64,000 bases of DNA from an uncultured delta proteobacterium (GTDB taxonomy: Bacteria > Desulfobacterota > Binatia > UBA9968). How positions within the stretch are numbered: position 1 is the stretch's first letter; every line of letters begins with the position of its first letter. The stretch lies in assembly GCA_963840855.1 (NCBI GenBank), contig CAWJBB010000030.1:64001-128000 (forward strand). The letters are read 5' to 3'. The position numbers were made by a program, and so were the translations under genes. Shown here piece after piece: positions 1-64,000 of the stretch. A model generated the notes under the pieces. It worked only from the letters and a program-made list of their open reading frames with translations. It was not told where the DNA came from and searched no databases.

Positions 1-918
1 CGTCGTCCCGGACACGATCATGCGCCGGTCGACGATATCTTTCGTATAAACGTTGTATGAAACCTGCAGCGCTTCTTCATCCTTCACGCGCATCACCTTC
101 GCGATGGCGGCCTTGGCTTTAGCCGGATTTTTATCGGCATAATGGATCGCCTCGGCGAATGCGGCGACCATGCGCTGGACAATCTCCGGCCGCTCTTTAA
201 TGGAGCGCGTGCTGGCGTGCAATGAGCTATAGATGAAAGGTATATCGAGATCGATCAGGCGATAAGTCACGTTGTATCCTTCATTCTTGGCTCGCACGTC
301 CAGTGGCGGCGTAATCACTACGCCTTGAACGATGTTGGCCGCCATGGCTTGAAAGCGCTCCGATTGACTGCCGCCGATGGGCCGCATGGTCACATCGGGA
401 ACGTTGAATTTTTTCACCAAAATGCGCGAGAGCCGATCGCTCAAGTCGCCGGCCCGCACCACCCCCAAAGATTTGCCCTTGAGATCTTCGACGCGCCGGA
501 TCTCTTTTCGCGTCACCAAAACAAACGGCAACTTGACCAGCGGCGCGGCGACGAGTTTCACGTCTATACCGGCGGCCAGGGACGGCAGAGTGGCATCGGC
601 GGCGCAGTATAGGAATTGAATCTCGTCCGCCGTGAGCGCTGCCACCGACGGGCCGCTGCCGCGGATATAGACGTGCTCCATCTTGAAGCCGTACTTGTCA
701 AAAAGATTGTTTTGGAGAGCGGTGTAAAGATGGATGAAGCCGCCCGAAACCGCGCACGTGGCGATACGAATGTTGATCCCGCGCTCACCCGGCTTTGCCA
801 GATACGGGTTGGCATGGGCAACTGCCGCTATCAGCAGGGCGCTGACAATGACTAGCATCGCCCGATGAACAAAATGAAGCGATCGTCGAAGCAATCGAGC
901 AAGATCGGCGCGGGTCAT
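1..918 (-). CDS. ABC transporter substrate-binding protein, NMT1/THI5/SsuA-like (3' end runs off window)
   Basis: Not in the ORF track; translated by hand. ATG at 918 with AAGGAG RBS (925-930); signal peptide; FDKYGFKMEHVYIRGSGPSVAAL, VEDLKGKSLGV and IKERPEIVQRMVAA are typical of the family. Confidence 0.85.
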   Translation of the reverse strand, partial: MTRADLARLLRRSLHFVHRAMLVIVSALLIAAVAHANPYLAKPGERGINIRIATCAVSGGFIHLYTALQNNLFDKYGFKMEHVYIRGSGPSVAALTADEIQFLYCAADATLPSLAAGIDVKLVAAPLVKLPFVLVTRKEIRRVEDLKGKSLGVVRAGDLSDRLSRILVKKFNVPDVTMRPIGGSQSERFQAMAANIVQGVVITPPLDVRAKNEGYNVTYRLIDLDIPFIYSSLHASTRSIKERPEIVQRMVAAFAEAIHYADKNPAKAKAAIAKVMRVKDEEALQVSYNVYTKDIVDRRMIVSGTT

Positions 919-1013
919 GGTAAACTCCTTTTGCGGAACTCTAACGACATGGACAGCGGCGGATCATAGGCGATTCCCCTTGCGGTTTCAAATCGCCACA
1001 GCTTCCGCGCGGT

Positions 1014-2048
1014 TCAAACCGCAAAACGAAAATGAATGATGTCGCCGTCCTGGACGATATAGTCCTTGCCTTCGAGGCGGAGCTTGCCCGCTTCTTTGCA
1101 CTTTGCTTCGCTGCCATAAGCGATGAAGTCTTCATAGGCGACCGCTTCAGCCCGAATGAATCCGCGCTCGATATCGCTGTGAATTTTACCGGCCGCCTTT
1201 CTTGCGTTCGTCTCCTTGGTAATCGTCCAGGCGCGCACTTCGTCGTCGCCCGTGGTCAGGAAGCTGATTAGATTGAGAAGACGATAGGACGCCCGGATAA
1301 ATCTGTTCCTTGCCGATTCCTGAATGCCGATCTCCTTGAGAAAAGCTTCCCGGTCGGCCTCATCCAACTGCGCGATCTCCATCTCGACCTTGCCGGCGAG
1401 CGCCAGACCTTCAAGCCCGCGCCGCTTTAATTCTTCGTCATACTGCGGCGCCAGCGCCCGCCCGGCTTTGTCGTCGCCTTGATTGAAAAGCGCTAGGACC
1501 GGCTTGCGGCTGAGAAAACCAAAACCGGAAAGCAGATTTTCTTCATCCGGGTTGAAGGGCAAATTTCTCAAGCTCTCCTCGTTCTCCAGGGTTTTGGCGC
1601 AGCGTTCCAGCACCGCTTCTTCCAATGGCCGGGCCTTTTCCTTTTTCAAACGGGCGCGGCGATTTTCCACAGCGGTCATGTCCGCCAGAATCATGTCGGT
1701 CAGCAAATCATTCAGCGCCCGCAGCGGACCGGCGCCGAACTCAAAGTCATTGAGCACCAGCGCGATGGCATCCACCTCGCGCATCTGTGTGATGATGGTA
1801 TTATCGGACTTGAGATTTTCTTCTCCCTCGCTGGGGGGAAAATCGGTGAAACGGATCTCGGCGTAGGTGGTCTTTTTAGGCTTGTAGATCTGCGCCAGTT
1901 TGTCGACGCGCGCGTCGGGAACTTTTATGACGCCCAAGTGGACCTCTTCTTTGCCGCCGAAGCCGCCCACTTGCGCTTGCAGGCCCGTCAGCATATTGAA
2001 GATAGTGGTCTTGCCGGCGCCTCGGTGGCCGATCAAACCTACTTTCAT
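1014..2048 (-). CDS. ychF: YchF-like Obg-family ATPase/GTPase, divergent paralog
   Basis: P-loop GHRGAGKTT; VPDARVDKLAQIYKPKKTTYA; C-terminal TGS/DUF933 (VRAWTI, AAGKIHSDIERGFIRAE, GKLRLEGKDYIVQDGDIIHFRF). Confidence 0.85.
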   Translation of the reverse strand: MKVGLIGHRGAGKTTIFNMLTGLQAQVGGFGGKEEVHLGVIKVPDARVDKLAQIYKPKKTTYAEIRFTDFPPSEGEENLKSDNTIITQMREVDAIALVLNDFEFGAGPLRALNDLLTDMILADMTAVENRRARLKKEKARPLEEAVLERCAKTLENEESLRNLPFNPDEENLLSGFGFLSRKPVLALFNQGDDKAGRALAPQYDEELKRRGLEGLALAGKVEMEIAQLDEADREAFLKEIGIQESARNRFIRASYRLLNLISFLTTGDDEVRAWTITKETNARKAAGKIHSDIERGFIRAEAVAYEDFIAYGSEAKCKEAGKLRLEGKDYIVQDGDIIHFRFAV

Positions 2049-2244
2049 TTTCTCTCTGTCTCCTGACTCTTGGGTTTGAGTCAGTCAATTTAGCAGGAAT
2101 ATCAAGCTGAATAAAACCGAGAGGCCGGCGTGGGGGGTGGTGAATTTCGGCGCACAACGCAATATCGCACGGCTTCCGAGGAGGTCTAGGGAACTGCGAC
2201 GGCTGCAAAAGTTGGGCAATTGGTTTGGCGTTAATTCGCGGCGG

Positions 2245-3685
2245 TTACGGCTTCAACGCAAGAAACATGCTCCCCTTATCGCGTTTAACCAGAAATAGAA
2301 TCGATTTGCCGCTTTCCACGCGAGAGATTTCCCGTTTGTAATCGGCCATATCGCGCACTGGACGACGATTGATCTCGGTGATTGCATCGCCGCGCCTGAT
2401 ACCGGCTTCATCTGCGGCGCTTCCGGGTTTGACTGAAGTGACTACCAACCCCTCGGCACGCTCCAAGCCCAGGCTTTCAGCCATTGCTGGTGTTACCGGC
2501 TGTACCGCCATGCCGAAATCACCCTTCCCTGATTCGGCTACGACTTCGCTATCATTCATTTCACCGATCTGAACGGCAATGCTTGACGGCTTTGCATCGC
2601 GCAGGATTTTCACTTGCGCCGTCTTCCCCGGCGCCACGCGCGCGACCTCGAGCGGCAGATCGGCGGAGTCTTTGATCGCCTTGCCATTGAACTCGATGAT
2701 GACGTCTCCCGATTTGATGCCCGAGCGCTCCGCCGGCCCGCCTTCGGCAACGTCGGCGACCAGCGCCCCGCTCTCGTTCTTCAAACCCATCGTCGCGGCG
2801 ATGTCGCTTGTAACTTTTTGAATTGTCACCCCGAGGTAGCCCCGAACGACTTTACCTTTGTCTTTAAGTTGGGGTACCAGTTCTCTTGCCAGGTTCGCCG
2901 GAATGGCAAAGCCGATGCCCATATTGCCGCCCGTTTGGCTGAAGATCGCCGTATTGATGCCCACCACTTCACCGCGCAAGTTGACCAGTGGCCCGCCGGA
3001 ATTTCCCGGATTGATCGAGGCATCGGTTTGGATAAAACTATCGTAGGGTCCCGCGCCAATATGCCGCCCTTTGGCGCTGACGATTCCCGTAGTGACCGTG
3101 TGATCCAGTCCAAAAGAATTGCCGATGGCTATGACCCATTCGCCGACTTCGAGCTGATCGGAGTCCCCCAACGTGGCGGCGGGTAAATTTTGCTTTACGT
3201 TGATTTTGAGAATTGCGATGTCGCTCTTTGGATCCTTGCCCAAGACTTTGGCGTCGAAACTCTTGCCGTCCGCCAAGGTCACGACGACCTTTTCAGCGCC
3301 GTCGACGACATGATTATTGGTGATAATGGTGCCGTCGGAGTCAATGATGAAACCCGACCCGAGACCCCGCTGGCGCTGGGGCGAATTGGGTAATTGGCCG
3401 CCGAAAGGAGAGGGCATACCCTGTGCGGGTCTTCGCGCCTGCGTCGTGGCGATATTAACCACCGATGGCCCGATCTTTTTCACCAAGCTGACGAAATCGG
3501 GTAAGTTTCGGCTCTCTGGAGCCGAAGGTTTGGCGTTCGGCGTATCCACCGCATGGGCTAAATGAGCAGCGAAATAAGTACCCAGTCGTCTTGTTCCAGC
3601 TGAAAACAGCGAAGAGAAAAAACAGGCCGATAACGGCGGCCCCGCCCGGCTTGATCTTGCGAATTCGCAACCCTGTTACTGCCAT
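2245..3685 (-). CDS. DegQ/DegP (Do-family) periplasmic serine protease with 2 PDZ domains; apparent 1-nt frameshift near 3575
   Basis: GSGFII, TNNHVV, SDIA, IQTDASINPGNSGGPL and two PDZ domains. The signal/TM segment starts at ATG 3685 (GGAGGA RBS) in another frame and joins at TTATTTCG near 3575. Confidence 0.9.
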
Positions 3686-3800
3686 TCTAATCCTCCGGTA
3701 AAAGTATGAATTTGCCCCGAACATCGCCGCGCGCAACAGCCCTGCGCGGCAGCCACCCACGCGGCGGTAATCGCATCGGATATCGCGCCGGGCGCCATCG

Positions 3801-4253
3801 TTAGCTCGCCAATCTTTTCCGGTGCTCCTTCGCCGGCGCCGTGGCCAGCGCTTCTTGTTTCCAACGCGTCAACCCATCGCGAAGATAGCTGGCGTCAAAG
3901 CCCAGCACGTCACAGATGTTTTCAAACGAAAAAATGTAGGAGGCGTCGTGGTCAAGGATCCATTCCTCGGCGTCTTGAAAAAGAGCCTTCTTCCGTTTGC
4001 AGTCCGTGCCGAAGTTATCTTGAAAACAAACAATGGCATCCTCCAGAAGCGCAAGCATCAACACTTTCTCGGGCTCCTGGTGGAACCGTCTCTGATGGGT
4101 CGCCTGGTACTGTGTTTGGATCAAAATGTCAGGCTGAAACAATGCCTCCATGTTGAAACCCGCGCCATGCCCGGCTTCATGGACGGCGAACGGCTGAGGA
4201 CTTCGGCCGGCTCCGTCTGAAACCGCGGTTTTGGCGCTCTTCCGTCGAATCAT
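3801..4253 (-). CDS. Conserved hypothetical helical protein (paralog of 35935-36309)
   Basis: GGAGG RBS; shares the pattern PD..Q..EK.LM.A.L.DA..C...EW.....FSF.NICD.LGFD..Y.R..L with the second copy. Confidence 0.8.
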   Translation of the reverse strand: MIRRKSAKTAVSDGAGRSPQPFAVHEAGHGAGFNMEALFQPDILIQTQYQATHQRRFHQEPEKVLMLALLEDAIVCFQDNFGTDCKRKKALFQDAEEWILDHDASYIFSFENICDVLGFDASYLRDGLTRWKQEALATAPAKEHRKRLAS

Positions 4254-4461
4254 AACTTACCTCCATGACGCTTAAAGGGCCGTATTATGGCGTCATAGCC
4301 CTTTGACGACTTAAACCCCCATTTTGTTCCAAATATTCCCTTTGGCGCACCAACGTAGGGGTAAAATCCTTGACGCATCGGCGGCGGCGCAAATTTAGCC
4401 AACTGACTCGGCCGCACAGCTATTTCCTTAATTGATAGAGGGTTACCGCTCGCCGAAATGG

Positions 4462-4489
4462 TTGACCCCCCACTCCAAGGTGGTACATT
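4462..4489 (+). promoter_or_regulatory. Putative sigma70 promoter for ribBX
   Basis: TTGACC-N16-TACATT with an extended -10 TG; implies a very short leader. Confidence 0.35.
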
Positions 4490-4497
4490 AGGAGCCG

Positions 4498-5676
4498 ATG
4501 CCACTGGCGAGCATAAAAGAATCCATCGACGAAATCAGACGCGGTAGAATGGTCATCCTCATGGATGACAAAGACCGCGAAAACGAAGGCGACCTCTGCA
4601 TGGCCGCCGAGAAGGTAACGCCGGAAGCCATCAACTTCATGGCCACCCATGGACGCGGCCTGATCTGTCTGCCACTGACCGAAGCGAGAGTCAGGTATAT
4701 GGGCATCTCGATGATGGTGTCGGAGAACACTTCACCCTTCGGCACAGCGTTTACGGTGTCCGTGGACGCCGCGGCTGGAATCACGACCGGGATCTCCGCC
4801 GCCGACCGGGCCAAGACAATCCTCGACGCGATTGCGGACGATGCCAAACCGCAGGATCTGGTTACGCCGGGCCATATATTTCCTTTGCGGGCGCGAAACG
4901 GCGGCGTGTTGGTGCGCGCGGGACAAACCGAAGGCTCGGTGGATTTGGCACGCCTCGCGGGGCTCAAGCCCGCCGGCGTGATCTGCGAGATCATGAGGGA
5001 CGACGGCACCATGGCACGCCAGCCCGACCTCATGAAGTTCGCGCGCAAGCACAAACTCAAAGTTTGCACTATAGCCGACCTCATCCAATATCGGCTAAAC
5101 TACGAATCGCTGGTTTTCCGCGCCGCCGCGGCGCCATTGCCGACCCGTGCGGGCGGCCTGTTCCATGCCATCGTTTATAATACCCATGTCGATCAAAACG
5201 AGCACCTGGCATTGATCAAAGGCGAGATTTCCCCAAAAGATGAAACCCTCGTGCGAGTCCACACGAAGTATGTGCCGGGGGATGTCTTTGGTTTCGAGCT
5301 TCTGAATACTGGGGCGATAATTCAACGTTCGCTGGAGATCATCGGGCAGGAAGGCAAAGGGGTCATCCTATATCTACAACCGGATCAAAAATTGCACCGT
5401 CCGTCGAGGGTGGCCTACCCGAGAGTCGAAGGCAAACGAAAGAAGGACATGAACCCGTCTTTCGTGTATCGGGCCGACTTCAAAGAGTACGGCATCGGCG
5501 CGCAAATTTTGCGCGACCTAGGGGTGCGCAAGATGCGCCTATTGACGAACAATAAAACGCACCTCGTCGGGCTGGGAGGTTACGGCTTGGAAGTGACTTC
5601 GTTGGTGCCGATCCCGCGCGATCAGCCGCTGCGGGTTGCGGCAAAGCCGAAAAAGACCGGAACCAAGAGCGCATAG
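4498..5676 (+). CDS. ribB: 3,4-dihydroxy-2-butanone-4-phosphate synthase fused to a degenerate GTP cyclohydrolase II domain (RibBX type)
   Basis: DDKDRENEGDL, GRGLIC, TAFTVSVDA, PGHIFPL and RAGQTEGSVDL. The C-domain reads VRVHTKYVPGDVFG without the Zn-binding cysteines; YGIGAQILRDLG is retained. Confidence 0.9.
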   Translation: MPLASIKESIDEIRRGRMVILMDDKDRENEGDLCMAAEKVTPEAINFMATHGRGLICLPLTEARVRYMGISMMVSENTSPFGTAFTVSVDAAAGITTGISAADRAKTILDAIADDAKPQDLVTPGHIFPLRARNGGVLVRAGQTEGSVDLARLAGLKPAGVICEIMRDDGTMARQPDLMKFARKHKLKVCTIADLIQYRLNYESLVFRAAAAPLPTRAGGLFHAIVYNTHVDQNEHLALIKGEISPKDETLVRVHTKYVPGDVFGFELLNTGAIIQRSLEIIGQEGKGVILYLQPDQKLHRPSRVAYPRVEGKRKKDMNPSFVYRADFKEYGIGAQILRDLGVRKMRLLTNNKTHLVGLGGYGLEVTSLVPIPRDQPLRVAAKPKKTGTKSA

Positions 5677-5757
5677 CCGAGCGGGCTCGCGGATCACTAG
5701 TTTGACCGGCGTGAGCCTGATTTGAAATCTGCCATTGCGACCAGGAGCGAAGAACCC

Positions 5758-5967
5758 ATGCCCATCTTTGAATACAGTTGCCGCCGTTGCGATTATCATT
5801 TCGAACAAATCGTTCTGTCGGCGCGGGAGAAAATCTCCTGCCCCAAATGCGCCAGCGGTGCCGTCGAGAAACAGTTATCGGTGTTTAGCTCGCCGGGGTC
5901 AGCAAAAGCAGAGAGCGCGGCGGGGACCGGCTGCGCCTGTACGCCGCAAACCTGCGGTTGCCGTTAA
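5758..5967 (+). CDS. FmdB-family zinc-ribbon protein
   Basis: MPIFEYSCRRC...CPKC...KQLSVF with a Cys-rich tail. Confidence 0.85.
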   Translation: MPIFEYSCRRCDYHFEQIVLSAREKISCPKCASGAVEKQLSVFSSPGSAKAESAAGTGCACTPQTCGCR

Positions 5968-6488
5968 TCGTTGTCCGGCGCCTTTAAATAGCCCGGTAAG
6001 TCGGGCTTGATTCTTCTAAGCGCTTCGCCGACGTTCGAGAACAGCCGCTCTTCAACCAACTGTCCGTTGACCCAGTAGTCGAGAGAGGGCGCATCGGTAA
6101 AGTTGATATCGACGTAACGCTCGCCGACCGGCTGCCCCGTTATCACTATCCTCAAGGAATACCCCGCGTCAATTAAAATGGCTCGGGCGCCCGGCGGCAG
6201 CGGCAAGCCGCTTTTGATTCTCGCCAATTTATCCGCTGGATAGGTGCCGACGTCCAGGGAATAATAGGTCCATTCGCCGGCGTTACTGGAGAGCGAGTTT
6301 AAGATTTTCGGATTGATATCGACAAGATTTTTTGCCGCGAGATCTTGGTTGTAGCCTTTGAGCAACTCGTGGGCCCACTGTTCAATGATGCCCTTTACCG
6401 GAGCAGCCGGCTTTTCGCGATCCTTTACCGGTCCGCGGTCGATCCACCACTTGGTTTCTTCAAATTGCGCGTCTTTTTCATCCGCCAT
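5964..6488 (-). CDS. Hypothetical protein
   Basis: 174-aa ORF with natural composition, co-oriented with the upstream gene; no family recognised. Confidence 0.65.
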   Translation of the reverse strand: MADEKDAQFEETKWWIDRGPVKDREKPAAPVKGIIEQWAHELLKGYNQDLAAKNLVDINPKILNSLSSNAGEWTYYSLDVGTYPADKLARIKSGLPLPPGARAILIDAGYSLRIVITGQPVGERYVDINFTDAPSLDYWVNGQLVEERLFSNVGEALRRIKPDLPGYLKAPDND

Positions 6489-6521
6489 GGCGAAAAATCC
6501 CGCTCGCGAGCGGCAGCGCGA

Positions 6522-7514
6522 TTAGATTTTGAAATCCTCCAGCGTGCTTTTGGCGAAAAGCGAATCGACCTCCAAGCGCTTGCTGATCAATCCTTGCTCA
6601 TGGCTGTATTGGATCAGGGTTTCCAAGATATGACGATTCGCGTCCAGACCGTAAGCCCAGGGATCTTCGCCGAGAACTTCCCGTTCCTTTTCCATCTCAT
6701 CGATGGACCATGCCAGCATATATTTCAGAGCGGAAAATTCGTACATCGTTTCCTGGCAGACTCTTTTTGATTCGTTGAAGGCCTTGAAAAGACTCTGGGC
6801 GATCCAGGGATGCTGTTCGTAAACCTCTTCACGGATCACGATGGTGTGCATGATGGGAAAAATCTTGGTGCGTTTGAAATACTCCTGTTCCACCTCGCGA
6901 AAGTTGGGGATCAACCGGTGAACCTTAGGATGGCGGCGCACGAAGGGCGACGGTATATGCGCCGAAATCATCGCGTCGATTTCGCCTCGTTCAAGCATGC
7001 CCGAAAGGGTTTTGTCGGCGGGTATTGGCTGGATATCGATGTTTGGCGGCAAATTATGCTTGACTTTGTCTTGGCGGCCCGGATGCTCTTCACCTCCGGT
7101 AAACCATTTCATTTTCTCCGGCGCTACGCCGTATTCATGCTGCAAGATGCCGCGCGCCCAGGTCGCCATCGTAATCTGGTACTCGGGAACGCCCACCCTC
7201 TTGCTCGCCATGTCGGCCGGCTTTTTTATACCCGAATCGGTGTTGATATAGATGCAGGAGTGGCGAAACGTCTTGGATGGAAACACCGGTATGCCTATCA
7301 GTCTTGGCGCGCCTTTATCCCGCGACATCAAAAAGGATCCCGTGGACATCTCCGCGACGTCAAATTCGCCGTAGCGCAGCATGCGCCAAAAGGTTTCCTC
7401 CACGCGCAATGGCAGGTAGGTGAGATCGACCCCTTCTACTTCCACCCGCCCGTCTTGCAGGGCGCGGGTGCGGTCGTAATCCCAACAAGCCAAAGTCAGT
7501 CGAATCTTACTCAT
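6522..7514 (-). CDS. 4,5-dihydroxyphthalate decarboxylase-like protein (periplasmic-binding-protein fold)
   Basis: LTLACWDYDRTRAL, EFDVAEMS, IPVFPSKTFRHSCIY, RVGVPEYQITMATWARGIL, TKIFPIMHT, DPWAYG; start ATG 7514 with AGGAG RBS. Confidence 0.8.
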   Translation of the reverse strand: MSKIRLTLACWDYDRTRALQDGRVEVEGVDLTYLPLRVEETFWRMLRYGEFDVAEMSTGSFLMSRDKGAPRLIGIPVFPSKTFRHSCIYINTDSGIKKPADMASKRVGVPEYQITMATWARGILQHEYGVAPEKMKWFTGGEEHPGRQDKVKHNLPPNIDIQPIPADKTLSGMLERGEIDAMISAHIPSPFVRRHPKVHRLIPNFREVEQEYFKRTKIFPIMHTIVIREEVYEQHPWIAQSLFKAFNESKRVCQETMYEFSALKYMLAWSIDEMEKEREVLGEDPWAYGLDANRHILETLIQYSHEQGLISKRLEVDSLFAKSTLEDFKI

Positions 7515-7556
7515 GATCTGCTCCTGGATGTAAGCTCCGTGCATCGCACGAGAAAT

Positions 7557-7772
7557 TTATTTCACCCTGGCGAGAAACTCGCCGGCGCCGATGACGAACT
7601 GGTCTTTTTCCCCTTGCAACACCACCGCGGCTTCGCCGGAAGCCAGCGTCGTGCGCAGCTGAATTATGTAGGGCTTACCGTCGAATGTCACCTGCTGGCC
7701 GGGGTGGAAGCGGCTGAGTTTCTCGTGATCCTGTTGGGGATCGATTCTTTCCATGAGTGATTTTAATAGCAT
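7557..7772 (-). CDS. Small hypothetical protein
   Basis: 71-aa beta-rich ORF co-oriented with its neighbours. Confidence 0.6.
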   Translation of the reverse strand: MLLKSLMERIDPQQDHEKLSRFHPGQQVTFDGKPYIIQLRTTLASGEAAVVLQGEKDQFVIGAGEFLARVK

Positions 7773-7874
7773 ATCGTGTGTGAAAGCTTAAATCACCGTG
7801 GCGGGTCTCGTGAGGAGAGAAATTTGACATGAGTAGGCGCGGAGATTAGAGTCCAAGCTAATGAAGGAGGAAGC

Positions 7875-8822
7875 ATGCGTATCGCCGTGATGGGCGCTGG
7901 AGCCGTCGGTGGATACTTTGGCGCGAAGCTCGCCGCGTCCGGCCATGATGTTGCGTTCATCGCCCGCGGCAAACATTTGGATGCGCTGCGGCGCAACGGC
8001 CTGCGCGTTAATAGTCCAAGCGGCAATTTAGACATCAGAAATGCCCTGTTCACTGCCGATGCCGCCCAAGCCGGAGGCGCCGACTTGATTCTATTTTGCG
8101 TCAAGTCCTACGACACTGAAGCTGCGGCTGAACGGCTCCGACCGATCATCGGCGCCAGGACCGTGATCCTGTCCCTCCAAAATGGCGTCGATAACACCGA
8201 CAAAATCGCTCGCCGCTTCGACGATCGCCGTACCCTGGCCGGCGTCGTCTACGTGGGCGCGCAGGTCATCTCGCCCGGCGTGATCGAGCATTCAACCGGC
8301 GGCAGTATCATTTTCGGCCCGAGGACGGGAGGCGACAGCGAAGCAACGAAAATCGTTCATCAGGCGCTTGCCACTGCGACGATTCCCTGCGAAGCGAGCG
8401 CGGAAATCCAAAAAGCGCAGTGGCGGAAACTCCTGTGGAACTCGCCTTTCTGTGCGATCAGTTGTCTGACGCGGGCCACGGTTAAGGATATCGTCGAATC
8501 CGAGTCGCTCGCCAAACTCGCTGTCGATTGCATGGCGGAAGTCAGGCAATCGGCTCAAACCCGCGATATCGATCTCTCCCCCGAGCTCTTCGACGAAACG
8601 CTGCAGTTTTCGCAAGGTCTCGGAGCCTTCAAACCATCGATGCTGCAAGACCTGGAGGCGGGAAAGCCGCTTGAATACGAAGCGTTCAACGGGATCGTCG
8701 TTAGGTTGCTCAGCGACGCGGGCAAGGACGCGCCGGTCAATAGGGTTTTTTACGGCGCGTTAAAATTCTTAGATAACAAAATCCGCGAGGAGGCATCGCG
8801 CTCAAACCATGCGTCGACATAA
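7875..8822 (+). CDS. panE: 2-dehydropantoate 2-reductase (PanE/ApbA family)
   Basis: MRIAVMGAGAVGGYFG, VKSYDT, SLQNG, WRKLLWN, KPSMLQDLEAGKPLE. Confidence 0.9.
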   Translation: MRIAVMGAGAVGGYFGAKLAASGHDVAFIARGKHLDALRRNGLRVNSPSGNLDIRNALFTADAAQAGGADLILFCVKSYDTEAAAERLRPIIGARTVILSLQNGVDNTDKIARRFDDRRTLAGVVYVGAQVISPGVIEHSTGGSIIFGPRTGGDSEATKIVHQALATATIPCEASAEIQKAQWRKLLWNSPFCAISCLTRATVKDIVESESLAKLAVDCMAEVRQSAQTRDIDLSPELFDETLQFSQGLGAFKPSMLQDLEAGKPLEYEAFNGIVVRLLSDAGKDAPVNRVFYGALKFLDNKIREEASRSNHAST

Positions 8823-9714
8823 TCGAATAGTACAGGCCGTGCTTTGGCTGGCCGCTTTTGCACCGCTCATGGGTCTTCCCGTTGTTGTTTATGCTCAAGC
8901 CAGCAAAGATCTCGTTGCCAAGGGTCAATACATCTTTGCCGTCGCCGGCGGTTGCGCTTGCCACACGGAACCGAAAGGCACCCCGCACGCGGGCGCGCGC
9001 GCCTTCCCGATACCCTTTGGCACGATCTACAGCACCAATATCACTCAAGACAAAGAAACTGGACTCGGCGACTGGACGGACCAACAGATCCACGATGCCA
9101 TGGTCAAGGGCATTCGTAAGGACGGCAGTAGAATCCTGCCAGTCATGCCCTATGAAAAATATTCCGGCATGGCGCAGGAAGATAGGCAGGCGATGATCGC
9201 GTACATGCGCACGTTGAAGCCGGTGAAAAAAGCCACGCCGGCGTTGAAGACCTGGGCCCCGTTCGCGCGCAGTTTGGGAACACCTTTGTTCCTCCAGGTC
9301 TTTGGCAAATTTAACGCCGCGCCGCCACAGGCGCCCAAAAGCGGCATCCAGCGCGGTCGCTATCTCGTCGATCACGTCGCGCTCTGCGGCGACTGCCACA
9401 CGCCGAGAAATTTCATCGGCGCTCCCAATCAATCCCTCTACATGGCGGGCGCCAGCGAGAAGAATGGACCGCTGGGGGAAGCTGTGCCCAATCTCACGCC
9501 GGATAAAGAAACCGGCATCGGCGATTGGCGGCGCCAAGATATCGCGGAGTTACTCCTTACCGGAATTAAGCCTGACTCCGACAACGTGCAGGGCTTGATG
9601 TACGAAGTCATTCAAGGCACGCCCCATGGCTACAAAGACATGAAGAAAGAAGATGCTTTAGCCATCGCCGATTACATCAAATCCATCCCGGCGATAAAGA
9701 ATAAGGTCAAGTAG
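8809..9714 (+). CDS. Exported diheme cytochrome c (gluconate/aldehyde dehydrogenase cytochrome-subunit-like)
   Basis: Signal peptide; two repeats of G.Y...C(x)xCHT...NI/LT.DKETG.GDW; heme motifs CACH and CGDCH; Met ligands in PVMPY and GLM. Confidence 0.85.
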   Translation: MRRHNRIVQAVLWLAAFAPLMGLPVVVYAQASKDLVAKGQYIFAVAGGCACHTEPKGTPHAGARAFPIPFGTIYSTNITQDKETGLGDWTDQQIHDAMVKGIRKDGSRILPVMPYEKYSGMAQEDRQAMIAYMRTLKPVKKATPALKTWAPFARSLGTPLFLQVFGKFNAAPPQAPKSGIQRGRYLVDHVALCGDCHTPRNFIGAPNQSLYMAGASEKNGPLGEAVPNLTPDKETGIGDWRRQDIAELLLTGIKPDSDNVQGLMYEVIQGTPHGYKDMKKEDALAIADYIKSIPAIKNKVK

Positions 9715-9738
9715 CATGGCCGCACAACTTATTCACGA

Positions 9739-9773
9739 GTTCAATTCGTTCCAATCGTTCAAAACGTTTTGAA
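9739..9773. repeat. 9-nt-period GTTCAA repeat ending in the palindrome TTCAAAACGTTTTGAA
   Basis: 9748-9773 (26 nt) is identical to 31945-31970. Confidence 0.75.
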
Positions 9774-9857
9774 GTGCGCTTGTCGATGACAGGGCCCGGA
9801 GGATCGTTTCACATGGCCGCGGAACGGCGCTGCTTGGAGGGCGGGAGAAAGACACCT

Positions 9858-10844
9858 TTAGGTGCGCCGTACCTGTTTAACGACCTCGGCGATGATCTGG
9901 TCCGCGTTGACGTTTTCCGCTTCGGCTTGGAAGTTGAGAATGATGCGATGGCGCAGCGCCGGGTAGAGCACTTTTTCCACGTCTTCGTAGCTGATGTGAA
10001 CCCGGCCTTCGGCAAGGGCATTGCCTTTGGCGCCGAGTATTATCGACTGCGCGCCGCGCGGGCTTGAGCCGAAACGCAGATAATTTCTTACCGACGCCGG
10101 CGCCACGGTGCCGTTTTGGGCCGCGGGTTGCGTGCCATGGACCAGACGCACTACGTAGTCTTCGATGGGCGGCGCGATCAGAACCTGGCGTAACAGTTGC
10201 TTCATGTCATTGATGTGCCGTCCGCCGTCTTCGGGCAGAACCCTGTTTGTTTCACCGCTTTCCGTGCCCGTAGTGCGCTTGAGGATCTCGCGCAACTCCG
10301 CCTGCGTCGGCGACGTCACTAGGAGCTTAAAAAAGAACCGGTCCAGTTGCGCTTCCGGGAGCGGGTAAGTCCCCTCGAGCTCGATGGGATTTTGCGTCGC
10401 CATCACCATGAACGGCGACTCGAGCAAGTGCGATTCCCCGAAAACGGTCACCTGCTTTTCTTCCATTGCTTCCAGCACCGCCGACTGAGTCTTGGGCGTG
10501 GCGCGGTTAATCTCGTCCGCCAGGACGACATGGGCGAAGACCGGGCCTTTTTTGAACTGGAATTCTCTACGTCCGCCGTTTTCTGCCAGCACCTCGGTGC
10601 CGACAATATCAGAGGGCATAAGATCCGGTGTAAACTGGATGCGCTTAAAAGACATACCGATGGCGGCGCTAAAAGCTTTGACGAGCAGCGTCTTGCCTAA
10701 TCCCGGCACGCCTTCTAGCAGCACATGGCCACCGGCGAAAAAGGCGATCAGAACTTTTCGGATAGCGTCGTCGTGACCGACGATGACCTTGCGTATTTCC
10801 GCTTCGATGCGCTTAAAAGTATCCTGAAATTTTTGCGGCTCCAT
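9858..10844 (-). CDS. MoxR-family AAA+ ATPase
   Basis: LLEGVPGLGKT, RIQFTPDLMPSD, LADEINRATPKTQSAVLEAMEE, ATQNPIELEGTYPLPEAQLDRF, LRHRI; start ATG 10844. Confidence 0.95.
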   Translation of the reverse strand: MEPQKFQDTFKRIEAEIRKVIVGHDDAIRKVLIAFFAGGHVLLEGVPGLGKTLLVKAFSAAIGMSFKRIQFTPDLMPSDIVGTEVLAENGGRREFQFKKGPVFAHVVLADEINRATPKTQSAVLEAMEEKQVTVFGESHLLESPFMVMATQNPIELEGTYPLPEAQLDRFFFKLLVTSPTQAELREILKRTTGTESGETNRVLPEDGGRHINDMKQLLRQVLIAPPIEDYVVRLVHGTQPAAQNGTVAPASVRNYLRFGSSPRGAQSIILGAKGNALAEGRVHISYEDVEKVLYPALRHRIILNFQAEAENVNADQIIAEVVKQVRRT

Positions 10845-10863
10845 CGCCACCCCTTTTTTTCCG

Positions 10864-12249
10864 TCAACGAATAATTCCGCGGTACTCCAGCGGCATCTGC
10901 TGCTTTTCGGCCGGCGCGTCGGGCACATGTTTGGGCAAGGGAACGTTACTTACGGGAACCTGAGAACTCGCTTTACCACCCTTCGAGTCCCGCTTTTGGC
11001 CACCGCCTTTTCCCTCCGCCGCGAGTTCTTCCGGCAACTGCACGGTCACGTAACCCGCGCCCTTGATGCCCTGGGATCCGCCCTCGCCCGGTTTATAAAA
11101 ACGTTCCGCCGGCGGCGTGCCTTGGGGTATTTCCTCCGACACTTTGCCGCGCCCGGTTCCTTCGTCCTTACCGCTTTCGGGCTTGCCGGGGCGTTCTTTG
11201 TTCTGATCCTTAGCGGTTTTGTTTGGATCGGACTGATTGCCGATACCGCCACTCTGGTCGCCCGGGTTCTTTTCCGAGCCTGGTTCCTTGGGGTTTCCCT
11301 GGGCCATTTTCCCTCGTTGCATTTCGTTGTTCAATTGGGCGTCAAACTCGCCCTTGCTGTCACCGCTGCTGCCCTGGCTCTGCTTCCCTTCTCCCTGACC
11401 CTGCTGCGGCAGATTGCTTTGAATTCCGCCCGCGCCGCTATCCTGATCTTTCTTTCGCTCTGCCCCGCCGGATTGCTGCTCTATACCCTGGAGCGTGCCG
11501 GCCGCCTGGTTTAATAGATCACGGTCTTGTTTCTGAGTTTGTTTTTTCTGCTGCTCATCTATCTTCTTGCGCTCTTCCTGAGCTAGGTTCCGTTGTTCTT
11601 GCATCGGCACCTTAGGATCTTCGAGTTTGGCCGCGAGATTATGGAGAGAACGTGCCGTTTCCAGCAGGTTTGGCCGCTGCGCCATCCGTTGCGCTAACTC
11701 GCGCAGCAGCTCGTGGGCGGGCTGTGGATGGAGGGTCGAATGAGCCAGCGGCAAAAGCAGTTGAAACAGCAATGCGGCGGCCAGTGAAATCAGCAACGAT
11801 GCGTAAACATGCCGTTTGATCCGGTAGGGAAACTCATGCTTGATCGCGATATGGCCTTGCAATCCAACCGCCTCCGCCCGCAGCCGGGACACCAAAAACG
11901 CGGCCGTCGGCGACGGTTGCAGCGTTGCCAACGTGAGAAACCGGTCTTCCGCAGCGGCGCGGTCATCGATCAAGCGCGCCGCTAGGTGGGCCGAGGGAAT
12001 GTTTGGACGGTAGCGGATCGCGATCGCTAGCGCGCCCACGGCCAGCGCCGCACAACCCAAAACCAAGGTTATTACCGGACTGATCCATAAGTTAAGAAAG
12101 AGATAAAGTAAGCAATAAAGGACCGCGGCCACGGGCGGCAACAAAACCAGGAGTGCGTCCCAAAGGGCATGGTGCGTGAGTTTTGTAACCAGGCCGAGAA
12201 TCACCTGTTCCGGCGCGCCGCGCTCCGACTTTTCTTTTAGCGCCTCCAT
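10864..12249 (-). CDS. Membrane-anchored coiled-coil protein with a G/Q/K-rich disordered tail (MoxR-operon partner)
   Basis: Three hydrophobic segments, coiled coil, low-complexity region, C-terminal MPLEYR; 19-nt gap to MoxR. Confidence 0.75.
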   Translation of the reverse strand: MEALKEKSERGAPEQVILGLVTKLTHHALWDALLVLLPPVAAVLYCLLYLFLNLWISPVITLVLGCAALAVGALAIAIRYRPNIPSAHLAARLIDDRAAAEDRFLTLATLQPSPTAAFLVSRLRAEAVGLQGHIAIKHEFPYRIKRHVYASLLISLAAALLFQLLLPLAHSTLHPQPAHELLRELAQRMAQRPNLLETARSLHNLAAKLEDPKVPMQEQRNLAQEERKKIDEQQKKQTQKQDRDLLNQAAGTLQGIEQQSGGAERKKDQDSGAGGIQSNLPQQGQGEGKQSQGSSGDSKGEFDAQLNNEMQRGKMAQGNPKEPGSEKNPGDQSGGIGNQSDPNKTAKDQNKERPGKPESGKDEGTGRGKVSEEIPQGTPPAERFYKPGEGGSQGIKGAGYVTVQLPEELAAEGKGGGQKRDSKGGKASSQVPVSNVPLPKHVPDAPAEKQQMPLEYRGIIR

Positions 12250-12292
12250 GGCGTTAACTATAACATGCCATCGCAGGGCCTCAAACGTGGTG

Positions 12293-13300
12293 TCAGCGCG
12301 GGCGCGCGACGGGCTGGAAGGTTTTCACCGCCTGGTTGTGCGCCTCAAGGGTCTCGGAGAAGTGGTGTGAGCCGTCGTTTTTTGAAACGAAGTAAAGATA
12401 CGGCACATCGGCTGGCGCTAGCGCCGCTTTGATGGATGATAAACCGGGATTGCAGATCGGCCCCGGCGGCAGACCTGGTACTCGGTAGGTGTTGTACGGA
12501 CTAGGATGTTGCAGGTTCTGGCGCGTCAGGTTTCCCTGAAAATCTTTGAGCCCGTAAATTACCGTGGGATCGCTTTGCAGAGGCATACTTAGCTTTAGAC
12601 GGTTGTGAAACACGGCTGATATCAATGGGCGCTCCGTTTCGAGCCCAGTTTCTTTCTCGATAATCGACGCCAAAGTAATCAGTTCATGGGGCGTCAGCCC
12701 CGCACGGGCGCCATTGGCTCGCTCTAGGACCGGGGCAGATACCTTGCGGAACTGTTCGGCCATGGCGAGGACGATATTTTTTTCGGGCGTTGACGGCGTG
12801 AAATAATAGGTGCTCGGAAACAGGTAACCTTCGATCCCTCGATTTGGCAATCTCAAAGTTGCCAACAGCTCCGGGGCGGATGCTTCGGCGAGAAACTTCT
12901 CGCTGTCGGCAATCTGCAGCTTTCCCAGCAACGCGGCGATTTCCTTGACCGTCAGGCCTTCCGGAATCGTGATCTTATGGAATAACCCTTTGCCCGTCGC
13001 CAGCCTTTCCAAAATCTCCCACGCCGGCACAGGCCCTTCGAAGCGATAAAGGCCGAGATGAATTTTCGTTTCCACGCGCCTAAGGCGCGCCCATAGCAAG
13101 AACAGCCGCTCGTTCGCAATGAGCTTTTCTGCGCGCAACTTGCGCACCACCACGGCCAGGGAGTCGCCCTGTTCTACCCGGATCTCCGTGACCGCCGGGT
13201 TACCGCTTGGATGGTGATTGAAGATGGACACGGCGACGAATGCGACGGACAACAAGGCCGAGCCGGCGATTATAAGCAGTGTGGCGAGTATGCGTTTCAT
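12293..13300 (-). CDS. mltG: Endolytic transglycosylase MltG
   Basis: TIPEG, EGYLFPSTY, LASIIEKET, VFHNRL, LQSDPTVIY, SPYNTY, GLPPGPICNPG, YLYFV. Confidence 0.95.
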   Translation of the reverse strand: MKRILATLLIIAGSALLSVAFVAVSIFNHHPSGNPAVTEIRVEQGDSLAVVVRKLRAEKLIANERLFLLWARLRRVETKIHLGLYRFEGPVPAWEILERLATGKGLFHKITIPEGLTVKEIAALLGKLQIADSEKFLAEASAPELLATLRLPNRGIEGYLFPSTYYFTPSTPEKNIVLAMAEQFRKVSAPVLERANGARAGLTPHELITLASIIEKETGLETERPLISAVFHNRLKLSMPLQSDPTVIYGLKDFQGNLTRQNLQHPSPYNTYRVPGLPPGPICNPGLSSIKAALAPADVPYLYFVSKNDGSHHFSETLEAHNQAVKTFQPVARPR

Positions 13301-13349
13301 TTTGGAAAGCTTAAAGGGGCAGCGATTGTTGGTCGAGGCGTTAAAGCCG

Positions 13350-13919
13350 TCAATTCGGCCTTATATTGACCTTGGCCCAGCCATCGATTTGGCGGAGAAA
13401 TCCGGCGAAGGGATCTTCTCCCGGATCCGCGGCGAAGTATGCCTTGCGGGTGTAATCCAGCGCTCCGGAGTAGTATTCGAATTTCTTTGAGAGTTCTTGA
13501 AAAAGAATGAACCCGGTGCGGTAGAGGGACACGTCTAGCTCCGAGACGGTCCAGTAGGAGCGGCTTCCCTCTTCGATGTAATAGCTGAGGCAGCCTTGGC
13601 GCGTGATGTAGTTGCGAAATATGCCGCTCATGAACAAGGCGTAATCGCCGACGTACTTGCGCCGCGAGCGCTCGGAGAGAATGGCGTCTTGGTCCGCCGG
13701 CTCATCCGCTCTTGCCGCAAGCATTTCCACGACGCTGTCCACTTTGCGCCCGCGCTGGCCGCGGATTCGGTATAAATTGTCGGTGCGGGCAAATTCCGTC
13801 AATACGTCCGCCACGTAATTCGCGACCATCGCATCGTTGATACCCAATTGCCAAAAGCTTTGGCGCACCACATTGAGGAAAAAGCCTTTGAGTTTGTTAT
13901 CCCCTGATCTCGTTTCCAT
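13350..13919 (-). CDS. Conserved hypothetical helical protein
   Basis: 189 aa with conserved-looking motifs YVADVLTEF, KYVGDYALFMSGIF, GSRSY, FQELSKKFE. Confidence 0.75.
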   Translation of the reverse strand: METRSGDNKLKGFFLNVVRQSFWQLGINDAMVANYVADVLTEFARTDNLYRIRGQRGRKVDSVVEMLAARADEPADQDAILSERSRRKYVGDYALFMSGIFRNYITRQGCLSYYIEEGSRSYWTVSELDVSLYRTGFILFQELSKKFEYYSGALDYTRKAYFAADPGEDPFAGFLRQIDGWAKVNIRPN

Positions 13920-14073
13920 AAGGTAATTTTACCAGAGTAGCATTTTTATGAAAAGACGAAATTCCGAAGGGTTCTATGAATAAGGCACGAGAGGAGGGCG
14001 GATAACCTAGCCATTTTCCGCGGGAAAGCTATAATGGCACAAAGTTAAAACAGCCGGAAAGCCGGAGGAAGTC

Positions 14074-14595
14074 ATGCCAGAAGACCTCAAGCAGGAGTTT
14101 TTTCGCCTCGATGGCGCCTGGGCCTCGTTCGAGTTGATGATGATCCGCAACCGCCAAGACTATCTTAAACCTTTCCGAATCCTCCGCTGCAAAATCGACG
14201 ACCAGGTCGATTTCCAATCTCCAGCGCCGTATCGAGCCTCGACGGAGGCAAGCGTCCTGATTGAAATCTTTGGCGAACAGGAGCTCGTTGCGGCCACTGG
14301 CAATGGACCGGTGCACGCCGTCGATAGCGCTATGCGTAAAGTTCTCGAAAAACACTATCCTCAGCTCTCGGACGTGCGCTTGGAAGAGTTCGATGTCCGG
14401 TTATTACATCACGGCGGCGGCTCGCGCGACGATGAGGGCAAAGGCGCGGAGGCGCTGGTGCGGGTGCTGGCGATTTTCTCCGACGGCAAGGACAGTTGGG
14501 GCACCGTGGGTGTCGCCGCCGATATCCTACAAGCCTGTGTTGAATGCATCATCGACGGCCTGGAATGGAAGCTGCGCGGCGAGCGCAAACACTAA
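14074..14595 (+). CDS. Stand-alone LeuA/CimA allosteric regulatory domain protein
   Basis: EASV, ATGNGPVHAVDSAMRKVL..YPQL.DV.L..F.VR, VRVL..FSDG..WGTVGV..DI..A match the C-terminus of citramalate synthase. Confidence 0.8.
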   Translation: MPEDLKQEFFRLDGAWASFELMMIRNRQDYLKPFRILRCKIDDQVDFQSPAPYRASTEASVLIEIFGEQELVAATGNGPVHAVDSAMRKVLEKHYPQLSDVRLEEFDVRLLHHGGGSRDDEGKGAEALVRVLAIFSDGKDSWGTVGVAADILQACVECIIDGLEWKLRGERKH

Positions 14596-14662
14596 ACTTC
14601 GCGCCCGTCACTCGGGTGCGATAGAAACGCGGCGGTCCGGTGACTTCCGATTTACCGCAATC

Positions 14663-15502
14663 ATGCTCCTGAGAACTGTTTCGCGTGGCATGCTGATTTT
14701 GTTCGTGCCGTTTTTTCTTTGGGCGTGCCCAATGGAAGAACGGCTGATTTTTCGCCCTGACAAGACGATCTACCAAACGCCCCGCGACGTCGGTCTCAAT
14801 TTCGACGACGTCCATTTCACGGCCCAGGATGGTGTTCGCCTCAACGGCTGGTTTGTTCCCTATCCCAATGCTCAGAGAACCCTGCTCTGGTTTCATGGCA
14901 ACGCCGGCAACATCAGCCACCGCGTGCAAAACATCAGGCTGCTGCACGACAAAGTTAAAATCAACGTCTTTATTTTCGACTACCGGGGTTACGGTCGCAG
15001 CGACGGCAAGACCTCGGAACCGGGCACTTACCTTGACGGCAGCGCGGCAATCGACTTTGTGCGCCGGAGCTATAACGTGCAACCGCAGCAGTTGGTTCTG
15101 TTTGGCCGCTCCTTAGGCGCGGCGGTGGCGGTTGAAATGGCCATGCATGTCGACAGCTTGGCGTTGATTCTTGAGAGCCCGTTTGCCTCCGTGCCGGAAA
15201 TGGCGCGGGCGGTTTTTCCTCTTTTGCCGCTTGCACCACTGCTCTCGACTCGATACGACAATCTGGAAAAAGTGCGGCGCGTTAAAAGCCCTTTACTGGT
15301 GCTGCACGGCGACCGCGACGAGGTGGTCCCTTTTAATCAAGGAAGGAAAGTTTTCGAGGCCGCGCCGGAGCCGAAAAAATTTTACACGATTGTCGGCGCA
15401 GGGCACAACGACACTTATCTAGTCGGCGGCGATGGATACTTTACAGCGCTGCGTGAGAGCATCGATTGGGCCGCGTCCTTGGCAAAGGACGCCGCGATCT
15501 AA
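14663..15502 (+). CDS. Alpha/beta hydrolase (ABHD13/BEM46-like)
   Basis: FHGNAGN, DYRGYG.S.G, GRSLG nucleophile, HGDRDEVVP, GAGHND. Confidence 0.9.
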   Translation: MLLRTVSRGMLILFVPFFLWACPMEERLIFRPDKTIYQTPRDVGLNFDDVHFTAQDGVRLNGWFVPYPNAQRTLLWFHGNAGNISHRVQNIRLLHDKVKINVFIFDYRGYGRSDGKTSEPGTYLDGSAAIDFVRRSYNVQPQQLVLFGRSLGAAVAVEMAMHVDSLALILESPFASVPEMARAVFPLLPLAPLLSTRYDNLEKVRRVKSPLLVLHGDRDEVVPFNQGRKVFEAAPEPKKFYTIVGAGHNDTYLVGGDGYFTALRESIDWAASLAKDAAI

Positions 15503-15589
15503 AAACAAGCGTCGACGATGCACAATTGCGAGGACGCGTGAGAACTGCTGCGCCGAATAAGAATCCGCAAAGCGGGTCAAAGCGTTGAG

Positions 15590-17311
15590 TTACGCTGAAA
15601 TCTCGTCTTCGCCGCCGGCATAGGCGTTTCTGATGTACTGCTCGATCATCCGTTGCGTGTTAAAGAACGAGCCGTTCAGGACGATGGCCGAACGCCTGAC
15701 TTCGGCGAATTTATCCGGTTCTCTGTAATACAGCGGCAGGATGACTTTTTCCAGTTTGTCGTATAGAGAAGCGGCTTCGGCCGAGGAATCGTTTTCCGTT
15801 CCGCTGGCGTCGCCGATGGACCAGCCGGTGACCCCCTCGACGTGCCCTTCGATCCACCACCCGTCGAGCACACTGAGGCTCGGCACGCCGTTGAGGGCCG
15901 CTTTCATCCCGCTCGTGCCGGAAGCTTCCTGCGGGCGCATCGGCGTGTTGAGCCAGGTATCGACGCCGGAGCAGAGCAGCCGTCCCAAATTCATGTCGTA
16001 ATTTTCCAAATAGACGACGCGCACAGTGTCGGAGAGCTCCGCCGCGGCCTCGAAGATGCGGCGGATGATCGCCTTGCCGTACTGATCTCGCGGATGGGCC
16101 TTGCCCGCATAGATCAGTTGTAGCGGTCCCGGGCCGCGGGCGATCCGTTTCAGCCTTTCCAGATCGGTGAACAGGAGATCACCGCGCTTATAGCCGGTGG
16201 CGCGGCGCGCAAAGCCCAGGGTAAAAATTTTCTCGTCAAGTTGCACCCCTGTGAGCCAGCGCACCTGTTGCAAAAGCTCTCTTTTCGCTTCGCTGTGAGC
16301 CGCGCGGATATCTGCGAGTGGCACGCCCAGGGCGTAGCGAAGATAATAATTGTCGCGACGCCATTCGGGAATGAAGCGGTCAAATAAGGCGCGCAACGGC
16401 GGGGCGGTCCAGGTGACGGCGTGAACACCGTTAGTAATGGCGCTTATACGGTGGCGCGGGAACATCGCGCGCGAAACCTCCCGGTGGCGGAGCGACACGC
16501 CGTTGATGAAACCGGATTGCTGTAAGGCCAGCTCGGTCATGTTCAGCGCGCCGTTCATGACCCGCAACTGCCTGAGTTCTTCGGCGCGCTCCGCGCCGAG
16601 CACCCCCTCTACCAGCTCCGAAGCAAAACAATCATGGCCCGCAGCCACCGGCGTGTGCGTGGTAAATACGCATTGGCGCCGCACGGATTCCAACTGCTCT
16701 TCGTCGAATCGACGAATCGCTTGGCCGCTCGCCGCTTGTTCCAGCAGAGCGAGTGTGACCAACGCCGAGTGGCCTTCGTTCATATGGTAAACGCTTAGAT
16801 TCGAGTAGCCCAGCGCGCGCAATATCGCGACGCCGCCAAAACCCAAGATGGTTTCCTGGCATAGGCGGTAGTGCTCGTCGCCACCGTAAAGGTGATCTGT
16901 GATCGCCCGAGCGCGGCGATCGTTCTCTTCTAAGTCGGTATCGAGAAAGATCAGCGGGACGAGATGGCCCGTGACACCGCGAATCGGGTAGCGCCAGGCG
17001 CGAATGCGTACTTCCCGGCCTTCCACCAGCACGGAAGCGCGGGCGGCCAACGACTCGAGCCGGCCTTCCGGCGACCAATGAGAAGGGCTTTCCGACTGGT
17101 TACCCTGGATATCGAGCCGCTGCTCGAAATAACCCTTGCGGTTCAGCAGCGTGACGGCTACCATCGGAAGCCGCAGATCCGCCGCCGAACGGACCATGTC
17201 GCCGGCCAAGATTCCCAATCCACCGCTATAAGTCGGAATCTCTGACTCGATGGCGATGTCCATGGTAAAGTAAGCGATGGTTCGGTTTGCTGAATCGAGG
17301 TCAGGCATCAT
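15590..17311 (-). CDS. glgP: Alpha-glucan phosphorylase (short form)
   Basis: YSGGLGILAGD, HMNEGH, FTTHTPV, ITNGVH, FARRATGYKR, AGKAHP, EASGTSGMK (PLP lysine), DGWW.EG. Confidence 0.93.
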   Translation of the reverse strand: MMPDLDSANRTIAYFTMDIAIESEIPTYSGGLGILAGDMVRSAADLRLPMVAVTLLNRKGYFEQRLDIQGNQSESPSHWSPEGRLESLAARASVLVEGREVRIRAWRYPIRGVTGHLVPLIFLDTDLEENDRRARAITDHLYGGDEHYRLCQETILGFGGVAILRALGYSNLSVYHMNEGHSALVTLALLEQAASGQAIRRFDEEQLESVRRQCVFTTHTPVAAGHDCFASELVEGVLGAERAEELRQLRVMNGALNMTELALQQSGFINGVSLRHREVSRAMFPRHRISAITNGVHAVTWTAPPLRALFDRFIPEWRRDNYYLRYALGVPLADIRAAHSEAKRELLQQVRWLTGVQLDEKIFTLGFARRATGYKRGDLLFTDLERLKRIARGPGPLQLIYAGKAHPRDQYGKAIIRRIFEAAAELSDTVRVVYLENYDMNLGRLLCSGVDTWLNTPMRPQEASGTSGMKAALNGVPSLSVLDGWWIEGHVEGVTGWSIGDASGTENDSSAEAASLYDKLEKVILPLYYREPDKFAEVRRSAIVLNGSFFNTQRMIEQYIRNAYAGGEDEISA

Positions 17312-17742
17312 TTTACCTAATAAGCAGTTAGACGGTTAGATTCGTCAAAGGATTGGAAGATTTGTTCGGGGATGGCCAAGGATTAAACTAATTCATCCGA
17401 GATCGAGAAATTCTCGCCCATATAGCACGTCTCTGGAGCCATATTCAATGGATAATCCGATGTGATGCACAATCCGTTCCATCCATCGCTCTAAATGAAC
17501 GCCTTGTCAGCGTTTCACGCGTCGCTCGATTGGCCGCCTCCATTTTCCCTGTCTATTTGCGATTCAGGCGAAAATTACTGTGAGCAAAAGCCGCGTAAAT
17601 CATCAGCCTTAAGGCTCCTGACTATCCTCTCCGGGGTCACTGGCGAGGCAATTTTTTGGCATGCCTGTCAATCCTATGCCGCTCCATGACCGAATGGGGA
17701 AGTTTATAGGAAATCCTTGCCGCGCGGAGATATTCCGATTTA

Positions 17743-18454
17743 CTAAAGCCGGTAGGCTTCGCAAAGATTACTCCAGGCCGGGTAGCGGGCAAGATTACGA
17801 AGTACTGCAATCGTCGGTGGCATCATGGGGAACTTGCCTGATTCTGATTCTGCCAGCGCTTTCTCCGGAGTGACCCACAGACTCTCCGCCACCTCTTCAG
17901 AAGTTGGCAGTGGCGTCTGGTTTTTCGGCAATGCCGCAAGATAGAAGCGCGTGTCAAAGCGAATTTTGTAATGTTCCGGAGTGATTCGGTGATAGATATA
18001 TTTCAGCCGGCTAAGGTCGCAGGCGAGTCGTTCGGCAGCCAATAGACTCGACAAATTGAGTTCCCCTCGCTGCAACGCTTGGCGTTTTGATGCCAGCTGT
18101 TGGATAGGCGTCGTTTCGTCCATGCATTGCGCGCTGGGGTTGACGAAAAAATGGATCCCCGCTTCTTCGAACAATTCCCGCACCGCCGCCACCCAATGTC
18201 CCAAACAGACTTCCCCGTCCAGTTCCGACTCAAGTGCCGCCCGCGCCTCGATTGGCGCGAGCCCCTGGGTAAGCGCGACCATCTGCCTGTGAACAGTCAT
18301 CCTTTTCGACGCAGCCGCCGGGAAAAACGTAGACGCCGGCGTAGGTCTCCATTTTTTCCGGCCGCCGGTTCATGAACACTTCGAACCCGCCACCTTCGTT
18401 GGGACGAACTAAAACGACGGTCGAGGCTGGCAACGGATTAGCGGGTTGAGCCAT
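17743..18454 (-). CDS. NUDIX hydrolase (Nudt19-like); apparent frameshift near 18290
   Basis: PASTVVLVR...VFPGG.V...D (ORF 18230-18454) continues as AAVRELFEEAG, ITPE..IRFDTRFY, MPPT (ORF 17743-18300). Confidence 0.85.
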
Positions 18455-18526
18455 GGGTGTTTAACTCCTCGATTTTAGGGACTTTGAAACCGTGCTGTCA
18501 GGCCGGCACGCCATCAAACGGCTGTT

Positions 18527-19300
18527 TCAATTGCGCGCTGATGGTTTGCCGATATGGATATGCGCGCCGGTGGAACTCCCTGGCATGCTGCCGCGAAAGG
18601 CGATGAACGGTATGCCTAATTGGCGCAGATATGATATCAACGAGCGCCCTTCGTTGCTGTCTGGATGGAGCGCCACATCCATCGCGTCACGATGGTCGAA
18701 ACGCAGGCGGTCATGCGCCGGTGACTGGCCAAAGGCACTAACCGGCAAGGTCTTGCTAAAGGTCTCGGAGAAAAACCTTTCGATCTTCGGCGCCTCCGCC
18801 AACGACCACAAGGCGCCGCCGTTGAAACGAATCAGCGCGCCGCCTTCGCTATAGCCGCCGCGGGCAAGCCGTGGCAAACGGAATAACTCATCGCGCAGTG
18901 TCACCTCGGCGATCGCGATGTCGTCTTCCAAAATCCAGCGCTTCACGTCCATGATATTGCGAATGGATGTCAAAAGCGCCTGTTGCACCGGCGCCACCTC
19001 ATCCCTCGCGATCAAACCCTGTTGGTAAAGATCCCGGCGCTTCTCGAATTGTTCACTTAGTCGCTTTTTTTCCTCTTCGTAAAGGCTAAGAAGCTGATCA
19101 TATCTCGCACGCGATTCTTTCATCTTGGCAATCGCGTCCGCCCGAAGGCGCACCAGCTCGGCATTGGTGCCTGATGCAGCACTCGACGATGCCGCGCGGC
19201 GTGGCGCCTGGTTGCCGGAATCTTGCGCCGCCTGCGCAAAGGCAGCGCACACTCCTAGATACAATAAAGCTAACCAAACACTGGGGCGTCGAAAAATCAT
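18527..19300 (-). CDS. Exported coiled-coil protein with a putative C-terminal LAS/M15-like Zn-peptidase domain
   Basis: Signal peptide, about 100-aa coiled coil, then PVSAFGQS..H...FDHRDAMDV...GAHIHIG. Confidence 0.7.
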   Translation of the reverse strand: MIFRRPSVWLALLYLGVCAAFAQAAQDSGNQAPRRAASSSAASGTNAELVRLRADAIAKMKESRARYDQLLSLYEEEKKRLSEQFEKRRDLYQQGLIARDEVAPVQQALLTSIRNIMDVKRWILEDDIAIAEVTLRDELFRLPRLARGGYSEGGALIRFNGGALWSLAEAPKIERFFSETFSKTLPVSAFGQSPAHDRLRFDHRDAMDVALHPDSNEGRSLISYLRQLGIPFIAFRGSMPGSSTGAHIHIGKPSARN

Positions 19301-19336
19301 GCCTTGACTCTACGTCGAAAAATCCCGTACAGGCAA

Positions 19337-19365
19337 ATTTTATGGGCTCTTATTGGTTGGGTCAA
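19337..19365 (-). promoter_or_regulatory. Putative sigma70 promoter of 18527-19300
   Basis: TTGACC-N17-TAAAAT, with the -10 box ending about 37 nt before the ATG. Confidence 0.6.
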
Positions 19366-19435
19366 GAGCATGCAGGGGGCCCATAAACCTGGACGGTGCG
19401 GAGCCAAGGCCCAATAACGATCTCGTTTGATTCTA

Positions 19436-19503
19436 TGGAAACCCCGCCTCTTGAGGCGGCAACAACATTGCGGGGTTTCCAAAGGGAGCCAGCATCCCCT
19501 TTG
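19436..19503. repeat. REP-like overlapping hairpins
   Basis: TGGAAACCCCGC/GCGGGGTTTCCA 12-bp stem, plus CCGCCTC/GAGGCGG and CAAAGGG/CCCTTTG. Confidence 0.6.
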
Positions 19504-19580
19504 CGATATTTTAATTGGCGGCGGGATCAAAACCCGCCCGCGAATTGGCTACGTTTATTGGAAGCGCCGATCTTGAAAGT

Positions 19581-19615
19581 GGCCTGGCATAGAGTCGCTA
19601 ATTCCACGCCAGGCC
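19581..19615 (-). terminator. Possible terminator hairpin after the molybdoenzyme operon
   Basis: GGCCTGGC...GCCAGGCC stem 22 nt after the stop; weak U-tract. Confidence 0.35.
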
Positions 19616-19637
19616 GCCGCTGCAATAACCGGTCCCG

Positions 19638-20621
19638 TCACGCCGATTCGAGCAGACCGCGTCGCACTAGATCCTGTGCCAACTTCACCTTGTAGACGTT
19701 GTCCTTCAATGGCTTAGCCCCTTCGAGGGCAATGACACCGGCTTGCTGGGCGACGGTGTCGTCGATCTTCTTGCCACGCAGGAAGGATTCGGCTCCTGGC
19801 GCGCGCCAGGGGATCGGCGCGACGCCGCCGAGGACCAGGCGTGCGTCGCGCGCTACGCCGCCGCTGCTTTGGACGACGGTAGCGACGGCGACGATGGCGT
19901 GATCCCAGGCCTGGCGCTCGCGGACTTTATGATAGTAACCTTTGCTACCGGCTTTCGGTGTCGGAACGAAAATCTCTGTGACGATTTCGCCGGTCTTGAG
20001 AACGTTTTCTCGTCTATAGTCCACCGATGGCAGCACGAAAAATTTCTCTAGGGGAATGGCTCTTTCACCCGCTGGCCCGGCGATCTTAATCTGCGCATCC
20101 AGTGCTACCAGCGCCGGGGCGGTATCCGACGGGTGGACAATGTAGCTCGGCCCGCCGCCCAGGATGGCGTGAAAACGGCCGTCGCCGGTCACGGTGTAAC
20201 AGAGCTGGCCGCCTTTTCGCAGGCAGTTGAAGTTTGAAGAGCGAAAATACCAGCAGAAGGGTCGCTGGCAGATGTTGCCGCCGATGGTGCCGGCGTTGCG
20301 AATCTGCGGCGAAGCTGCTTCACCCGCTGCCGTCGAGAGAATCAGCAGCTTATCACGCACGCCCGGATGATCTTCTACATCCGCCAGGGTTGTCAGCGCG
20401 CCGATACGAAAACCGCCGCGCTCCTCTTTGATCGTATTCAAACCGGGAATGGTTTTGAGGTTGATAACATAGTCGGGAGCCAGAACATCGTCTTTCACGA
20501 GCTGTAACGCTTCGCTGCCGCCGCCGACCACCAGGGCCGGCTTTTTTTCCTGATGGAATTTTTGCAGCAGCGCGACCGCCTGACCTACGCTTTTGACATC
20601 GATATTTTCAAATGACTTCAT
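19638..20621 (-). CDS. Xanthine dehydrogenase-family FAD subunit (PaoB/YagS-like) with 4Fe-4S insert
   Basis: GGGS, IGALTTL, ASPQIRNAGTIGGN, CQRPFCWYFR..CLRKGG.LC, HPSDTAPAL, LGGVAPIPWR. Confidence 0.9.
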   Translation of the reverse strand: MKSFENIDVKSVGQAVALLQKFHQEKKPALVVGGGSEALQLVKDDVLAPDYVINLKTIPGLNTIKEERGGFRIGALTTLADVEDHPGVRDKLLILSTAAGEAASPQIRNAGTIGGNICQRPFCWYFRSSNFNCLRKGGQLCYTVTGDGRFHAILGGGPSYIVHPSDTAPALVALDAQIKIAGPAGERAIPLEKFFVLPSVDYRRENVLKTGEIVTEIFVPTPKAGSKGYYHKVRERQAWDHAIVAVATVVQSSGGVARDARLVLGGVAPIPWRAPGAESFLRGKKIDDTVAQQAGVIALEGAKPLKDNVYKVKLAQDLVRRGLLESA

Positions 20622-20636
20622 CGGTTTCTTCCTCCA

Positions 20637-22850
20637 TCAGACCTGGCGCGCCTGCAAGATCTTGTCTGGTGTAATCGGCAACTCTTTGATCCGCCTTCCC
20701 GTGGCGTTGAAGATTGCATTGGCGATGGTCGCCACAGCGGGCGTGATCGGCGGCTCGCCCACTACTTTGCCGCCGAAGGGACCGAAGGGGTCTGGATGCT
20801 CGATAAAGATCACCTCGACCTCGGGCGCTTCCAGATGAGTCGGAACTTTGGCGTCGCGATAGTTGGGGTTGATGGGAATGCCGGTCACGCGGTCGGTGAT
20901 CAACTCCTCGGTAAAAGCCATGCCGATTCCCTGTACAATGCCGCCCTTGATCTGGCTCTCGGCGGCAAGCCGGTTAATGATCGTGCCGGAATCATGGGCC
21001 GCGACGTAGCGCGTAATGCTCACGTGGCCGGTCCAGGTATCGACTTCCACCTCGGCGAAATGCGCCGCGAAGCTTTTGCCTTCCACGTCTTTGAACGACG
21101 GGTTTGTCGTCGCGCGGCCGATGAGTTCACCGGCTCGTGAAACAACGCGCGCCAGTGGAAGCTTGCGTGAGGGCTCGGTCTTGACGAAAACTTCGCTGTT
21201 TCGCAGGTCCAATTCTTCCGCTTTAGCTTTTAATTGCCCGGCCGCAAGAGCAAAAATTTGCCGCCGCGCATCTTCGGCGGCGGCGATTACCGCCGGTCCG
21301 GTAAAAGGGGTCGTTCGGCTACCCGACTCGCCGACGGAATAAGGCGTCACATCGGTGTCACCGTTGGTAACCTGAAACTGATTGAGCGGAACACCGAGGG
21401 CCTCCGCGGCGATGATCGCCATGGTGGACTTGGCTCCGGTGCCGATGTCTGTGACACCGACTAAGAGATGCGCCGTGCCGTCGGGATTGACACGAATGGT
21501 CGCGGCCCCAAGGCCGGGCCGGAAAGGATATCCCCCCAGCGCCATACCGATGCCGTGCTTCTTAGCATCGCCCATGGCGCCCGGTTTATGCCATTTTTCT
21601 TGCCAGCCGATGCGCTTCGAACCTTCGACGATGCACTCGTCTAAATGATTTGAGGTGAATGGAATCTTGCTCTTGTACTTTTGAATCCGGTTCTTCGTGA
21701 ACATGTCGAGCGGGTTGAGACCCATCTCGTGGGCGATGTGATCGAGAAATGACGCAAAGCCGAAAACCGACTGCGGGTACGCCGGCGCGCGGTAGTTGGC
21801 GCCCACCACCGTGTTGGTGTGCACCGGTTTTATGTGCTTCTTGAAATTGGCGATCTGATAAAAATCGGTGCCGCTTAGGTTGCCGCTGGACTTCCGATAG
21901 GCGCCGACGTTGGTGACCGCGTCGAGGGAAACGGCCGTGATAGTGCCGTCTTTTTTCACGCCGATTTTGTATTTTTGCTCGGATGCCCAGCGGCCATGCA
22001 TGCCGATGTAGTCATCCTCTCGGGTGAACTCCAGTTTCACCGGCTGGTTGCAAATCCTGGCAAGCGCCGCCGCCATGTAATCGTAATCCTGCGCCTGGTT
22101 TTTGTTGCCGAAGCCGCCGCCCATATATTTGCACACGATGCGCACTCTGCTGAGCGGCAAATTAAAATCTTTAGCGATGTCCGTACGCGCATTGGAAACT
22201 CCCTGGGTGGAGGCGTACACGGTCAATTTGCCGGAATCCCATTTGGCGATGCTGACGCGCCGCTCGAGCTGCGCGTTGTTGGTATGCTTGGTAATGTAGG
22301 TATCTTCGAAAACCCGGTCCGCATCCTTGAAGCCCTGGTCGAGGTCGCCCCACGATTCTTCAATGGGGGCGCTGAAGTTGCCCTTGCCGACGGATAGATT
22401 GCCGTCGGTGGATATCTTCGGCGCGTCGGGCTTGAGCGCTTCATTAGCATCGAACACATGGGGCAACTTTTCATATTTGACTGCGATCAGCGCCAGCGCC
22501 TGCTCGGCGATATGCCGGTCCGTTGCCGCCACCGCCGCCACCGCGTCGCCGACGAAACGAACCGGGTTGTTAAAAATGAAGCGCGGGTGCGTGTGGCCGC
22601 CGCTGGACCAGGGAATCATCGCGTTGCCATGATGAATCACTGCCTTCACCCCCGGCAGTTTTTCGGCCTTGGATGCATCGATGCCGATGATTTTGGCGTG
22701 CGGGTGCGGGCTGCGCAAAACGCGCGCGTAGAGCATGCCCGGCAGCTGAATGTCGCCTGTATATTGCGCCTGACCGGTGACGCGTTCGTAGGCGTCGATA
22801 CGCGGGATTTTTTTGCCGACGACGGAAAATTCTTTTTGTGCCTGTGCCAT
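20637..22850 (-). CDS. Xanthine dehydrogenase-family molybdopterin subunit (PaoC/YagR-like)
   Basis: RIDAYERVTGQAQYTGD, LRSPHPHA, MGGGFGNK, DIGTG, GSRT, HDSG..IN, SQIKGGIVQGIG, GGKVVGEP, NAIFNATG. Confidence 0.92.
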   Translation of the reverse strand: MAQAQKEFSVVGKKIPRIDAYERVTGQAQYTGDIQLPGMLYARVLRSPHPHAKIIGIDASKAEKLPGVKAVIHHGNAMIPWSSGGHTHPRFIFNNPVRFVGDAVAAVAATDRHIAEQALALIAVKYEKLPHVFDANEALKPDAPKISTDGNLSVGKGNFSAPIEESWGDLDQGFKDADRVFEDTYITKHTNNAQLERRVSIAKWDSGKLTVYASTQGVSNARTDIAKDFNLPLSRVRIVCKYMGGGFGNKNQAQDYDYMAAALARICNQPVKLEFTREDDYIGMHGRWASEQKYKIGVKKDGTITAVSLDAVTNVGAYRKSSGNLSGTDFYQIANFKKHIKPVHTNTVVGANYRAPAYPQSVFGFASFLDHIAHEMGLNPLDMFTKNRIQKYKSKIPFTSNHLDECIVEGSKRIGWQEKWHKPGAMGDAKKHGIGMALGGYPFRPGLGAATIRVNPDGTAHLLVGVTDIGTGAKSTMAIIAAEALGVPLNQFQVTNGDTDVTPYSVGESGSRTTPFTGPAVIAAAEDARRQIFALAAGQLKAKAEELDLRNSEVFVKTEPSRKLPLARVVSRAGELIGRATTNPSFKDVEGKSFAAHFAEVEVDTWTGHVSITRYVAAHDSGTIINRLAAESQIKGGIVQGIGMAFTEELITDRVTGIPINPNYRDAKVPTHLEAPEVEVIFIEHPDPFGPFGGKVVGEPPITPAVATIANAIFNATGRRIKELPITPDKILQARQV

Positions 22851-22862
22851 GACGACCTCCTG

Positions 22863-23480
22863 TTAGCGAGCCTTCGCCGCGGCGAGTACCGCCGCGACCT
22901 CGCGGTTGTAGTTGCCACAGCGGCAAAGATTGCCCGATAGCCCGCGCCGCACTTCGGCTTCCGTCGGATTGGGCTTCTTCAGCAGCAATGCCTTGCCCGA
23001 CATGATCTGCCCCGGCGTGCAAAAGCCGCACTGCGGGCCGTCATGTTCGATAAATGCCTCCTGGACCGGATCGAGCTTGTCGCCCTTGGCCAGGCCCTCG
23101 ATGGTGAGAATCTCTTTGCCCTCCATCCACACCGCCAGCTGGCTGCACGAATACAGGTTGCGGCCGTTGATCATCACGGTGCAAGCGCCGCACTCGCCGC
23201 GGTCACAGCCGATCTTGGTGCCGGTGAGGCCGAGCTGGTCGCGCAGCACTTCGGCAAGCGTATTTCGGTGCTCGACTTCGACTTTATAATTCTTACCGTT
23301 GACTTTTAGGCTGAGAGTCGACCTCCCCCGCGCCGTCCCCACCGCTTCTTGGGTATAAGCCTCGACCTCGTCGGGCTTGACTAACCCCGTAGAGACCACG
23401 GCGGTGCCGATGGCCCCGCCGCCGATGCCTTTGAGGAAATCGCGCCGCGATACCCCTTTGCCATTTCTTTCTGCTTCCAT
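22863..23480 (-). CDS. 2x[2Fe-2S] subunit with a Tat signal (PaoA/YagT-like)
   Basis: SRRDFLK twin-arginine motif; GTKIGCDRGECGACTV, QCGFCTPGQI, GNLCRCG. Confidence 0.92.
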   Translation of the reverse strand: MEAERNGKGVSRRDFLKGIGGGAIGTAVVSTGLVKPDEVEAYTQEAVGTARGRSTLSLKVNGKNYKVEVEHRNTLAEVLRDQLGLTGTKIGCDRGECGACTVMINGRNLYSCSQLAVWMEGKEILTIEGLAKGDKLDPVQEAFIEHDGPQCGFCTPGQIMSGKALLLKKPNPTEAEVRRGLSGNLCRCGNYNREVAAVLAAAKAR

Positions 23481-23620
23481 AATATGCTTGCCTCCTTCGC
23501 TCCCTGTTAACAGGAATTGATTTGGGAGTGATCAAAGCTTCCACGGAACGGGTATCGCTGTCAATGGAAAAATTCGCCTTGCCGCCTCGGAGCAAAATCG
23601 CTAAACTTCCCCGCAAAGCC

Positions 23621-24547
23621 ATGGCGGACGAAACCCGGCTCATTTCCGAAGGCGCAGCACTCGATGAGTTCCTCGACGAACTTCAACGGGAACAACAGGT
23701 TAAAGAGATCGCTGGTTGGGATACCGCTTTTGCCAATCTCACCCGCGCCCTGGACGGCATCCTTCCCGGTCTTTATCTGCTTGTCGGGCCGGCGGCCTGT
23801 GGAAAGACGTCATTCGCCAAACAACTGCTGGATCAGGTGGCCATGCGTAACGATGCCATCGGAATTTTCTTCAGCTTCGCCGAATCCAAGAATGAACTAA
23901 GAATCAAAACCCTCGCGCGCTTGAGCGGCATCGAGACCAGGGAGATACGCCGCGGCAGCGCCTATCTACTCCATTGGTACGGCGTTCCTCGGCTACGCGG
24001 CAATGAAACCGAGCAACTCTCGCCCAGTTGGGAGAGGGTAAGACACGCCGCCGAAGGCGCGAGGACCTGGTTGGATTCGATATTTTTGCTGGAGTGCGGC
24101 GCGGGCACGACAACGGCAGCGTTGGAGGCGCATATGCGCGAGACTCGCGCGACAACGAATAAGCGAAAAATTATCGCTGTGATCGACGACTGTCAACGGC
24201 TTGGCGGCGATCAACCGTTACAAGCGCGCCTCCCGCTGGTGACCGAGCGGTTGCAGTCGCTGGCCAAGAATACGAACGCGGCGCTGCTTGCCGTCTGGCC
24301 CGACCTCCGGGAAAACGGAGAAATTGCACCGCAAACATGGGCCGAAAGAGCGTTGGGAACTGACGTCGTCATGGTCATGGAAGCCGACCCGGAGCGAACC
24401 AAGAAGCTTACAGAGCCCAATCAGGCGCTGATCCTCAACATCGTCAAGAATCGAGGTGGAGAAAGGGGTAAATTGGCCTTCGACTTTCTGCCCGCTTTCT
24501 CGCGGTTCGTCGAGGCGGCTGAAAATCGACAAACTCGCTCGCTATGA
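23621..24547 (+). CDS. DnaB-like RecA-fold ATPase (helicase C-terminal domain only)
   Basis: Walker A GPAACGKTS, FFSFAES, Walker B VIDDCQRL, LNIVKNRGG; no DnaB N-terminal domain. Confidence 0.75.
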   Translation: MADETRLISEGAALDEFLDELQREQQVKEIAGWDTAFANLTRALDGILPGLYLLVGPAACGKTSFAKQLLDQVAMRNDAIGIFFSFAESKNELRIKTLARLSGIETREIRRGSAYLLHWYGVPRLRGNETEQLSPSWERVRHAAEGARTWLDSIFLLECGAGTTTAALEAHMRETRATTNKRKIIAVIDDCQRLGGDQPLQARLPLVTERLQSLAKNTNAALLAVWPDLRENGEIAPQTWAERALGTDVVMVMEADPERTKKLTEPNQALILNIVKNRGGERGKLAFDFLPAFSRFVEAAENRQTRSL

Positions 24548-24930
24548 TAGCGCGCAGTTGCCGCGCCGATCCGATCTCCTCGATTCGGTATTTAGCCTGC
24601 TGGAGAATCATGCTCTGCGCGCCGTCACCTCGGCCGTGACAATGGCGGAGATTCTTAAAAAGCCGTTTGCCGATTAAAAACTTCTCTCTGGCCGATGAGA
24701 TCAAGTTCACGCTTCACTCTTTCTCTTGGCTTTCCGTCGCGTCGATCGACGCGAGGCCGGCGGAAACTGCGGCGCTTATTCGAGCACGCTATGCCATCCG
24801 CCTGCCCGACGCGCTGCAGTTCGCCGCGGCGGTCCAAGCAGAAGCCACCCTGTTTTTGACCAACGATAAACGAGTAAAAAAAGTCGAAGCGGTTGAAGTG
24901 CTGGTGCTGTCCGACTTTCTTCAAAGCTGA
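24519..24930 (+). pseudogene. PIN-domain (VapC-like) gene, decayed
   Basis: AVTSAVTMAEILKKP, frameshift near 24675, then AALIRARYAIRLPDALQFAAA..FLTND; the N-terminal LDT strand and start codon are missing. Confidence 0.75.
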
Positions 24931-24935
24931 GAACA

Positions 24936-25715
24936 TCAAGCTTCCGGTGAGAATTTTTGGTGGGGTTCTATAAGCGGCGACTCCCACTGGTAGCATCGAA
25001 TCGGGCGCGGATCGCCCTGTACTACTAGTGCCCCCTGGTATCCGACACAAAGAGTAAGCTCGGTTAGAGACCAGTCGGGCACGCTCGCATTAATCCGTAC
25101 CTGTTGATCAGCAGCCAGGGTAATTACAACTTCATCGAGCTTGCCCGACAAGCCCGTACCCTTAGCCTTTAAGAACGCTTCTTTGCTGGTCCAACATTTG
25201 AAGAAAGCTTCGCGCTGAAGCGTTTGCGGCAACTCGCATAGCGCCGCGACTTCTTTGGTGGTAAAGAACCGCCGGGCAAGCTCGTCGAAAGAAAATTGCC
25301 TCTTGACGAATTCCACATCGACGCCCACCGCTCTCTGCCGAGCGACGGCAACCAATGCGACCTCGTGGGAGTGGGAGAGATTGAACTCCAAACCGCCTGC
25401 GGCTTGTGGCGGAGCGAGCGCGGGTTTGCCTTGAGGTCCTGAGACAAAGTGAATCTCATCCGCGGCAACTCGCAGGTATTTAGCCAATAGCGAGCGCAAA
25501 GCGACATGGGCGGCGATATAAAGCCGGCGGTCTTTAACGAACTTGAACCGCGCGGCTCGCTCTTTCTCCTCTTCCGATAGGGACGTGGCCAAAAGGTCAG
25601 GGGGAATATCTTTCGCGCCAGCATTAACCAACCAGACATGAACTTCGTCGTCGTTCAGTTCGACGGCGTTAGGTGGCAAAGGCCAAAGGTTATCGGAACA
25701 TTCCGCGGCGGCCAC
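24936..25715 (-). CDS. Sfp-type 4'-phosphopantetheinyl transferase
   Basis: EVHVW, LSEEEKERAARF, GKP, FNLSHS, VGVDVE, FFKCWTSKEAFLKAKGTGL. Confidence 0.92.
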   Translation of the reverse strand: MAAAECSDNLWPLPPNAVELNDDEVHVWLVNAGAKDIPPDLLATSLSEEEKERAARFKFVKDRRLYIAAHVALRSLLAKYLRVAADEIHFVSGPQGKPALAPPQAAGGLEFNLSHSHEVALVAVARQRAVGVDVEFVKRQFSFDELARRFFTTKEVAALCELPQTLQREAFFKCWTSKEAFLKAKGTGLSGKLDEVVITLAADQQVRINASVPDWSLTELTLCVGYQGALVVQGDPRPIRCYQWESPLIEPHQKFSPEA

Positions 25716-25745
25716 GTCAATATACCTTTCCTTGTGAAGAAAGAA

Positions 25746-25911
25746 TTCACCACGAAGGCATGAGCTTACGCTCGCCCACAGATCACGAAGGGATGGAGAG
25801 ATTCCATTTTCCTAGCAACTTTGTGTTCCTTCTCGTACGCCGTGCCTCTGCCGGTCAGATCATCTTCCATTCCTTTCGTTGCGGCTTCGCTCGCTGGGCC
25901 TTCGTGGTGAA
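25746..25911. repeat. 166-nt element bounded by 14-bp inverted repeats (MITE/REP-like)
   Basis: TTCACCACGAAGGC ... GCCTTCGTGGTGAA, with an internal second CACGAAGG. Confidence 0.65.
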
Positions 25912-25919
25912 AAGCTAAC

Positions 25920-26201
25920 TTAGCGCGAGAGCTTGCGGTTGCTCAAGCGGTAAATGAAGGCGAGGATTTCAGCCACCGCTTTGTAGACCTCGGCAGGCAC
26001 TTCCTGATGGAGATCGAGGCGGGAAAGAATCTGCAAAAGGTTTTTGTCCTGGCGAATGGGGATGTCGTGTTGTCGCGCCAGCTCGAGAATTTTCTCGGCG
26101 AGGTAGCCGCGCCCTTTGCCGGTGATCTTCGGCGCCCGGTCTTTCTTGGGCTCGTAGCGCAGTGCCACCGCTTGTTTTTGCTTGTTCGTCGATGGGTCCA
26201 T
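25920..26201 (-). CDS. FlhB C-terminal-like protein (FlhX/YlqH; EscU/YscU family cytoplasmic domain)
   Basis: AVALRY....APKITGKG.G..AEKILELARQHDIPIRQD..L...L..LD...EVP.EVYKAVAEILAFIY. Confidence 0.9.
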   Translation of the reverse strand: MDPSTNKQKQAVALRYEPKKDRAPKITGKGRGYLAEKILELARQHDIPIRQDKNLLQILSRLDLHQEVPAEVYKAVAEILAFIYRLSNRKLSR

Positions 26202-26202
26202 G

Positions 26203-27375
26203 TCAGGCCTTCATGTCGAGCAGGTGCATCGAAGACGGCGCGCCCACCGCCAGCGCCGCGAATTTTTCCTGCTTCTCTTGCGACAATTCCCTGAGCGGCT
26301 TTGCCGCCAACAGCACATCGCGGTAGCCGAGCGCCATCAGCATTTCACGGAAGCCCGGCAACTCTTGCCGGATCAACCGTAGAGATTCCTCGCGATCTAG
26401 ATAGAACACCGCGCGTAATTCCTTGGCGTCGATATGGGCGTCGATGCGCGTGCGCCCGAAGTTTTCCAAATCGAGGAGAAAGAGCAGGGAGTAGCGGCCT
26501 TTTTCCCTGGCTTGATTGCCCGCCGGACCGTGGCCGTCCTGTTCCACCGCCAGCGCCGCGGTGGAGAACCCGGCGCCGGTGAAAAAAGGAATCTGCATTC
26601 GGAAAGCGCCGCCGTCCAGTTGCGCCACCAGGTTAACGGCTTGCTGGGTCTCAAGATTGTCGAGCTGGGCGCTGAGAGCGTTCTGCAGACCGGCAGAAAA
26701 CGCTCTGGCTTTAGCCTCTTGCAGCGCGGAAAGCAGTAAACCTTTAAGATCGTGATCAGGGATTTCCGGCAACTGCTCGGGATCATGCGCCGCCGCATCG
26801 AAGAGTTTGGCCTCGTAAAAAAGCCCGCCGTCCCGGGCCAGAACTTCGAGCTTCTCCGGAGTGGGCGGTGTACCGCCGGCCAAAAGCGTTGCAATCGAAT
26901 CGCGCAGTTTCGCCAGCTTGTCTGGGGTCGGGGCGGTGTCAGTCCGTGGATCGACGTAGGCGGCCAATTCGAATTGCAAAGAATCCATCAGTTCACCTGA
27001 GTCGGCGTGGGCCGGCAGACGGGTGCGGAGTAACCGCGCTGCTTCGGATTCAATGGTGGGTTCGAGATCGGTGATATGGAGCACGACGTTGGGCTGGAGC
27101 TGCTCTACGCGCAAGCGCACCTGTTGCCCGGCGCCAAGTCCGCCGGGGCCGTCGGCTTCAATCAATGTAGCGCCAATTTTCACCAGCAACCGTCCGCCGT
27201 CCAACTCTTCCAGGACGAGGGCGTCAAGTTCCTGTCCGAGTTCCAGCGGCGGCAACGCGCCGGTTGCCCCATGTTGGGAAACCAGATTGCGCGGCACCCG
27301 GTCGTTGTTGGCCGAGGTTATCTCCTGCCCTTGGACGAGCGGCGCGGAGACGGATTTGGGCGCGTCGATTCTCAC
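26203..27375 (-). CDS. FliK-like (hook-length control) domain protein
   Basis: GLFYEAKL, DLKGLL, QIPF, C-terminal LDLENFG.TRIDA..L...FY; 1-nt gap to the FlhB-C gene. Confidence 0.7.
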   Translation of the reverse strand: MRIDAPKSVSAPLVQGQEITSANNDRVPRNLVSQHGATGALPPLELGQELDALVLEELDGGRLLVKIGATLIEADGPGGLGAGQQVRLRVEQLQPNVVLHITDLEPTIESEAARLLRTRLPAHADSGELMDSLQFELAAYVDPRTDTAPTPDKLAKLRDSIATLLAGGTPPTPEKLEVLARDGGLFYEAKLFDAAAHDPEQLPEIPDHDLKGLLLSALQEAKARAFSAGLQNALSAQLDNLETQQAVNLVAQLDGGAFRMQIPFFTGAGFSTAALAVEQDGHGPAGNQAREKGRYSLLFLLDLENFGRTRIDAHIDAKELRAVFYLDREESLRLIRQELPGFREMLMALGYRDVLLAAKPLRELSQEKQEKFAALAVGAPSSMHLLDMKA

Positions 27376-27451
27376 CGTTATATTATCGGCACTTTGGGGT
27401 GAACGGTTTACCGCTCGGAACGGCGGCTACTTTTGGCGGGATTCCGGCGTC

Positions 27452-27790
27452 TTAGGCCAGCTTTTCATTCTGGTTTTCCGCGCCGCCTTTTACAATCACC
27501 CGATTGCCGTCGCGGCAGATGTCCAGATCGCAGGGACCGTTAAAGAAAATCATCGTGCGCGGGTGCTCATAGACCGTTGTCTTGTGCGGAATTTCCTCGA
27601 CGTAAATGTCGAAGATCGTGCCTGCAGGCAGGTTGACGGTTTTCGTGTGCATGAGGTCGCCTTCGAAGATAACCTCGATCCAGGAGCGGTTCTCCGAGAC
27701 GGCGAGAATGACACCGGCGGCGTTTTTAATCGTCGCGATCGGTTCTTCAGCGCCAGCGTCATTCATATTGCCAGGATTGAAGCTTTTCAC
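27452..27790 (-). CDS. Hypothetical beta-rich protein
   Basis: 112-aa ORF co-oriented with its neighbours; no family recognised. Confidence 0.6.
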   Translation of the reverse strand: MKSFNPGNMNDAGAEEPIATIKNAAGVILAVSENRSWIEVIFEGDLMHTKTVNLPAGTIFDIYVEEIPHKTTVYEHPRTMIFFNGPCDLDICRDGNRVIVKGGAENQNEKLA

Positions 27791-27881
27791 AGCTTACGCA
27801 ATTTTTCTGCGACACATTAATCACGGCGCTAGCATTCGAGAAATAGCTCTCTCTTTTTTGCGTTCTTTACGGCTAAATCCC

Positions 27882-29411
27882 CTAATTAGCCAGCAACGTC
27901 TGGGCGTCACGGATCGTCTTGCCGGATGACGTGCGCGGCAGCGACTCGCGTATGACAATTCGATCGGGCACTTTGAAGTTAGCCAGATTGGAGCGCAGAA
28001 AAGTCAGCAGTTCTTTCTCAGCGACACTGGCGCCCGACCGCGGCACGACGGCGGCGCCGATCACTTGACCGCGTTTCGGATCAGGGATCGCGAAAACGAT
28101 CGTCTCCTGGACGCCGGGATAAGTGTAAATCAGATTCTCAACCTCCGCCGGATAGACGTTGAGGCCGCCGGTGATAATCATGTCGTCGCGCCGCCCCAGA
28201 TGATAATAATAGCCATCGGCCTCGCCCTTGCCGACATCCCCGGTATGGAGCCATTCGCCGTGGATGCGCTCCGCGGTGGCCGCGGCCTTGCGAAAGTATC
28301 CTTTCATCACGTGCGGGCCGCGAGTGATGATCTCGCCTGGTTCGCCCACGGGAACTTCGTTGCCATTCTCGTCGACGATCCTCACCTCCACTCCGGGAAC
28401 CGCCCGTCCAATGCTGCCCATCTTGGTCACCGCCCGTTCGGGTTCAACCAGCGTGATTAGCGGCGAAGTCTCGGTAAGCCCGTACCCCTGTATGACTTTG
28501 ATATGGGGCTGTGCCTGCTTGAAAGCTTGCAGCAGCGGCAGCGGCACGCTGGTGCCCATCATAGCCGCGATTTTGACGCTGCTGGTATCGTAGTCGGCAA
28601 GGTTTTTTACGCCCAGTATCAATTGAAAAATAATCGGCACGCCTTCGAAAACCGTCACACGGTGTTTCTGAATCCCCTCGAGCAGCGTGATGGGGTTGAA
28701 CTGATCGAAGATCACGAGCGTATAGCCTTTTTCGGCGACTTCGTTGCACACGATGGGTCCAACGATATGTGACATGGGCAGAATGCAGCCGCGCATGGTA
28801 TCGGAATCGGTGACACCCATGTCGCCCATCACCGCCGGGTATTGCGTCAGGTTGTGATAGCTCAAGACCACGCCCTTGGGCTCGCCGGTGGTGCCCGAGG
28901 TGTAAAGAATCAGCGCGTCGTCGCCCGGCTTCAGCTTCGGTGGACTTAAGGAGGTCGCCGGCGCCGCAAATTTTGCCTCGAAGCTCCGTTCACCGGCAGC
29001 GCCGACGATCCACAGGGGGATCCGCGCCATCGCTTTGAACAGCTCCTCGACTTCGGGTAGTAACTGGTTATGCACCACCAAAAGTTTGAGATCGGCATCC
29101 GTCAAGACGTTTTGCAGCTCGATTCCTTTGAGCCGCGCATCGAGGATGACGGTGACGGCGCCGATCTTTTGCGTGGCGTAGTAGCTCAGGGGAATGGCCG
29201 TGGAATTCGGCAAGAGAACGCCCACCCGATCGCCTTGGCGGATGCCCTCCTGTCGCAGATGGCCGGCCAATGCGTGCACGCGCTGATTGAGCGCGGCAAA
29301 AGTAAGCTCTTCTTCCTTGGCGATGATCGCCGTCTTGTTCGGCTTGCGCTCAGCCGTCTTGTCTAACAACTCCGCCGCGTAAAAGCCTACTGAATGGGTA
29401 TCGTTTGCCAT
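27882..29411 (-). CDS. Acyl-CoA synthetase / class I adenylate-forming enzyme
   Basis: LYTSGTTGEPKG, QGYGLTE, GEIITRGPHVMKGY, HTGD, GGLNVYPAEVE, LPRTSSGK. Confidence 0.93.
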   Translation of the reverse strand: MANDTHSVGFYAAELLDKTAERKPNKTAIIAKEEELTFAALNQRVHALAGHLRQEGIRQGDRVGVLLPNSTAIPLSYYATQKIGAVTVILDARLKGIELQNVLTDADLKLLVVHNQLLPEVEELFKAMARIPLWIVGAAGERSFEAKFAAPATSLSPPKLKPGDDALILYTSGTTGEPKGVVLSYHNLTQYPAVMGDMGVTDSDTMRGCILPMSHIVGPIVCNEVAEKGYTLVIFDQFNPITLLEGIQKHRVTVFEGVPIIFQLILGVKNLADYDTSSVKIAAMMGTSVPLPLLQAFKQAQPHIKVIQGYGLTETSPLITLVEPERAVTKMGSIGRAVPGVEVRIVDENGNEVPVGEPGEIITRGPHVMKGYFRKAAATAERIHGEWLHTGDVGKGEADGYYYHLGRRDDMIITGGLNVYPAEVENLIYTYPGVQETIVFAIPDPKRGQVIGAAVVPRSGASVAEKELLTFLRSNLANFKVPDRIVIRESLPRTSSGKTIRDAQTLLAN

Positions 29412-30382
29412 AGCGCAAATGCCCTTTGAAATGGTTTATACCAGCGCGAAAGTTGCGCCAGTTCGCCGCGTTTGAGTTTCAATTTTCCCTGCTGAGTGGC
29501 GAGAAACGGATCGATGCGCGCGCGAAATACCGCTTCCCACCACTCAACTTTGCCGCTGATCATGAATTCGCCGCCAGCGCTCGGTAGAAGCTCGGTGATC
29601 TCACCATTCAAATATCGCACCGTCCAGGCGTCATTAGTTTCTTCGAGATGGAGCGTCAACGACGTCGTGAGCGCCGTGTCGGCGCCATGGGCGCGAAATT
29701 GGGAATCTTGATTCGCCGAGTCGACCAGCGCCTGCATGTGTTCCTTGGAGAATAGCGCGAAACGCTCACCCGACGCCGTCGCGGCGGGTTGTTCCGGCCT
29801 TGCGCTTGTCGATGCCGCGGCGGCAATCTCCGCTTTCTCGATAAAGAATTGACACTGCACCGCTTCTTCCAGCAAATCGGTGTAGAGGAACGCCTCCTGG
29901 AAATTCTTGCCGATGGCGACCGTGCCATGACCCTTGATGATCACAACTGGATTGTACCTGAGTGCCTCCACTACTTCTTCGGGTTTGGTCACCGTCGGCG
30001 TGTCCTGCGCAATGACGGACACCTTGCCGATGGTATATTTTTCTTCGTAACTCACGGGCGCGAAGCTGTCGTGGGTGAGAGAAAACGCCAGCACCATCGG
30101 CGGGTGGACATGGACGATCGCTTGGGCATCCGTGCCGTCGTAAACCGCCAAGTGCATCGGTGTCTCGCTCGACGCGCGCAGGCCCTTGCGCGCCGGCTTG
30201 CCATCCGATTTCAGCCTGACCAAATCTTTGGGCGCGAGAAAACCCAGTGGCGCGTGCTGTCCGGTGATCAGAAAATCATTCTTACCGACGCGGCAACTCA
30301 AGTTACCGCCCCAGCCGCTGATGAGCCGCCGCTCGAAGAGCAGCTTGCCCCAGCGAATCATTTCGCTTTCCGGCTTGGCCAT
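29387..30382 (-). CDS. Class II aldolase/adducin domain fused to an SCP2 (sterol-carrier-like) domain
   Basis: GNLS, SSETPMH, VHVHP, GHG in the N-domain; C-domain FMISG...W..VF...IDP..A..QGKLKL..G. Confidence 0.85.
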   Translation of the reverse strand: MAKPESEMIRWGKLLFERRLISGWGGNLSCRVGKNDFLITGQHAPLGFLAPKDLVRLKSDGKPARKGLRASSETPMHLAVYDGTDAQAIVHVHPPMVLAFSLTHDSFAPVSYEEKYTIGKVSVIAQDTPTVTKPEEVVEALRYNPVVIIKGHGTVAIGKNFQEAFLYTDLLEEAVQCQFFIEKAEIAAAASTSARPEQPAATASGERFALFSKEHMQALVDSANQDSQFRAHGADTALTTSLTLHLEETNDAWTVRYLNGEITELLPSAGGEFMISGKVEWWEAVFRARIDPFLATQQGKLKLKRGELAQLSRWYKPFQRAFALWQTIPIQ

Positions 30383-30395
30383 TCACTAACCCTGA

Positions 30396-31913
30396 CTAAT
30401 CTTTGAACAATCCCCAGGGAACTACTTCCTCCTCAACGGACCGAACGGCAACGCCGGCGGGGCAGATCTTTTTACCCATGAAGGTCGAAACGTCGCTATC
30501 ACGCGGCGAATCGCTGCGTTCGTCGCCGTTGAAGAGTTCGATGGGCACACCATGCAGACGCGCTAGCTGTACGGCTAGGAGCGATCCGCAGATCCCTGTC
30601 GGCCCTGCTTCGCCCAGGCTACCGTAGAAAAGGCAAAGCTTGAGAATCTCCCCCTGGGCGAATAGCGCACCCATCATGTTGTCCGAAATTAAAGTCGTAG
30701 GCACATTGCGCTCGAGCAGATCCCGCGCGACTACCCGGGCGCCCCAGAGCTGTGGCCGCATCTCGGGGACGAGAACGCTCTCAGCCCGATCTGCCTTTAA
30801 CGCGCTAAGCAAGAATGAATATTGACTCTTTGGCGGAACGCCGTAGAGCAAAATATATTTGCCGCTCGCCTCGCTCTGATTGTCATCGGCTTCAACCTTA
30901 CCCTGATACTTCCGGCAAAAAGATTCCGGCGTGTAGAGATCGTCGAAGCCGACTAAGTGCGTGATCAACGCCGCCGGCGTCATATCGAACGATGGGTAAC
31001 GCGCGCTAAGCCCGCTTAGCCCTCCGGCAACCAGCGGTTGTCCGTCAAAAATCAGCAACTCATGAGCCGGGCGCTCCTCGATACGCACGTCGGTACCGCG
31101 TTCAAGCGAGCGTGGATCTTGTACCAGAGCGTGGAAAGGCACGCCGTACTCCTTTGCCAGCCGCGCGATGGGGTAGGTGCCAACCTTGTTGATGATGTCG
31201 CCATTGCGCGCCGTACGATCCGCGCCGACGATCACGCCGTTGACTTCGCCGTTGGCCATCACTTGCGCGATCGCACAATCGGGGATCGACGACACTGGCA
31301 CGCCCGCTTGTGCGAGTTCCCAAGCGGTCAACCGCGTGCCTTGTAAGTAAGGCCGCGTCTCGGTGGCGATCACGCTGAATTCTTTCCCAAGCTCTTTGCA
31401 ATGCCGCGCCACCGCGACCAATTCGCCGCTCACGTTACAGTGCGTCAGCACGCGGGCCGGATTTGGTAAGATTGCGGCTGCGCGCTTGGCCCGCGCGTGG
31501 CGCCCGCGCACGATCTGCTGGGCCAACTCGAGCGCCTGGCGCGCGATGGTTTCGCCGGCGCCCGCGTCCTGCGGCAACTTCTTACACCATTCTTCGAAGT
31601 AAGAACCCAGGCCCTGGAAATCGAAAGTTGGCCGGGCCGCGCAAAACTGCTCCGTCATCTGGGACAGGCTCCGGCTGAGCGGCGCGGCGTCCACGCCAGA
31701 GTAATTTTGCGCCACCAAGGCGCCGCTGTAAAGAAAGGTCAGTACCTGGCCGAAGGCACGGGTCTTCATGTCGCGCACGGCATCCAGTGCCTGGGCGACT
31801 TCGCTAACATGAATGTACTCAATCTTCTCGGGAACTTGAATTTCGTCGAGAATTTCAAAGCCCCGCCCGCGCCACAGAACCGGCTCGAACAGGGGGCTTT
31901 GAGCGGCGCTCAT
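30396..31913 (-). CDS. Methylthioribose-1-phosphate isomerase (MtnA)-like protein with a duplicated C-terminal domain
   Basis: ILDE..P, RPT, THCN, ETRPYLQGTRLTAWEL, VGADR..NGD..NKVGTY, IEERP, FDMTP; an extra ~150 aa repeats the Rossmann domain. Confidence 0.85.
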   Translation of the reverse strand: MSAAQSPLFEPVLWRGRGFEILDEIQVPEKIEYIHVSEVAQALDAVRDMKTRAFGQVLTFLYSGALVAQNYSGVDAAPLSRSLSQMTEQFCAARPTFDFQGLGSYFEEWCKKLPQDAGAGETIARQALELAQQIVRGRHARAKRAAAILPNPARVLTHCNVSGELVAVARHCKELGKEFSVIATETRPYLQGTRLTAWELAQAGVPVSSIPDCAIAQVMANGEVNGVIVGADRTARNGDIINKVGTYPIARLAKEYGVPFHALVQDPRSLERGTDVRIEERPAHELLIFDGQPLVAGGLSGLSARYPSFDMTPAALITHLVGFDDLYTPESFCRKYQGKVEADDNQSEASGKYILLYGVPPKSQYSFLLSALKADRAESVLVPEMRPQLWGARVVARDLLERNVPTTLISDNMMGALFAQGEILKLCLFYGSLGEAGPTGICGSLLAVQLARLHGVPIELFNGDERSDSPRDSDVSTFMGKKICPAGVAVRSVEEEVVPWGLFKD

Positions 31914-31925
31914 AACTTCAGTAGG

Positions 31926-32000
31926 CGTTCAAGTCGTTCAAATAGTTCCAATCGTTCAAAACGTTTTGAACGACTTGAACGGCTTGAACGTTTTGAACGG
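31926..32000. repeat. Inverted array of 9-nt units (4x GTTCAA-type then 4x TTGAAC-type) forming a long hairpin
   Basis: cgttcaagt cgttcaaat agttccaat cgttcaaaac | gttttgaacg acttgaacg gcttgaacg ttttgaacg. Confidence 0.85.
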
Positions 32001-32082
32001 TGTTTGGTAGCCCGCTCACTACGAGTTTCATTCCCGCATCCTCACTCTGTCATGCGTTTAGCTCGCGCATGAATAAACCCAG

Positions 32083-32817
32083 TTAGAGATATTGCAGCGC
32101 CCTGCGCGCTACTTCGATGGTTTTCTGCTCCGCTGCGAGAAAGACCGGATCGCGAAAGCCGAATTTACCATGTAGACATTCATCGGAAACCGCGAGCACC
32201 GCGCCGGCTTTCTTGCCTCGCACCTGGGCGACGGTCAGAAACGTCGACGTGACCATGTCGATGCTCGAAACATGCTGCTCGTTCAGTTGCCGGATCAATT
32301 CCGGCGTCTCTTGAAATAAGGCGTCGGTGGTGAAGATCCAACCGAGATGGCAGCGTACGCCGAGACTCTCCGCCGCCTGTTTCAAGGCGTTGACAATATC
32401 AGGGTGAGCCAGGGTCGAGAAGCTTTCCGCGACGTAATAACGCGACGTACCATCGCCGCGCAGCGCGCCGGTGACGATTACCAAATCGCCGATTACAACG
32501 TACTCTTGCAACGAGCCGCAGCTACCGATGCGGATCAGCGACTCTGCTCCGGCGCCGCATAGAATCTCCGTGGTGATTGCCGTGTCGGGAGCGTAGCGGC
32601 CGCCGTTGCCGACTGTTACCCGTTTTCCATCCAGGTTCCCGGTATGCATTTCATAGTCTAAAAACGTGAAGTTCCTTTGCGGATTGTCCACGGTTTTCAA
32701 AATTAGATCGCTGCGTTCCTTAGGACCGGGAATCAACGCGTATGGACCAAGTGAGTCCTGTTTGAGCCCCAGCATATTTAACATGCGCTGCGCTGTAAAA
32801 TGAGGTTCCTTTAGCAT
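32083..32817 (-). CDS. Nucleoside phosphorylase (PNP/UDP superfamily), variant active site
   Basis: ALIPG..R, IRIGSCGSL, GDLVIVTGALRGDGTSRYY, TTDALFQE, IDMV in place of VEME, LAVSD; ATG 32817. Confidence 0.85.
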   Translation of the reverse strand: MLKEPHFTAQRMLNMLGLKQDSLGPYALIPGPKERSDLILKTVDNPQRNFTFLDYEMHTGNLDGKRVTVGNGGRYAPDTAITTEILCGAGAESLIRIGSCGSLQEYVVIGDLVIVTGALRGDGTSRYYVAESFSTLAHPDIVNALKQAAESLGVRCHLGWIFTTDALFQETPELIRQLNEQHVSSIDMVTSTFLTVAQVRGKKAGAVLAVSDECLHGKFGFRDPVFLAAEQKTIEVARRALQYL

Positions 32818-32819
32818 GA

Positions 32820-34045
32820 TTAGAGGGCCTGAACGGCGAACTCGAGCAAGTCTTGGGTCGGTAGGCCGAGTTCTTGGCAATCGTTGAAGCTGCGCTGGCA
32901 GAGCGCGCTCGAAGCCAGTAATAATTCAGCGCCGCTCCGCTTGGCTTCCTGCAATCGGTCCGCGGCACTCCATTGGGCCAATTCCGGATCGGCCTCGGGG
33001 ACCCCACCACCGCCGCCGCAACACCAGGCCCAGCGGCGGTTTCGTCCCATCTCGACCAGTTTGACGCCAGGAATCGCGCGGATGATCTCTCGCGGCGGAT
33101 CGTAAACACCGCAGCCCCTGCCGAGGTGACAAGAGTCATGGTAGGTTACCGTCATGCTCACTGCTTTAGTGAAGCTAACGCGCCCCGCGCGCAGGAGATT
33201 TGCGACATGCTCGACGCCGTGAATGATTTCGGCACCCAACTCCGGCTGCTTGGCATGTTCGCGCCAAGCGCGCAGGCAACTACCGCAGGCGACGACTATA
33301 TTTTTGACGCCCGATTGCTTTGATCGTCGCAATATTGTCTTTCTGCAACCGGTCATATTCACGGCGAAAGCCGAGATCATGGGCAAAAAGACCGCAACAC
33401 TTTTCATCGGCGCCGAGAATCGCGAAGTCGTCGCCGGCCCGTTGCATAAGCCGCGCCAACGCCACGGCGCCGCCGCGCCCGCTCGGCCGGTCGGCCGAAC
33501 AACCGGCGAACAGCAAAGTCTTGCGCGGTTGCAGAACCAAGTTTCTTTAATCCCAACCCCTCAGCCCACCCGCCGCGCAACGCTTTGATCTGGCCCCAGG
33601 GATTGTCGTGTTGGTTGAGCCCTTCGTAATGCGAACGGTGCGCTTCGATGGGTCCGTCTTTTTCCGTGATCTCCTCGCGCATGGCGACGGTGATTTCCCA
33701 GGGCCCGTAGCCATCGTCGCGCACGCCGCATAGCTCCTGGCACATGAGACAGTTGGTGCAGGCGTAAATGACCTCTTTGAGTTCCGGCGTGATCGGATCA
33801 AGGCCATGAAAGACGCGCTGGGCCATGAGCCAACGTGACTTCGGCGTATGGCGCTGAAAGCGGTAAAACTCGTAGGGCGGACACTTTTCTTTGGGCCCGG
33901 GAAGGTCCTCCATCGGATTGGCCGGACCATGGCCGTAGCATGACCCGCACAGAACGCAGCCCGCGCTGCGCTCTTCGAGCCCTTTGGCATAAAGCCATCT
34001 CTTGACTCGTTCGAGACCTATCGGTTTCTTGTCTTCAGTTTTCAC
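32820..34045 (-). CDS. (Fe-S)-binding oxidoreductase, HdrD/GlcF/GlpC-like with two CCG domains; frameshifts near 33520 and 33325
   Basis: CVLCGSC..CP and CTNCLMCQELC; HDNPWG; FAGC, EKCCG, CGSC; TYHDSCHLGR, YDPPR, WCCGGGGG spread over three overlapping ORFs. Confidence 0.85.
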
Positions 34046-34062
34046 GATGCTACAGCAAGAAT

Positions 34063-34078
34063 AGTTAATGTGTTAACT
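34063..34078. promoter_or_regulatory. Palindromic operator, probable MarR site
   Basis: AGTTAA-tgtg-TTAACT, located between a TATAAA -10 box (minus strand, about 34078-34083) and the start codon at 34045. Confidence 0.6.
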
Positions 34079-34124
34079 TTATAACCTAAAAACATCTGCT
34101 CAACAAACATCGCCAAGGGATATT

Positions 34125-34625
34125 TCAGGAGTCTTGTTTGAGCTTGCGTAGGAGCGCGGAGAGTTCTTTTTGCTGCGCCTTGTCGAGGTTAGTGAAAATC
34201 CCGGAAATGCTTTTTTCAAATAGCGGGATGGCATTCTTAAAAAGCTTAGCGCCTTTGTCGGTTAACACCACATGCACGACGCGGCGGTCATGCTCATCGC
34301 GTTCGCGCAAAACCAGCTTTTTCTCTGCCAAGCGGTCGACGATGCCGGTCAAGTTGCTCACCGTCACCATCATTTTCGCGCCAATTTCTCCGAATGGAAG
34401 GCGGCCGGCATAGCCGATGGTCGCGAGCACGTAAAACTGCGGTGGAGTAAGACCCTGCTTTTCCAGATCAGCTTCCAACTTTTTGTGCGATTGCAGATTG
34501 AAGCGCAGAAAGCGTACCCATAAACTGGTGGTATAGGACGAAAAGAAGGGCCGCTTGTAAACTACCACGGCGCTCACTCTATTCGCGCCGTCGGGAAAAA
34601 TCAACTCGGTCTTTCTCACTTTCAC
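34125..34625 (-). CDS. MarR-family transcriptional regulator (true start probably near 34568-34577)
   Basis: GLTPPQFYVL, SNLTGIVDRL..KKLV.R....DRR...V.LT.KG. Confidence 0.92.
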   Translation of the reverse strand: MKVRKTELIFPDGANRVSAVVVYKRPFFSSYTTSLWVRFLRFNLQSHKKLEADLEKQGLTPPQFYVLATIGYAGRLPFGEIGAKMMVTVSNLTGIVDRLAEKKLVLRERDEHDRRVVHVVLTDKGAKLFKNAIPLFEKSISGIFTNLDKAQQKELSALLRKLKQDS

Positions 34626-34708
34626 TCGTAGTCGAGCGGTCGATTCAAGTTTGCAAGCGTCTTACCACGGTGTTACCTGAAATTATTTCTGGCCGTGAGG
34701 AGCGAAAC

Positions 34709-35431
34709 ATGAAATTACATATTCTCGGCTGCGGCGACGCCTTCGGCAGCGGCGGGCGCAATCACAGCGGTTATCTCGTCGAGGCCGACCAGCGGATTTT
34801 TCTTTTGGACTGTGGTCCGACGACGCTGCCGGCTATGAAGCGGGCAGGTTTCGATCCGCTCGGCCTCGATGCGATCTTTCTAAGCCATCTCCACGGCGAC
34901 CACTTCGGCGGTATTCCCTTTTTCTTTGTCGACTACCTATATCAGCGCTCGCGCAGCCAGCCGCTGCACATCGCTGGCCCCGCCGGCACTGAGGAAAAAG
35001 TCAGCGATCTCTTCCGGCTAATGTACGGCGCAAGAGACTTGCCACCGGTGGAATTTCACCTCTTGGAGCCGGAAAAGCTTGCGCTGGTCGCGGGCATTGA
35101 GGTTTTTCCCTTCCGCGTGCCGCATCAGATGAGCGATATCTCCTTGGCGCTCAAGGCCAGCTACGGCGGAAAGCAAATTCTGTTCTCCGGCGACTCGGCC
35201 TGGACGGAGCGCTTCATTAACGAGGCCCGCGGCGTGGATTTGTTTCTCTGCGAGTGCTCGTTTTACGATCAGGGCGCCGGCAATCACATCCGCTATCTCA
35301 CGTTAAGGGAGAATCTACCGCGGCTTGAATGCAAGCGTCTCATCCTGACTCACTTGGGGGAAGAAATGCTCGCCCGCCGAAATGAATTGGCAGTGGTCTG
35401 CGCTGAGGATGGGATGGTGATCAATCTCTAA
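34709..35431 (+). CDS. MBL-fold metallohydrolase (RNase BN/Z-like)
   Basis: LGCGDAFGSGGR, LLDCG, SHLHGDHFGG, FSGDS, FLCEC, LTHLG. Confidence 0.9.
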   Translation: MKLHILGCGDAFGSGGRNHSGYLVEADQRIFLLDCGPTTLPAMKRAGFDPLGLDAIFLSHLHGDHFGGIPFFFVDYLYQRSRSQPLHIAGPAGTEEKVSDLFRLMYGARDLPPVEFHLLEPEKLALVAGIEVFPFRVPHQMSDISLALKASYGGKQILFSGDSAWTERFINEARGVDLFLCECSFYDQGAGNHIRYLTLRENLPRLECKRLILTHLGEEMLARRNELAVVCAEDGMVINL

Positions 35432-35440
35432 ATCGGGCAG

Positions 35441-35520
35441 TTTGAATTTGGGAATGGTCACGAAATCTCGTAAATTCGGGTTCAAACTTCGAAGCTTTGA
35501 ACTCTGAACTCGTATCTCGA
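35441..35520. repeat. Degenerate 7-nt-period intergenic repeats
   Basis: gttcaaacttcgaagctttgaactctgaactcgtatctcga; imperfect hairpin. Confidence 0.4.
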
Positions 35521-35934
35521 TGGACCACGGCTCAGCCTTCGACTAACCCTGCGATAGTTTGCGCTGCTCTTCGATGGGTCAATTTCTCCGCAATCTCGGC
35601 TTTTCTAAACTATTGAAATAAATAAGTTTTGCTGGCTAATTTAGAATGTATTTTTACCCACGGGAGAATTGCGAACAAGTCTTCAGCGAAGAAAGTTTGG
35701 CTTAAAATAGCAGGAACGCATCCCACACCCTACCTATGTTCCAATTCCCACCTGACTGCTACTTCGCCGCACATCTTACTTTTTTGTTTAGAGTCTGAGA
35801 ATCTAATTGCTCTGTATATAAAAATAAAACCTCTTTTTAGTTTAATTGTCAAAAACTTGTCATTTTTTTCTTGTCGGGAGGATACCTACTATGTTATAGA
35901 ATGCCGTTAATTGACGATAGGAGTGTGATTTGCC

Positions 35935-36309
35935 ATGTACGATGATTTTCTGGCTAGAATCCTTGAGCCGGATGTTTTCTTACCGTCCCAATTTTATGGA
36001 ACCGGCAGTTTATCCCGGCAGCTTGAAGGTGAAAAGCGGCTCATGATCGCAATCCTTAAAGACGCGGTGGAGTGCCTTGACAAATATCGGGGCGCTCGAA
36101 GCAGCTCGGGCCGAAGCCACTACCTCAATGCGTTGGAATGGGTCCAGGATAGGAGCACCGATTGGCTATTTTCATTTACTAATATCTGCGACCTTTTGGG
36201 GTTCGATCCAGATTATATGCGCGAAGTGCTTCTGAAGCGGGAGAACAAATATGTTAGGCCCGCGCCCGGCACGTTCGTTTCCTACGCTGCCGTTAGCGAG
36301 CAACGCTAG
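35935..36309 (+). CDS. Conserved hypothetical helical protein (paralog of 3801-4253)
   Basis: AGGAG RBS; LEPDVFLPSQFY, EKRLMIAILKDAVEC, EWV..DWLFSFTNICDLLGFDPDYMR. Confidence 0.8.
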   Translation: MYDDFLARILEPDVFLPSQFYGTGSLSRQLEGEKRLMIAILKDAVECLDKYRGARSSSGRSHYLNALEWVQDRSTDWLFSFTNICDLLGFDPDYMREVLLKRENKYVRPAPGTFVSYAAVSEQR

Positions 36310-36312
36310 GCT

Positions 36313-37734
36313 TTATTTTCGTCTCGCCCTCAGTGATTTCAGTTCTTCTCTGATCAATTGGCCCCGAGGCGAATTGGCGCCAACGATTTTCGCGGCTTTT
36401 TCAAAGGCCGCAAACGCCCTTTCATCTTCGTCCTGTAATAATAACGACCGGCCGAGATAGTAATAAGCATCGCCGAGCCGGTCGAGCTTTCCGTAGACGA
36501 CCCCCAAGTGGTACGGCGGCTTGTCCCAAAGGGGTGAAAGGTTGTGAGCGTTTTGATACGCGCCCGCCGCGCTGCGAAAGTCATTTCGTTTCTCATGGAG
36601 CTCGCCGAGATAGAGGTAGGTTAATGGCTCTTTGGGTTGGAGTTCTAAGGAGCGGAGCAATGTTGCCTCGGCTCCATCGGTGTTGCCCAGTTGCGTATAT
36701 AACCTTCCCAAATCGCGAAGCAGCGCCGGGTTATCGGGGCTGAGTTTTCGTGCCTGCTCGTAGCTCTGCTGGGCCTGGGTCAATTGCCCCCTAAGGTGTC
36801 TGGCAAAACCAAGCAGATACAAAACCTCGGCGCTGTTCGGCTTTTCGGCGGCAAGCTTTTCATATGCCGCAAGCGCGGCGGCGCCATCACTACGATCCAT
36901 CTTAAGGATAATCTGGATTTTCTTGAGCGGGTCAGGCTCTTCGACACTGCCGACCGGATTCCCGAGCGAACGGATCACTTGCTGCATGTTGGCGACCCGT
37001 TCGCTGGTTACGGGATGGGTCATCAAATAGGCGGGTACGTCAATAGGGTTTAGTGCGCGCTCCTCGTCCAATGTTTTTAGGAACCCGAGGGCGCCATTGG
37101 GATCAAAACCCGCTGACGCCATGTATCTGGCTCCCAGGGTATCCGCTTCCAGTTCAAGCTGGCGGCTGTAGGCGATCTGTCTTGTGGCTGATATGGCCTG
37201 GCCTACGGCTCCCGCGGCTTGAGCGCCCGAGCCACTGCGCGCAAGCAAGATCATGCCAATCAGGCTCAGTACGGAGATCGCATCGGGACCCGATGAGCGG
37301 GCCATATGGCGGCCCTTGATGTGGATTATTTCGTGGCCCAGCACACCGGCGATTTCGGAAGTCGTTTTCGCTCTCTCGATGAGGCCCGAATAGAAATAGA
37401 TAGATCCGCCGGGCACCGCAAAGGCGTTGAGTTGGCTATCCTCAACGACGAAAAACCGATAGTCGTACGGCAGCGGACCGCTTACTGACAGGATGCGCTG
37501 TCCGAGCCGGTCGATGTAGCGCTCAACTTCCGGGTGGGTTACGAACTTGAAATGTTTTTTCGCTTCACGGCGAAATTCTCTGCTGATTCTTACCTCCTCG
37601 TCTTCGGTGGGCGGACTCACCGAGGGGAGCATGGAGGATAGCCGCGAAGCGCAACTGGCCGAAAAAAAACTGGCAAGCACGAACCAGGCGCAAACAACCC
37701 GCCAGGCGAGTTTTCCTGCGCTCCGCGTAATCAT
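36313..37734 (-). CDS. M48 metalloprotease with TPR repeats (BepA/YfgC-like)
   Basis: NAFAVPGG, GVLGHEIIH, YSRQLELEAD, YLMTHP, followed by TPRs; start ATG 37734. Confidence 0.9.
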   Translation of the reverse strand: MITRSAGKLAWRVVCAWFVLASFFSASCASRLSSMLPSVSPPTEDEEVRISREFRREAKKHFKFVTHPEVERYIDRLGQRILSVSGPLPYDYRFFVVEDSQLNAFAVPGGSIYFYSGLIERAKTTSEIAGVLGHEIIHIKGRHMARSSGPDAISVLSLIGMILLARSGSGAQAAGAVGQAISATRQIAYSRQLELEADTLGARYMASAGFDPNGALGFLKTLDEERALNPIDVPAYLMTHPVTSERVANMQQVIRSLGNPVGSVEEPDPLKKIQIILKMDRSDGAAALAAYEKLAAEKPNSAEVLYLLGFARHLRGQLTQAQQSYEQARKLSPDNPALLRDLGRLYTQLGNTDGAEATLLRSLELQPKEPLTYLYLGELHEKRNDFRSAAGAYQNAHNLSPLWDKPPYHLGVVYGKLDRLGDAYYYLGRSLLLQDEDERAFAAFEKAAKIVGANSPRGQLIREELKSLRARRK

Positions 37735-37833
37735 TGTTGGAGTATATGGAGCTGATGATGCGCATTCAATACCGATTTTCCCCCATTGCTTGAACCTGAG
37801 GGACAGCCTGAAGCAAGGCTTGGAGTGGGGAAA

Positions 37834-37925
37834 GTTCGGTTCAACGTTCAAAGTTAGGGACATCAGTCTAGCCGTTCAATAGAAGCCTCAGCTTACGATG
37901 AACATTGAACCTTGAAATTTGAACT
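37834..37925. repeat. 7-nt-period inverted GTTCAA/TTGAAC repeats
   Basis: gttcaac gttcaaa ... atgaaca ttgaacc ttgaaat ttgaact. Confidence 0.6.
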
Positions 37926-38000
37926 GCCGACAGGCAGCGGTTGACGGCGGCGCGGCCAGCTCCTATTCTCGCGATTGATTATCAGCATGAGGTGCCAACG

Positions 38001-39971
38001 ATGGCGGAAAAATACCAAGTTCCCGTAGAACATCTTTACTGGCGCTGCGACTTATCCTTCCTGCCCTTCAGCTGCACGGCGGATATGACGCCGCTCGAGG
38101 ATTTCATCGGCCAGGAACGAGCGATGCGCGCCATCGAGTTCGGCCTCGGTGTCGACAAGCCCGGGTTCAATATTTTTGTCACCGGCCTGACCGGCACGGG
38201 AAAAACCAGCATCATCAAAGCGTTTCTCAAAAGGATAACGAGCGAACGCGGCGTGCCGGCCGACGACGCCGCGCTGCCGGAAGATTGGTGTTACGTCTAC
38301 AATTTCACCGATCCGGACCGGCCTCGGGCGTTAAGGACCCGCCGCGGCTGGGGCAAGATGCTCAAAGCGGACATGGAGCAACTGGTTCAATACCTGCAGC
38401 GCGAAGCCAAGAAAATGTTCGAGAGCGACGAATTCGCGAGCCACCGCCAGGCAATGATCGAGGAGCTGCAAAAAAAACAGCAGGAGATGATGGAAACTTT
38501 GATGGCGGAGGCGAACCGCGGCGGTTTTTTCTTGAGGATGACGCCCTCGGGCGTCGTCCTGTTGCCGACCAAGGACGGCAAGCCGATGCAGGAAGGCGAG
38601 TATCTCGCCTTGTCGGCCCAAGAAAAAAAGCAATTGGAAGAAAAGCGTGGCGAGATCGAAAAGCGGGTGGAGGAAGCCTTGCGCGAAGGCAAAAAGCTAG
38701 AGCGGGAAATTTCCGAGCGTCTGGATGAGCTTGAAAAACAGGCGGGCGAATATCTCGCGCGCATCCCTTTCTCGGAGCTAAAAGAAAAGTACGCGGATTA
38801 CGGCGGAGTGCTGAAGCATCTCGACGATGTGCGCGCTCATGTCCTAAAGAATTTGCAGAAGTTCAAAGGCGGCGAAGTGGCGGCGACGCCAATGCTGGTG
38901 CCCATGCCAATGGCTGCCGAGCCGGCGACTGATCCCTTTTTGCCGTACCGCGTGAATGTCTTCGTCGATAACAGCGGCACGCAAGGGCCGCCCATCGTCG
39001 TCGAGACCAACCCGAATTATCACAACCTTTTCGGCGTAGTGGAAAAAAAGCCCATCGTCGGCGGTTACATCACCGACTTCACGCTGATCAAAGCCGGCTC
39101 CATCAGCCGGGCCAACGGCGGTTACCTGGTGCTCTATGACCGCGATGTGCTCGCCAACACAGGGGTGTGGGAAGCGCTGCAGCGGGTGATTAAGAACCGC
39201 GAACTGCGCATCGAAGAACCGGCGGCGTTTTTCGGCTGGGCGCCGCCCCAGGGACTGCGCCCCGAGCCGATCCCAACCGACAGCAAGATTATCATGATCG
39301 GCGACCCAAACCTCTACCGCACGCTGGCCACGGCGGACCCTGATTTTCGCGAGACTTTCAAAGTCAAAGCGGATTTCAATTTTGAGGCCGACCGGTCGCA
39401 GGAAAACATCACTGCCTTCGCTTGTTTCATCGGCGATTATTGCAATCGGGAAAAGCTCCGCCATTTCGATGGAAGCGGCGTTGCCCGGGTCATCGAGGAC
39501 TGCGCGCGGCGCGTCGATGACCAACACAAACTCTCCACTCGCTTTAGCGATATGGCCGATCTGCTCATCGAATGCGATTATTGGGCGGGCCGGGAGAACG
39601 CCGAACTCGTCACGGCAAAACATGTCGAACGAGCCATTGAGGAAAAGATTTTCCGGCTGAATTTGATTGAAAAACGTTTGCAAGAAATGATCGTTGAGGG
39701 GACGTTGCTGGTGGATGTCGACGGCGCGGTAGTCGGACAGGTCAACGGTTTGGCGGTCTACCAGCTGGGCGATTTCAGTTTCGGTAAACCGTCACGCATC
39801 ACGGCTAGGACTTTCATGGGACGTGGTGGCATCGTCAACATCGAGCGGGAGTCTAAACTCAGCGGCAAATCGCACGATAAAGGCGTATTAATTTTATCCG
39901 GTTATCTGGGCGGCAAATTCGCCCAACAACACCCACTGTCGCGACGAGGGCGATGTATAGTTCAACGTTGA
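38001..39971 (+). pseudogene. LonC/YcbZ-like ATP-dependent protease, C-terminally truncated
   Basis: IGQERA, GLTGTGKT, YVYNF, ETNPNY.NLFG, AGSISRANGGYL, GQVNGLAV, FGKPSRITA, HDKGVLIL; stops at HPLS before the FEQSY..DGDSAS catalytic Ser motif. Confidence 0.8.
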
Positions 39972-40012
39972 AGTAATTAAGGGGACTGTCCCCCTTCCGT
40001 GAACATTGAACC
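39961..40012. repeat. Short palindromes between convergent genes
   Basis: TTCAACGTTGAA, imperfect AAGGGGACTGTCCCCCTT, then gtgaacattgaacc. Confidence 0.45.
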
Positions 40013-40020
40013 AGAAAGCG

Positions 40021-41103
40021 CTAACTTTCTCTCGCCTTGGTGGACTCCGGTTTGCTCCCCAGGGGTACGGATAGTTGCAGGGTCTTGCCGTCACGCAGAA
40101 TCGTCAGTTTGACGATGCGTCCCGCTTCCAATCCGCTGATCATACGGCTCACGTCACGCGGGCTATCGACTTGGGCATCGTTGACGGTCAAGATGATATC
40201 TTTTTTCAGCAGGCCTCCTCGTTCCGCCGGTTGACCGCGCAGCACTGAATGTACCAAAACACCTTTCACCGGTGACAGACCCAAAGTTTTGGCATCCTCT
40301 ACGGATACCTCGGTGGTCTGCACGCCCAGCCAGCCCCAGGTCAATTTATCGCCGCTCAGCAGCCGCGGGATGAGTCGTTTGATCACGTTGATCGGCGTGG
40401 CGAATCCCAAGTTGCCACGTTCCGAAGCCATGGTGATCATGCCGATAACATGCCCCTTGCTGTTCAACAACGGGCCGCCGCTACCGCCAGCGTAGGCACC
40501 CGCATCGGTTTGGATGAATTCATAGCTCGCGGAATCGGGAAAGCTCCGGCCTGGGCGGCCGATCACCCCCAGATTCATTGAGCTTTCACGCCCAAAGGGA
40601 TAACCGAAAACGATCGCTAGATTGCCAACGCGGTTGCTGTTCGAGTCGCCTAGAAATACGACCGGCAGCGGGCGACCCGCCGAGATCTTCAGTATCGCCA
40701 AATCGGCATGGGCGTTCGTCGCGATGACGCGCGCGGGGAGACGTTCGCCGTCCGCGAGCCGAAGTTCGACCTCTAGGGCTTTGTCGATCACATGCTGGGC
40801 CGTAAGAACATATCCTTCCGGGTCGATTATGAAACCAGACCCACGACTTTGCGTCCTGGCCCCATCGGCGGGCGCCTTGTCGTTTTCAAACCTGGTGACG
40901 CGAATCTGAACGATGGCCGGACGCACGCCGTTGGCGAGTTGAGTAAAGGCGCGACTTAAGCGGTCAAGCTCGCTATCGGTCTCGGTGGCCGGCGCGTCGC
41001 GCCAGATCGTCCCGGGAGCTTTACTTAGGAGATCGTTGGATTGTGCCGGCGCTCCCAACATTAGGAAACCCAGCAGCGACAGGATTGTCATCGTCTTAAA
41101 CAT
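40021..41103 (-). CDS. HtrA-like trypsin protease with a single PDZ domain
   Basis: GSGFII, TAQHV, ADLA, IQTDAGAYAGGSGGPL, GWLGV, PAERGGL. Confidence 0.88.
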   Translation of the reverse strand: MFKTMTILSLLGFLMLGAPAQSNDLLSKAPGTIWRDAPATETDSELDRLSRAFTQLANGVRPAIVQIRVTRFENDKAPADGARTQSRGSGFIIDPEGYVLTAQHVIDKALEVELRLADGERLPARVIATNAHADLAILKISAGRPLPVVFLGDSNSNRVGNLAIVFGYPFGRESSMNLGVIGRPGRSFPDSASYEFIQTDAGAYAGGSGGPLLNSKGHVIGMITMASERGNLGFATPINVIKRLIPRLLSGDKLTWGWLGVQTTEVSVEDAKTLGLSPVKGVLVHSVLRGQPAERGGLLKKDIILTVNDAQVDSPRDVSRMISGLEAGRIVKLTILRDGKTLQLSVPLGSKPESTKARES

Positions 41104-41210
41104 CGGTGTTGCCCTCCCCGACGATTTGCTGCACACCCCTTTATCCGAAACTCGGGTCGCGAACAAGATAGGCGCAAACGAAAAGCTAAACGGACGACGA
41201 TTTTGCGGGA

Positions 41211-42011
41211 GTGATATGTTATGGTGCGGAGGTGGCCGAGGGCGGGAAACGCTTAGTTCTCGTGACCGGTGGCAGCGGCGGCCTGGGCCGTGCTATGGCC
41301 TGGGCCTTCGCGCGCGCGGGATACGGCGTTGTCATCTGTGGACGAAACCAGAAAACACTGCAAACTACCGCCGAAGAGATCAGCCGGCTCGGAGGCAAAA
41401 TTCGTTATTTCCTCTGCGACGTTACGAGTAAAAATGAGGTGGAAGGCCTTGCCCGCGAGATTGGCCGGGAGTTGGGCACAGTGCAGGTACTGATCAACAA
41501 TGCCGGCATTGCGCGTGCCGCCAGCTTCTTGGAAATGCCCGACAGTTTGTGGGAGGAAATCCTTAAAACTAATCTCACCGGCGCTTATAATTGTAGCAAG
41601 GTATTTCTCGCCGGCATGATGCAATCGGGCTGGGGCCGCATCACTAATATCGCATCGACCACAGCCAAGGTCGGATACCCCTTTGTGACCGCCTACACCG
41701 CCTCGAAGCATGGCGTGTTGGGACTGACGCGGTCCTTGGCGCTGGAAACGGCGCGACGCGGCGTCACCGTGAACGCCATCTGTCCAGGCTACCTGAACGA
41801 CGAGCGGACTCGAGATAACGCCCGGCGCATGGCCGAACGAACTGGCAAAAAGGTCGAAGATATTCTTGCGCTCTTCGCCGCCAGCGCGCCACAAAACCGC
41901 TTGATCGAGCCTGAAGAAGTGGCCTCGTTGGCCTTGCTCCTGGCCGGTGAAAAAAGCGCCGGTATCACCGGACAAGGGATCAACATCGATGGTGGCGCGG
42001 TCATGGCTTGA
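41211..42011 (+). CDS. SDR oxidoreductase (3-hydroxyacyl-CoA dehydrogenase-like); start uncertain
   Basis: TGGSGGLG, NNAG, YTASK, VNAICPG, PEEVA, ITGQ..IDGG. Confidence 0.9.
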   Translation: MICYGAEVAEGGKRLVLVTGGSGGLGRAMAWAFARAGYGVVICGRNQKTLQTTAEEISRLGGKIRYFLCDVTSKNEVEGLAREIGRELGTVQVLINNAGIARAASFLEMPDSLWEEILKTNLTGAYNCSKVFLAGMMQSGWGRITNIASTTAKVGYPFVTAYTASKHGVLGLTRSLALETARRGVTVNAICPGYLNDERTRDNARRMAERTGKKVEDILALFAASAPQNRLIEPEEVASLALLLAGEKSAGITGQGINIDGGAVMA

Positions 42012-42073
42012 TTCTCTGGCGTGACATCGCCGATCTCCAGGAAACGCCGGTCTGAATCGCATAATTTACAGTA

Positions 42074-43228
42074 ATGGTGCGTGCCATGCTGCCCTTTTTC
42101 GACAAAGATCATTCCTCCCTGCGTTCCCGGGCGCGCGCCTGGGTGGATGCACATCTATTGACAGCCGGAGTATCGGGCGACGTTGAAGAAATAGCTCGTC
42201 AGTTGGTGCAACAACTCGGCAAAGAAGAGTTCCTACGGTTTACGGTTCCCGGCGAGTTTGGCGGCAAGCATGCGCGTGTCGAGGCGCGCAATCTTTGCAT
42301 TCTGCGGGAAGAATTGGCGCGGGGTTCGGCATTGGCCGACACCATGTTCGCCTTGCAAGCGCTCGGCAGTTATCCCGTCACGTTGGCGGGCAGCGACGAA
42401 CAAAAGCGCCGCTATCTGCCGAGAATAACGACCGGCGAAACCATTGCGGCGTTTGCATTGACCGAACCGGAAGCAGGATCGGACGTAGCCTCGTTACAGA
42501 CCCGAGCCATCAAGCGAGATGGCAACTATTCGCTGAGTGGAACCAAGCGCTTTATCTCCAATGCGGGCATCGCCGATTACTATATCGTGTTCGCGACCAC
42601 CGACCCTGAGAAGAAGGCCAAGGGGATCAGCGCGTTTATCGTCGATGCCGACGTCCAGGGTTTGATCGTGAAAGAAAAAACCGCGGTGATGTCACCTCAT
42701 CCCATTGGCGTGATTGCCTTCGAGAACTGCGTAGTCGCCGCCGATTCGTTGTTGGGCGGGGAGGACGAAGGGCTTAGCATCGCCTATGGCACATTGGATG
42801 TCTTGCGCTGCACGGTGGGGGCAGCGGCGGTGGGAATGGCGCAGCGGGCGCTGGAGGAAGCGGTTCGTTATAGCCGGGAGCGGCGGCAGTTCGGTCGAGC
42901 CATCGGTGAATTTCAGGGCATCCAGTTCAAACTCGCAGACATGGCAACTGAATTAGAAGCCGCGCGGCTGTTGGTGTATCAGGCGGCCTGGTCGCACGAT
43001 TGCGCCAGTCCGGATGCGAAACGTCAGTCATCGATGGCGAAACTCTATGCCACCGAAGCCGCCCAGAGGATCATCGACCAGGCCCTGCAAATTCACGGCG
43101 GCGCGGGAGTAGTGGCCGGCAACATTATGGAACGGCTCTACCGCGATATCCGCGCGCTGCGAATTTACGAAGGCACGTCGGAGATTCAGAAACTGGTGAT
43201 TGCCCGCGAACTACTTAAGAAGGAGTGA
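42074..43228 (+). CDS. Acyl-CoA dehydrogenase
   Basis: FALTEPEAGSD, GTKRFISNA, RRQFG, QIHGG.G, ERLYRDIRALRIYEGTSEIQ. Confidence 0.93.
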   Translation: MVRAMLPFFDKDHSSLRSRARAWVDAHLLTAGVSGDVEEIARQLVQQLGKEEFLRFTVPGEFGGKHARVEARNLCILREELARGSALADTMFALQALGSYPVTLAGSDEQKRRYLPRITTGETIAAFALTEPEAGSDVASLQTRAIKRDGNYSLSGTKRFISNAGIADYYIVFATTDPEKKAKGISAFIVDADVQGLIVKEKTAVMSPHPIGVIAFENCVVAADSLLGGEDEGLSIAYGTLDVLRCTVGAAAVGMAQRALEEAVRYSRERRQFGRAIGEFQGIQFKLADMATELEAARLLVYQAAWSHDCASPDAKRQSSMAKLYATEAAQRIIDQALQIHGGAGVVAGNIMERLYRDIRALRIYEGTSEIQKLVIARELLKKE

Positions 43229-43279
43229 GGCGGAAGGCGTGAGTCAGAAATCTTTCTCGCGCCTCATGCCTCTAGCCTC
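43226..43279. repeat. 7-nt-period inverted repeat hairpin (GAGGCG/CGCCTC type)
   Basis: tgaggcg gaaggcg tgag ... cgcctca tgcctct agcctc. Confidence 0.55.
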
Positions 43280-43293
43280 CTGATGGAGGAAGG

Positions 43294-44446
43294 ATGGATT
43301 TTGGATTATCAGAAGAGTTAGTTGCGGTGCGCGACTTGGCGCGGGACTTTGCCGAAAAAGAGATCGCGCCGACCGCGGCCAAGGACGACAAGGAAAAAAA
43401 CTTTCGCGGCGACCTCGTCAAAGAGATGGGCCAGTTGGGTTTCTACGGCACTATGATTCCGGAAACTTATGGCGGCAATGATCTCGGGTTTCTCGCCATG
43501 GTGCTGATTACCGAAGAAATTGCCCGGGCGCACAGCGCCATGCGCGTGGCGATCAATATGCAGATCGGTCCCGCGATTACTCTCCTTCAATTCGGCACAG
43601 AGGAACAGAAGAAGAAGTTCATTCCAGGGCTGGTGTCGGGCGACACCATCGGGTGCTTCGCGATCACCGAACCCGATGCCGGGTCGGATGTCGCGGCGCT
43701 GCGCACAACCGCGACGAAAGACGGCGACGACTATTTGCTTAACGGTAGCAAGACTCTGGATCTCCAACGGGCCGGTGACGACCGGCGGACTGGTCTATGC
43801 GTATACAGACCGGTCCCAGAAACATCGCGGTATGTCGGCATTTTACGCCGAGTTGAAGCAACCGGGATTGAGCCGCAAGACTCTGGAAACCATGGGCGCC
43901 CGCTGCTCGCCGATCGGCGAATTGACCTTCGAGAACTTTCGCATCCCCGCGGCGAACCGGCTCGGCAACGAGGGCGACGGTTTTAAAATCTGTATGTGGC
44001 AACTCAATCAAACGCGGCTCAACTGCGCTGCTGGCGCTCTCGGCGTGGCCCGAGCCGCCAAAGAAGCGGCGGTAAGCTATTGCAATCAGCGGGTGCAATT
44101 CGGCCAGAAGATCGGCGAGTTTCAGATGAACCAGGATCTGATCGCGCAGATGATCGCCCACGAAGAAGCGGCGCGGCTGCTGGTTTACCGGGCCGCGTGG
44201 CTAGCGGATCAGAAGAAGCCAAACAATTTGGAGACGTCTATCGGTAAATACAGCGCGGCGGAAGCCGCCAACTTCGCCGCGGACGCCGCGATGAAAATCC
44301 TCGGCGCTTACGGTTATTCCACCGAGTTTCCGGTGGAGCGCTACTACCGCGACGCCAAGTCGTACCAGATCGTCGAAGGCTCGACGAACGTGCAAAAGAT
44401 GATCATCGCCCAGGACGCGCTGGGGTATCGGAAGGCGAATCGTTAG
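43294..44446 (+). CDS. Glutaryl-CoA dehydrogenase, non-decarboxylating type; +1 frameshift near 43755
   Basis: ITEEIAR..SAMRVAINM, ITEPDAGSDV, NGSKT/WISN, YAYTD, FQMNQDLIAQM, MKILGAYGYSTEFPV, VEGS, LGYRKANR closely follow the Desulfococcus multivorans enzyme (recalled from memory). Confidence 0.8.
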
Positions 44447-44494
44447 TTCATTCTGTGTAAACCCCGCCCGCGAAGTGGATTCGTCTATCTAGCT

Positions 44495-45278
44495 TTACCA
44501 AGACGGGCTAATGAATACTTGCGGTTTTTCGCCGGAAGGGTCTAGTTCAACTCGAACCCGGATGTCGTAAACTTCCTCGATTGTTTTCTCGGTCAGGACT
44601 TCGCGGGGCGATCCGTCGCGATAGATTTTTCCGTCCCGAAGCATCGCCAGCCGAGGAAAAAAGAGCGCCGCAAGATTGACGTCATGCAGCGCGGCGACGA
44701 TGGTCAGGCCGCGCTCGCGGTTGAGCCGCCGCAGAAGCTCAAAGACCTGGACCTGATGTTTGAGGTCGAGAAAGGCCGACGGCTCGTCCAGCAAAAGAAT
44801 TTCCGGTTCCTGCGCCAGGGCGCGGGCGATCATCACGCGTTGTTTCTCTCCGCCGCTCAACTCATGGAGATAGCGGTGCGAGAGCGATAGGGAATCGGTC
44901 AACTCCATGCTCGCGCGGGCGACTTCGAGGTCTTTTTTCCCCTCGAGGGCGAAGGGACTATGATAGCTGGCTCTTCCCATCATGACGATTTCCGCTACGG
45001 TGTAATGGAAAACTGACGCGGCTTTCTTGCGGCACCACGGCAAAAAGCCTGCTCAGCTCCCGTCTGCCGTAGGTTTCAATGGGTCGACCGTTTAGTTTGA
45101 CTTCGCCTTGCCCGTTCAGGACCGCCGAGAGAATTCTGATGAGAGTCGTTTTCCCCGAGCCGTTGGGTCCGAGAATACCGACCATTTCGCCGCGTTCAAT
45201 GGAAAGCAGGACGCCGCGGAGCACCGCGCGGTCTTTGTATGCGAAGTACAGTTCGCAGGTCTCGATGGCTGGATTCAC
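44495..45278 (-). CDS. Cobalamin ABC transporter ATP-binding subunit (BtuD/FecE-like); frameshift near 45010
   Basis: GPNGSGKTT and VVPQE, then LSGGEKQRV, LLLDEP, LHDVNLA. Confidence 0.88.
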
Positions 45279-46312
45279 ATAGCCAACTTTCTCGTGCCCT
45301 CGCGGTAGAGAAGAAAGAGGAAAAAGGGGCCGCCAAAGAAAGCGGTGACGATACCCACGGGCAGCTCAGCGGGCGCCAGTAAGATGCGCGCAAGCGTGTC
45401 CGCCCAAGCCAAGAAAATCCCGCCGGCCAGAAAAGATGCCGGCAGCAAGAGCCGGTGATCGCTGCCGACGATGAGGCGCATCACATGCGGGACCATCAGC
45501 CCAACGAACCCGATCATGCCGCTCACTGAAACCATGGCGCCGATCATCAACGACGAAGCGATGAAAATCTGGCGCTGGAGCGCGCCGGTTTCGACGCCCA
45601 ATTGCATTGCCGCTTCCTCGCCCAAGGTGATCAAATTCAGTGAAAGACCCTTCGCCCACAGCCAGAGAAAGCCGAAAATGATGTAGGCCCAGATAAAAGC
45701 GACGGTGAGATAAGCGCGGGTCGAAAGGCTGCCCATGAGCCAGAAAAGCAGTCCCTGGGCCTGATAGAAATCTACGATAGAATTCAAAAACATGATCACG
45801 GCGGCGATGAATGAATTGAAAATGACGCCGGACAGCAGCAGGTGATAAGGGTGAAGGCGCCCGTGGAATAATGAGAAGCGGTAAACCAGCATCATGCTTA
45901 ATAGCGCACCGAGAAACGCTGCCAACGGCACCCAGGAGATTTCCCCGAGCAGTCCCCCTCCCATCGGCAGGAGCCAGTGGGGGAAAAAGACAAGCCCCAG
46001 GACTCCGCCCAAGGAGGCGCCTCCGGATACGCCAAGCATCTGCGGACAGGCAAGCGGGTTACCGAGTAAGGCCTGGAGCACAACGCCGCAGGCCGCCATG
46101 CCGCCGCCGATGGCGACTCCCAGTAGGACACGCGGCAGACGCGCGCGATAAAGAATTTCCGCGTCCGGATTCGCGGCAAAGATATTTTGCAAAGCCTGCG
46201 AGAAATCGAGACGCACCGGCCCGAGCAAAGCGCAACCGATGACGGAGATAACCAATAGCGCCAGCAGGATGCCGTTGACCCAAAGCATCTTACTACGGTC
46301 GAGAACTTTCAC
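45275..46312 (-). CDS. btuC: Cobalamin ABC transporter permease (BtuC/FecCD)
   Basis: RLPRVLL, NPLA.P..LGVSGGA, WLMGSL, LGEEAA.QLG, GMIGFVGLMVPH, ELPVG..TA..GGPFF; GTG start 46312. Confidence 0.88.
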   Translation of the reverse strand: MKVLDRSKMLWVNGILLALLVISVIGCALLGPVRLDFSQALQNIFAANPDAEILYRARLPRVLLGVAIGGGMAACGVVLQALLGNPLACPQMLGVSGGASLGGVLGLVFFPHWLLPMGGGLLGEISWVPLAAFLGALLSMMLVYRFSLFHGRLHPYHLLLSGVIFNSFIAAVIMFLNSIVDFYQAQGLLFWLMGSLSTRAYLTVAFIWAYIIFGFLWLWAKGLSLNLITLGEEAAMQLGVETGALQRQIFIASSLMIGAMVSVSGMIGFVGLMVPHVMRLIVGSDHRLLLPASFLAGGIFLAWADTLARILLAPAELPVGIVTAFFGGPFFLFLLYREGTRKLAM

Positions 46313-47210
46313 AGCCAATTCCTTCACTAGGTCCGCGTTTTGATTCCGCGAAGCACTCCGGATGAACGAGGCGGGCGATTTCTTCCAGCCCTTCGCCGAT
46401 GCGCGGCCCAGGGCGCAGGATTTTGTCTGACTGGTAGGCATAAACCCGCCGCTCCTTCACTGCGGGAATGGACGCGAGATCCGACCAGTTTTTGCCCGAT
46501 GGTCCGCGCTCCGATCCCATTCCGGCCTCGATGATGACCTGCGGTGCTTTGGCGACAACGTACTCATCAGGCAGATTGAGCCAGGGTTGAGCGGCGTTGC
46601 CGGCAATGTTTTTACCGCCGGCCAAAGTAATGAGCTCGTCGATAAAATTTTTTCCTCCGACTGCCACCAGGGGCCGAAGTCCTACCGCCAATAGAACGGA
46701 GCGGCGCGGCGCGGGCGCCACGCGTTTCTTTACTTCGTCGAATTGCAGGGTAATTTTGCGAACGAGTTTTTCCCCTGCTTGCGGACTTCCCAACAAACGG
46801 GCGATGCTCTTAATGGAATTCAAAATGTCGCTCACACTCGCGAGTGAAATCAAAGTCACTTTAAGACCGAGGCGTTCCATCTCTCTCGCCTTCACCGGGT
46901 CGGTGGCGCTGCTGACGCCGATCACGAAGTCCGGCTGTTTTGCGACGATCGCTTCAAGACTGGGACTCATAAAGCCGCCGATCTTGGGAACCTTCTGCGC
47001 TTCAGCAGGATAGTCGCAATAGGTCGTTACGCCGACCAGGCGATCGCCAAAGCCGAGCGCATATAGCGTTTCGGTCACACTGGGGGCCAGGGAAACGATT
47101 CTTGTAGGGCGAGGCGCGGCGGCTGGCTGGGCCAGTACGTCAAGCGCGCACGCAACGATCAGGCTCGCAACCGACAAACAAACCGTGATGATTCGCTGCG
47201 AAGGATTCAT
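46293..47210 (-). CDS. btuF: Cobalamin-binding periplasmic protein (BtuF-like)
   Basis: RIVSLAPSVTETLYALG, VGVTTYCDYP, IGG, PD.V, RPGPR; ATG 47210. Confidence 0.88.
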   Translation of the reverse strand: MNPSQRIITVCLSVASLIVACALDVLAQPAAAPRPTRIVSLAPSVTETLYALGFGDRLVGVTTYCDYPAEAQKVPKIGGFMSPSLEAIVAKQPDFVIGVSSATDPVKAREMERLGLKVTLISLASVSDILNSIKSIARLLGSPQAGEKLVRKITLQFDEVKKRVAPAPRRSVLLAVGLRPLVAVGGKNFIDELITLAGGKNIAGNAAQPWLNLPDEYVVAKAPQVIIEAGMGSERGPSGKNWSDLASIPAVKERRVYAYQSDKILRPGPRIGEGLEEIARLVHPECFAESKRGPSEGIGCESSRP

Positions 47211-47940
47211 CGCGATCCCAGCGCCAACATGACAAATACTGAGGTTTCGCTCAATTCTCCGACGGCGCCGAAAATATCGCCGGTCACGCCCCCTAAACGG
47301 CGGTGAAAAAAGTTCTTGCTCACGATAGTGAAGACGGCGACCCAGACCATCATGGCGATGCCGACGCCATGCAAGACCGCCGCGACCAAAAGGAGGGCGA
47401 TCAAGGTTGCGAAGAGAAAATGTTTGGTGTCCAGGTGATCGATTAAGGTCGAACCCAGTCCCGGTTTTGCGGCGAGTGAGCGGTAACCCAACAGCACCAT
47501 CGCCCAACGGCCCAAAACCGGCGCTGCCAGGAGTCCACGCCAGCGATCGCCGCCGATGCTCTCGATGGCGTGGATTTTAAAAAACAGCAAAAGGACAATC
47601 GCGATCAGACCAAAGGTACCGATGTGACTGTCATCCATGACGCGGAGAATGCGTTCCCGGTCGCCGCCGGCGCCCAGGCCGTCAAAAGTATCGCCGAGGC
47701 CGTCCAGGTGAAGGCCGCGTGTCAGCAGGGCTAGCAAAGTTACCAGCGCCACGCTCGACAGCACTGGGCTTGCAAACGGCTCCAGCAAGACATTCACCAG
47801 CACTAGGATCAAGCCCAATAAGAAGCCAATGACGGGAAAGAAAATTACCGAGCGGTCCCACTTCGTCGAGCCGAGCGCTCCATGCGCTTCGGCCAGGGAA
47901 AGATGGTCAAAAACTGAAGCGCCGCGAAAAAGGAATTCAC
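47207..47940 (-). CDS. cobS: Adenosylcobinamide-GDP ribazoletransferase; 1-2 frameshifts near 47855-47870
   Basis: ALQFLTIFP, FPVIG, TRGLHLDGLGDTFDG, MDDSHIG.FG, GGVTGDIFGA..E. Confidence 0.9.
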
Positions 47941-48992
47941 GTAGTCTTTTCCTTCACGCCAGCGGATGCGAAGGTGGCCATTTCGCCCATGATCTTCACC
48001 GCTGTTTCGATCAAGCCCATGAGCAAACAAGCGCCGGTTCCCTCGCCGAGGCGCATCGCCAAATCCAAGAGAGGCGCGAGCTTGAGATCGTCCAGTATTA
48101 AGCCGTGACCGCTTTCCGCTGAAAGGTGGGAGGCGAAGAGGACGTCCCGAACGTAGGGACAAAATCGTTGCGCGAGAAGCGCCGCGGCGCCGGAGATAAA
48201 ACCATCCAGCACCATCGGCATGCGAAACGCGGCCGCGCCTAAAATCACTCCGGTGATGGCGCCGATTTCCAAGCCGCCGACTTTGGCGAGAACGTCCAGG
48301 GGATCATTGGCGTCGGGCCGGTTTAGATCGAGCCCTTTTTCGACGGCGGCGATCTTTCTATCCAGAGTCGCGTCGTCGATGCCCGTGCCCCGGCCGACAG
48401 CGGCGGCGGGCGCGGCGCCTGTCAAAGCGCAAAGTATGGCCGCCGCGCTGCTGGTATTACCGATGCCCATGTCACCGGCGCCGAGCAGAAAGATATTTCC
48501 GGGGGCCGCTTCTCGGGCGAGTTGAATACCCAACTCTACCGAGCGTTCGGCCTCATGGCGCGTCATCGCCGGTCCACGGGCGAAGTTTGCCGTGCCGCGA
48601 CGCACCTTGCAGTTGCGCAAACCGCGCAGTTCGCCGAATTCGTAGTCCACGCCGACATCCACGACTTCCGTGTCGACACCGTAGTGGCGCGCCATAACGT
48701 TGATCGCAGCTCCTCCGTTAATAAGATTGTGGGTCATCTGGGCTGTGACCTCTTTAGGGTATGCGCTGACGCCTTCCTGCGCGATGCCGTGGTCCGCCGC
48801 AAAGACGAACAAAAGTTTCCGCCCAAGCCGCGGCGGAACTTTTCCCTGAATGACGGCAACGCGGCGCGCCAGCTCTTCCAATTTTCCCAGGCTTCCATGC
48901 GGCTTGGTCAGGGAGTCCAAGCGCTCTTGCGCGGCGGACTCGCTGGAGCGATCCAACGGCTTAATATGCTTCAAGGTCTCGCTCAGGGTCAT
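47937..48992 (-). CDS. cobT: Nicotinate-nucleotide--dimethylbenzimidazole phosphoribosyltransferase
   Basis: LTKPHGSLGKLE, FAADHG, GVSAYP, GDMGIGNT, GRGTG, VGGLEI, LDGFI, MRLGEGTG, MATF. Confidence 0.96.
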   Translation of the reverse strand: MTLSETLKHIKPLDRSSESAAQERLDSLTKPHGSLGKLEELARRVAVIQGKVPPRLGRKLLFVFAADHGIAQEGVSAYPKEVTAQMTHNLINGGAAINVMARHYGVDTEVVDVGVDYEFGELRGLRNCKVRRGTANFARGPAMTRHEAERSVELGIQLAREAAPGNIFLLGAGDMGIGNTSSAAAILCALTGAAPAAAVGRGTGIDDATLDRKIAAVEKGLDLNRPDANDPLDVLAKVGGLEIGAITGVILGAAAFRMPMVLDGFISGAAALLAQRFCPYVRDVLFASHLSAESGHGLILDDLKLAPLLDLAMRLGEGTGACLLMGLIETAVKIMGEMATFASAGVKEKTT

Positions 48993-49519
48993 CCAATTTC
49001 CTTCTTGACGATCATCGGAACGCCGGCAACCGTGAGGACGACTTCATTCGCCGCTGCGGCGAACTGCTGATTGGCCCAACCCGTCAGGTCGCGAAACTGA
49101 CGCGCCAGCATATTATCCGGCACGATGCCCCAGCCGACCTCGTTGGTGACCAAAACGAGGTGAAAATCCAACTGCGGCAATGTTTCAATCAGCTCTTCAA
49201 CTTTCCGGACGGCATATTTCCCGTCTCGCCGCAGCAGGAGGTTGCTAAGCCAAAGGGTCAGGCAATCTACCAGGGTGCAATCGGTTCGACCGCGCTGCGC
49301 CAGAAGCGCTTCGGCCAATTCAAAAGGTTCTTCAATAGTCGCCCACTCCTTGCCGCGCCTGCTTTTGTGTTCGCTGATACGTCGGGTCATTTCTTCGTCT
49401 TTGGGTTCTGCAGTGGCGACGTAGAGGCGGCGGGAACCTAATGCTGCGGCACGTTGTTCGGCGTAGATACTTTTTCCCGAGCGCGCGCCGCCGGTGATCA
49501 ATATAATCTGCGTGGCCAT
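48989..49519 (-). CDS. cobU: Bifunctional adenosylcobinamide kinase / cobinamide-phosphate guanylyltransferase
   Basis: ITGGARSGKS, YVATA, EM..RI..H..RR, VDCLTLWLSN, VTNEVGWGIVP, FRDL.G..NQ; ATG 49519. Confidence 0.95.
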   Translation of the reverse strand: MATQIILITGGARSGKSIYAEQRAAALGSRRLYVATAEPKDEEMTRRISEHKSRRGKEWATIEEPFELAEALLAQRGRTDCTLVDCLTLWLSNLLLRRDGKYAVRKVEELIETLPQLDFHLVLVTNEVGWGIVPDNMLARQFRDLTGWANQQFAAAANEVVLTVAGVPMIVKKEIG

Positions 49520-49523
49520 CACA

Positions 49524-50681
49524 CTATCCGCCGCATGACGCCCGCCATTCCTTAAGTGCCGTGAGCAGCCGGCGGTTGTCTCTTCGCCGTCGCACCGCGA
49601 CGCGAAAATACGCGCGGCCGAGACCGGCAAAGGAATCGCAGGCGCGGATGAGTATCTTCTTGCCCAGGAGAAAAGAGCGGAGCTGCAACGCGTCACCACT
49701 GGACTTGCCGATTTTGACGAGCAAAAAATTGGTTTGCGACGGCATGGGATGAAATCCGTCGAGCGCCGCCAGGTGTTTCGATATAAACGCCCGCTCCTTT
49801 GCTAGCCAGTGGTCTGTCTGGGTCGTGAACCGCGCGTCCTTGAGGCACGCTACTGCCACGTTCAGAGCCGGGGCGTTGACGGACCAGGGCTCCTGATAGG
49901 CGGCAAGCTGCGCGATTCGGCGCGTTTCGCCGAGAAGATAGCCGAGACGAAGACCCGGCAAGGCGTAGTACTTGGTAAGGGAACGCAATACGAGCAGATA
50001 GGGATTTTGTCGAACCAACGCTTTGATGGATTCATTCTCGACAAAGTCGATGAACGCCTCGTCGACGACAATCAAACTCTTTTTAGCAAAGGCGGCATGA
50101 GCGATTTTTTCCATTGCCGTTTTCGGAACCAACTGGCCGGTCACGCTGTTGGGCGTGGCGAGAAAGACGATGTTGCAATCTTTTTCCCATGCCGCCATGA
50201 ACCGATCCATCGAAAACAGAAAGCCTTCGTCGGCTGTGAGAGAAAGATCGCGGATGCTCGCGCCGGCAAGCGCCAGCGCATTGGCGTATTCGGAAAATGC
50301 CGGACCGACGACTAACGCTTTGCGCGGCCGCAGAGCCGCGCACAACAGATAGATGAGCTGCGTCGAGCCGTTGCCGACCAAGATCTCCGCGGGTTTCATC
50401 TCATGGTGCTTTGCCAAAGCCTCTTTTAGATGCTCTCCGTAAGGATCGGGATAGCGCAGGGCTTCGCCATAGCTCTTAATGAAAACTTTGCGCGCCGCCG
50501 CCGGCGGGCCTAATGGGTTGATGCTGGCGCTGAAATCGATAATTTCGCCGGCTTCGATGCCGGCGCTCCGCGCCCAGCGATCGACATCGCCGCCGTGTTC
50601 TCGATCGAGCCGCGGCGCTAGGCGCGCGCCGCCGACAACAGCGCAAAAGTCACGAGCGAGAGAATCACCGTGACCAGACAT
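49524..50681 (-). CDS. cobD: L-threonine-O-3-phosphate decarboxylase (start uncertain)
   Basis: HGGD, DFSASINPLGP, YPDP, GNGS, DEAFIDF, RSLTKYYALPGLRLGY, IRAC..F.GL. Confidence 0.92.
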   Translation of the reverse strand: MSGHGDSLARDFCAVVGGARLAPRLDREHGGDVDRWARSAGIEAGEIIDFSASINPLGPPAAARKVFIKSYGEALRYPDPYGEHLKEALAKHHEMKPAEILVGNGSTQLIYLLCAALRPRKALVVGPAFSEYANALALAGASIRDLSLTADEGFLFSMDRFMAAWEKDCNIVFLATPNSVTGQLVPKTAMEKIAHAAFAKKSLIVVDEAFIDFVENESIKALVRQNPYLLVLRSLTKYYALPGLRLGYLLGETRRIAQLAAYQEPWSVNAPALNVAVACLKDARFTTQTDHWLAKERAFISKHLAALDGFHPMPSQTNFLLVKIGKSSGDALQLRSFLLGKKILIRACDSFAGLGRAYFRVAVRRRRDNRRLLTALKEWRASCGG

Positions 50682-51586
50682 AACGCGCGTCCCTCCTTCA
50701 ACATCTCGATTCTAACCGGTGTCAAGTCGTCGCCCATATAAGGCTTATTGATCTCGTTGCCGAAGTAAATGCTTGGACCACCGAGCCGGATGCCGAAGGC
50801 GCCGGCCAGCGCCGCCTCGGGATAGCCGGCGTTGGGACTCAAGTGGTTGGCGTGATCACGCCATAGGGTGCGTAAGGCGCGCAATGGATCCAGACGCAGC
50901 GCCAGCGCCGCGCCAACGATGAACAGAGCGGTCAAACGCGCGGGGACGAAATTTAGCACATCGTCCAGGCGCGCGGCAAACTTGCCAAAGTAAAGATACC
51001 GTTCGGTGCGATAGCCAATCATGGAGTCAAGCGTGCTGGCTGCTTTGTAAGCCATCGCCAACGGCACGCCACCGAGGAAAAGATAAAAAAGCGGCGCCAC
51101 GACGCCGTCGCAGGTGCTCTCGGCCAAGGATTCCAAGCCGGCGCGCAGCACTTTGTCTTGATTCAAGCGGGAAGTCTCGCGGCCGACGATATGCGACAAT
51201 TGCCGGCGCGCCTCGGGCAGGTTTGCCGCGCGCAGAGGCGCTTCGATGAGTTTTACGGCGTCGAGCAGTCCGCGTGTTGCCAGAGTTGCAGAAGCCAGCG
51301 CCGCGGTGGCGGTGAATGAAAGCCATGGAGGCAGTGAGTTAAACAGAGCAACTAGCCCCAACGTTACCGCTGCTGATAGCGTAACTAAGAAGAGCGATAG
51401 CGTCATGCCCGCCAGAAAATCGCGGCGGGCGTTGCCGCTTCGCAAAAGCCGTTCGCCATGAGCGATAACTTTGCCCATCAAGACCACGGGATGGGGCAGC
51501 CAGCGCGGATCGCCGACGGCGAGATCCAAAACGAAGGCACCGATCAACAGCGCCGCCGAGGAGTTTAGGAGATATTGCCAGTCCAT
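50618..51586 (-). CDS. cbiB: Adenosylcobinamide-phosphate synthase
   Basis: GDPRWLPHPV, IVGRET, ESLAESTCDGVVAPLFY, TLDSMIGY, FGKFAARLDD, SPNAGYPEAA, LGGP. Confidence 0.95.
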   Translation of the reverse strand: MDWQYLLNSSAALLIGAFVLDLAVGDPRWLPHPVVLMGKVIAHGERLLRSGNARRDFLAGMTLSLFLVTLSAAVTLGLVALFNSLPPWLSFTATAALASATLATRGLLDAVKLIEAPLRAANLPEARRQLSHIVGRETSRLNQDKVLRAGLESLAESTCDGVVAPLFYLFLGGVPLAMAYKAASTLDSMIGYRTERYLYFGKFAARLDDVLNFVPARLTALFIVGAALALRLDPLRALRTLWRDHANHLSPNAGYPEAALAGAFGIRLGGPSIYFGNEINKPYMGDDLTPVRIEMLKEGRALCLVTVILSLVTFALLSAARA

Positions 51587-51628
51587 GGATAATCTTCAAT
51601 CGGAGGCAACGCCGCTAGTCGTTGTACC

Positions 51629-52297
51629 TTACAGAAGTCCCTTTTTCACGGCGCTGTATGCCGCCATGCCAATCAGCTCGCCCAGCTGAGTGTGCTTACC
51701 GCAATAGCGCACAGGATTGCCGCCGAGCGAAACCACAGCGATACAATCGGTGCCCGTGCCGGTGGCAAGCAGACCGGATCGGCAACTCTTGATGCCTTTC
51801 TCGTAGAGCGCCCGCACGCGTCCCTCCGTGGCGATCTGTACCGCTTCCACCATGGCTTCATCCGCAAGTCCCGGTTGAACCGTCAATATCATATTGATGG
51901 TATGAAGCGCTGGCGCCGGTTCCTCAAGCATCATAGAGGCCGGGTCTCCCACGGAAAGAGCGTTGCCGCAACCCACCGTAGTAAAGCAGTTGACCCGTGC
52001 CGCGCCACCGATCATTGAAACTTGGACCGTATGCCTCATCTCCACGGCGGTGGCCATCGCGACGATTTTTCCTCGAAGTCCTAATTCAGCAGCCGCGCGC
52101 TCGAGCCATGGACCGGGTTGGGCGCAGAACAAGGGATTCTTGCCGTCCACGTGGTGATTGATGACGTGGCGGGCGTGACAGAATCCGCCGTTTAAAACCG
52201 CCCAGCTCAAAGTGCGCACAGGCGAAGCGAAACTCACAATCAGGGATTCCTGCTCCTGGCGAACACTAAACGATGAATTCATAGTCGACGCTTCCAT
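51629..52297 (-). CDS. cbiZ: Adenosylcobinamide amidohydrolase
   Basis: LSWAVLNGG, MATA, TVG.GNA, TIN, ATE, ATGTGTDC, YCGKHT.LGELIG. Confidence 0.88.
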   Translation of the reverse strand: MEASTMNSSFSVRQEQESLIVSFASPVRTLSWAVLNGGFCHARHVINHHVDGKNPLFCAQPGPWLERAAAELGLRGKIVAMATAVEMRHTVQVSMIGGAARVNCFTTVGCGNALSVGDPASMMLEEPAPALHTINMILTVQPGLADEAMVEAVQIATEGRVRALYEKGIKSCRSGLLATGTGTDCIAVVSLGGNPVRYCGKHTQLGELIGMAAYSAVKKGLL

Positions 52298-52416
52298 TGC
52301 CGCGATTATGCAGAACCTCTACACGCGGCGACGAAACCTCGGGCAAACTCGGGGTTCGAGCCGGCAACGACGAATGCGGGCAAAGGTCGCATGGTCCTTG
52401 CTGCTTATGATTCAGT

Positions 52417-53983
52417 CTACCGTTCCGGTAGCGCGGTAATCCAACTCCGGATTAGATCGATATCCAGCGATTTTCTGAGATGATCCGCCAGGCGGTCGAT
52501 GCGCGCTTCGTGTTCTGCCGCGACATTAACCCAGGTTTCGGCGGGAGCGAGATCCACGGCCCTGCGCGCGGCTGCAAGAAACGAATGGCGAAAGTCGTCG
52601 TTGTCGAAGAAGCCGTGCACGTAGGTGCCCAGCACGCGGCCTGATGCGCTCACGGCACCATCTGGAACGGAGCCGGGAATTCCTTGGCGCACAATATCCG
52701 CAACAGGGCGAGATCCCGGCTCATAGAAAGTTTCGCCTACGTGGATTTCATAGCCTTGGAAACGGATTTCCGGACGGGGGCTGAGGCCAAGAAATTCCGA
52801 TCGCAGGGAACCTTGGACGCGACGCACGGTCTTCTCGGCATGCAATACGGTTCGCACAGGCAGGAAGCCGAGTCCCTTTCGGCTCGACGGTTCTCCTTGG
52901 TTCTCGATCCCATGGGGATCTTCGATGGAACTGCCAAGCATCTGAAAACCGCCGCAGATACCGATGAGGGGAATGCCGCTGTCACAGAGCTGGCGAAGCC
53001 TCCAGGCAAAACCTCGACGGTCAAGCCATTCCAGATCGTCAAGCGGTTTGCTTGCTGCCGGGCAAGACGAGTAGATCGGCTGCGGCCATTTCCTCGGGGT
53101 GTTCGAGAAAGGCAAGGGACACCGACGGCTCCAAAGCCAGACCATCGAAGTCAGTGAAATTCGCCATATGCGGTAGAACGATGACCCCGATGCGAAGTCG
53201 CCGCGCCGGCCCGATTTCGCGAATTTTCCAGCGGCGTGCCGCTGAAGGGCGGTCTTCCAAGGCAACGCCGTCCTCTTCATCGAGACCGAGATCGGGAAGA
53301 TAGGGCACGATGCCGACGCAAGGCAAGCCGAGGCGCTGCTCGATGGTCGCGATGCCCGGCCGCAAGAGCGACTCATCGCCGCGAAATTTATTGATCACAA
53401 AGCCGCGGATACGGGCGCGATCTTCGGGCTCGAGCAGCTCCAGGGTGCCCAACAGCGAAGCGAAAACTCCACCGCGGTCAATGTCTCCGACCAGCAAGCA
53501 AGCGGCATCGGCGGCATGGGCCATGCGCATGTTCACAATATCGTGCTCCCGCAGGTTTATCTCCGCCGGCGAGCCAGCGCCCTCGAGCACCATTAGATCG
53601 TGACGCGCCGCGAGGCGCTTATATGCCTCGAGTACCTCGGGAAAGAGCTGCTCGACCCTTCGCGTATGATAATCCGCCGCCGTGACTTGCCCCCAAATCT
53701 TTCCCAACAGGATCACCTGCGCACCGGTGTCGGTGGAAGGCTTGAGCAGGACGGGATTCATCTCCACGCACGGAACGGCCCGACATGCTTCTGCTTGCAG
53801 CGCCTGCGCCCGGCCGATCTCGCCTCCGTCCGGCGTCGCGGCGGAATTGAGCGACATATTCTGCGCCTTGAAAGGCGCGACGCGATAGCCAGCATCGGCA
53901 AAGACACGGCCGAGACCCGCGGTGAGAATCGACTTTCCGACGTGTGACCCGGTTCCGAGGATCATCAGTGCTCGATTGCTCAT
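52417..53983 (-). CDS. cobQ: Cobyric acid synthase; +1 frameshift near 53043
   Basis: GTGSHVGKS, APFKAQNMSLNS, MNPVLLKP, EGAGSPAEINL, DIDRGGVFA, NFTDFD, LPGSK, then GICGGFQMLG, GYEIH.G, GTYVHG.F. Confidence 0.95.
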
Positions 53984-54056
53984 CTACTCTTTCTCTTTAC
54001 CAACTATGATCACCGGCCCACGATCGTCGTGCGCAGCAACTACTTTGTGGCCGCGG

Positions 54057-54584
54057 CTACGAATCGACGCTCCAACGCGATTCTAACAGCCGTCCCAACA
54101 GCCACAACAGATCCGCCAAACGATTGAAGTAGTGGGGGATAAAGTTGTCGTTTGATTCGCCTTCATCTATTAGCCTTCTGGCGCCTCGCTCGGCGCGACG
54201 GCTGATGGTTCGAGCGATGTCCAGAGCCGCCGCCGCCGGTAATTCCCAAAACAATGACCCGTCGCGAAGGACACCAGGCACGCACTTGACGCGATGGATT
54301 TCTGCTTCCAGGGCGTCCATCAGCGCCGGGGAGATTTTCCTTGCCAGCTTTTTCGCTCCAGGCGGCGCGGCGACGACCGCCCCGACTCTATATAGATGCA
54401 GTTGCAATGCCTTGATGCGTTCGCGCACTTCCCTATCCGGGCAGATAGAGCGGGCAAAGCCCATCTGCGAGATCAATTCGTCAATGGCGCCGCAGCAGCG
54501 GTTTCGCCGTCGTCTCTCGGAGTCACGGGCAGATGGCTTCAAGTAGTTGCGGATGCTGCTACGGCTTTTAACCGTTATGCTCAC
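54057..54584 (-). CDS. PduO-type cob(I)alamin adenosyltransferase-like protein, degenerate
   Basis: G.IDELIS.MG, LQ..L..VG, ARTISRRAER, YFNRLADLLW; the N-terminal T.TGD.G motif is absent. Confidence 0.7.
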   Translation of the reverse strand: MSITVKSRSSIRNYLKPSARDSERRRRNRCCGAIDELISQMGFARSICPDREVRERIKALQLHLYRVGAVVAAPPGAKKLARKISPALMDALEAEIHRVKCVPGVLRDGSLFWELPAAAALDIARTISRRAERGARRLIDEGESNDNFIPHYFNRLADLLWLLGRLLESRWSVDS

Positions 54585-54722
54585 AGATTTCTCCGGCCGT
54601 CGTTGCGTTAGCTGCCGCGAACTTTACAAACGGTTTCCTGGGTCAGACAGACGATGCGCTTTGGCGGCACGATCGGTTCGGAAAACCGTGAAAGTGTATT
54701 CACGCTCATCGTTTAAATCCCG

Positions 54723-55037
54723 CTATAATGACTTGCACGCCGAGTTAAGATACAGCCATTTAACCCAATCGCCTTTTTTGACGAGATATCGTTCAGCGGG
54801 AACATTGGAGCGATAGCCGTTGACTTCGAAATGCCAACCGCGGTCGCGCGCAAAATCGTTCTTAATGCCGTCAATCTCCTCGACAAAGTGCTCCATGCCG
54901 TATTTTGGCGACGTCCTTACGGGAACCGATATCATCAAGGCTTCAAGCACCGTGCTCTTTTCAGGAACGGTGACGGTCTTTTCGATCGGCCGCTGGTCTG
55001 CAGGTCCAAAATCGACGGTCACCGTAACTGCGATCAT
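54723..55037 (-). CDS. DUF4430 / transcobalamin C-terminal-like domain protein
   Basis: TVLEAL, FVEEIDG, W.F.VNG, A..Y.VK.GD.V.W.Y; GAGGA RBS. Confidence 0.8.
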   Translation of the reverse strand: MIAVTVTVDFGPADQRPIEKTVTVPEKSTVLEALMISVPVRTSPKYGMEHFVEEIDGIKNDFARDRGWHFEVNGYRSNVPAERYLVKKGDWVKWLYLNSACKSL

Positions 55038-55078
55038 CTGTTCCTCAAAGGTTTTTCGTCCGTACGGTTAGGTGAAAG

Positions 55079-56997
55079 TCAACCGCCAAAAGTAGCGCGA
55101 AAGCCGAGCAAAAAGTTTAGCGGCGGGGCGCGAAAACCGTTCGCTTGATCGTAATTTTTGTTGAACAAGTTCTGGATTCTGCCGATCAGGCTTAGTTCCT
55201 TGACAAGGGGCATACGCCACGGAAGCTTGTAGGATGATGCGAGGTCGACAGTGCCATATCCTGCCTCGACCGTGTCGCCAAACGGCGAGGCGGCACGAAA
55301 ATCGTCACGGCGCCCAACGATGTTGACGATGAGATTTACGTTCAAAGCATCCTGCAGATAGTTCAGGATCACGTTGCCGCTATTGTGCGGCCGGCGCCGT
55401 AGCGTCCCATCGGCGGTATCCCAGTCGAGATAGGTGTAATTGGCGTTCAAGGTGAGCCCCTCGAAGAGTTTTATTCCCAAAGTCAATTCCACGCCGTCAA
55501 ACCGGGCGCGCCCCACGTTCTCGGCGCGGAAGCAACCCAATGGGTCCCCGGGGATGGGACTTGCTTCGATCAGGTCTTTCACCTCGCGATGGAAATAGTT
55601 TCCACCTATTTTGATCCGCTCAGCAAGGAGATTCTGCTCGACGCCGAAGTTTATTTCCCAACTTCTCTCGGGACCGAGGTCTGGATTACCGAAAGCGGGG
55701 CAACCGAAGGCCGGAGGGAAGAACAGCTCGTTCAAGTTCGGCGCTCTAAAGCCTTTGGCATAGCCTCCTTTCAATTTGGTGCCGATTTCCTTGAATAAGA
55801 TAGGCGGCCGAGAACGAAGGCGTCCAGGCGGTGCCGAACTCTTGATTATCGTCCAGACGAATTCCCGGGAATCGCGATCAGCCGGCGGTCAAAAAACTGA
55901 AATTGTTGTTGCAGGTAGTAGCCGACATTGCCGATGGCTTCATCGATTCCACCGCTGGTGCTGGCCGATCTGCCGATTGTATTGGGTGCCGAATGTTGTT
56001 GTGCCCCAGTCCTCAAAGCGGTAGTTGGTTTGAAATTCGCCGGTATATGGTGAGCGGGCGAAAACGGTCAGTGGTCGGCGAATCGCAGGGGAAGCCGAAA
56101 AAGACGCAGGCGTCGACGTCGTCGCTGAACTTGTCGTTTTCTTTGAACATCGATCCCGAGATGCGGTAATCCCAGTTGCGGAATATTTTCTGCTCCCATT
56201 CGAGTTTGGTCACGTATTGGGTAGTCGCTTGACGAGCGTTGGGATCGGGCTGGGATGCGAAGTTGTTGTTATTGAATAAGCCCGCATCGCTCTTGATGAA
56301 ATGAAAGATTCCCTTGAGGCTGGCATTCTCAGTCACTTGATAGTCCAGCCGCGCCGACGTCGAGAGGTTGCGATAATCGTCATTGACACTGCGAAAGCCG
56401 TCGCTCGCCAAGTGGCCTAAGCTGAAGGAATAGCCGAGGTCTCCTAAACCCCCTCTGACGGTCGCAACTTGGCGGTTCGTCCAGCCATTGCCGCCCTGGG
56501 CGGAGACGCCCACATTCAACGGTCCCTGGCCTCTTTTGGTGAAGATATTGATCACGCCGCCGATAGCTTGAGAGCCGTAAAGAGTCCCACCGGCGCCGCG
56601 GAGGATTTCGATGCGCTCGATGCTTTCGGTCGTCAGGTTAGCGAAGTCAAAGGCACCCGTGAGTCGTGCTGTTGATTTCGACGCCGTCGATCAAAACCAG
56701 CACCTGATTTGGTGCGGAGCCGCGGATGAAAACAAAAGTCTCCGTGCCCATGGACCCCGTTTGAACGACATTGACGCCCGCGACGTCGCGCAGGACCTCC
56801 GATACCAGTTCGGCTTGCCGCTCGCGAATGTCTTCAGCGGTGATTACGGTCAAAGAAGTTGTCAGCTGATTGAGAGGAACTTCCGTGCGTGTGGCCGTCA
56901 CGACGACTGGAGGAAGGCTTTCTGTTGGCGCAGGCTCGGCGGCCCAAGAAAAGTTTGAAAACAAGATAAAAAACAGAAAAACACGGAAGAAAACCAT
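55079..56997 (-). CDS. btuB: TonB-dependent cobalamin receptor (BtuB-like); about 6 frameshifts between 55790 and 56660
   Basis: Signal peptide, PVVVTATRTE, IRG, VLVLIDG, IERIEILRG, GGVINIFT, GFRAPNLNEL, GNPDLGPE, NLFNKNY, C-terminal F; downstream of a B12 riboswitch. Confidence 0.88.
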
Positions 56998-57044
56998 AAA
57001 ATATCTCCTTTTCCCGCGAAAGGGGAATTATTGAGAGCGGATCG

Positions 57045-57360
57045 GAGAGGTCTCCTGGCTCGAGCATCGAACCTACTTACCGCGCCTTCCCATTCGTCGA
57101 TTTGGGCTCAGAATAGTGCCGATTTTGGATTGAACCAAATTCAAAAACCCAATTGACAGATGCAGTTGGAGCAGTGGCTGTTATTTGCGGCTTTCGTAGC
57201 TCTTACAGTTGCGGGGCAGCAGGGGAATTCCCCGGAAAGGCTAAAGGACAAGGGATAAAGGATCGAGTTAATCTTTCATCCATTTTGCCTTCATCCTTCA
57301 CGAAGTCACCCCTTTCCCTCATTCGTCCGAGGTTGATAATACTTGCTTCGTTACCCTCCT
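57045..57360 (-). ncRNA. Cobalamin riboswitch upstream of btuB, with a 76-nt insertion
   Basis: GAGGGAAAGGGGTG [insert] GAATTCCCCT GCTGCCCCGCAACTGTAA ... GCCACTG ... TGGGAAGG ... GAGCCAGGAGACCT. Confidence 0.85.
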
Positions 57361-57372
57361 GAATGTTCACTG

Positions 57373-58140
57373 CTACTTTGGATCCTTTAGGTGAAAATCC
57401 ACCGGGATATTCACCCAGCTCTCGGTGGGCGTGTCACCACGGTGCGCCGGATGAAATCGCCAGCGCCGGATCGCCTCGGCGGCCGCGCGGTCCAAAGCAT
57501 CGCTCCCGGAACTATTATTGATCTCGACGGATTTTGCTCGGCCTTGATCGTCCACTAGAACGCGCAGGAGCACCCGCCCTTCACGGCCCTCGCGGCGGGC
57601 GCTTTCCGGGTATTGGGGTCTGGGCGTGTCGCGATAGCGCGCTTGAGAGAGAACGACTCCATTGCCCGATGAACCCTGTCCGTTGCCCGGCCCGGAGCCG
57701 ATGCCCGAGGATCCCAAACCATTGCCGCCGGTGCCGCTGTTGCCCGTGCCGAAGCCATGTATACCGTCGCTGGTGAAGCCGGAAATCGCGCCGCCATGCG
57801 TCGCGGCAGAATTTACGCTGGCCGGAACGAACGCAACGTTGCTTTCGCTGGCCTTTGGCGCCGCTTCGGCGGCAAAGGTTTGGGGCTGTGAATCCGCGGT
57901 TGCTTTCGCTTCGACTTTAGGCTGAGCGCTAATCGGGGGGCGCATCGCCGATTGCAAACCACTTCGCGGCGCGGGACTTTTGCTTGCGCCGGGGCCACCG
58001 GCGCTGATCGATTCCTGTTCCATGGGCAGAATCGTCACGTGCATGATCTCACCTTGGCTTTGCCCGCCAAAGGAAACCGGAAAAACTAGCGCGCCGGCGT
58101 GTAAAGCCAGTGATAGAACTAGGAAAGAGACCCATCTCAT
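57373..58140 (-). CDS. tonB: Energy transducer TonB
   Basis: SLALH TM segment, P/G-rich linker, YPESARREGREGRV, SSG..ALDRAA..A..RWRF.PA. Confidence 0.9.
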   Translation of the reverse strand: MRWVSFLVLSLALHAGALVFPVSFGGQSQGEIMHVTILPMEQESISAGGPGASKSPAPRSGLQSAMRPPISAQPKVEAKATADSQPQTFAAEAAPKASESNVAFVPASVNSAATHGGAISGFTSDGIHGFGTGNSGTGGNGLGSSGIGSGPGNGQGSSGNGVVLSQARYRDTPRPQYPESARREGREGRVLLRVLVDDQGRAKSVEINNSSGSDALDRAAAEAIRRWRFHPAHRGDTPTESWVNIPVDFHLKDPK

Positions 58141-58221
58141 GATCGTCGGTCAATGGCCTCGGCAGAATTCGGGAAAGATATCGAAACCTTTCTCTCTTCT
58201 CCGGAGAGGCCGGTCAAGAAT

Positions 58222-58380
58222 GCTCTCGGCAGGTTTCCTGGCTTAGGCTTTTATCTACTCGCCGCGCCTTCCCATCCTTCGATCGTGCTCAGGACAGTGG
58301 CTTGATGGCGGCTTTCGTGGCCATTACAGTGGCGGGACCGCGCCGGATTTTCACCGGACTTCCCTTTGAACCTCGAGCTG
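58222..58380 (-). ncRNA. Cobalamin riboswitch upstream of tonB
   Basis: AAAGGGAAGTCCGGTGAAAATCCGGCGCGGTCCCGCCACTGTAA ... GCCACTG ... TGGGAAGG ... AAGCCAGGAAACCTGCC; canonical. Confidence 0.95.
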
Positions 58381-58392
58381 AGTGTAAGCGAA

Positions 58393-58419
58393 ATTATAAT
58401 GCGAAAGGTTTACTGTCAA
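58393..58419 (-). promoter_or_regulatory. Putative sigma70 promoter of the B12 regulon
   Basis: TTGACA-N15-TATAAT (or N17-TAATTT) directly before the riboswitch. Confidence 0.55.
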
Positions 58420-58468
58420 GCGATTATTTTCTCGTGATGGGTCCTGATGTCGTGCCGCCCTCGGGCCG

Positions 58469-58732
58469 TTAGAGAATCAACCAAAAAACCATGGGGATCG
58501 TCACCACGGATATCAAAGTGCTCAGAACTACGATGGAAGCGGCTAGCTCGAGGTCCTGGGACGCGACCTTATACAGGCGATAGCCGAGGCTCACAAGCAT
58601 CAGTGAGATGATTGCTTGGCCTAGCATAGCCAGGCGGCTGAAAAAGCAGTGCCGGAATACTCGTCGAAATAGATTGGTGCCGAGCCCGCGATGGACGCGT
58701 AGATGAACGGCAGGCGAAAAACTTTCTTCCAA
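58469..58732 (-). pseudogene. Remnant of an AEC (auxin efflux carrier) family transporter
   Basis: LGQAIISLMLVSLG..L is joined directly to ELAASIVVLSTLISVVTIP; the intervening TM helices and the N-terminal half are missing. Confidence 0.6.
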
Positions 58733-59437
58733 TTACAAAGACGCAAACAACGTAAAGCTCAGGGCTTCGCTGATCTCGATGAGCGCGCCGCAATTGGCCA
58801 GCGAGATGCCGCCTTCGCGGCGCTGCAGGAAGCTGCGCGCGAGGAGAGCGAAAAGAGAGAGACATAAAGCAACCCAAAGCGTTGACGCGCCGGCGATATA
58901 AAAACCAAAGCCCAGGCTCATAACGGTGGCAGCGACCAGATGCCAAGACCGCGTGCTTTCAGCGACCCGCCGCACGGCATCATCAGCGACAGTGGTAGAA
59001 CCGAATAGGAAAAGCACCAGGGACCAACGCGCCAATAGCGGGGTAAGCAAGAGACTGAACGCGCGGCTCTCGCCAATGGCTTCAATCGAGTGAACCTTGA
59101 AGAAGACAACCAACAACACCGCGATTAGCCCGTAGATATGCCAGTGATCAACGGAGTTCGAGGGCGAGGTTGTTTTCGGCAAAGTATTGAAAGTTTCTTG
59201 GGTTCCGGCCAAATGATGCCCGCCAGTGGCCAAGATGAGGATCATTAGCAGGACCAATGCGAGAATTTCGGTTGATAGATAGGGCGCTATTACACGGTTG
59301 ACGACTACTAGGACGAGCCCCAAGAGAAGCCCAGCTAAGGGGAAGCACAAAACACCCAGGCCCGCCCGTCTAGCATCAGGTTTGCTCGCGTCGCTGGCCA
59401 ACGTCAAGAACCTGAACGCGGCCGAAAAGCTTAACAT
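58733..59437 (-). CDS. Divergent CobS-like membrane protein
   Basis: AFRFLT, FPLAGLLLG, ATGGHHLAGTQETFN, LARW, GGISLANCGALIE; full CobS-like topology but degenerate motifs. Confidence 0.75.
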   Translation of the reverse strand: MLSFSAAFRFLTLASDASKPDARRAGLGVLCFPLAGLLLGLVLVVVNRVIAPYLSTEILALVLLMILILATGGHHLAGTQETFNTLPKTTSPSNSVDHWHIYGLIAVLLVVFFKVHSIEAIGESRAFSLLLTPLLARWSLVLFLFGSTTVADDAVRRVAESTRSWHLVAATVMSLGFGFYIAGASTLWVALCLSLFALLARSFLQRREGGISLANCGALIEISEALSFTLFASL

Positions 59438-59568
59438 CGTATCTTTTTCCCTTAGACCCCTCTGGCTGTCAATACAGTCAGATTATCGAGGTATTTCCCG
59501 TGCGAGATTAAGAGTCCGCGAAAAGGTTCTTCCGTAGCAAATTTTTCACCGCAAAATCCCCTATTTAG

Positions 59569-62109
<2,541 letters not shown>

Positions 62110-62121
62110 ACACAAATAAAT

Positions 62122-62201
62122 GTTCCAAACGTTCAAGCGATCAACACGTGCAAGCCGTTGATAACGTTTTGAACTGTTTGAACGGCTTTAACGATTTGAA
62201 C
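62122..62201. repeat. Inverted 9-nt-period GTTCAA/TTGAAC array between gyrB and gyrA
   Basis: gttccaaac gttcaag ... ttttgaact gtttgaacg gctttaacg atttgaac. Confidence 0.75.
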
Positions 62202-62215
62202 TCCTCCCAAGCGTT

Positions 62216-64000
62216 ATGGAAGCATCGCTAAAATCACAAAAGATCCCAGTCTATATCGAAGACGAGATGCGCCAGTCCTTTATGGACTACGCCATGAGCG
62301 TCATCATCAGCCGGGCGCTGCCCGATGTGCGCGACGGCCTCAAGCCGGTGCACCGCCGGGTGCTCTACGCCATGTACGACGCGGGCAATACCCCAGACCG
62401 GCCGTATAAAAAATCCGCCCGCTTGGTCGGCGATATCATGGGTAAGTATCATCCCCACGGCGACACGGCGATTTACGATACCATCGTGCGCATGGCGCAG
62501 GATTTTAACCTGCGCTACCCATTAGTCGACGGCCAGGGAAATTTTGGTTCCATCGATGGCGATAACGCCGCGGCGATGCGCTACACCGAAATTCGCATGA
62601 CCCCGCTGGCGGAGGAAATGCTCGCCGATATTGATAAGGAAACCGTCGATTTCAACGCCAACTACGATGACTCGCTCAAAGAACCTGCGGTCCTGCCGTC
62701 GCGCATCCCCAACCTTCTTGTCAACGGTTCCGCAGGGATCGCCGTCGGCATGGCGACCAATATTCCGCCGCACAATTTGCGCGAGATCATCGATGGTTTG
62801 GTGGAGCTGATTGAAAATCCCGATATCACCATCCGGCAGTTGATGAAACATATCCCAGGCCCGGATTTTCCTACCGCCGGATTCATTCACGGCAAAGAGC
62901 CCATCGTGCAGGCGTATACTGAGGGTAAAGGCATTGTTCAGATGCGCGGCAAAGCCTTCATCGAAACGGTAAAGCGCACGGGCAAAGAACAGATCATCAT
63001 CAGCGAAATCCCCTACATGGTGAACAAGAAACGGCTGATCGAGCAGATCGCCGAGCTGGTCAACGAGAAAAAAATAGAAGGGATCGCCGATATCCGAGAT
63101 GAATCCGACCGCGACGGCATGCGCATCGTCGTAGAACTGAAACGGGATACGCTGGCCGATATCGTTATCAACCAGCTTTACAAGCACACGGGACTCCAGG
63201 ACTCCTTCGGCATCAACATGCTCGCTATCGTCGACGGCCGGCCCAAGATTCTCAATCTCAAAGAAGCTCTGAAGTGCTTTATCGACCACCGTCGGGAAGT
63301 GGTGACCCGGCGTACCGCTTACGATCTGCGCAAGGCGGAAGAGCGGCTGCATATTTTAGACGGCTTGCGCATCGCGCTGGATAACTTGGACGCCGTTATC
63401 ACGTTGATCCGCAATTCCCAGGACCCCAAAGTGGCCAAGGACGGTTTGATGGCCAATTTCGGCTTGAGCGAAATTCAGGCGCAGGCAATCCTGGATATGC
63501 GCTTGCAGAGGTTGACGGGCCTGGAGCGCGATAAGATTTTGCAGGAGCACCGGGAAACTGTCGAGGTGATCGCAAAACTGCGCGCCATCCTGGCGGATGA
63601 GAAGGAAATCTACAAAATCATCGTCGACGAATTGAAGGAGATCAAGAAAAACTACGGTGATGAGCGGCGCACGCAGATCGTCAACCGGGCCGAAGACATC
63701 TCCATCGAAGATCTCATCGTCGACGAAGACATGGCGGTGACGATCTCCCACGAGGGCTATATCAAGCGCAACGCCGTGAGCCTCTACCGCGCGCAGCGGC
63801 GCGGCGGCAAGGGAAAAATCGGCACCACCACCAGGGAAGAGGACTTTGTCGAGTATCTGTTTATCGCGTCGATGCACTCCTACATCTTGTTCTTCACGAC
63901 CATCGGCAAGGTCTACTTGATCAAAGTTCACGAACTGCCCCAGGCGAGCCGCGCGGCCCGCGGCAAGCCCATCGTCAATCTGCTAAGCCTTGAGCCGGGG
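62216..64000 (+). CDS. gyrA: DNA gyrase subunit A (runs off window)
   Basis: Translated by hand from ATG 62216: [42 protein letters not shown], GyrA-box QRRGGKG. Confidence 0.99.

Follow-up and report, generated by a model that had tools for sequence, protein, structure and literature searches.

We tentatively favour the view that six genes of a Binatia-class bacterium from soil, located in the 64,000-nt stretch of DNA analysed here (the window), form a MarR-repressed operon encoding a specialised paralogue set of the DHAP shunt, which would act on a 5'-substituted adenosine-type nucleoside, probably a lipophilic one, and end in an acyl-CoA. Remodelled enzymes, together with a domain that binds lipids and a constant radical-enzyme partner, hint that a greasy nucleoside is processed here by a route not yet described. 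As a whole, the interpretation of the first-pass annotation, an extended DHAP-shunt-like pathway for a probably hydrophobic nucleoside, is partly supported.

The minus strand carries all six, with coordinates as first assigned and families taken from Pfam and NCBIfam. The unit begins with a MarR-family repressor gene (34125-34625; Pfam MarR PF01047, E 1e-14), followed by genes for a CCG/Fe-S protein (32820-34045, in three frames in this assembly), a nucleoside phosphorylase of 244 aa (32083-32817; Pfam PNP_UDP_1, E 5e-34), an IF-2B/MtnA-like isomerase of 505 aa (30396-31913; E 9e-55), a class II aldolase with an SCP2 domain, 331 aa in length (29387-30382; Pfam Aldolase_II, E 2e-38), and an AMP-binding ligase of 509 aa (27882-29411; Pfam AMP-binding, E 4e-88, and AMP-binding_C). 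The gaps are 2 nt between the CCG and phosphorylase genes, 169 nt between phosphorylase and isomerase, and 13 nt between isomerase and aldolase, while the aldolase and ligase genes overlap by 25 nt. The six genes, the spacings and the palindrome that had been described earlier are confirmed. No aldehyde dehydrogenase (ALDH) gene is present among the six.

The genes co-occur in related genomes, as the earlier reading presupposed: whole-operon inspection, which covered the loci named here, found the full operon in L002-L006 and L032, and the copy in L001 is cut by a contig end. By these comparisons the operon appears to be conserved in one Binatia family, in which all nine sampled genomes, including the host, carry the fused aldolase (151 genomes of the class were searched). 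A sister-lineage operon, L035, keeps the MarR, phosphorylase, long MtnA, aldolase and ligase genes and lacks both the Fe-S gene and the SCP2 domain; its aldolase has only 197 aa, so the lipid-binding part is dispensable in at least one lineage. The MarR protein is 72-78% identical to its counterparts in L002-L006 and L032 and 72% identical to that of L035, and the ligase gene follows the aldolase gene in L001-L006, L032 and L035. A divergently transcribed gene for an MBL-fold hydrolase (34670-35431, plus strand; Pfam Lactamase_B_2, E 1e-15) is a conserved neighbour of the operon: it adjoins MarR in L002-L006 and lies about 2 kb off in L032, but it is absent from L035. This protein resembles RNase Z and cyclic-nucleotide phosphodiesterases, with 91 bits against a cut-off of 400 for the NCBIfam cyclic nucleotide-degrading phosphodiesterase and with BA1088, 6kns and Apyc1 as its closest PDB sequences.

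All three core enzymes had been called atypical, and this was borne out: each falls under the NCBIfam equivalog cut-offs. The phosphorylase reached 133 bits on the uridine phosphorylase model (cut-off 280), 91.6 bits on DeoD (cut-off 230), 21.9 bits on HpnG (cut-off 187) and 18.8 bits on futalosine hydrolase. Alignment with E. coli DeoD and Udp revealed that it has no Udp-specific insert and that it retains the Asp at the DeoD VSD(H) position as well as the N-terminal His. Judged by sequence, it belongs to the hexameric DeoD/Udp class and is of the purine type, not a uridine or MTA phosphorylase. In the two E. coli enzymes this His contacts the 5'-OH of the ribose, and its retention would fit an ordinary nucleoside.

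The isomerase, a long MtnA-like enzyme for a sugar 1-phosphate, consists of a catalytic part (residues 1 to about 330) and a second, dead copy of the MtnA C-domain (about 345-505), and its C-terminal part also matches Pfam IF-2B (E 8e-8). It scored 247 bits on the MtnA subfamily model PRK05720 (cut-off 271) and 220 bits on TIGR00512 (cut-off 279). Alignment with the canonical MtnA of the host showed that the catalytic Cys (HCN) and Asp (GADR) are retained, and a 7-residue deletion after this Cys is common to all isomerases of the module. The extra domain lacks the catalytic Cys and Asp, and distant loci encode it as an ORF of its own, about 155 aa long. On other contigs the host encodes canonical forms of MtnA (441.6 bits) and MTAP (319.6 bits), both over cut-off; thus, the operon copies are extra, divergent paralogues.

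The aldolase is class II (metal-dependent) over residues 1 to about 185, with the 'aldolase' PRK08660 as its best NCBIfam model (137 bits; cut-off 203), and an SCP2 lipid-binding domain occupies residues 207 to 331, approximately. On the window protein alone the SCP2 match is sub-threshold in Pfam (E 0.039), and Pfam SCP2 is matched by 12 of 14 members of the aldolase-SCP2 family, with E 2e-10 at best. For the window's domain, AlphaFold2 gave a model with a pLDDT of 89, and its top Foldseek matches are the T. thermophilus SCP2 structures 1wfr and 2cx7 (E 2e-10 to 3e-9), together with UbiJ-SCP2 and the C-domains of alkylsulfatases. The C terminus is thus predicted to fold as SCP2, and the homologue matches and the fold comparison uphold the domain proposed earlier as real. 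Among 401 sampled genomes of the phylum, 15 carry the full-length fusion. Its subfamily is small, with 73 representatives at E <= 1e-10 among 1.84 billion; the fused architecture of 318-342 aa was seen in 24 of the best 150 matches, 23 of them at E <= 1e-10. Enzyme-SCP2 fusions include peroxisomal SCPx and MFE-2 and the bacterial alkylsulfatases SdsA1 and Pisa1, to which UbiJ may be added; the window's domain matches these in structure. In all of these, as proposed here, SCP2 is attached to or works with an enzyme handling a hydrophobic substrate; the window's domain differs in being fused to a class II aldolase, an arrangement of which we found no published description in the literature searched.

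The ligase is an AMP-forming acyl-CoA ligase of the medium/long-chain type. Its best NCBIfam model is the long-chain-fatty-acid-CoA ligase PRK06187 (440 bits; cut-off 476), and its closest PDB sequences are a feruloyl/fatty-acyl-CoA synthetase (8wev/8weu), FadD5 and FadD13, with a named acetyl-CoA synthetase ranking 49th among the PDB matches (E 3e-43). The SCP2 fold, this affinity to long-chain, FadD and feruloyl types, and the lipid-export genes of distant relatives are hints of a lipophilic substrate.

The phosphorylase, MtnA, a small MtnA-C-like protein and aldolase-SCP2 were encoded together in 8 of the 12 distant loci fetched; L021 and L024 have aldolase-SCP2 with no phosphorylase or MtnA gene within 10 kb. 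In 7 of the 8 module loci, a B12-binding radical SAM gene adjoins the module, a constant partner that the first-pass annotation had overlooked. The other neighbours at the eight loci encode ALDH (5), MMPL (6), LolA-like (7) and DUF1302 (6) proteins and a full-length AMP-ligase (5), and the clusters include lipid-export genes. Because these modules carry an ALDH gene directly after the aldolase gene, as well as AMP-ligases, the aldehyde-to-acid-to-CoA logic proposed earlier is strengthened. In Binatia, the radical SAM orthologue is unlinked to the operon yet co-occurs with it. The host copy, on contig C10, shares 38.5% identity with the enzyme linked to the module in L022 (next best paralogue, 25%). 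Of the eight family genomes besides the host, seven have a full-length orthologue 43-85% identical to the C10 copy; one, G404 (96% complete), gave no radical SAM match. Such a full-length orthologue also occurs in G434, which carries the sister-type operon, and the remaining genomes of the 151 Binatia gave a single hit, at 28%. This co-occurrence rests on about two lineages, as related genomes are not independent. The partner enzyme is nearest to the BchE and HpnJ models, far under their cut-offs, and the host genome carries several other radical SAM enzymes.

The Fe-S/CCG protein is of the HdrD/GlpC type and combines a 4Fe-4S dicluster part at its N terminus with a pair of CCG domains. Its sole PDB sequence relative is 9ojn, an 'iron-sulfur-binding reductase', and its C-terminal part weakly matches GlcF (NCBIfam, E 0.0016). 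The earlier suggestion that this protein oxidises the aldehyde is not supported, as the gene is restricted to one Binatia family, is absent from L035 and is not part of the distant modules, except for a weak partial CCG match in L022 about 4 kb past the ligase. In the host, the gene is not one open frame. Three-frame translation splits it over three frames, and DNA alignment with L002-L004 revealed two 1-base insertions, placed at about 33521-33524 and 33318, a frameshift overlooked in the earlier note. In five relatives (L002-L006) there is an intact ORF of 407 aa, and the intact orthologues match Pfam Fer4_8 and, over two stretches, CCG (E 2.5e-28). In contigs from public soil metagenome runs, the base added at 33318 is absent in all four runs compared, and that at 33521/33524 in all three runs covering the site. 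Since these near-identical contigs lack both extra bases, the frameshifts are probably an assembly error.

The reactions, and the direction of flow, would be as follows as we infer them. The DeoD-like phosphorylase would strip the purine base from a 5'-substituted adenosine-type nucleoside, and the remodelled isomerase with its dead duplicate domain would convert the resulting sugar 1-phosphate to a ketose 1-phosphate. The aldolase may then cleave the latter into DHAP and an aldehyde bearing C4', C5' and the 5' substituent, with the SCP2 domain holding the hydrophobic part of the substrate. The aldehyde would be oxidised to an acid, for which distant relatives encode an ALDH beside the aldolase, and the translationally coupled ligase would turn this acid into its CoA ester. 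Most likely, the particular B12-binding radical SAM enzyme on C10, or the pathway to which it belongs, produces the substrate. Points against this reading are the operon L035 with no SCP2 domain, the retained N-terminal His of the phosphorylase, the lack of an ALDH gene in the operon, the negative genome G404, the loci L021 and L024, and the fact that plain by-product disposal would also place the module beside a radical SAM gene.

The known DHAP shunt, or 5-deoxyribose disposal, comprises MtnP-MtnA-Ald2 in Rhodospirillum rubrum and E. coli and DrdK/DrdI/DrdA in Bacillus thuringiensis (PMC6079011; PMC12632272). As had been claimed, the families and order of the phosphorylase, MtnA-like isomerase and class II aldolase match its phosphorylase variant as outlined in the first of these (PMC6079011): the three are encoded side by side, the isomerase keeps its Cys and Asp, and, as in the Bacillus system, the operon enzymes have housekeeping paralogues that serve methionine salvage and are encoded elsewhere. 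However, the operon differs from the shunt in its hexameric DeoD-type phosphorylase in place of MTAP, the deletion by the catalytic Cys and the dead domain of its isomerase, the SCP2 fusion, the coupled acyl-CoA ligase, MarR control, and the HdrD-like Fe-S protein in the host's Binatia family, as well as in its link with a single B12-radical SAM family, to which distant relatives add linkage to ALDH and lipid-export genes. In HpnH/HpnG (adenosylhopane) and MqnE/MqnB (aminofutalosine), a side chain is processed after radical SAM C-adenosylation; there too, a PNP-superfamily enzyme acts on a radical-SAM-made nucleoside with a large hydrophobic 5' group (PMC13459092). The operon phosphorylase, however, is not orthologous to HpnG or futalosine hydrolase, and the radical SAM partner here has a B12-binding domain. 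To our knowledge, these systems are the only 'greasy nucleoside' precedent, they have no isomerase and aldolase step removing three ribose carbons, and no adenosylating activity is known for the B12-binding class of the partner enzyme.

We regard it as doubtful that the module disposes of by-products of the partner B12-radical SAM enzyme, 5'-deoxyadenosine and perhaps MTA, with the former passing through 5-deoxyribose-1-phosphate and 5-deoxyribulose-1-phosphate to DHAP and acetaldehyde, and thence to acetate and acetyl-CoA. Exactly this is done by the same three enzyme types in B. thuringiensis and in further bacteria, some of them with clusters of the phosphorylase type (PMC6079011). An ALDH together with a CoA ligase would round off the salvage of acetaldehyde, and the sister operon L035 has no SCP2. 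As far as we know, every radical SAM enzyme releases 5'-deoxyadenosine, so plain by-product disposal also predicts the adjacency seen at 7 of 8 distant loci. However, the genome already has canonical MTAP and MtnA, only one particular radical SAM family is linked although the genome has several others, the phosphorylase is not of the MTAP type, the ligase is like long-chain and aromatic acid ligases rather than a named acetyl-CoA synthetase, SCP2 would have no role for acetaldehyde, and lipid-export genes are co-clustered. Catabolism of ordinary, possibly exogenous, purine nucleosides bypassing the pentose phosphate pathway seems clearly less probable. Ribose-1-phosphate would yield ribulose-1-phosphate, then DHAP and glycolaldehyde, and then glycolate for activation, with the GlcF-like Fe-S/CCG protein taking part in glycolaldehyde oxidation. 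The DeoD-like phosphorylase with its N-terminal His, the weak GlcF match and MarR control, which suits an inducible catabolic operon, agree with this, as does a weak aldolase match to the haloarchaeal ribulose-1-phosphate aldolase (64.7 bits; cut-off 300), with which a pathway of halophilic archaea ends (PMC9700705). But the isomerase is nearer to MtnA than to ribose-1,5-bisphosphate isomerase (247 versus 114 bits), the operon has no GlcD/E-type partner, neither L035 nor the distant modules have the CCG gene, and the SCP2 domain, radical SAM linkage and lipid-export neighbours are left unexplained.

For Binatia alone, conversion of HpnH-made adenosylhopane or phosphoribosylhopane to a C32 hopanoid aldehyde, acid and CoA ester appears very improbable. 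Contig C40 does encode squalene-hopene cyclase (809 bits) together with HpnH (544 bits) and a protein like HpnG (183 bits; cut-off 187), SCP2 fits a triterpenoid tail, and adenosylhopane, a very hydrophobic purine nucleoside, is cleaved by a PNP homologue (PMC13459092). Five distant module-bearing genomes, however, have no squalene-hopene cyclase match or HpnH above cut-off, the operon phosphorylase has just 21.9 bits on HpnG, the operon lies away from the hopanoid genes, and it is with the B12-radical SAM enzyme, not with HpnH, that the operon is paired phyletically. We likewise give very little credence to the 'aldolase' being an MtnB-type dehydratase in a variant methionine salvage rather than a DHAP shunt. 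MtnB belongs to the same Aldolase_II family, with metal and phosphate sites in common, and its model does match (E 3.5e-16), but with 59 bits (cut-off 137) it ranks under aldolase models at 137, 82 and 80 bits; no enolase-phosphatase or dioxygenase gene is nearby, and the ALDH gene after the aldolase gene in distant relatives fits an aldehyde product.

A promoter-like region with a putative MarR operator, identified by sequence reading, precedes the Fe-S gene (34063-34103, minus strand). Its -35-like hexamer TTGAGC (34098-34103) and -10-like TATAAA (34078-34083) are separated by a spacer of only 14 nt, and right after the TATAAA box the palindrome AGTTAA-CACA-TTAACT (34063-34078), an inverted repeat of the form AGTTAA-N4-TTAACT, ends 17 nt ahead of the GTG start. 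At the equivalent site, L002-L006 and L032 have TTGACA, 15-18 nt, a -10 read as TATAAA, TATAGA or TATACA, and a TTAA-centred inverted repeat, degenerate in L005; in L035 the inverted repeat precedes the phosphorylase gene and the -10 is unclear. A generic promoter scan missed this promoter because its rule demands T at position 6 of the -10. A second palindromic element, of GTTCAA heptads (31926-31998, no strand), sits inside the 169-nt phosphorylase/isomerase gap, for which a hairpin of -57.9 kcal/mol is predicted. DNA comparison found it in neither L001 (97% identical) nor L004, and it is an insertion specific to the host strain, whose genome has at least 40 partial copies over many contigs (blastn).

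The six genes at 27882-34625 all lie in the same orientation on the minus strand, and Pfam and NCBIfam assigned them to a MarR regulator (34125-34625, 166 aa; Pfam MarR E = 1e-14), a 4Fe-4S/CCG protein (32820-34045, with its frame broken in the window), a PNP_UDP_1 phosphorylase (32083-32817, 244 aa), an IF-2B/MtnA-like isomerase (30396-31913, 505 aa), a class II aldolase (29387-30382, 331 aa; Pfam E = 2e-38) and an AMP-forming ligase (27882-29411, 509 aa). These coordinates bear out the spacings read in the first-pass annotation, namely a 2-nt gap before the phosphorylase, a 13-nt gap before the aldolase and a 25-nt overlap between aldolase and ligase. The database contigs closest to the window are mostly labelled Candidatus Binatia MAGs. 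At seven loci of Binatia relatives (L001-L006 and L032), the genes are arranged as in the window, with a divergent MBL hydrolase, MarR, Fe-S/CCG protein, phosphorylase, long MtnA, aldolase and ligase, at protein identities of 57-97%. The operon of a sister lineage (genome G434, locus L035) encodes MarR, phosphorylase, long MtnA (51% identity), aldolase and ligase. It has no Fe-S gene, and its aldolase, of 197 aa, is without an SCP2 domain. Genomes of a further family in the order retain just the phosphorylase and an aldolase without fusion, encoded beside AddAB genes, and have no MtnA.

The best NCBIfam match of the phosphorylase was uridine phosphorylase (TIGR01718, Udp), at 133 bits against a cut-off of 280. 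Alignment with E. coli Udp and DeoD ruled this identity out: throughout the family, the Udp-specific insert is absent, the Asp of the DeoD VSD(H) motif is present and the N-terminal His is retained. The sequence features are those of a DeoD-like, purine-type enzyme. The MTAP family model was absent among the 13 NCBIfam matches of the phosphorylase (E ≤ 0.01). The isomerase scored 220 bits against the MtnA equivalog cut-off of 279 and, compared with the genome's own canonical MtnA, keeps the catalytic Cys (HCN) and Asp (GADR). A 7-residue deletion directly after this Cys is common to all of the module isomerases. The C-terminal extra domain, about 160 residues long, duplicates the MtnA C-domain without either catalytic residue (Pfam IF-2B E = 8e-8). 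In distant relatives, this dead C-domain stands alone as a protein of about 155 aa, whose gene lies between those of the isomerase and the aldolase. Elsewhere in the genome, we found a canonical MtnA (441.6 bits) and a canonical MTAP (319.6 bits, contig C49); MtnN was not found in the genome.

The aldolase carries the phosphate, acid/base and metal motifs of its family, as read from the sequence and with the residue roles presumed; SSET, HVH and GHG were read among them, and we take these, by E. coli FucA, to be acid/base and metal ligand motifs. When the C-terminal domain was searched alone, Pfam SCP2 was reached only at E = 0.039, and 12 of 14 aligned family members matched this model, the best at 2e-10. 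An AlphaFold2 model of the domain in the window protein (pLDDT 89) matched the SCP2 of T. thermophilus in Foldseek (1wfr and 2cx7; E 2e-10 to 3e-9, TM 0.73-0.84), as well as UbiJ-SCP2, MFE-2 SCP2 and alkylsulfatase C-domains. On this model, the C terminus has the SCP2 alpha/beta fold, and lipid binding is a prediction. The aldolase-SCP2 subfamily is rare: in a profile search, 73 of 1.84 billion representatives reached E ≤ 1e-10. The fused architecture of 318-342 aa accounted for 24 of the best 150 matches, 23 of them at E ≤ 1e-10. The current annotation name of the fusion is 'L-fuculose-phosphate aldolase'. Among the 151 genomes of the class that were sampled, the fused aldolase was confined to one family, in which the window's genome and all eight others carried it. 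The ligase belongs to the ANL superfamily (Pfam AMP-binding E = 4e-88, AMP-binding_C E = 3e-18); its top subfamily model stayed below cut-off (440 against 476 bits), and it is closest to long-chain, FadD and feruloyl-CoA ligases.

These families and their order are best fitted by DHAP-shunt chemistry, in which phosphorolysis would be followed by aldose-ketose isomerisation and aldol cleavage to DHAP and an aldehyde. In the DHAP shunt and the Drd system, the first step is performed by an MTAP-family phosphorylase or by a nucleosidase and a kinase, whereas the operon has a DeoD-like PNP_UDP_1 member. The second step uses an MtnA/DrdI-type isomerase with a catalytic Cys and Asp, both of which are kept in the operon isomerase, and in the third a class II metal aldolase converts a ketose 1-phosphate to DHAP and an aldehyde, the operon protein being of the same family by its sequence. 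What we report is a variant of a known DHAP-shunt-type pathway for which no description was found. Our search of the literature outside subscription journals yielded no description of the module, the aldolase-SCP2 fusion or the long MtnA, and no paper combining SCP2 with a class II aldolase was among the matches listed. In the excerpts of a 2026 review of lipid-modifying radical SAM enzymes, HpnH and HpnG alone are mentioned in connection with greasy nucleosides (PMC13459092), and a preprint on an 'mlp gene cluster' names Ald2, MtnK and MtnA only in a legend.

Outside the Binatia family, the full-length fusion shows 29-37% identity; in total, it was present in 15 of 401 genomes sampled from the phylum, the window's genome included. 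Twelve distant loci were fetched, and eight of them contained a module of phosphorylase, MtnA, MtnA-C-like protein and aldolase-SCP2. Two others (L021 and L024) had the aldolase-SCP2 without phosphorylase or MtnA, and the remaining two were short contigs. The neighbours of the eight module loci were identified by tblastn and Pfam. A gene for a B12-binding radical SAM enzyme adjoined the module at seven of the eight loci, and the eighth had a 72-aa remnant. An aldehyde dehydrogenase directly followed the aldolase at five loci, and a full-length AMP-ligase was also present at five, with three in tandem at one of them. A LolA-like gene was found at seven loci, and an MMPL transporter and a DUF1302 gene at six each; one locus additionally contained a type II PKS-like ketosynthase, cyclases, a ketoreductase and a PPTase. 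In the first-pass annotation, the ligase had been given the role of turning an aldehyde-derived acid into a thioester, and this logic gained support here, as aldehyde dehydrogenase and ligase genes are encoded outright in the distant relatives.

In the window's genome, the nearest homologue of the module-linked radical SAM enzyme, whose orthologue adjoins the module at L022, is encoded on contig C10 at 39706-41184 (38.5% identity over its full length), and the next paralogue shows 25% identity. Searched against PDB sequences, the radical SAM enzyme gave weak matches only (AprD4, CysS and TokK). Seven of the eight other genomes in the family have a full-length orthologue of the C10 enzyme, as does G434, whose sister-lineage operon is complete; the rest of the 151 class genomes gave a single match of 28%, and there was no orthologue in the genomes that keep just the phosphorylase and aldolase. 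Because related genomes are not independent, this co-occurrence amounts to about two lineages; it agrees with the physical linkage in distant relatives. The genes that come after the orthologue on C10 encode an SDR, a GlcD-like FAD_binding_4 oxidase, a haem-oxygenase-like iron enzyme and an O-methyltransferase fragment (L033:9707-15293, that is C10:39706-45292). These neighbours were rejected as a fixed part of the system, being conserved at loci L039 and L042 and not at L040 or L041. An Amidohydro_2 gene lies beside the B12-radical SAM gene at three unrelated loci (L023:6030-6998, L027:5074-5988 and L040:10954-12015), and this family includes reversible aromatic-acid decarboxylases; at L040, a TRAP transporter also comes after the radical SAM gene. 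Export-type genes like those flanking the module in distant relatives form a cluster of DUF1302, DUF1329-LolA-like, BNR (Ycf48-like) and MMPL genes on contig C12 (L034:7942-14362), unlinked to the operon in the window's genome.

The Fe-S/CCG gene of the window contains two single-base insertions, at about 33521-33524 and at 33318, as revealed by three-frame translation and alignment with relatives, five of which have an intact ORF of 407 aa. Near-identical sequence occurs in soil and sediment metagenome runs of several studies, and contigs of four runs from three studies were aligned with the window. The base at 33318 was missing from the contigs of all four of these public soil-metagenome runs, and the extra base at 33521/33524 from all three runs covering the site; run X3 had no contig over 33548-33679 and is hence uninformative on the first frameshift. 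The absence of the extra bases from these runs suggests that the break most probably arose in assembly or else is peculiar to the strain. Other split genes in the assembly point in the same direction, namely the BNR gene on C12, seemingly split in two ORFs and perhaps another assembly indel, and overlapping ORFs on C10. The intact orthologue at L004 matched CCG in two stretches (E = 2.5e-28) plus Fer4_8 in Pfam, and no specific NCBIfam equivalog was reached by this protein. In the intact orthologues, a 4Fe-4S dicluster domain and two CCG domains thus share one polypeptide, the layout of HdrD/GlpC/GlcF-type proteins. The proposal that it oxidises the aldehyde was not supported, since the protein is limited to one family, is missing from the sister-lineage locus although the rest of the operon is kept there, and is encoded at the head of the operon rather than after the aldolase. 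GlcD-like FAD_binding_4 proteins pair with GlcF-type CCG subunits, and such a protein adjoins the C10 radical SAM gene in the window's genome and in two relatives; as a lead only, it could be the partner of the GlcF-like CCG protein of the operon.

The reading we favour, with a little less than even confidence, is that the module processes a 5'-substituted adenosine-type nucleoside, probably a lipophilic one, by a specialised route tied to the B12-radical SAM enzyme. Dedicated disposal of 5'-dAdo or MTA is unlikely, if by no means negligible. Such salvage would have a ready source in 5'-dAdo, which to our knowledge is made by every radical SAM enzyme, and it would suit the sister-lineage operon with its aldolase free of SCP2; moreover, the trio of phosphorylase, isomerase and class II aldolase is known to perform exactly this salvage of 5'-dAdo and MTA (PMC6079011, in excerpt). 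It accords poorly with the housekeeping MTAP and MtnA elsewhere in the genome, a phosphorylase that is not of MTAP type, the fusion of SCP2 to the aldolase, a ligase of another type than acetyl-CoA synthetase, the tie to one particular radical SAM family and the lipid-export genes co-clustered in distant relatives. Conversion of an ordinary nucleoside to DHAP and glycolaldehyde by the same enzymes appears quite improbable. The aldolase is nearer to aldolase models than to MtnB in NCBIfam, and MtnB-type methionine salvage is in our view very improbable. What probability remains falls to some other function. If the module does act on a lipophilic adenosyl adduct, the DHAP-shunt trio would have been recruited from waste disposal to building or degrading lipid-like molecules, and the linkage would point to an unknown reaction of a B12-radical SAM family. 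Given the Binatia hosts and the near-identical sequence in soil and sediment metagenomes, the product could be a soil lipid of unknown origin. On a conservative reading, too, the analysis defines a distinct MtnA-like isomerase subfamily with a pseudo-enzyme partner domain, as well as a rare aldolase-SCP2 fusion.

A bolder form of the favoured route, which we put forward tentatively and consider unlikely, is that the radical SAM enzyme would transfer a 5'-deoxyadenosyl moiety, from SAM or from adenosylcobalamin, to a hydrophobic acceptor. The module would then strip off the base, together with three ribose carbons that leave as DHAP. Overall, the acceptor would gain two carbons (a carboxymethyl extension) and be released as an acyl-CoA. 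If true, this would be a novel means of making lipid or polyketide starter acids, and in the window's Binatia family the trimming part would be a separate MarR-controlled operon. We rate the chance that the module hides new radical SAM chemistry as low but realistic. Adenosylhopane was considered separately as a hydrophobic nucleoside substrate. Contig C40 carries a hopanoid cluster (216122-222125; loci L012, L017 and L019) of squalene-hopene cyclase, an HpnG-like phosphorylase (183 bits, just below cut-off) and the radical SAM enzyme HpnH. From the presence of shc, an hpnG-like gene and hpnH together, the genome should make adenosylhopane and extended hopanoids, the former in all likelihood. 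The operon phosphorylase itself is not HpnG, as it scored 21.9 bits against the TIGR03468 cut-off of 187 and the genome's HpnG-like gene is instead the one beside shc and hpnH. In addition, five distant module genomes contained no shc, and no HpnH above cut-off, which rules out adenosylhopane as the family-wide substrate. To adenosylhopane trimming restricted to Binatia, we assign a very slight probability.

The first-pass annotation had also pointed to a palindrome ahead of the first enzyme gene, and we recovered it as AGTTAA-CACA-TTAACT at 34063-34078, directly following a TATAAA box and 17 nt upstream of that gene. At L002-L006 and L032, the promoter-like region of the first enzyme gene consists of TTGACA, a spacer of 15-18 nt, a TATAAA-like -10 box and a TTAA-centred inverted repeat. 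In seven or eight of the eight loci compared, the repeat lies across the -10 box or after it, and it is degenerate in L005; in L035, an inverted repeat precedes the phosphorylase gene, and the -10 box is unclear there. This conserved layout fits repression by MarR, with the repeat as a putative operator. In the window, the -35-like hexamer reads TTGAGC and the spacer has 14 nt (34084-34103), compared with TTGACA and 15-18 nt in the relatives, and one metagenome contig (run X1) departs from the window sequence at 34097; thus, the promoter region of the window may also hold an assembly indel. A generic promoter and terminator scan added nothing. The gap of 169 nt between the phosphorylase and isomerase genes (31914-32082) contains a palindromic repeat made up of GTTCAA heptads and their inverse (31926-31998), which is missing from the 97% identical relative L001. 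Blastn revealed at least 40 partial copies of this repeat across many contigs of the genome, a dispersal that marks it as a REP/MITE-like element. A strong hairpin is predicted for it in this gap, and the folded repeat could attenuate or stabilise the operon transcript.

Several neighbours were considered as members of the unit and rejected. The Sfp/HetI-type PPTase at 24936-25715 lies downstream of the ligase only in L002 and L004 and one gene further away in the window, and it was not found in the examined flanks of L005, L006, L032 and L035. The FliK-like ORF at 26203-27375 is shared with L001 only. The genes in the window flanks (molybdopterin dehydrogenase, DnaB-like protein, M48 protease, Lon-like protease and acyl-CoA dehydrogenases) show no conservation alongside the operon. 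The molybdopterin dehydrogenase, a three-subunit enzyme of the xanthine dehydrogenase/aldehyde oxidase family (19638-23480, about 4.4 kb from the ligase), could by its family oxidise aldehydes, and it is not conserved alongside the operon in the relatives examined. The MBL-fold hydrolase at 34670-35431 resembles cyclic-nucleotide phosphodiesterases and Apyc1 and is divergent from MarR in L002-L006. It also occurs near the phosphorylase-aldolase pair in the family without MtnA (L036 and L037), and it is conceivable from this resemblance that it supplies the nucleoside from a nucleotide or phosphodiester.

Follow-up and report, generated by a model that had tools for sequence, protein, structure and literature searches.

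The window, which is the whole stretch of 64,000 nucleotides analysed here, came from an uncultured member of Candidatus Binatia and carried an operon on the minus strand. At its centre lay a gene for a class II aldolase joined to an SCP2-fold domain. The features of the operon are given below, with all coordinates referring to the window.

27452..27790, minus strand: 112-aa protein directly downstream of the ligase gene, kept in loci L001 and L004
27882..29411, minus strand: AMP-forming acyl-CoA-type ligase (Pfam AMP-binding, E 4.4e-88)
29387..30382, minus strand: aldolase-SCP2 open reading frame, ATG start, 331 aa, stop codon at 29387-29389 (AlphaFold2 full-length model, pLDDT 91.2, pTM 0.85)
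29390..29767, minus strand: SCP2-fold domain, residues 206-331 (model pLDDT 92.9; Foldseek matches to SCP2 only)
29768..29818, minus strand: Ala/Pro-rich linker, residues 189-205 (pLDDT below 50 for 189-201)
29819..30382, minus strand: aldolase domain, residues 1-188 (Pfam PF00596, invariant columns, Foldseek)
30396..31913, minus strand: MtnA-paralogous isomerase, 505 aa (Pfam IF-2B, E 8.7e-55)
32083..32880, minus strand: nucleoside phosphorylase of the hexameric PNP/UP/SsMTAP type (Pfam PNP_UDP_1, E 6.4e-34)
32820..34045, minus strand: pair of Fe-S proteins encoded by two overlapping open reading frames in the upstream part of the operon (Fer4_8; CCG domain, HdrD/TfrB/DsrK-like; GlcF/HdrD-like)
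34125..34625, minus strand: MarR-family regulator heading the operon, kept in Binatia loci L002-L006 and in G050

Operon in Binatia

The order phosphorylase, isomerase, aldolase-SCP2 and ligase was found in all six Binatia loci, and the start of the ligase gene overlapped the end of the aldolase gene by 25 nt. The phosphorylase, the true start of which is probably near residue 22, stayed under every NCBIfam cut-off, gave 21.6 bits with HpnG and was not MtnP-like; its PDB neighbours were uridine phosphorylases, T. thermophilus PNP and Sulfolobus MTAP. The isomerase scored 220.3 bits against TIGR00512 (salvage_mtnA), under the cut-off of 279, and was closer to MtnA (220-247 bits) than to ribose-1,5-bisphosphate isomerase (113.8 bits). 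Its additional C-terminal piece (approximately residues 350-500) matched a part of the IF-2B fold again with E 8.2e-8. The best NCBIfam match of the ligase was the long-chain-fatty-acid-CoA ligase PRK06187 (440 bits, under the cut-off of 476), and its PDB neighbours were feruloyl/fatty-acyl-CoA synthetase, FadD5 and FadD13 rather than acetyl-CoA synthetase.

The Fe-S pair was kept in Binatia loci L001-L006, within Binatia only in family f1, and was absent from the operon of G050 and from the Omnitrophota loci. The 112-aa protein had no Pfam or NCBIfam match, and no radical SAM gene was found beside the operon among the open reading frames scanned in the window. A PPTase gene was located near the operon in Binatia.

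RNA-library contigs from four runs (three studies) covered parts of the operon, with seven of the listed pieces lying within or bridging the aldolase reading frame. The peak at 28855-29065 stemmed from the AMP-binding motif of other organisms. These contigs hint at transcription of the operon; many bins had no cover, so no operon-wide transcript is claimed.

Aldolase and SCP2 domains of the 331-aa protein

The reading frame was recovered with exactly the bounds that the initial annotation had assigned to it, and both of its domain calls, class II aldolase and SCP2, proved right. The Pfam Aldolase_II model (PF00596) matched residues 7-178 with E 2.1e-38 (132.5 bits, cut-off 22.2). The motifs already pointed out were located at residues 71-73 (SSE), 91-93 (HVH) and 151-153 (GHG), the Ala/Pro linker at approximately residues 186-205, and the SCP2-like tail, RIDPFLATQQGKLKLKRG, at residues 288-306. 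Residues G26, N27, S29, E73, H77, H91, H93, E113, H152, G153, G158, E172 and F286 were invariant in 26 full-length relatives. The phosphate-site residues (G26, N27 and S29) were among the invariant ones, and the metal-binding His triad (H91, H93 and H152) together with Glu73 was kept in 26 of the 26 sequences and aligned to T. thermophilus FucA. In E. coli FucA, the counterparts of these four are Glu73, His92, His94 and His155.

The closest solved catalytic domain was the short FucA-type aldolase of T. thermophilus HB8 (2fk5 and 2flf), the best Foldseek match with TMt of 0.84-0.87 and 30-32% identity (E 1.1e-17 by sequence). It carries no SCP2 and has the same short form, lacking the long C-terminal tail found in E. 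coli FucA. The TMt values were 0.78-0.80 for E. coli FucA and 0.81-0.82 for DrdA (6btd and 6btg); the latter matched by sequence with E 1.5e-9 and took structure ranks 31-34, with Thermus FucA, YgbL and E. coli FucA all ranking higher. Among the NCBIfam models, the best match was PRK08660 (136.6 bits), and no equivalog cut-off was reached. The MtnB profile (TIGR03328) gave 59.3 bits under a cut-off of 137.05, the haloarchaeal ribulose-1-phosphate aldolase profile (NF053831) gave 64.7 bits under a cut-off of 300, and APIP took structure rank 48 with 16% identity. Judged by its operon, a context that the initial annotation had not considered, the protein is no fucose-type enzyme; the aldolase is the third step of the series phosphorylase, MtnA-like isomerase, aldolase and acyl-CoA ligase. 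The gene was confirmed as coding for a metal-dependent class II (FucA/DrdA-type) sugar-phosphate aldolase joined to SCP2, for which aldol cleavage is predicted.

The SCP2 call was borderline from sequence alone, since the match of the C-terminal part to Pfam SCP2 (PF02036) was sub-threshold (E 0.039, 14.7 bits, cut-off 21.3) and two Thermus thermophilus SCP2 chains were matched with E ~0.003. Among 19 full-length family representatives (clustered at 50% identity; 29 of 70 hits scanned), 14 passed the Pfam SCP2 cut-off and all 19 passed that of Aldolase_II. An AlphaFold2 model of residues 190-331, built from a 44-row alignment, had a pLDDT of 92.9 and a pTM of 0.82, and the 35 Foldseek matches at E ≤0.001 were SCP2 structures only. 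The C-terminal domain therefore adopts the SCP2 fold. The best matches were the stand-alone T. thermophilus protein TT1886 (1wfr and 2cx7; E 4.5e-10 to 4.8e-9, TM 0.75-0.84, rmsd 1.8-2.9 Å), and AF1534 (3bn8), a stand-alone archaeal protein of the same fold, alkylsulfatase C-terminal domains, UbiJ-SCP2 and the SCP2L domain of MFE-2 were also matched. The alkylsulfatases (SdsA1 and Pisa1) and MFE-2 resemble the present protein in having SCP2 fused C-terminally to an enzyme. However, none of the known partners (alkylsulfatases, UbiJ and MFE-2) is a sugar-phosphate aldolase, and the known SCP2 structures were at best 20-21% identical to the present domain.

Mean pairwise identity over 26 sequences was 0.39 for the aldolase domain, 0.37 for SCP2 and 0.11 for the linker, the latter being disordered in the model. 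Hydrophobic residues occupied 38 SCP2-domain positions in at least 85% of the 26 sequences, as any folded core would show. No solved chain spanned both domains of the full-length model (TMq ≤0.52, Foldseek). Solely from the pTM of the monomer model (0.85), reached despite the disordered linker, SCP2 is predicted to be docked in one fixed place on the aldolase domain.

Distribution of the fusion and secondary loss of SCP2

The initial annotation had allowed for an assembly artefact, and the fusion was found in hundreds of homologues instead. It was no artefact, since among the 120 top-ranking homologues listed, 118 covered at least 98% of the query, with identities of 73-100%. The fusion recurred at full length in Candidatus Binatia, and genomes of other species, mainly Omnitrophota, carried it at no fewer than 231 loci. 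A search for longer fused forms, which is weak evidence, returned none at E ≤1e-10. One 694-aa family representative (P0178) consisted of radical SAM, aldolase and SCP2 parts. No paper on an aldolase-SCP2 fusion was found in the literature, and a DHAP-shunt-like operon with such a protein looks unstudied.

Two orthologues of the aldolase, of 197 and 189 aa, had no SCP2. Both branched within the clade of fused proteins (16 rows, SH-aLRT 97), so that SCP2 was lost secondarily in two sister lineages, a finding new to this analysis. One of them, represented by the complete genome G050, kept the order MarR, phosphorylase, isomerase, aldolase and ligase. No SCP2 relatives were detected in the G050 and G082 genomes either by PF02036 or by the profile of the family itself. 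Since SCP2 was lost in two orthologues and the operon was kept in G050, the chemistry does not need SCP2.

Related loci were gathered with the single protein and with a 10-row alignment. Among 80 distant loci, which were 30-45% identical and came mostly from Omnitrophota, the isomerase gene was adjacent in 77, the three misses being cut at the locus end; the phosphorylase gene was present in 58 and the ligase gene in 50. The gene order was conserved across two phyla. An aldehyde dehydrogenase gene was located at most 600 nt downstream in 67 of the 74 loci that extend far enough, in agreement with an aldehyde product. The Omnitrophota neighbours also included FabF-like ketosynthases, ACP, SRPBCC/cyclase and B12 radical SAM genes. 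The latter were found within 6 kb in 42 of the 52 loci flanked by 4 kb in either direction; their products were B12-binding and BchE/HpnJ-like, below all cut-offs.

The B12 radical SAM enzyme of Omnitrophota had an orthologue in 8 of the 121 genomes of the class; all eight carried the aldolase operon, and none of the 111 genomes without the operon had one, family f1 and G050 being the few independent lineages behind this co-distribution. The co-occurrence with one radical SAM family, also a new finding, favours a specialised over a general role of the module. In the source genome the orthologue lay on contig C10, unlinked to the operon, and seven matches to one radical SAM query were found; all carrier genomes had many radical SAM enzymes. 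The source genome was 8% contaminated, so its other contigs were assigned to the organism with some risk. A canonical MtnA was present in it (441.8 bits) and in five of five Omnitrophota genomes (407-464 bits). In three of the five, the fusion was the sole class II aldolase alongside the canonical MtnA, and it may therefore also serve ordinary disposal of MTA and 5'-deoxyadenosine.

A 1333-aa protein of the source genome (contig C40) consisted of FGGY kinase, 2-hydroxyacid dehydrogenase, SCP2 and class II aldolase parts. It likewise combines SCP2 with a class II aldolase, the aldolase domains being 31% identical, but the domain order is opposite, a kinase stands in place of the phosphorylase route and the gene lies in a hopanoid cluster. 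When the family alignment was compared with its C-terminal third by profile, only the aldolase parts aligned. This fusion arose independently, because its aldolase, on a long branch, was not part of the clade that the 331-aa family forms.

Proposed reactions and their alternatives

Through the three enzymes of the DHAP shunt, small by-products of SAM are detoxified and recycled. The present aldolase was compared with DrdA of Bacillus thuringiensis and with Ald2, the DHAP-shunt aldolase of Rhodospirillum rubrum and E. coli. The class II fold, the metal His triad and the Glu residue were shared, as was the gene neighbourhood with a phosphorylase or kinase and with an MtnA-family isomerase paralogous to the canonical MtnA; the expected products would be DHAP and an aldehyde in both cases. 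In contrast, the known enzymes are single-domain proteins of approximately 200-215 aa, DrdA was only 24-25% identical to the present aldolase, and their systems differ from the present operon by its acyl-CoA-type ligase (with an aldehyde dehydrogenase in Omnitrophota) and by its phosphorylase of PNP/UP rather than MtnP type. In PMC6079011, the DrdK/DrdI/DrdA and phosphorylase variants are proven, and the isomerase is a paralogue beside a canonical MtnA elsewhere; the present operon follows their logic. Since the proven 5-deoxyribose clusters described there are alike in this respect, the argument that a canonical MtnA elsewhere points to a special substrate was dropped.

We slightly favour the view that the aldolase-SCP2 protein is the C-C cleavage enzyme of an extended DHAP-shunt-like module leading from a nucleoside to an acyl thioester, with SCP2 as an accessory that probably holds an apolar group. 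The domain identities, the conserved catalytic residues, the SCP2 fold, the gene order in two phyla and the loss of SCP2 are observations, and the reactions, flux direction, group X and SCP2 ligand are those we infer. The phosphorylase would remove the base from a 5'-deoxy-5'-X nucleoside to give X-ribose 1-phosphate, which the MtnA-paralogous isomerase would convert to X-ribulose 1-phosphate. The aldolase domain, with the metal on His91, His93 and His152 and Glu73 as the putative acid/base, would then split the C3-C4 bond to yield DHAP and the aldehyde X-CH2-CHO. The aldehyde would be oxidised to the acid (by the aldehyde dehydrogenase in Omnitrophota), and the ligase would adenylate and thioesterify it. 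It is the operon order of phosphorylase, isomerase, aldolase and ligase that suggests X-CH2-CHO, derived from a 5'-modified nucleoside, as the aldehyde product.

A role for SCP2 is supported by its conservation at the level of the catalytic domain and by the full-length pTM, and it may be regarded as a selected but dispensable accessory, most likely holding the apolar part of the substrate or product. The initial annotation had proposed that SCP2 captures or channels a hydrophobic aldehyde. This remains plausible, because the ligase is of the fatty-acyl type, the Omnitrophota neighbours point to lipids or polyketides and SCP2 is as conserved as the catalytic domain; yet it was weakened by the orthologues in which SCP2 is gone from an otherwise retained operon. 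An apolar X is further supported by the ketosynthase, ACP, SRPBCC and B12 radical SAM neighbours, by the PPTase in Binatia and by the second, independent SCP2-aldolase protein inside the hopanoid cluster. Against it, the neighbouring B12 radical SAM enzymes are not of the known adenosyl-adding kinds (HpnH and MqnE; PMC13459092), and enzymes of this sort release plain 5'-deoxyadenosine.

The shunt chemistry is combined here with a lipid-carrier domain and a ligase that would activate an acid; in two uncultured phyla it is also associated with a single family of B12 radical SAM enzymes and with ketosynthase/ACP genes. A small by-product as the substrate would make the conversion of the aldehyde to a thioester a new ending of the shunt, and a larger adduct would represent a new biosynthetic logic. 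The SCP2 fusion offers an experimental handle: a co-purifying ligand would name the substrate of the module in hundreds of environmental genomes, and the natural SCP2-less orthologue of G050 is a ready control.

A serious rival, possible although clearly short of an even chance, is an ordinary DHAP shunt for 5'-deoxyadenosine and/or MTA (X being H or SCH3), in which acetaldehyde or methylthioacetaldehyde would be oxidised and CoA-activated and SCP2 would have a structural, oligomerisation or regulatory function without a lipid. The gene trio follows the same logic as the pathway proven in PMC6079011, down to an isomerase paralogue that belongs to the cluster while the canonical MtnA is encoded elsewhere. 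The nearby B12 radical SAM enzymes, which release 5'-deoxyadenosine, the fusion as the sole class II aldolase in three Omnitrophota genomes and the intact operon of G050 after the loss of SCP2 agree with it. However, such a shunt does not account for the equal constraint on SCP2 and the catalytic domain across two phyla, for a ligase of the fatty-acyl/aryl type, for a phosphorylase that is unlike MtnP and stays under all NCBIfam cut-offs, or for a module whose occurrence follows that of a single radical SAM family (8 of 8 against 0 of 111) in genomes holding many radical SAM enzymes. A biosynthetic trimming route in place of waste disposal is considered rather unlikely: the co-distributed B12 radical SAM enzyme would attach a 5'-deoxyadenosyl group to a lipid or polyketide scaffold of greasy nature, or leave it attached there, and the phosphorylase, isomerase and SCP2-aldolase would cut the adduct to a C2 aldehyde handle, to be oxidised and thioesterified for the ketosynthases. 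If true, unactivated carbon would receive an activated C2 unit in a new way, and SCP2 would hold the scaffold while cleavage takes place. The trimming of adenosylhopane (a 5'-lipid-substituted adenosine; PMC13459092) to DHAP and a C32 hopanoid aldehyde after removal of the base and isomerisation of the ribosyl tail, followed by oxidation and CoA activation, appears extremely improbable. The source genome makes the substrate, with HpnH (543.9 bits, cut-off 225), squalene-hopene cyclase, an HpnG-like protein and HpnB encoded on contig C40, and a hopane would suit SCP2. Yet HpnH was not found (E ≤1e-60) in five of the eight fusion-carrying family-f1 genomes (G007, G016, G042, G058 and G106; 96-100% complete), and squalene-hopene cyclase was present in none of the five Omnitrophota carriers, four of which are whole chromosomes. 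In addition, the operon and the hopanoid cluster lie on different contigs, the cluster has its own phosphorylase and SCP2-aldolase protein, and the operon phosphorylase resembles HpnG with 21.6 bits only. A hopanoid substrate as the general role, suggested by the cluster in the source genome, was therefore largely refuted by this phyletic pattern, which is a further new finding.

The haloarchaeal non-carboxylating pentose bisphosphate pathway ends with the cleavage of ribulose 1-phosphate to DHAP and glycolaldehyde. Ordinary nucleoside catabolism, in which ribose 1-phosphate would be converted to ribulose 1-phosphate and then to the same two products, was judged very unlikely here. Uridine and DeoD-type purine nucleoside phosphorylases are the nearest named families of the phosphorylase, in Binatia an Fe-S pair resembling GlcF/HdrD is encoded upstream, and the aldolase gave its 64.7 bits with NF053831; these are far under the cut-off, however, the isomerase is closer to MtnA than to ribose-1,5-bisphosphate isomerase, the Fe-S pair is missing in G050 and Omnitrophota, and neither the ligase nor SCP2 would have a place. 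Little credence was likewise given to other chemistry of the class II aldolase fold without aldol cleavage (MtnB-type dehydration, decarboxylation, epimerisation or oxygenation). In its favour, enzymes with this fold catalyse each of these reactions, and the structural matches included YgbL, AraD, decarboxylases, pyruvic oxime dioxygenase and APIP; the invariant Glu113 has no explanation in the scheme, and no equivalog cut-off was reached. Against this, the best family and structure matches (PRK08660 and 2fk5) were FucA-type, the MtnB and APIP matches were low, the FucA-type Glu73 and phosphate site were invariant, and an aldehyde dehydrogenase gene followed downstream in most of the loci.

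Domain structure and reality of the fusion

The protein under study, aldolase-SCP2, was encoded by the following open reading frame:
29387..30382, minus strand: class II aldolase joined to SCP2, ATG start, 331 aa

The Aldolase_II domain (Pfam class II aldolase/adducin) covered residues 7-178 (E 2.1e-38, 132.5 bits against a cut-off of 22.2). Every motif named in the initial annotation was recovered from the translated frame, namely SSE (71-73), HVH (91-93), GHG (151-153), an Ala/Pro-rich linker (about 186-205) and the SCP2-like tail; residues 288-306 read RIDPFLATQQGKLKLKRG. When 26 full-length relatives (26-88% identity to the window protein) were aligned, G26, N27, S29, E73, H77, H91, H93, E113, H152, G153, G158, E172 and F286 were invariant. 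These include residues which we take to be the catalytic Glu, three metal ligands and the phosphate site, following E. coli FucA numbering and an alignment with the Thermus thermophilus enzyme. The nearest solved catalytic domains were the short T. thermophilus FucA (30-32% identity, TMt 0.84-0.87), YgbL, E. coli FucA and DrdA (TMt 0.81-0.82), APIP/MtnB appearing only at rank 48. No solved chain among the structural matches spanned both domains (TMq <= 0.52).

The assignment of the C-terminal part as SCP2 was borderline when judged by its own sequence. The sole Pfam match was SCP2 at 14.7 bits (E 0.039), below the cut-off of 21.3, and residues 269-319 matched two T. thermophilus SCP2 chains at E ~0.003. 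A HMMER search with residues 190-331 against 1.84 billion cluster representatives gave 70 matches at E <= 0.001, and 29 of these were scanned with Pfam. Aldolase_II was present in all 19 full-length matches (321-342 aa) and SCP2 exceeded its cut-off in 14 of them; 8 of the 9 short matches (109-151 aa) also passed for SCP2. The AlphaFold2 model of residues 190-331, built from a 44-row alignment, reached a pLDDT of 92.9 and a pTM of 0.82. Against the PDB, Foldseek returned SCP2-type folds only (35 matches at E <= 0.001), the best being T. thermophilus SCP2 (1wfr, 2cx7; E 4.5e-10 to 4.8e-9, TM 0.75-0.84, rmsd 1.8-2.9 A), followed by AF1534, alkylsulfatase C-domains, UbiJ-SCP2 and MFE-2 SCP2L. The identity of the C-terminal domain as SCP2 was considered settled because of the Pfam scan of the family and the Foldseek comparison of the model, and the earlier reservation that it might not adopt this fold was not borne out. 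The full-length model (pLDDT 91.2, pTM 0.85) fell below a pLDDT of 50 at residues 189-201 only, and SCP2 was read as holding a defined position on the catalytic domain in this prediction.

The fusion is not an assembly artefact: among the best 120 of 1279 homologues (E <= 0.001), 118 were 73-100% identical to the query and aligned with >= 98% of its length. Close relatives occurred in Candidatus Binatia genomes (six loci, L001-L006, 66-97% identity), and the SCP2-domain pattern retrieved 231 relatives from species-representative genomes. Of the 80 best, nearly all bore the label Candidatus Omnitrophota or Planctomycetia; the complete genome of Candidatus Velamenicoccus archaeovorus was among them. 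SCP2 and the catalytic domain were conserved to the same degree, with a mean pairwise identity of 0.37 and 0.39, against 0.11 in the linker. Judged from these comparisons of sequences, the fusion is real and under selection. The fusion was the best-scoring class II aldolase in 5/5 Omnitrophota genomes and the sole one in 3/5; 16 such genes were counted in the window's own genome. One cluster representative, P0178 (694 aa), carried a radical SAM domain (B12-binding N-terminal type), a partial class II aldolase and SCP2 within a single frame. Either a genuine fusion or an artefact of gene calling may explain it, and a search for longer fused forms found none at E <= 1e-10.

Within a class sample of 121 genomes, each at least 80% complete, the aldolase was found in 10: the window's genome, 7/7 further members of its family (f1), and one genome from each of two sister families (G050 and G082). 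In the latter two the match ended at residue 181-191, and the genes encoded 197 and 189 aa with Aldolase_II alone. Neither a PF02036 search nor the family's own profile, all matches of which ended at or before position 225, detected an SCP2 relative in either genome. In the aldolase-domain tree (49 rows, quick maximum-likelihood search, SH-aLRT support only), 34 fused and 2 unfused sequences formed one clade (SH-aLRT 91), and both unfused aldolases nested within a 16-row clade of fused proteins (SH-aLRT 97). Secondary loss of SCP2 in these lineages is the simplest reading.

The operon and its counterparts

Aldolase-SCP2 was the fifth of seven co-directional genes, the Fe-S pair being counted once. 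The other features of the run were:
34125-34625, minus strand: MarR
32820-34045, minus strand: Fe-S pair, Fer4_8 protein (213 aa) and CCG-domain protein (195 aa), 4-nt overlap
32083-32880, minus strand: nucleoside phosphorylase of the hexameric PNP/uridine phosphorylase/Sulfolobus MTAP type
30396-31913, minus strand: MtnA-like isomerase
30396-30941, minus strand: C-terminal piece of the isomerase, ~170 aa, part of the IF-2B fold matched a second time (E 8.2e-8)
27882-29411, minus strand: AMP-forming ligase
last of the seven, minus strand: 112-aa protein of no known family

The run was tightly packed where spacing was measured, with 13 nt between the isomerase stop and the aldolase start and a 25-nt overlap of the aldolase end with the ligase start. 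The phosphorylase stayed under every NCBIfam cut-off (HpnG, 21.6 bits only). The isomerase scored 220.3 bits with the MtnA equivalog (cut-off 279) and 113.8 bits with ribose-1,5-bisphosphate isomerase; its C-terminal piece was fused in Binatia (505 and 502 aa) and formed a separate ORF of ~163-165 aa in most Omnitrophota loci. For the ligase, the closest models were those of long-chain fatty-acid-CoA ligase (440 bits against a cut-off of 476), and the closest structures were feruloyl/fatty-acyl-CoA synthetase, FadD5 and FadD13. The Fe-S pair, which resembles a split HdrD/GlcF/TfrB-type Fe-S oxidoreductase, headed the operon in family f1 only and was missing from G050 and Omnitrophota.

Phosphorylase, isomerase, aldolase-SCP2 and ligase were collinear in 6/6 Binatia loci; the CCG protein was present in all six, and Fer4 and MarR in five, the remaining locus being cut. 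The single-contig genome G050 had the order MarR, phosphorylase, 502-aa isomerase, aldolase and ligase, without the Fe-S pair. The G082 locus (L127:8322-11891) held the phosphorylase and the unfused 189-aa aldolase orthologue without isomerase or ligase, and continued with a periplasmic-binding-protein-like ORF and an amidohydrolase.

Among the 80 distant loci, 77 had the isomerase next to the aldolase (the three misses were cut at the locus end), 58 had the phosphorylase and 50 had the ligase, which stood first rather than last. Neighbours in Omnitrophota were clustered de novo, and one representative per cluster was scanned with Pfam/NCBIfam. The order was PadR, ligase, phosphorylase, isomerase, aldolase-SCP2 and aldehyde dehydrogenase, then one or two B12-binding radical SAM enzymes (BchE/HpnJ-like, all cut-offs missed), an ApbA/PanE-like reductase, a TIGR04076 protein, FabF-like ketosynthases and ACP. 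An alternative arrangement had cyclase, SRPBCC, MFS, SDR, radical SAM and amidohydrolase genes upstream. The aldehyde dehydrogenase was found in 76/80 loci and lay <= 600 nt downstream in 67 of the 74 that were long enough; its position directly after the aldolase fits an aldehyde product. A B12 radical SAM gene lay within 6 kb in 42 of the 52 loci having 4 kb on both sides, and a ketosynthase occurred in 40/80.

An orthologue of the Omnitrophota B12 radical SAM enzyme (39% identity, full length) was located on contig C10 of the window's own genome, beside SDR, FAD-oxidase, haem-oxygenase-like and O-methyltransferase-like genes and apart from the operon. At E <= 1e-80 it was present in 8/121 genomes (own, 6/7 other f1 and G050); each of these eight had the aldolase operon, and it was found in 0 of the 111 genomes that lack the aldolase. 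Since related genomes are not independent, this co-distribution amounts to two or three events and not to a statistic. The own genome, assembled in 93 contigs, has a completeness of 94% and a contamination of 8%; its HpnH and radical SAM genes, located on contigs other than that of the operon, had their best matches in f1 genomes.

RNA-library contigs from 4 runs of 3 studies (soil, rhizosphere) covered parts of the operon at >= 92% likeness, with at least 7 pieces within the aldolase-SCP2 ORF or bridging its end. This was taken as only a hint of transcription, because RNA libraries can hold DNA.

A further cluster of like logic without SCP2 was observed on contig C62 of the own genome (L128:7173-11108, minus strand). 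In it, a 506-aa aldehyde dehydrogenase, a 523-aa AMP-forming ligase and a 236-aa class II aldolase were followed by an NMT1/THI5-like binding protein and by a gene resembling PEP mutase/isocitrate lyase.

Proposed reaction and competing explanations

According to a published account (PMC6079011), phosphorylase, MtnA-type isomerase and class II aldolase constitute the phosphorylase variant of the DHAP shunt, or 5-deoxyribose disposal. We infer that here phosphorylase and isomerase would supply a 1-phospho-ketose, which the aldolase would cleave to DHAP and an aldehyde X-CH2-CHO, X being the 5' substituent of the nucleoside; the aldehyde would then be oxidised and thioesterified. SCP2 would be a selected, dispensable accessory, probably holding an apolar part of the substrate or product. 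We give this joint reading slightly better than even confidence. Circumstantial evidence points to an apolar X, namely the type of ligase, the neighbouring lipid/polyketide genes, the constraint acting on SCP2, the link to one radical SAM family and a parallel SCP2-aldolase in a lipid cluster.

An ordinary 5'-deoxyadenosine/MTA shunt with a new ending was regarded as the main competitor, a possible but distinctly less probable one. Three observations favour it. The neighbouring B12 radical SAM enzymes release 5'-deoxyadenosine and belong to no known adenosyl-adding type; some small genomes have no class II aldolase other than the fusion; and the G050 operon lacks SCP2. Canonical MtnA was encoded elsewhere in the own genome (441.8 bits, cut-off 279) and in 5/5 Omnitrophota genomes (407-464 bits); a special substrate does not follow from this, since the paralogue pattern is shared by proven 5-deoxyribose clusters, as PMC6079011 reports. 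Ordinary nucleoside catabolism via ribulose 1-phosphate was judged improbable, and non-aldolase chemistry equally so.

Trimming of adenosylhopane, described in PMC13459092 as a 5'-lipid-substituted adenosine, was an attractive candidate because the own genome has a hopanoid cluster on contig C40, which also encodes an SCP2-aldolase protein:
L108:4694-8695 (C40 ~204.7-208.7 kb), plus strand: FGGY kinase, D-2-hydroxyacid dehydrogenase, SCP2 (50 bits), class II aldolase, 1333 aa

The cluster encoded squalene synthase, squalene-hopene cyclase, an HpnG-like phosphorylase (183.3 bits, cut-off 187.1), HpnB, polyprenyl synthetase, a B12 radical SAM enzyme and an acyltransferase, with HpnH (543.9 bits, cut-off 225) ~2 kb beyond. 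HpnH was absent at E <= 1e-60 from 5/8 f1 genomes carrying the fusion (the tally at this threshold being 75/121 genomes, one unpublished genome, G088, included), and squalene-hopene cyclase was found in 0/5 Omnitrophota carriers. On this phyletic pattern, hopanoids are not the general substrate of the module, and adenosylhopane trimming was ranked as the least probable explanation. The 1333-aa protein might shorten an extended hopanoid at its polyol tail. Its domain order is opposite to that of aldolase-SCP2 and its aldolase falls outside the clade of the 331-aa family, which indicates an independent second joining of SCP2 with the aldolase fold.

In the literature, no paper pairing SCP2 with class II aldolase, 5-deoxyribose or the DHAP shunt, or sterol carrier protein with class II aldolase or fuculose, was found among the matches listed, most subscription journals being outside the search, and none on an Omnitrophota radical SAM/ketosynthase/aldolase cluster. 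As far as these searches go, the PF00596 plus PF02036 architecture is recognisable in public sequences and not described. New here are the finding that SCP2 can be lost, the phyletic evidence against a hopanoid substrate and the co-distribution with one radical SAM family.

Other regions of the window

FliK-like (390 aa) and FlhB C-terminal-domain (93 aa) proteins adjoined each other at 25920-27375 (minus strand), with no further flagellar genes among the window ORFs scanned. An Sfp-type 4'-phosphopantetheinyl transferase (24936-25715, minus strand), kept near the operon in L002 and L004, points to a possible carrier protein as acceptor in the ligase reaction. About 4 kb past the operon, and syntenic in L004, lay a three-subunit molybdenum hydroxylase of the xanthine dehydrogenase/aldehyde oxidoreductase family (19638-23480, minus strand; 2Fe-2S with Tat signal, MoCo and FAD subunits), which is a candidate for the aldehyde oxidation that the Binatia operon lacks.

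Additionally, a cobalamin salvage/uptake region (44495-59437) encoded a BtuCDF-like transporter, CobT, CobU, CobD, CbiB, CbiZ, a CobQ-like protein, a PduO-type adenosyltransferase, CobS and TonB. It is noteworthy because the partner enzyme of the module is B12-dependent. A TonB-dependent receptor appeared to be split into separate ORFs (Plug 56647-56997, barrel 55079-55774).
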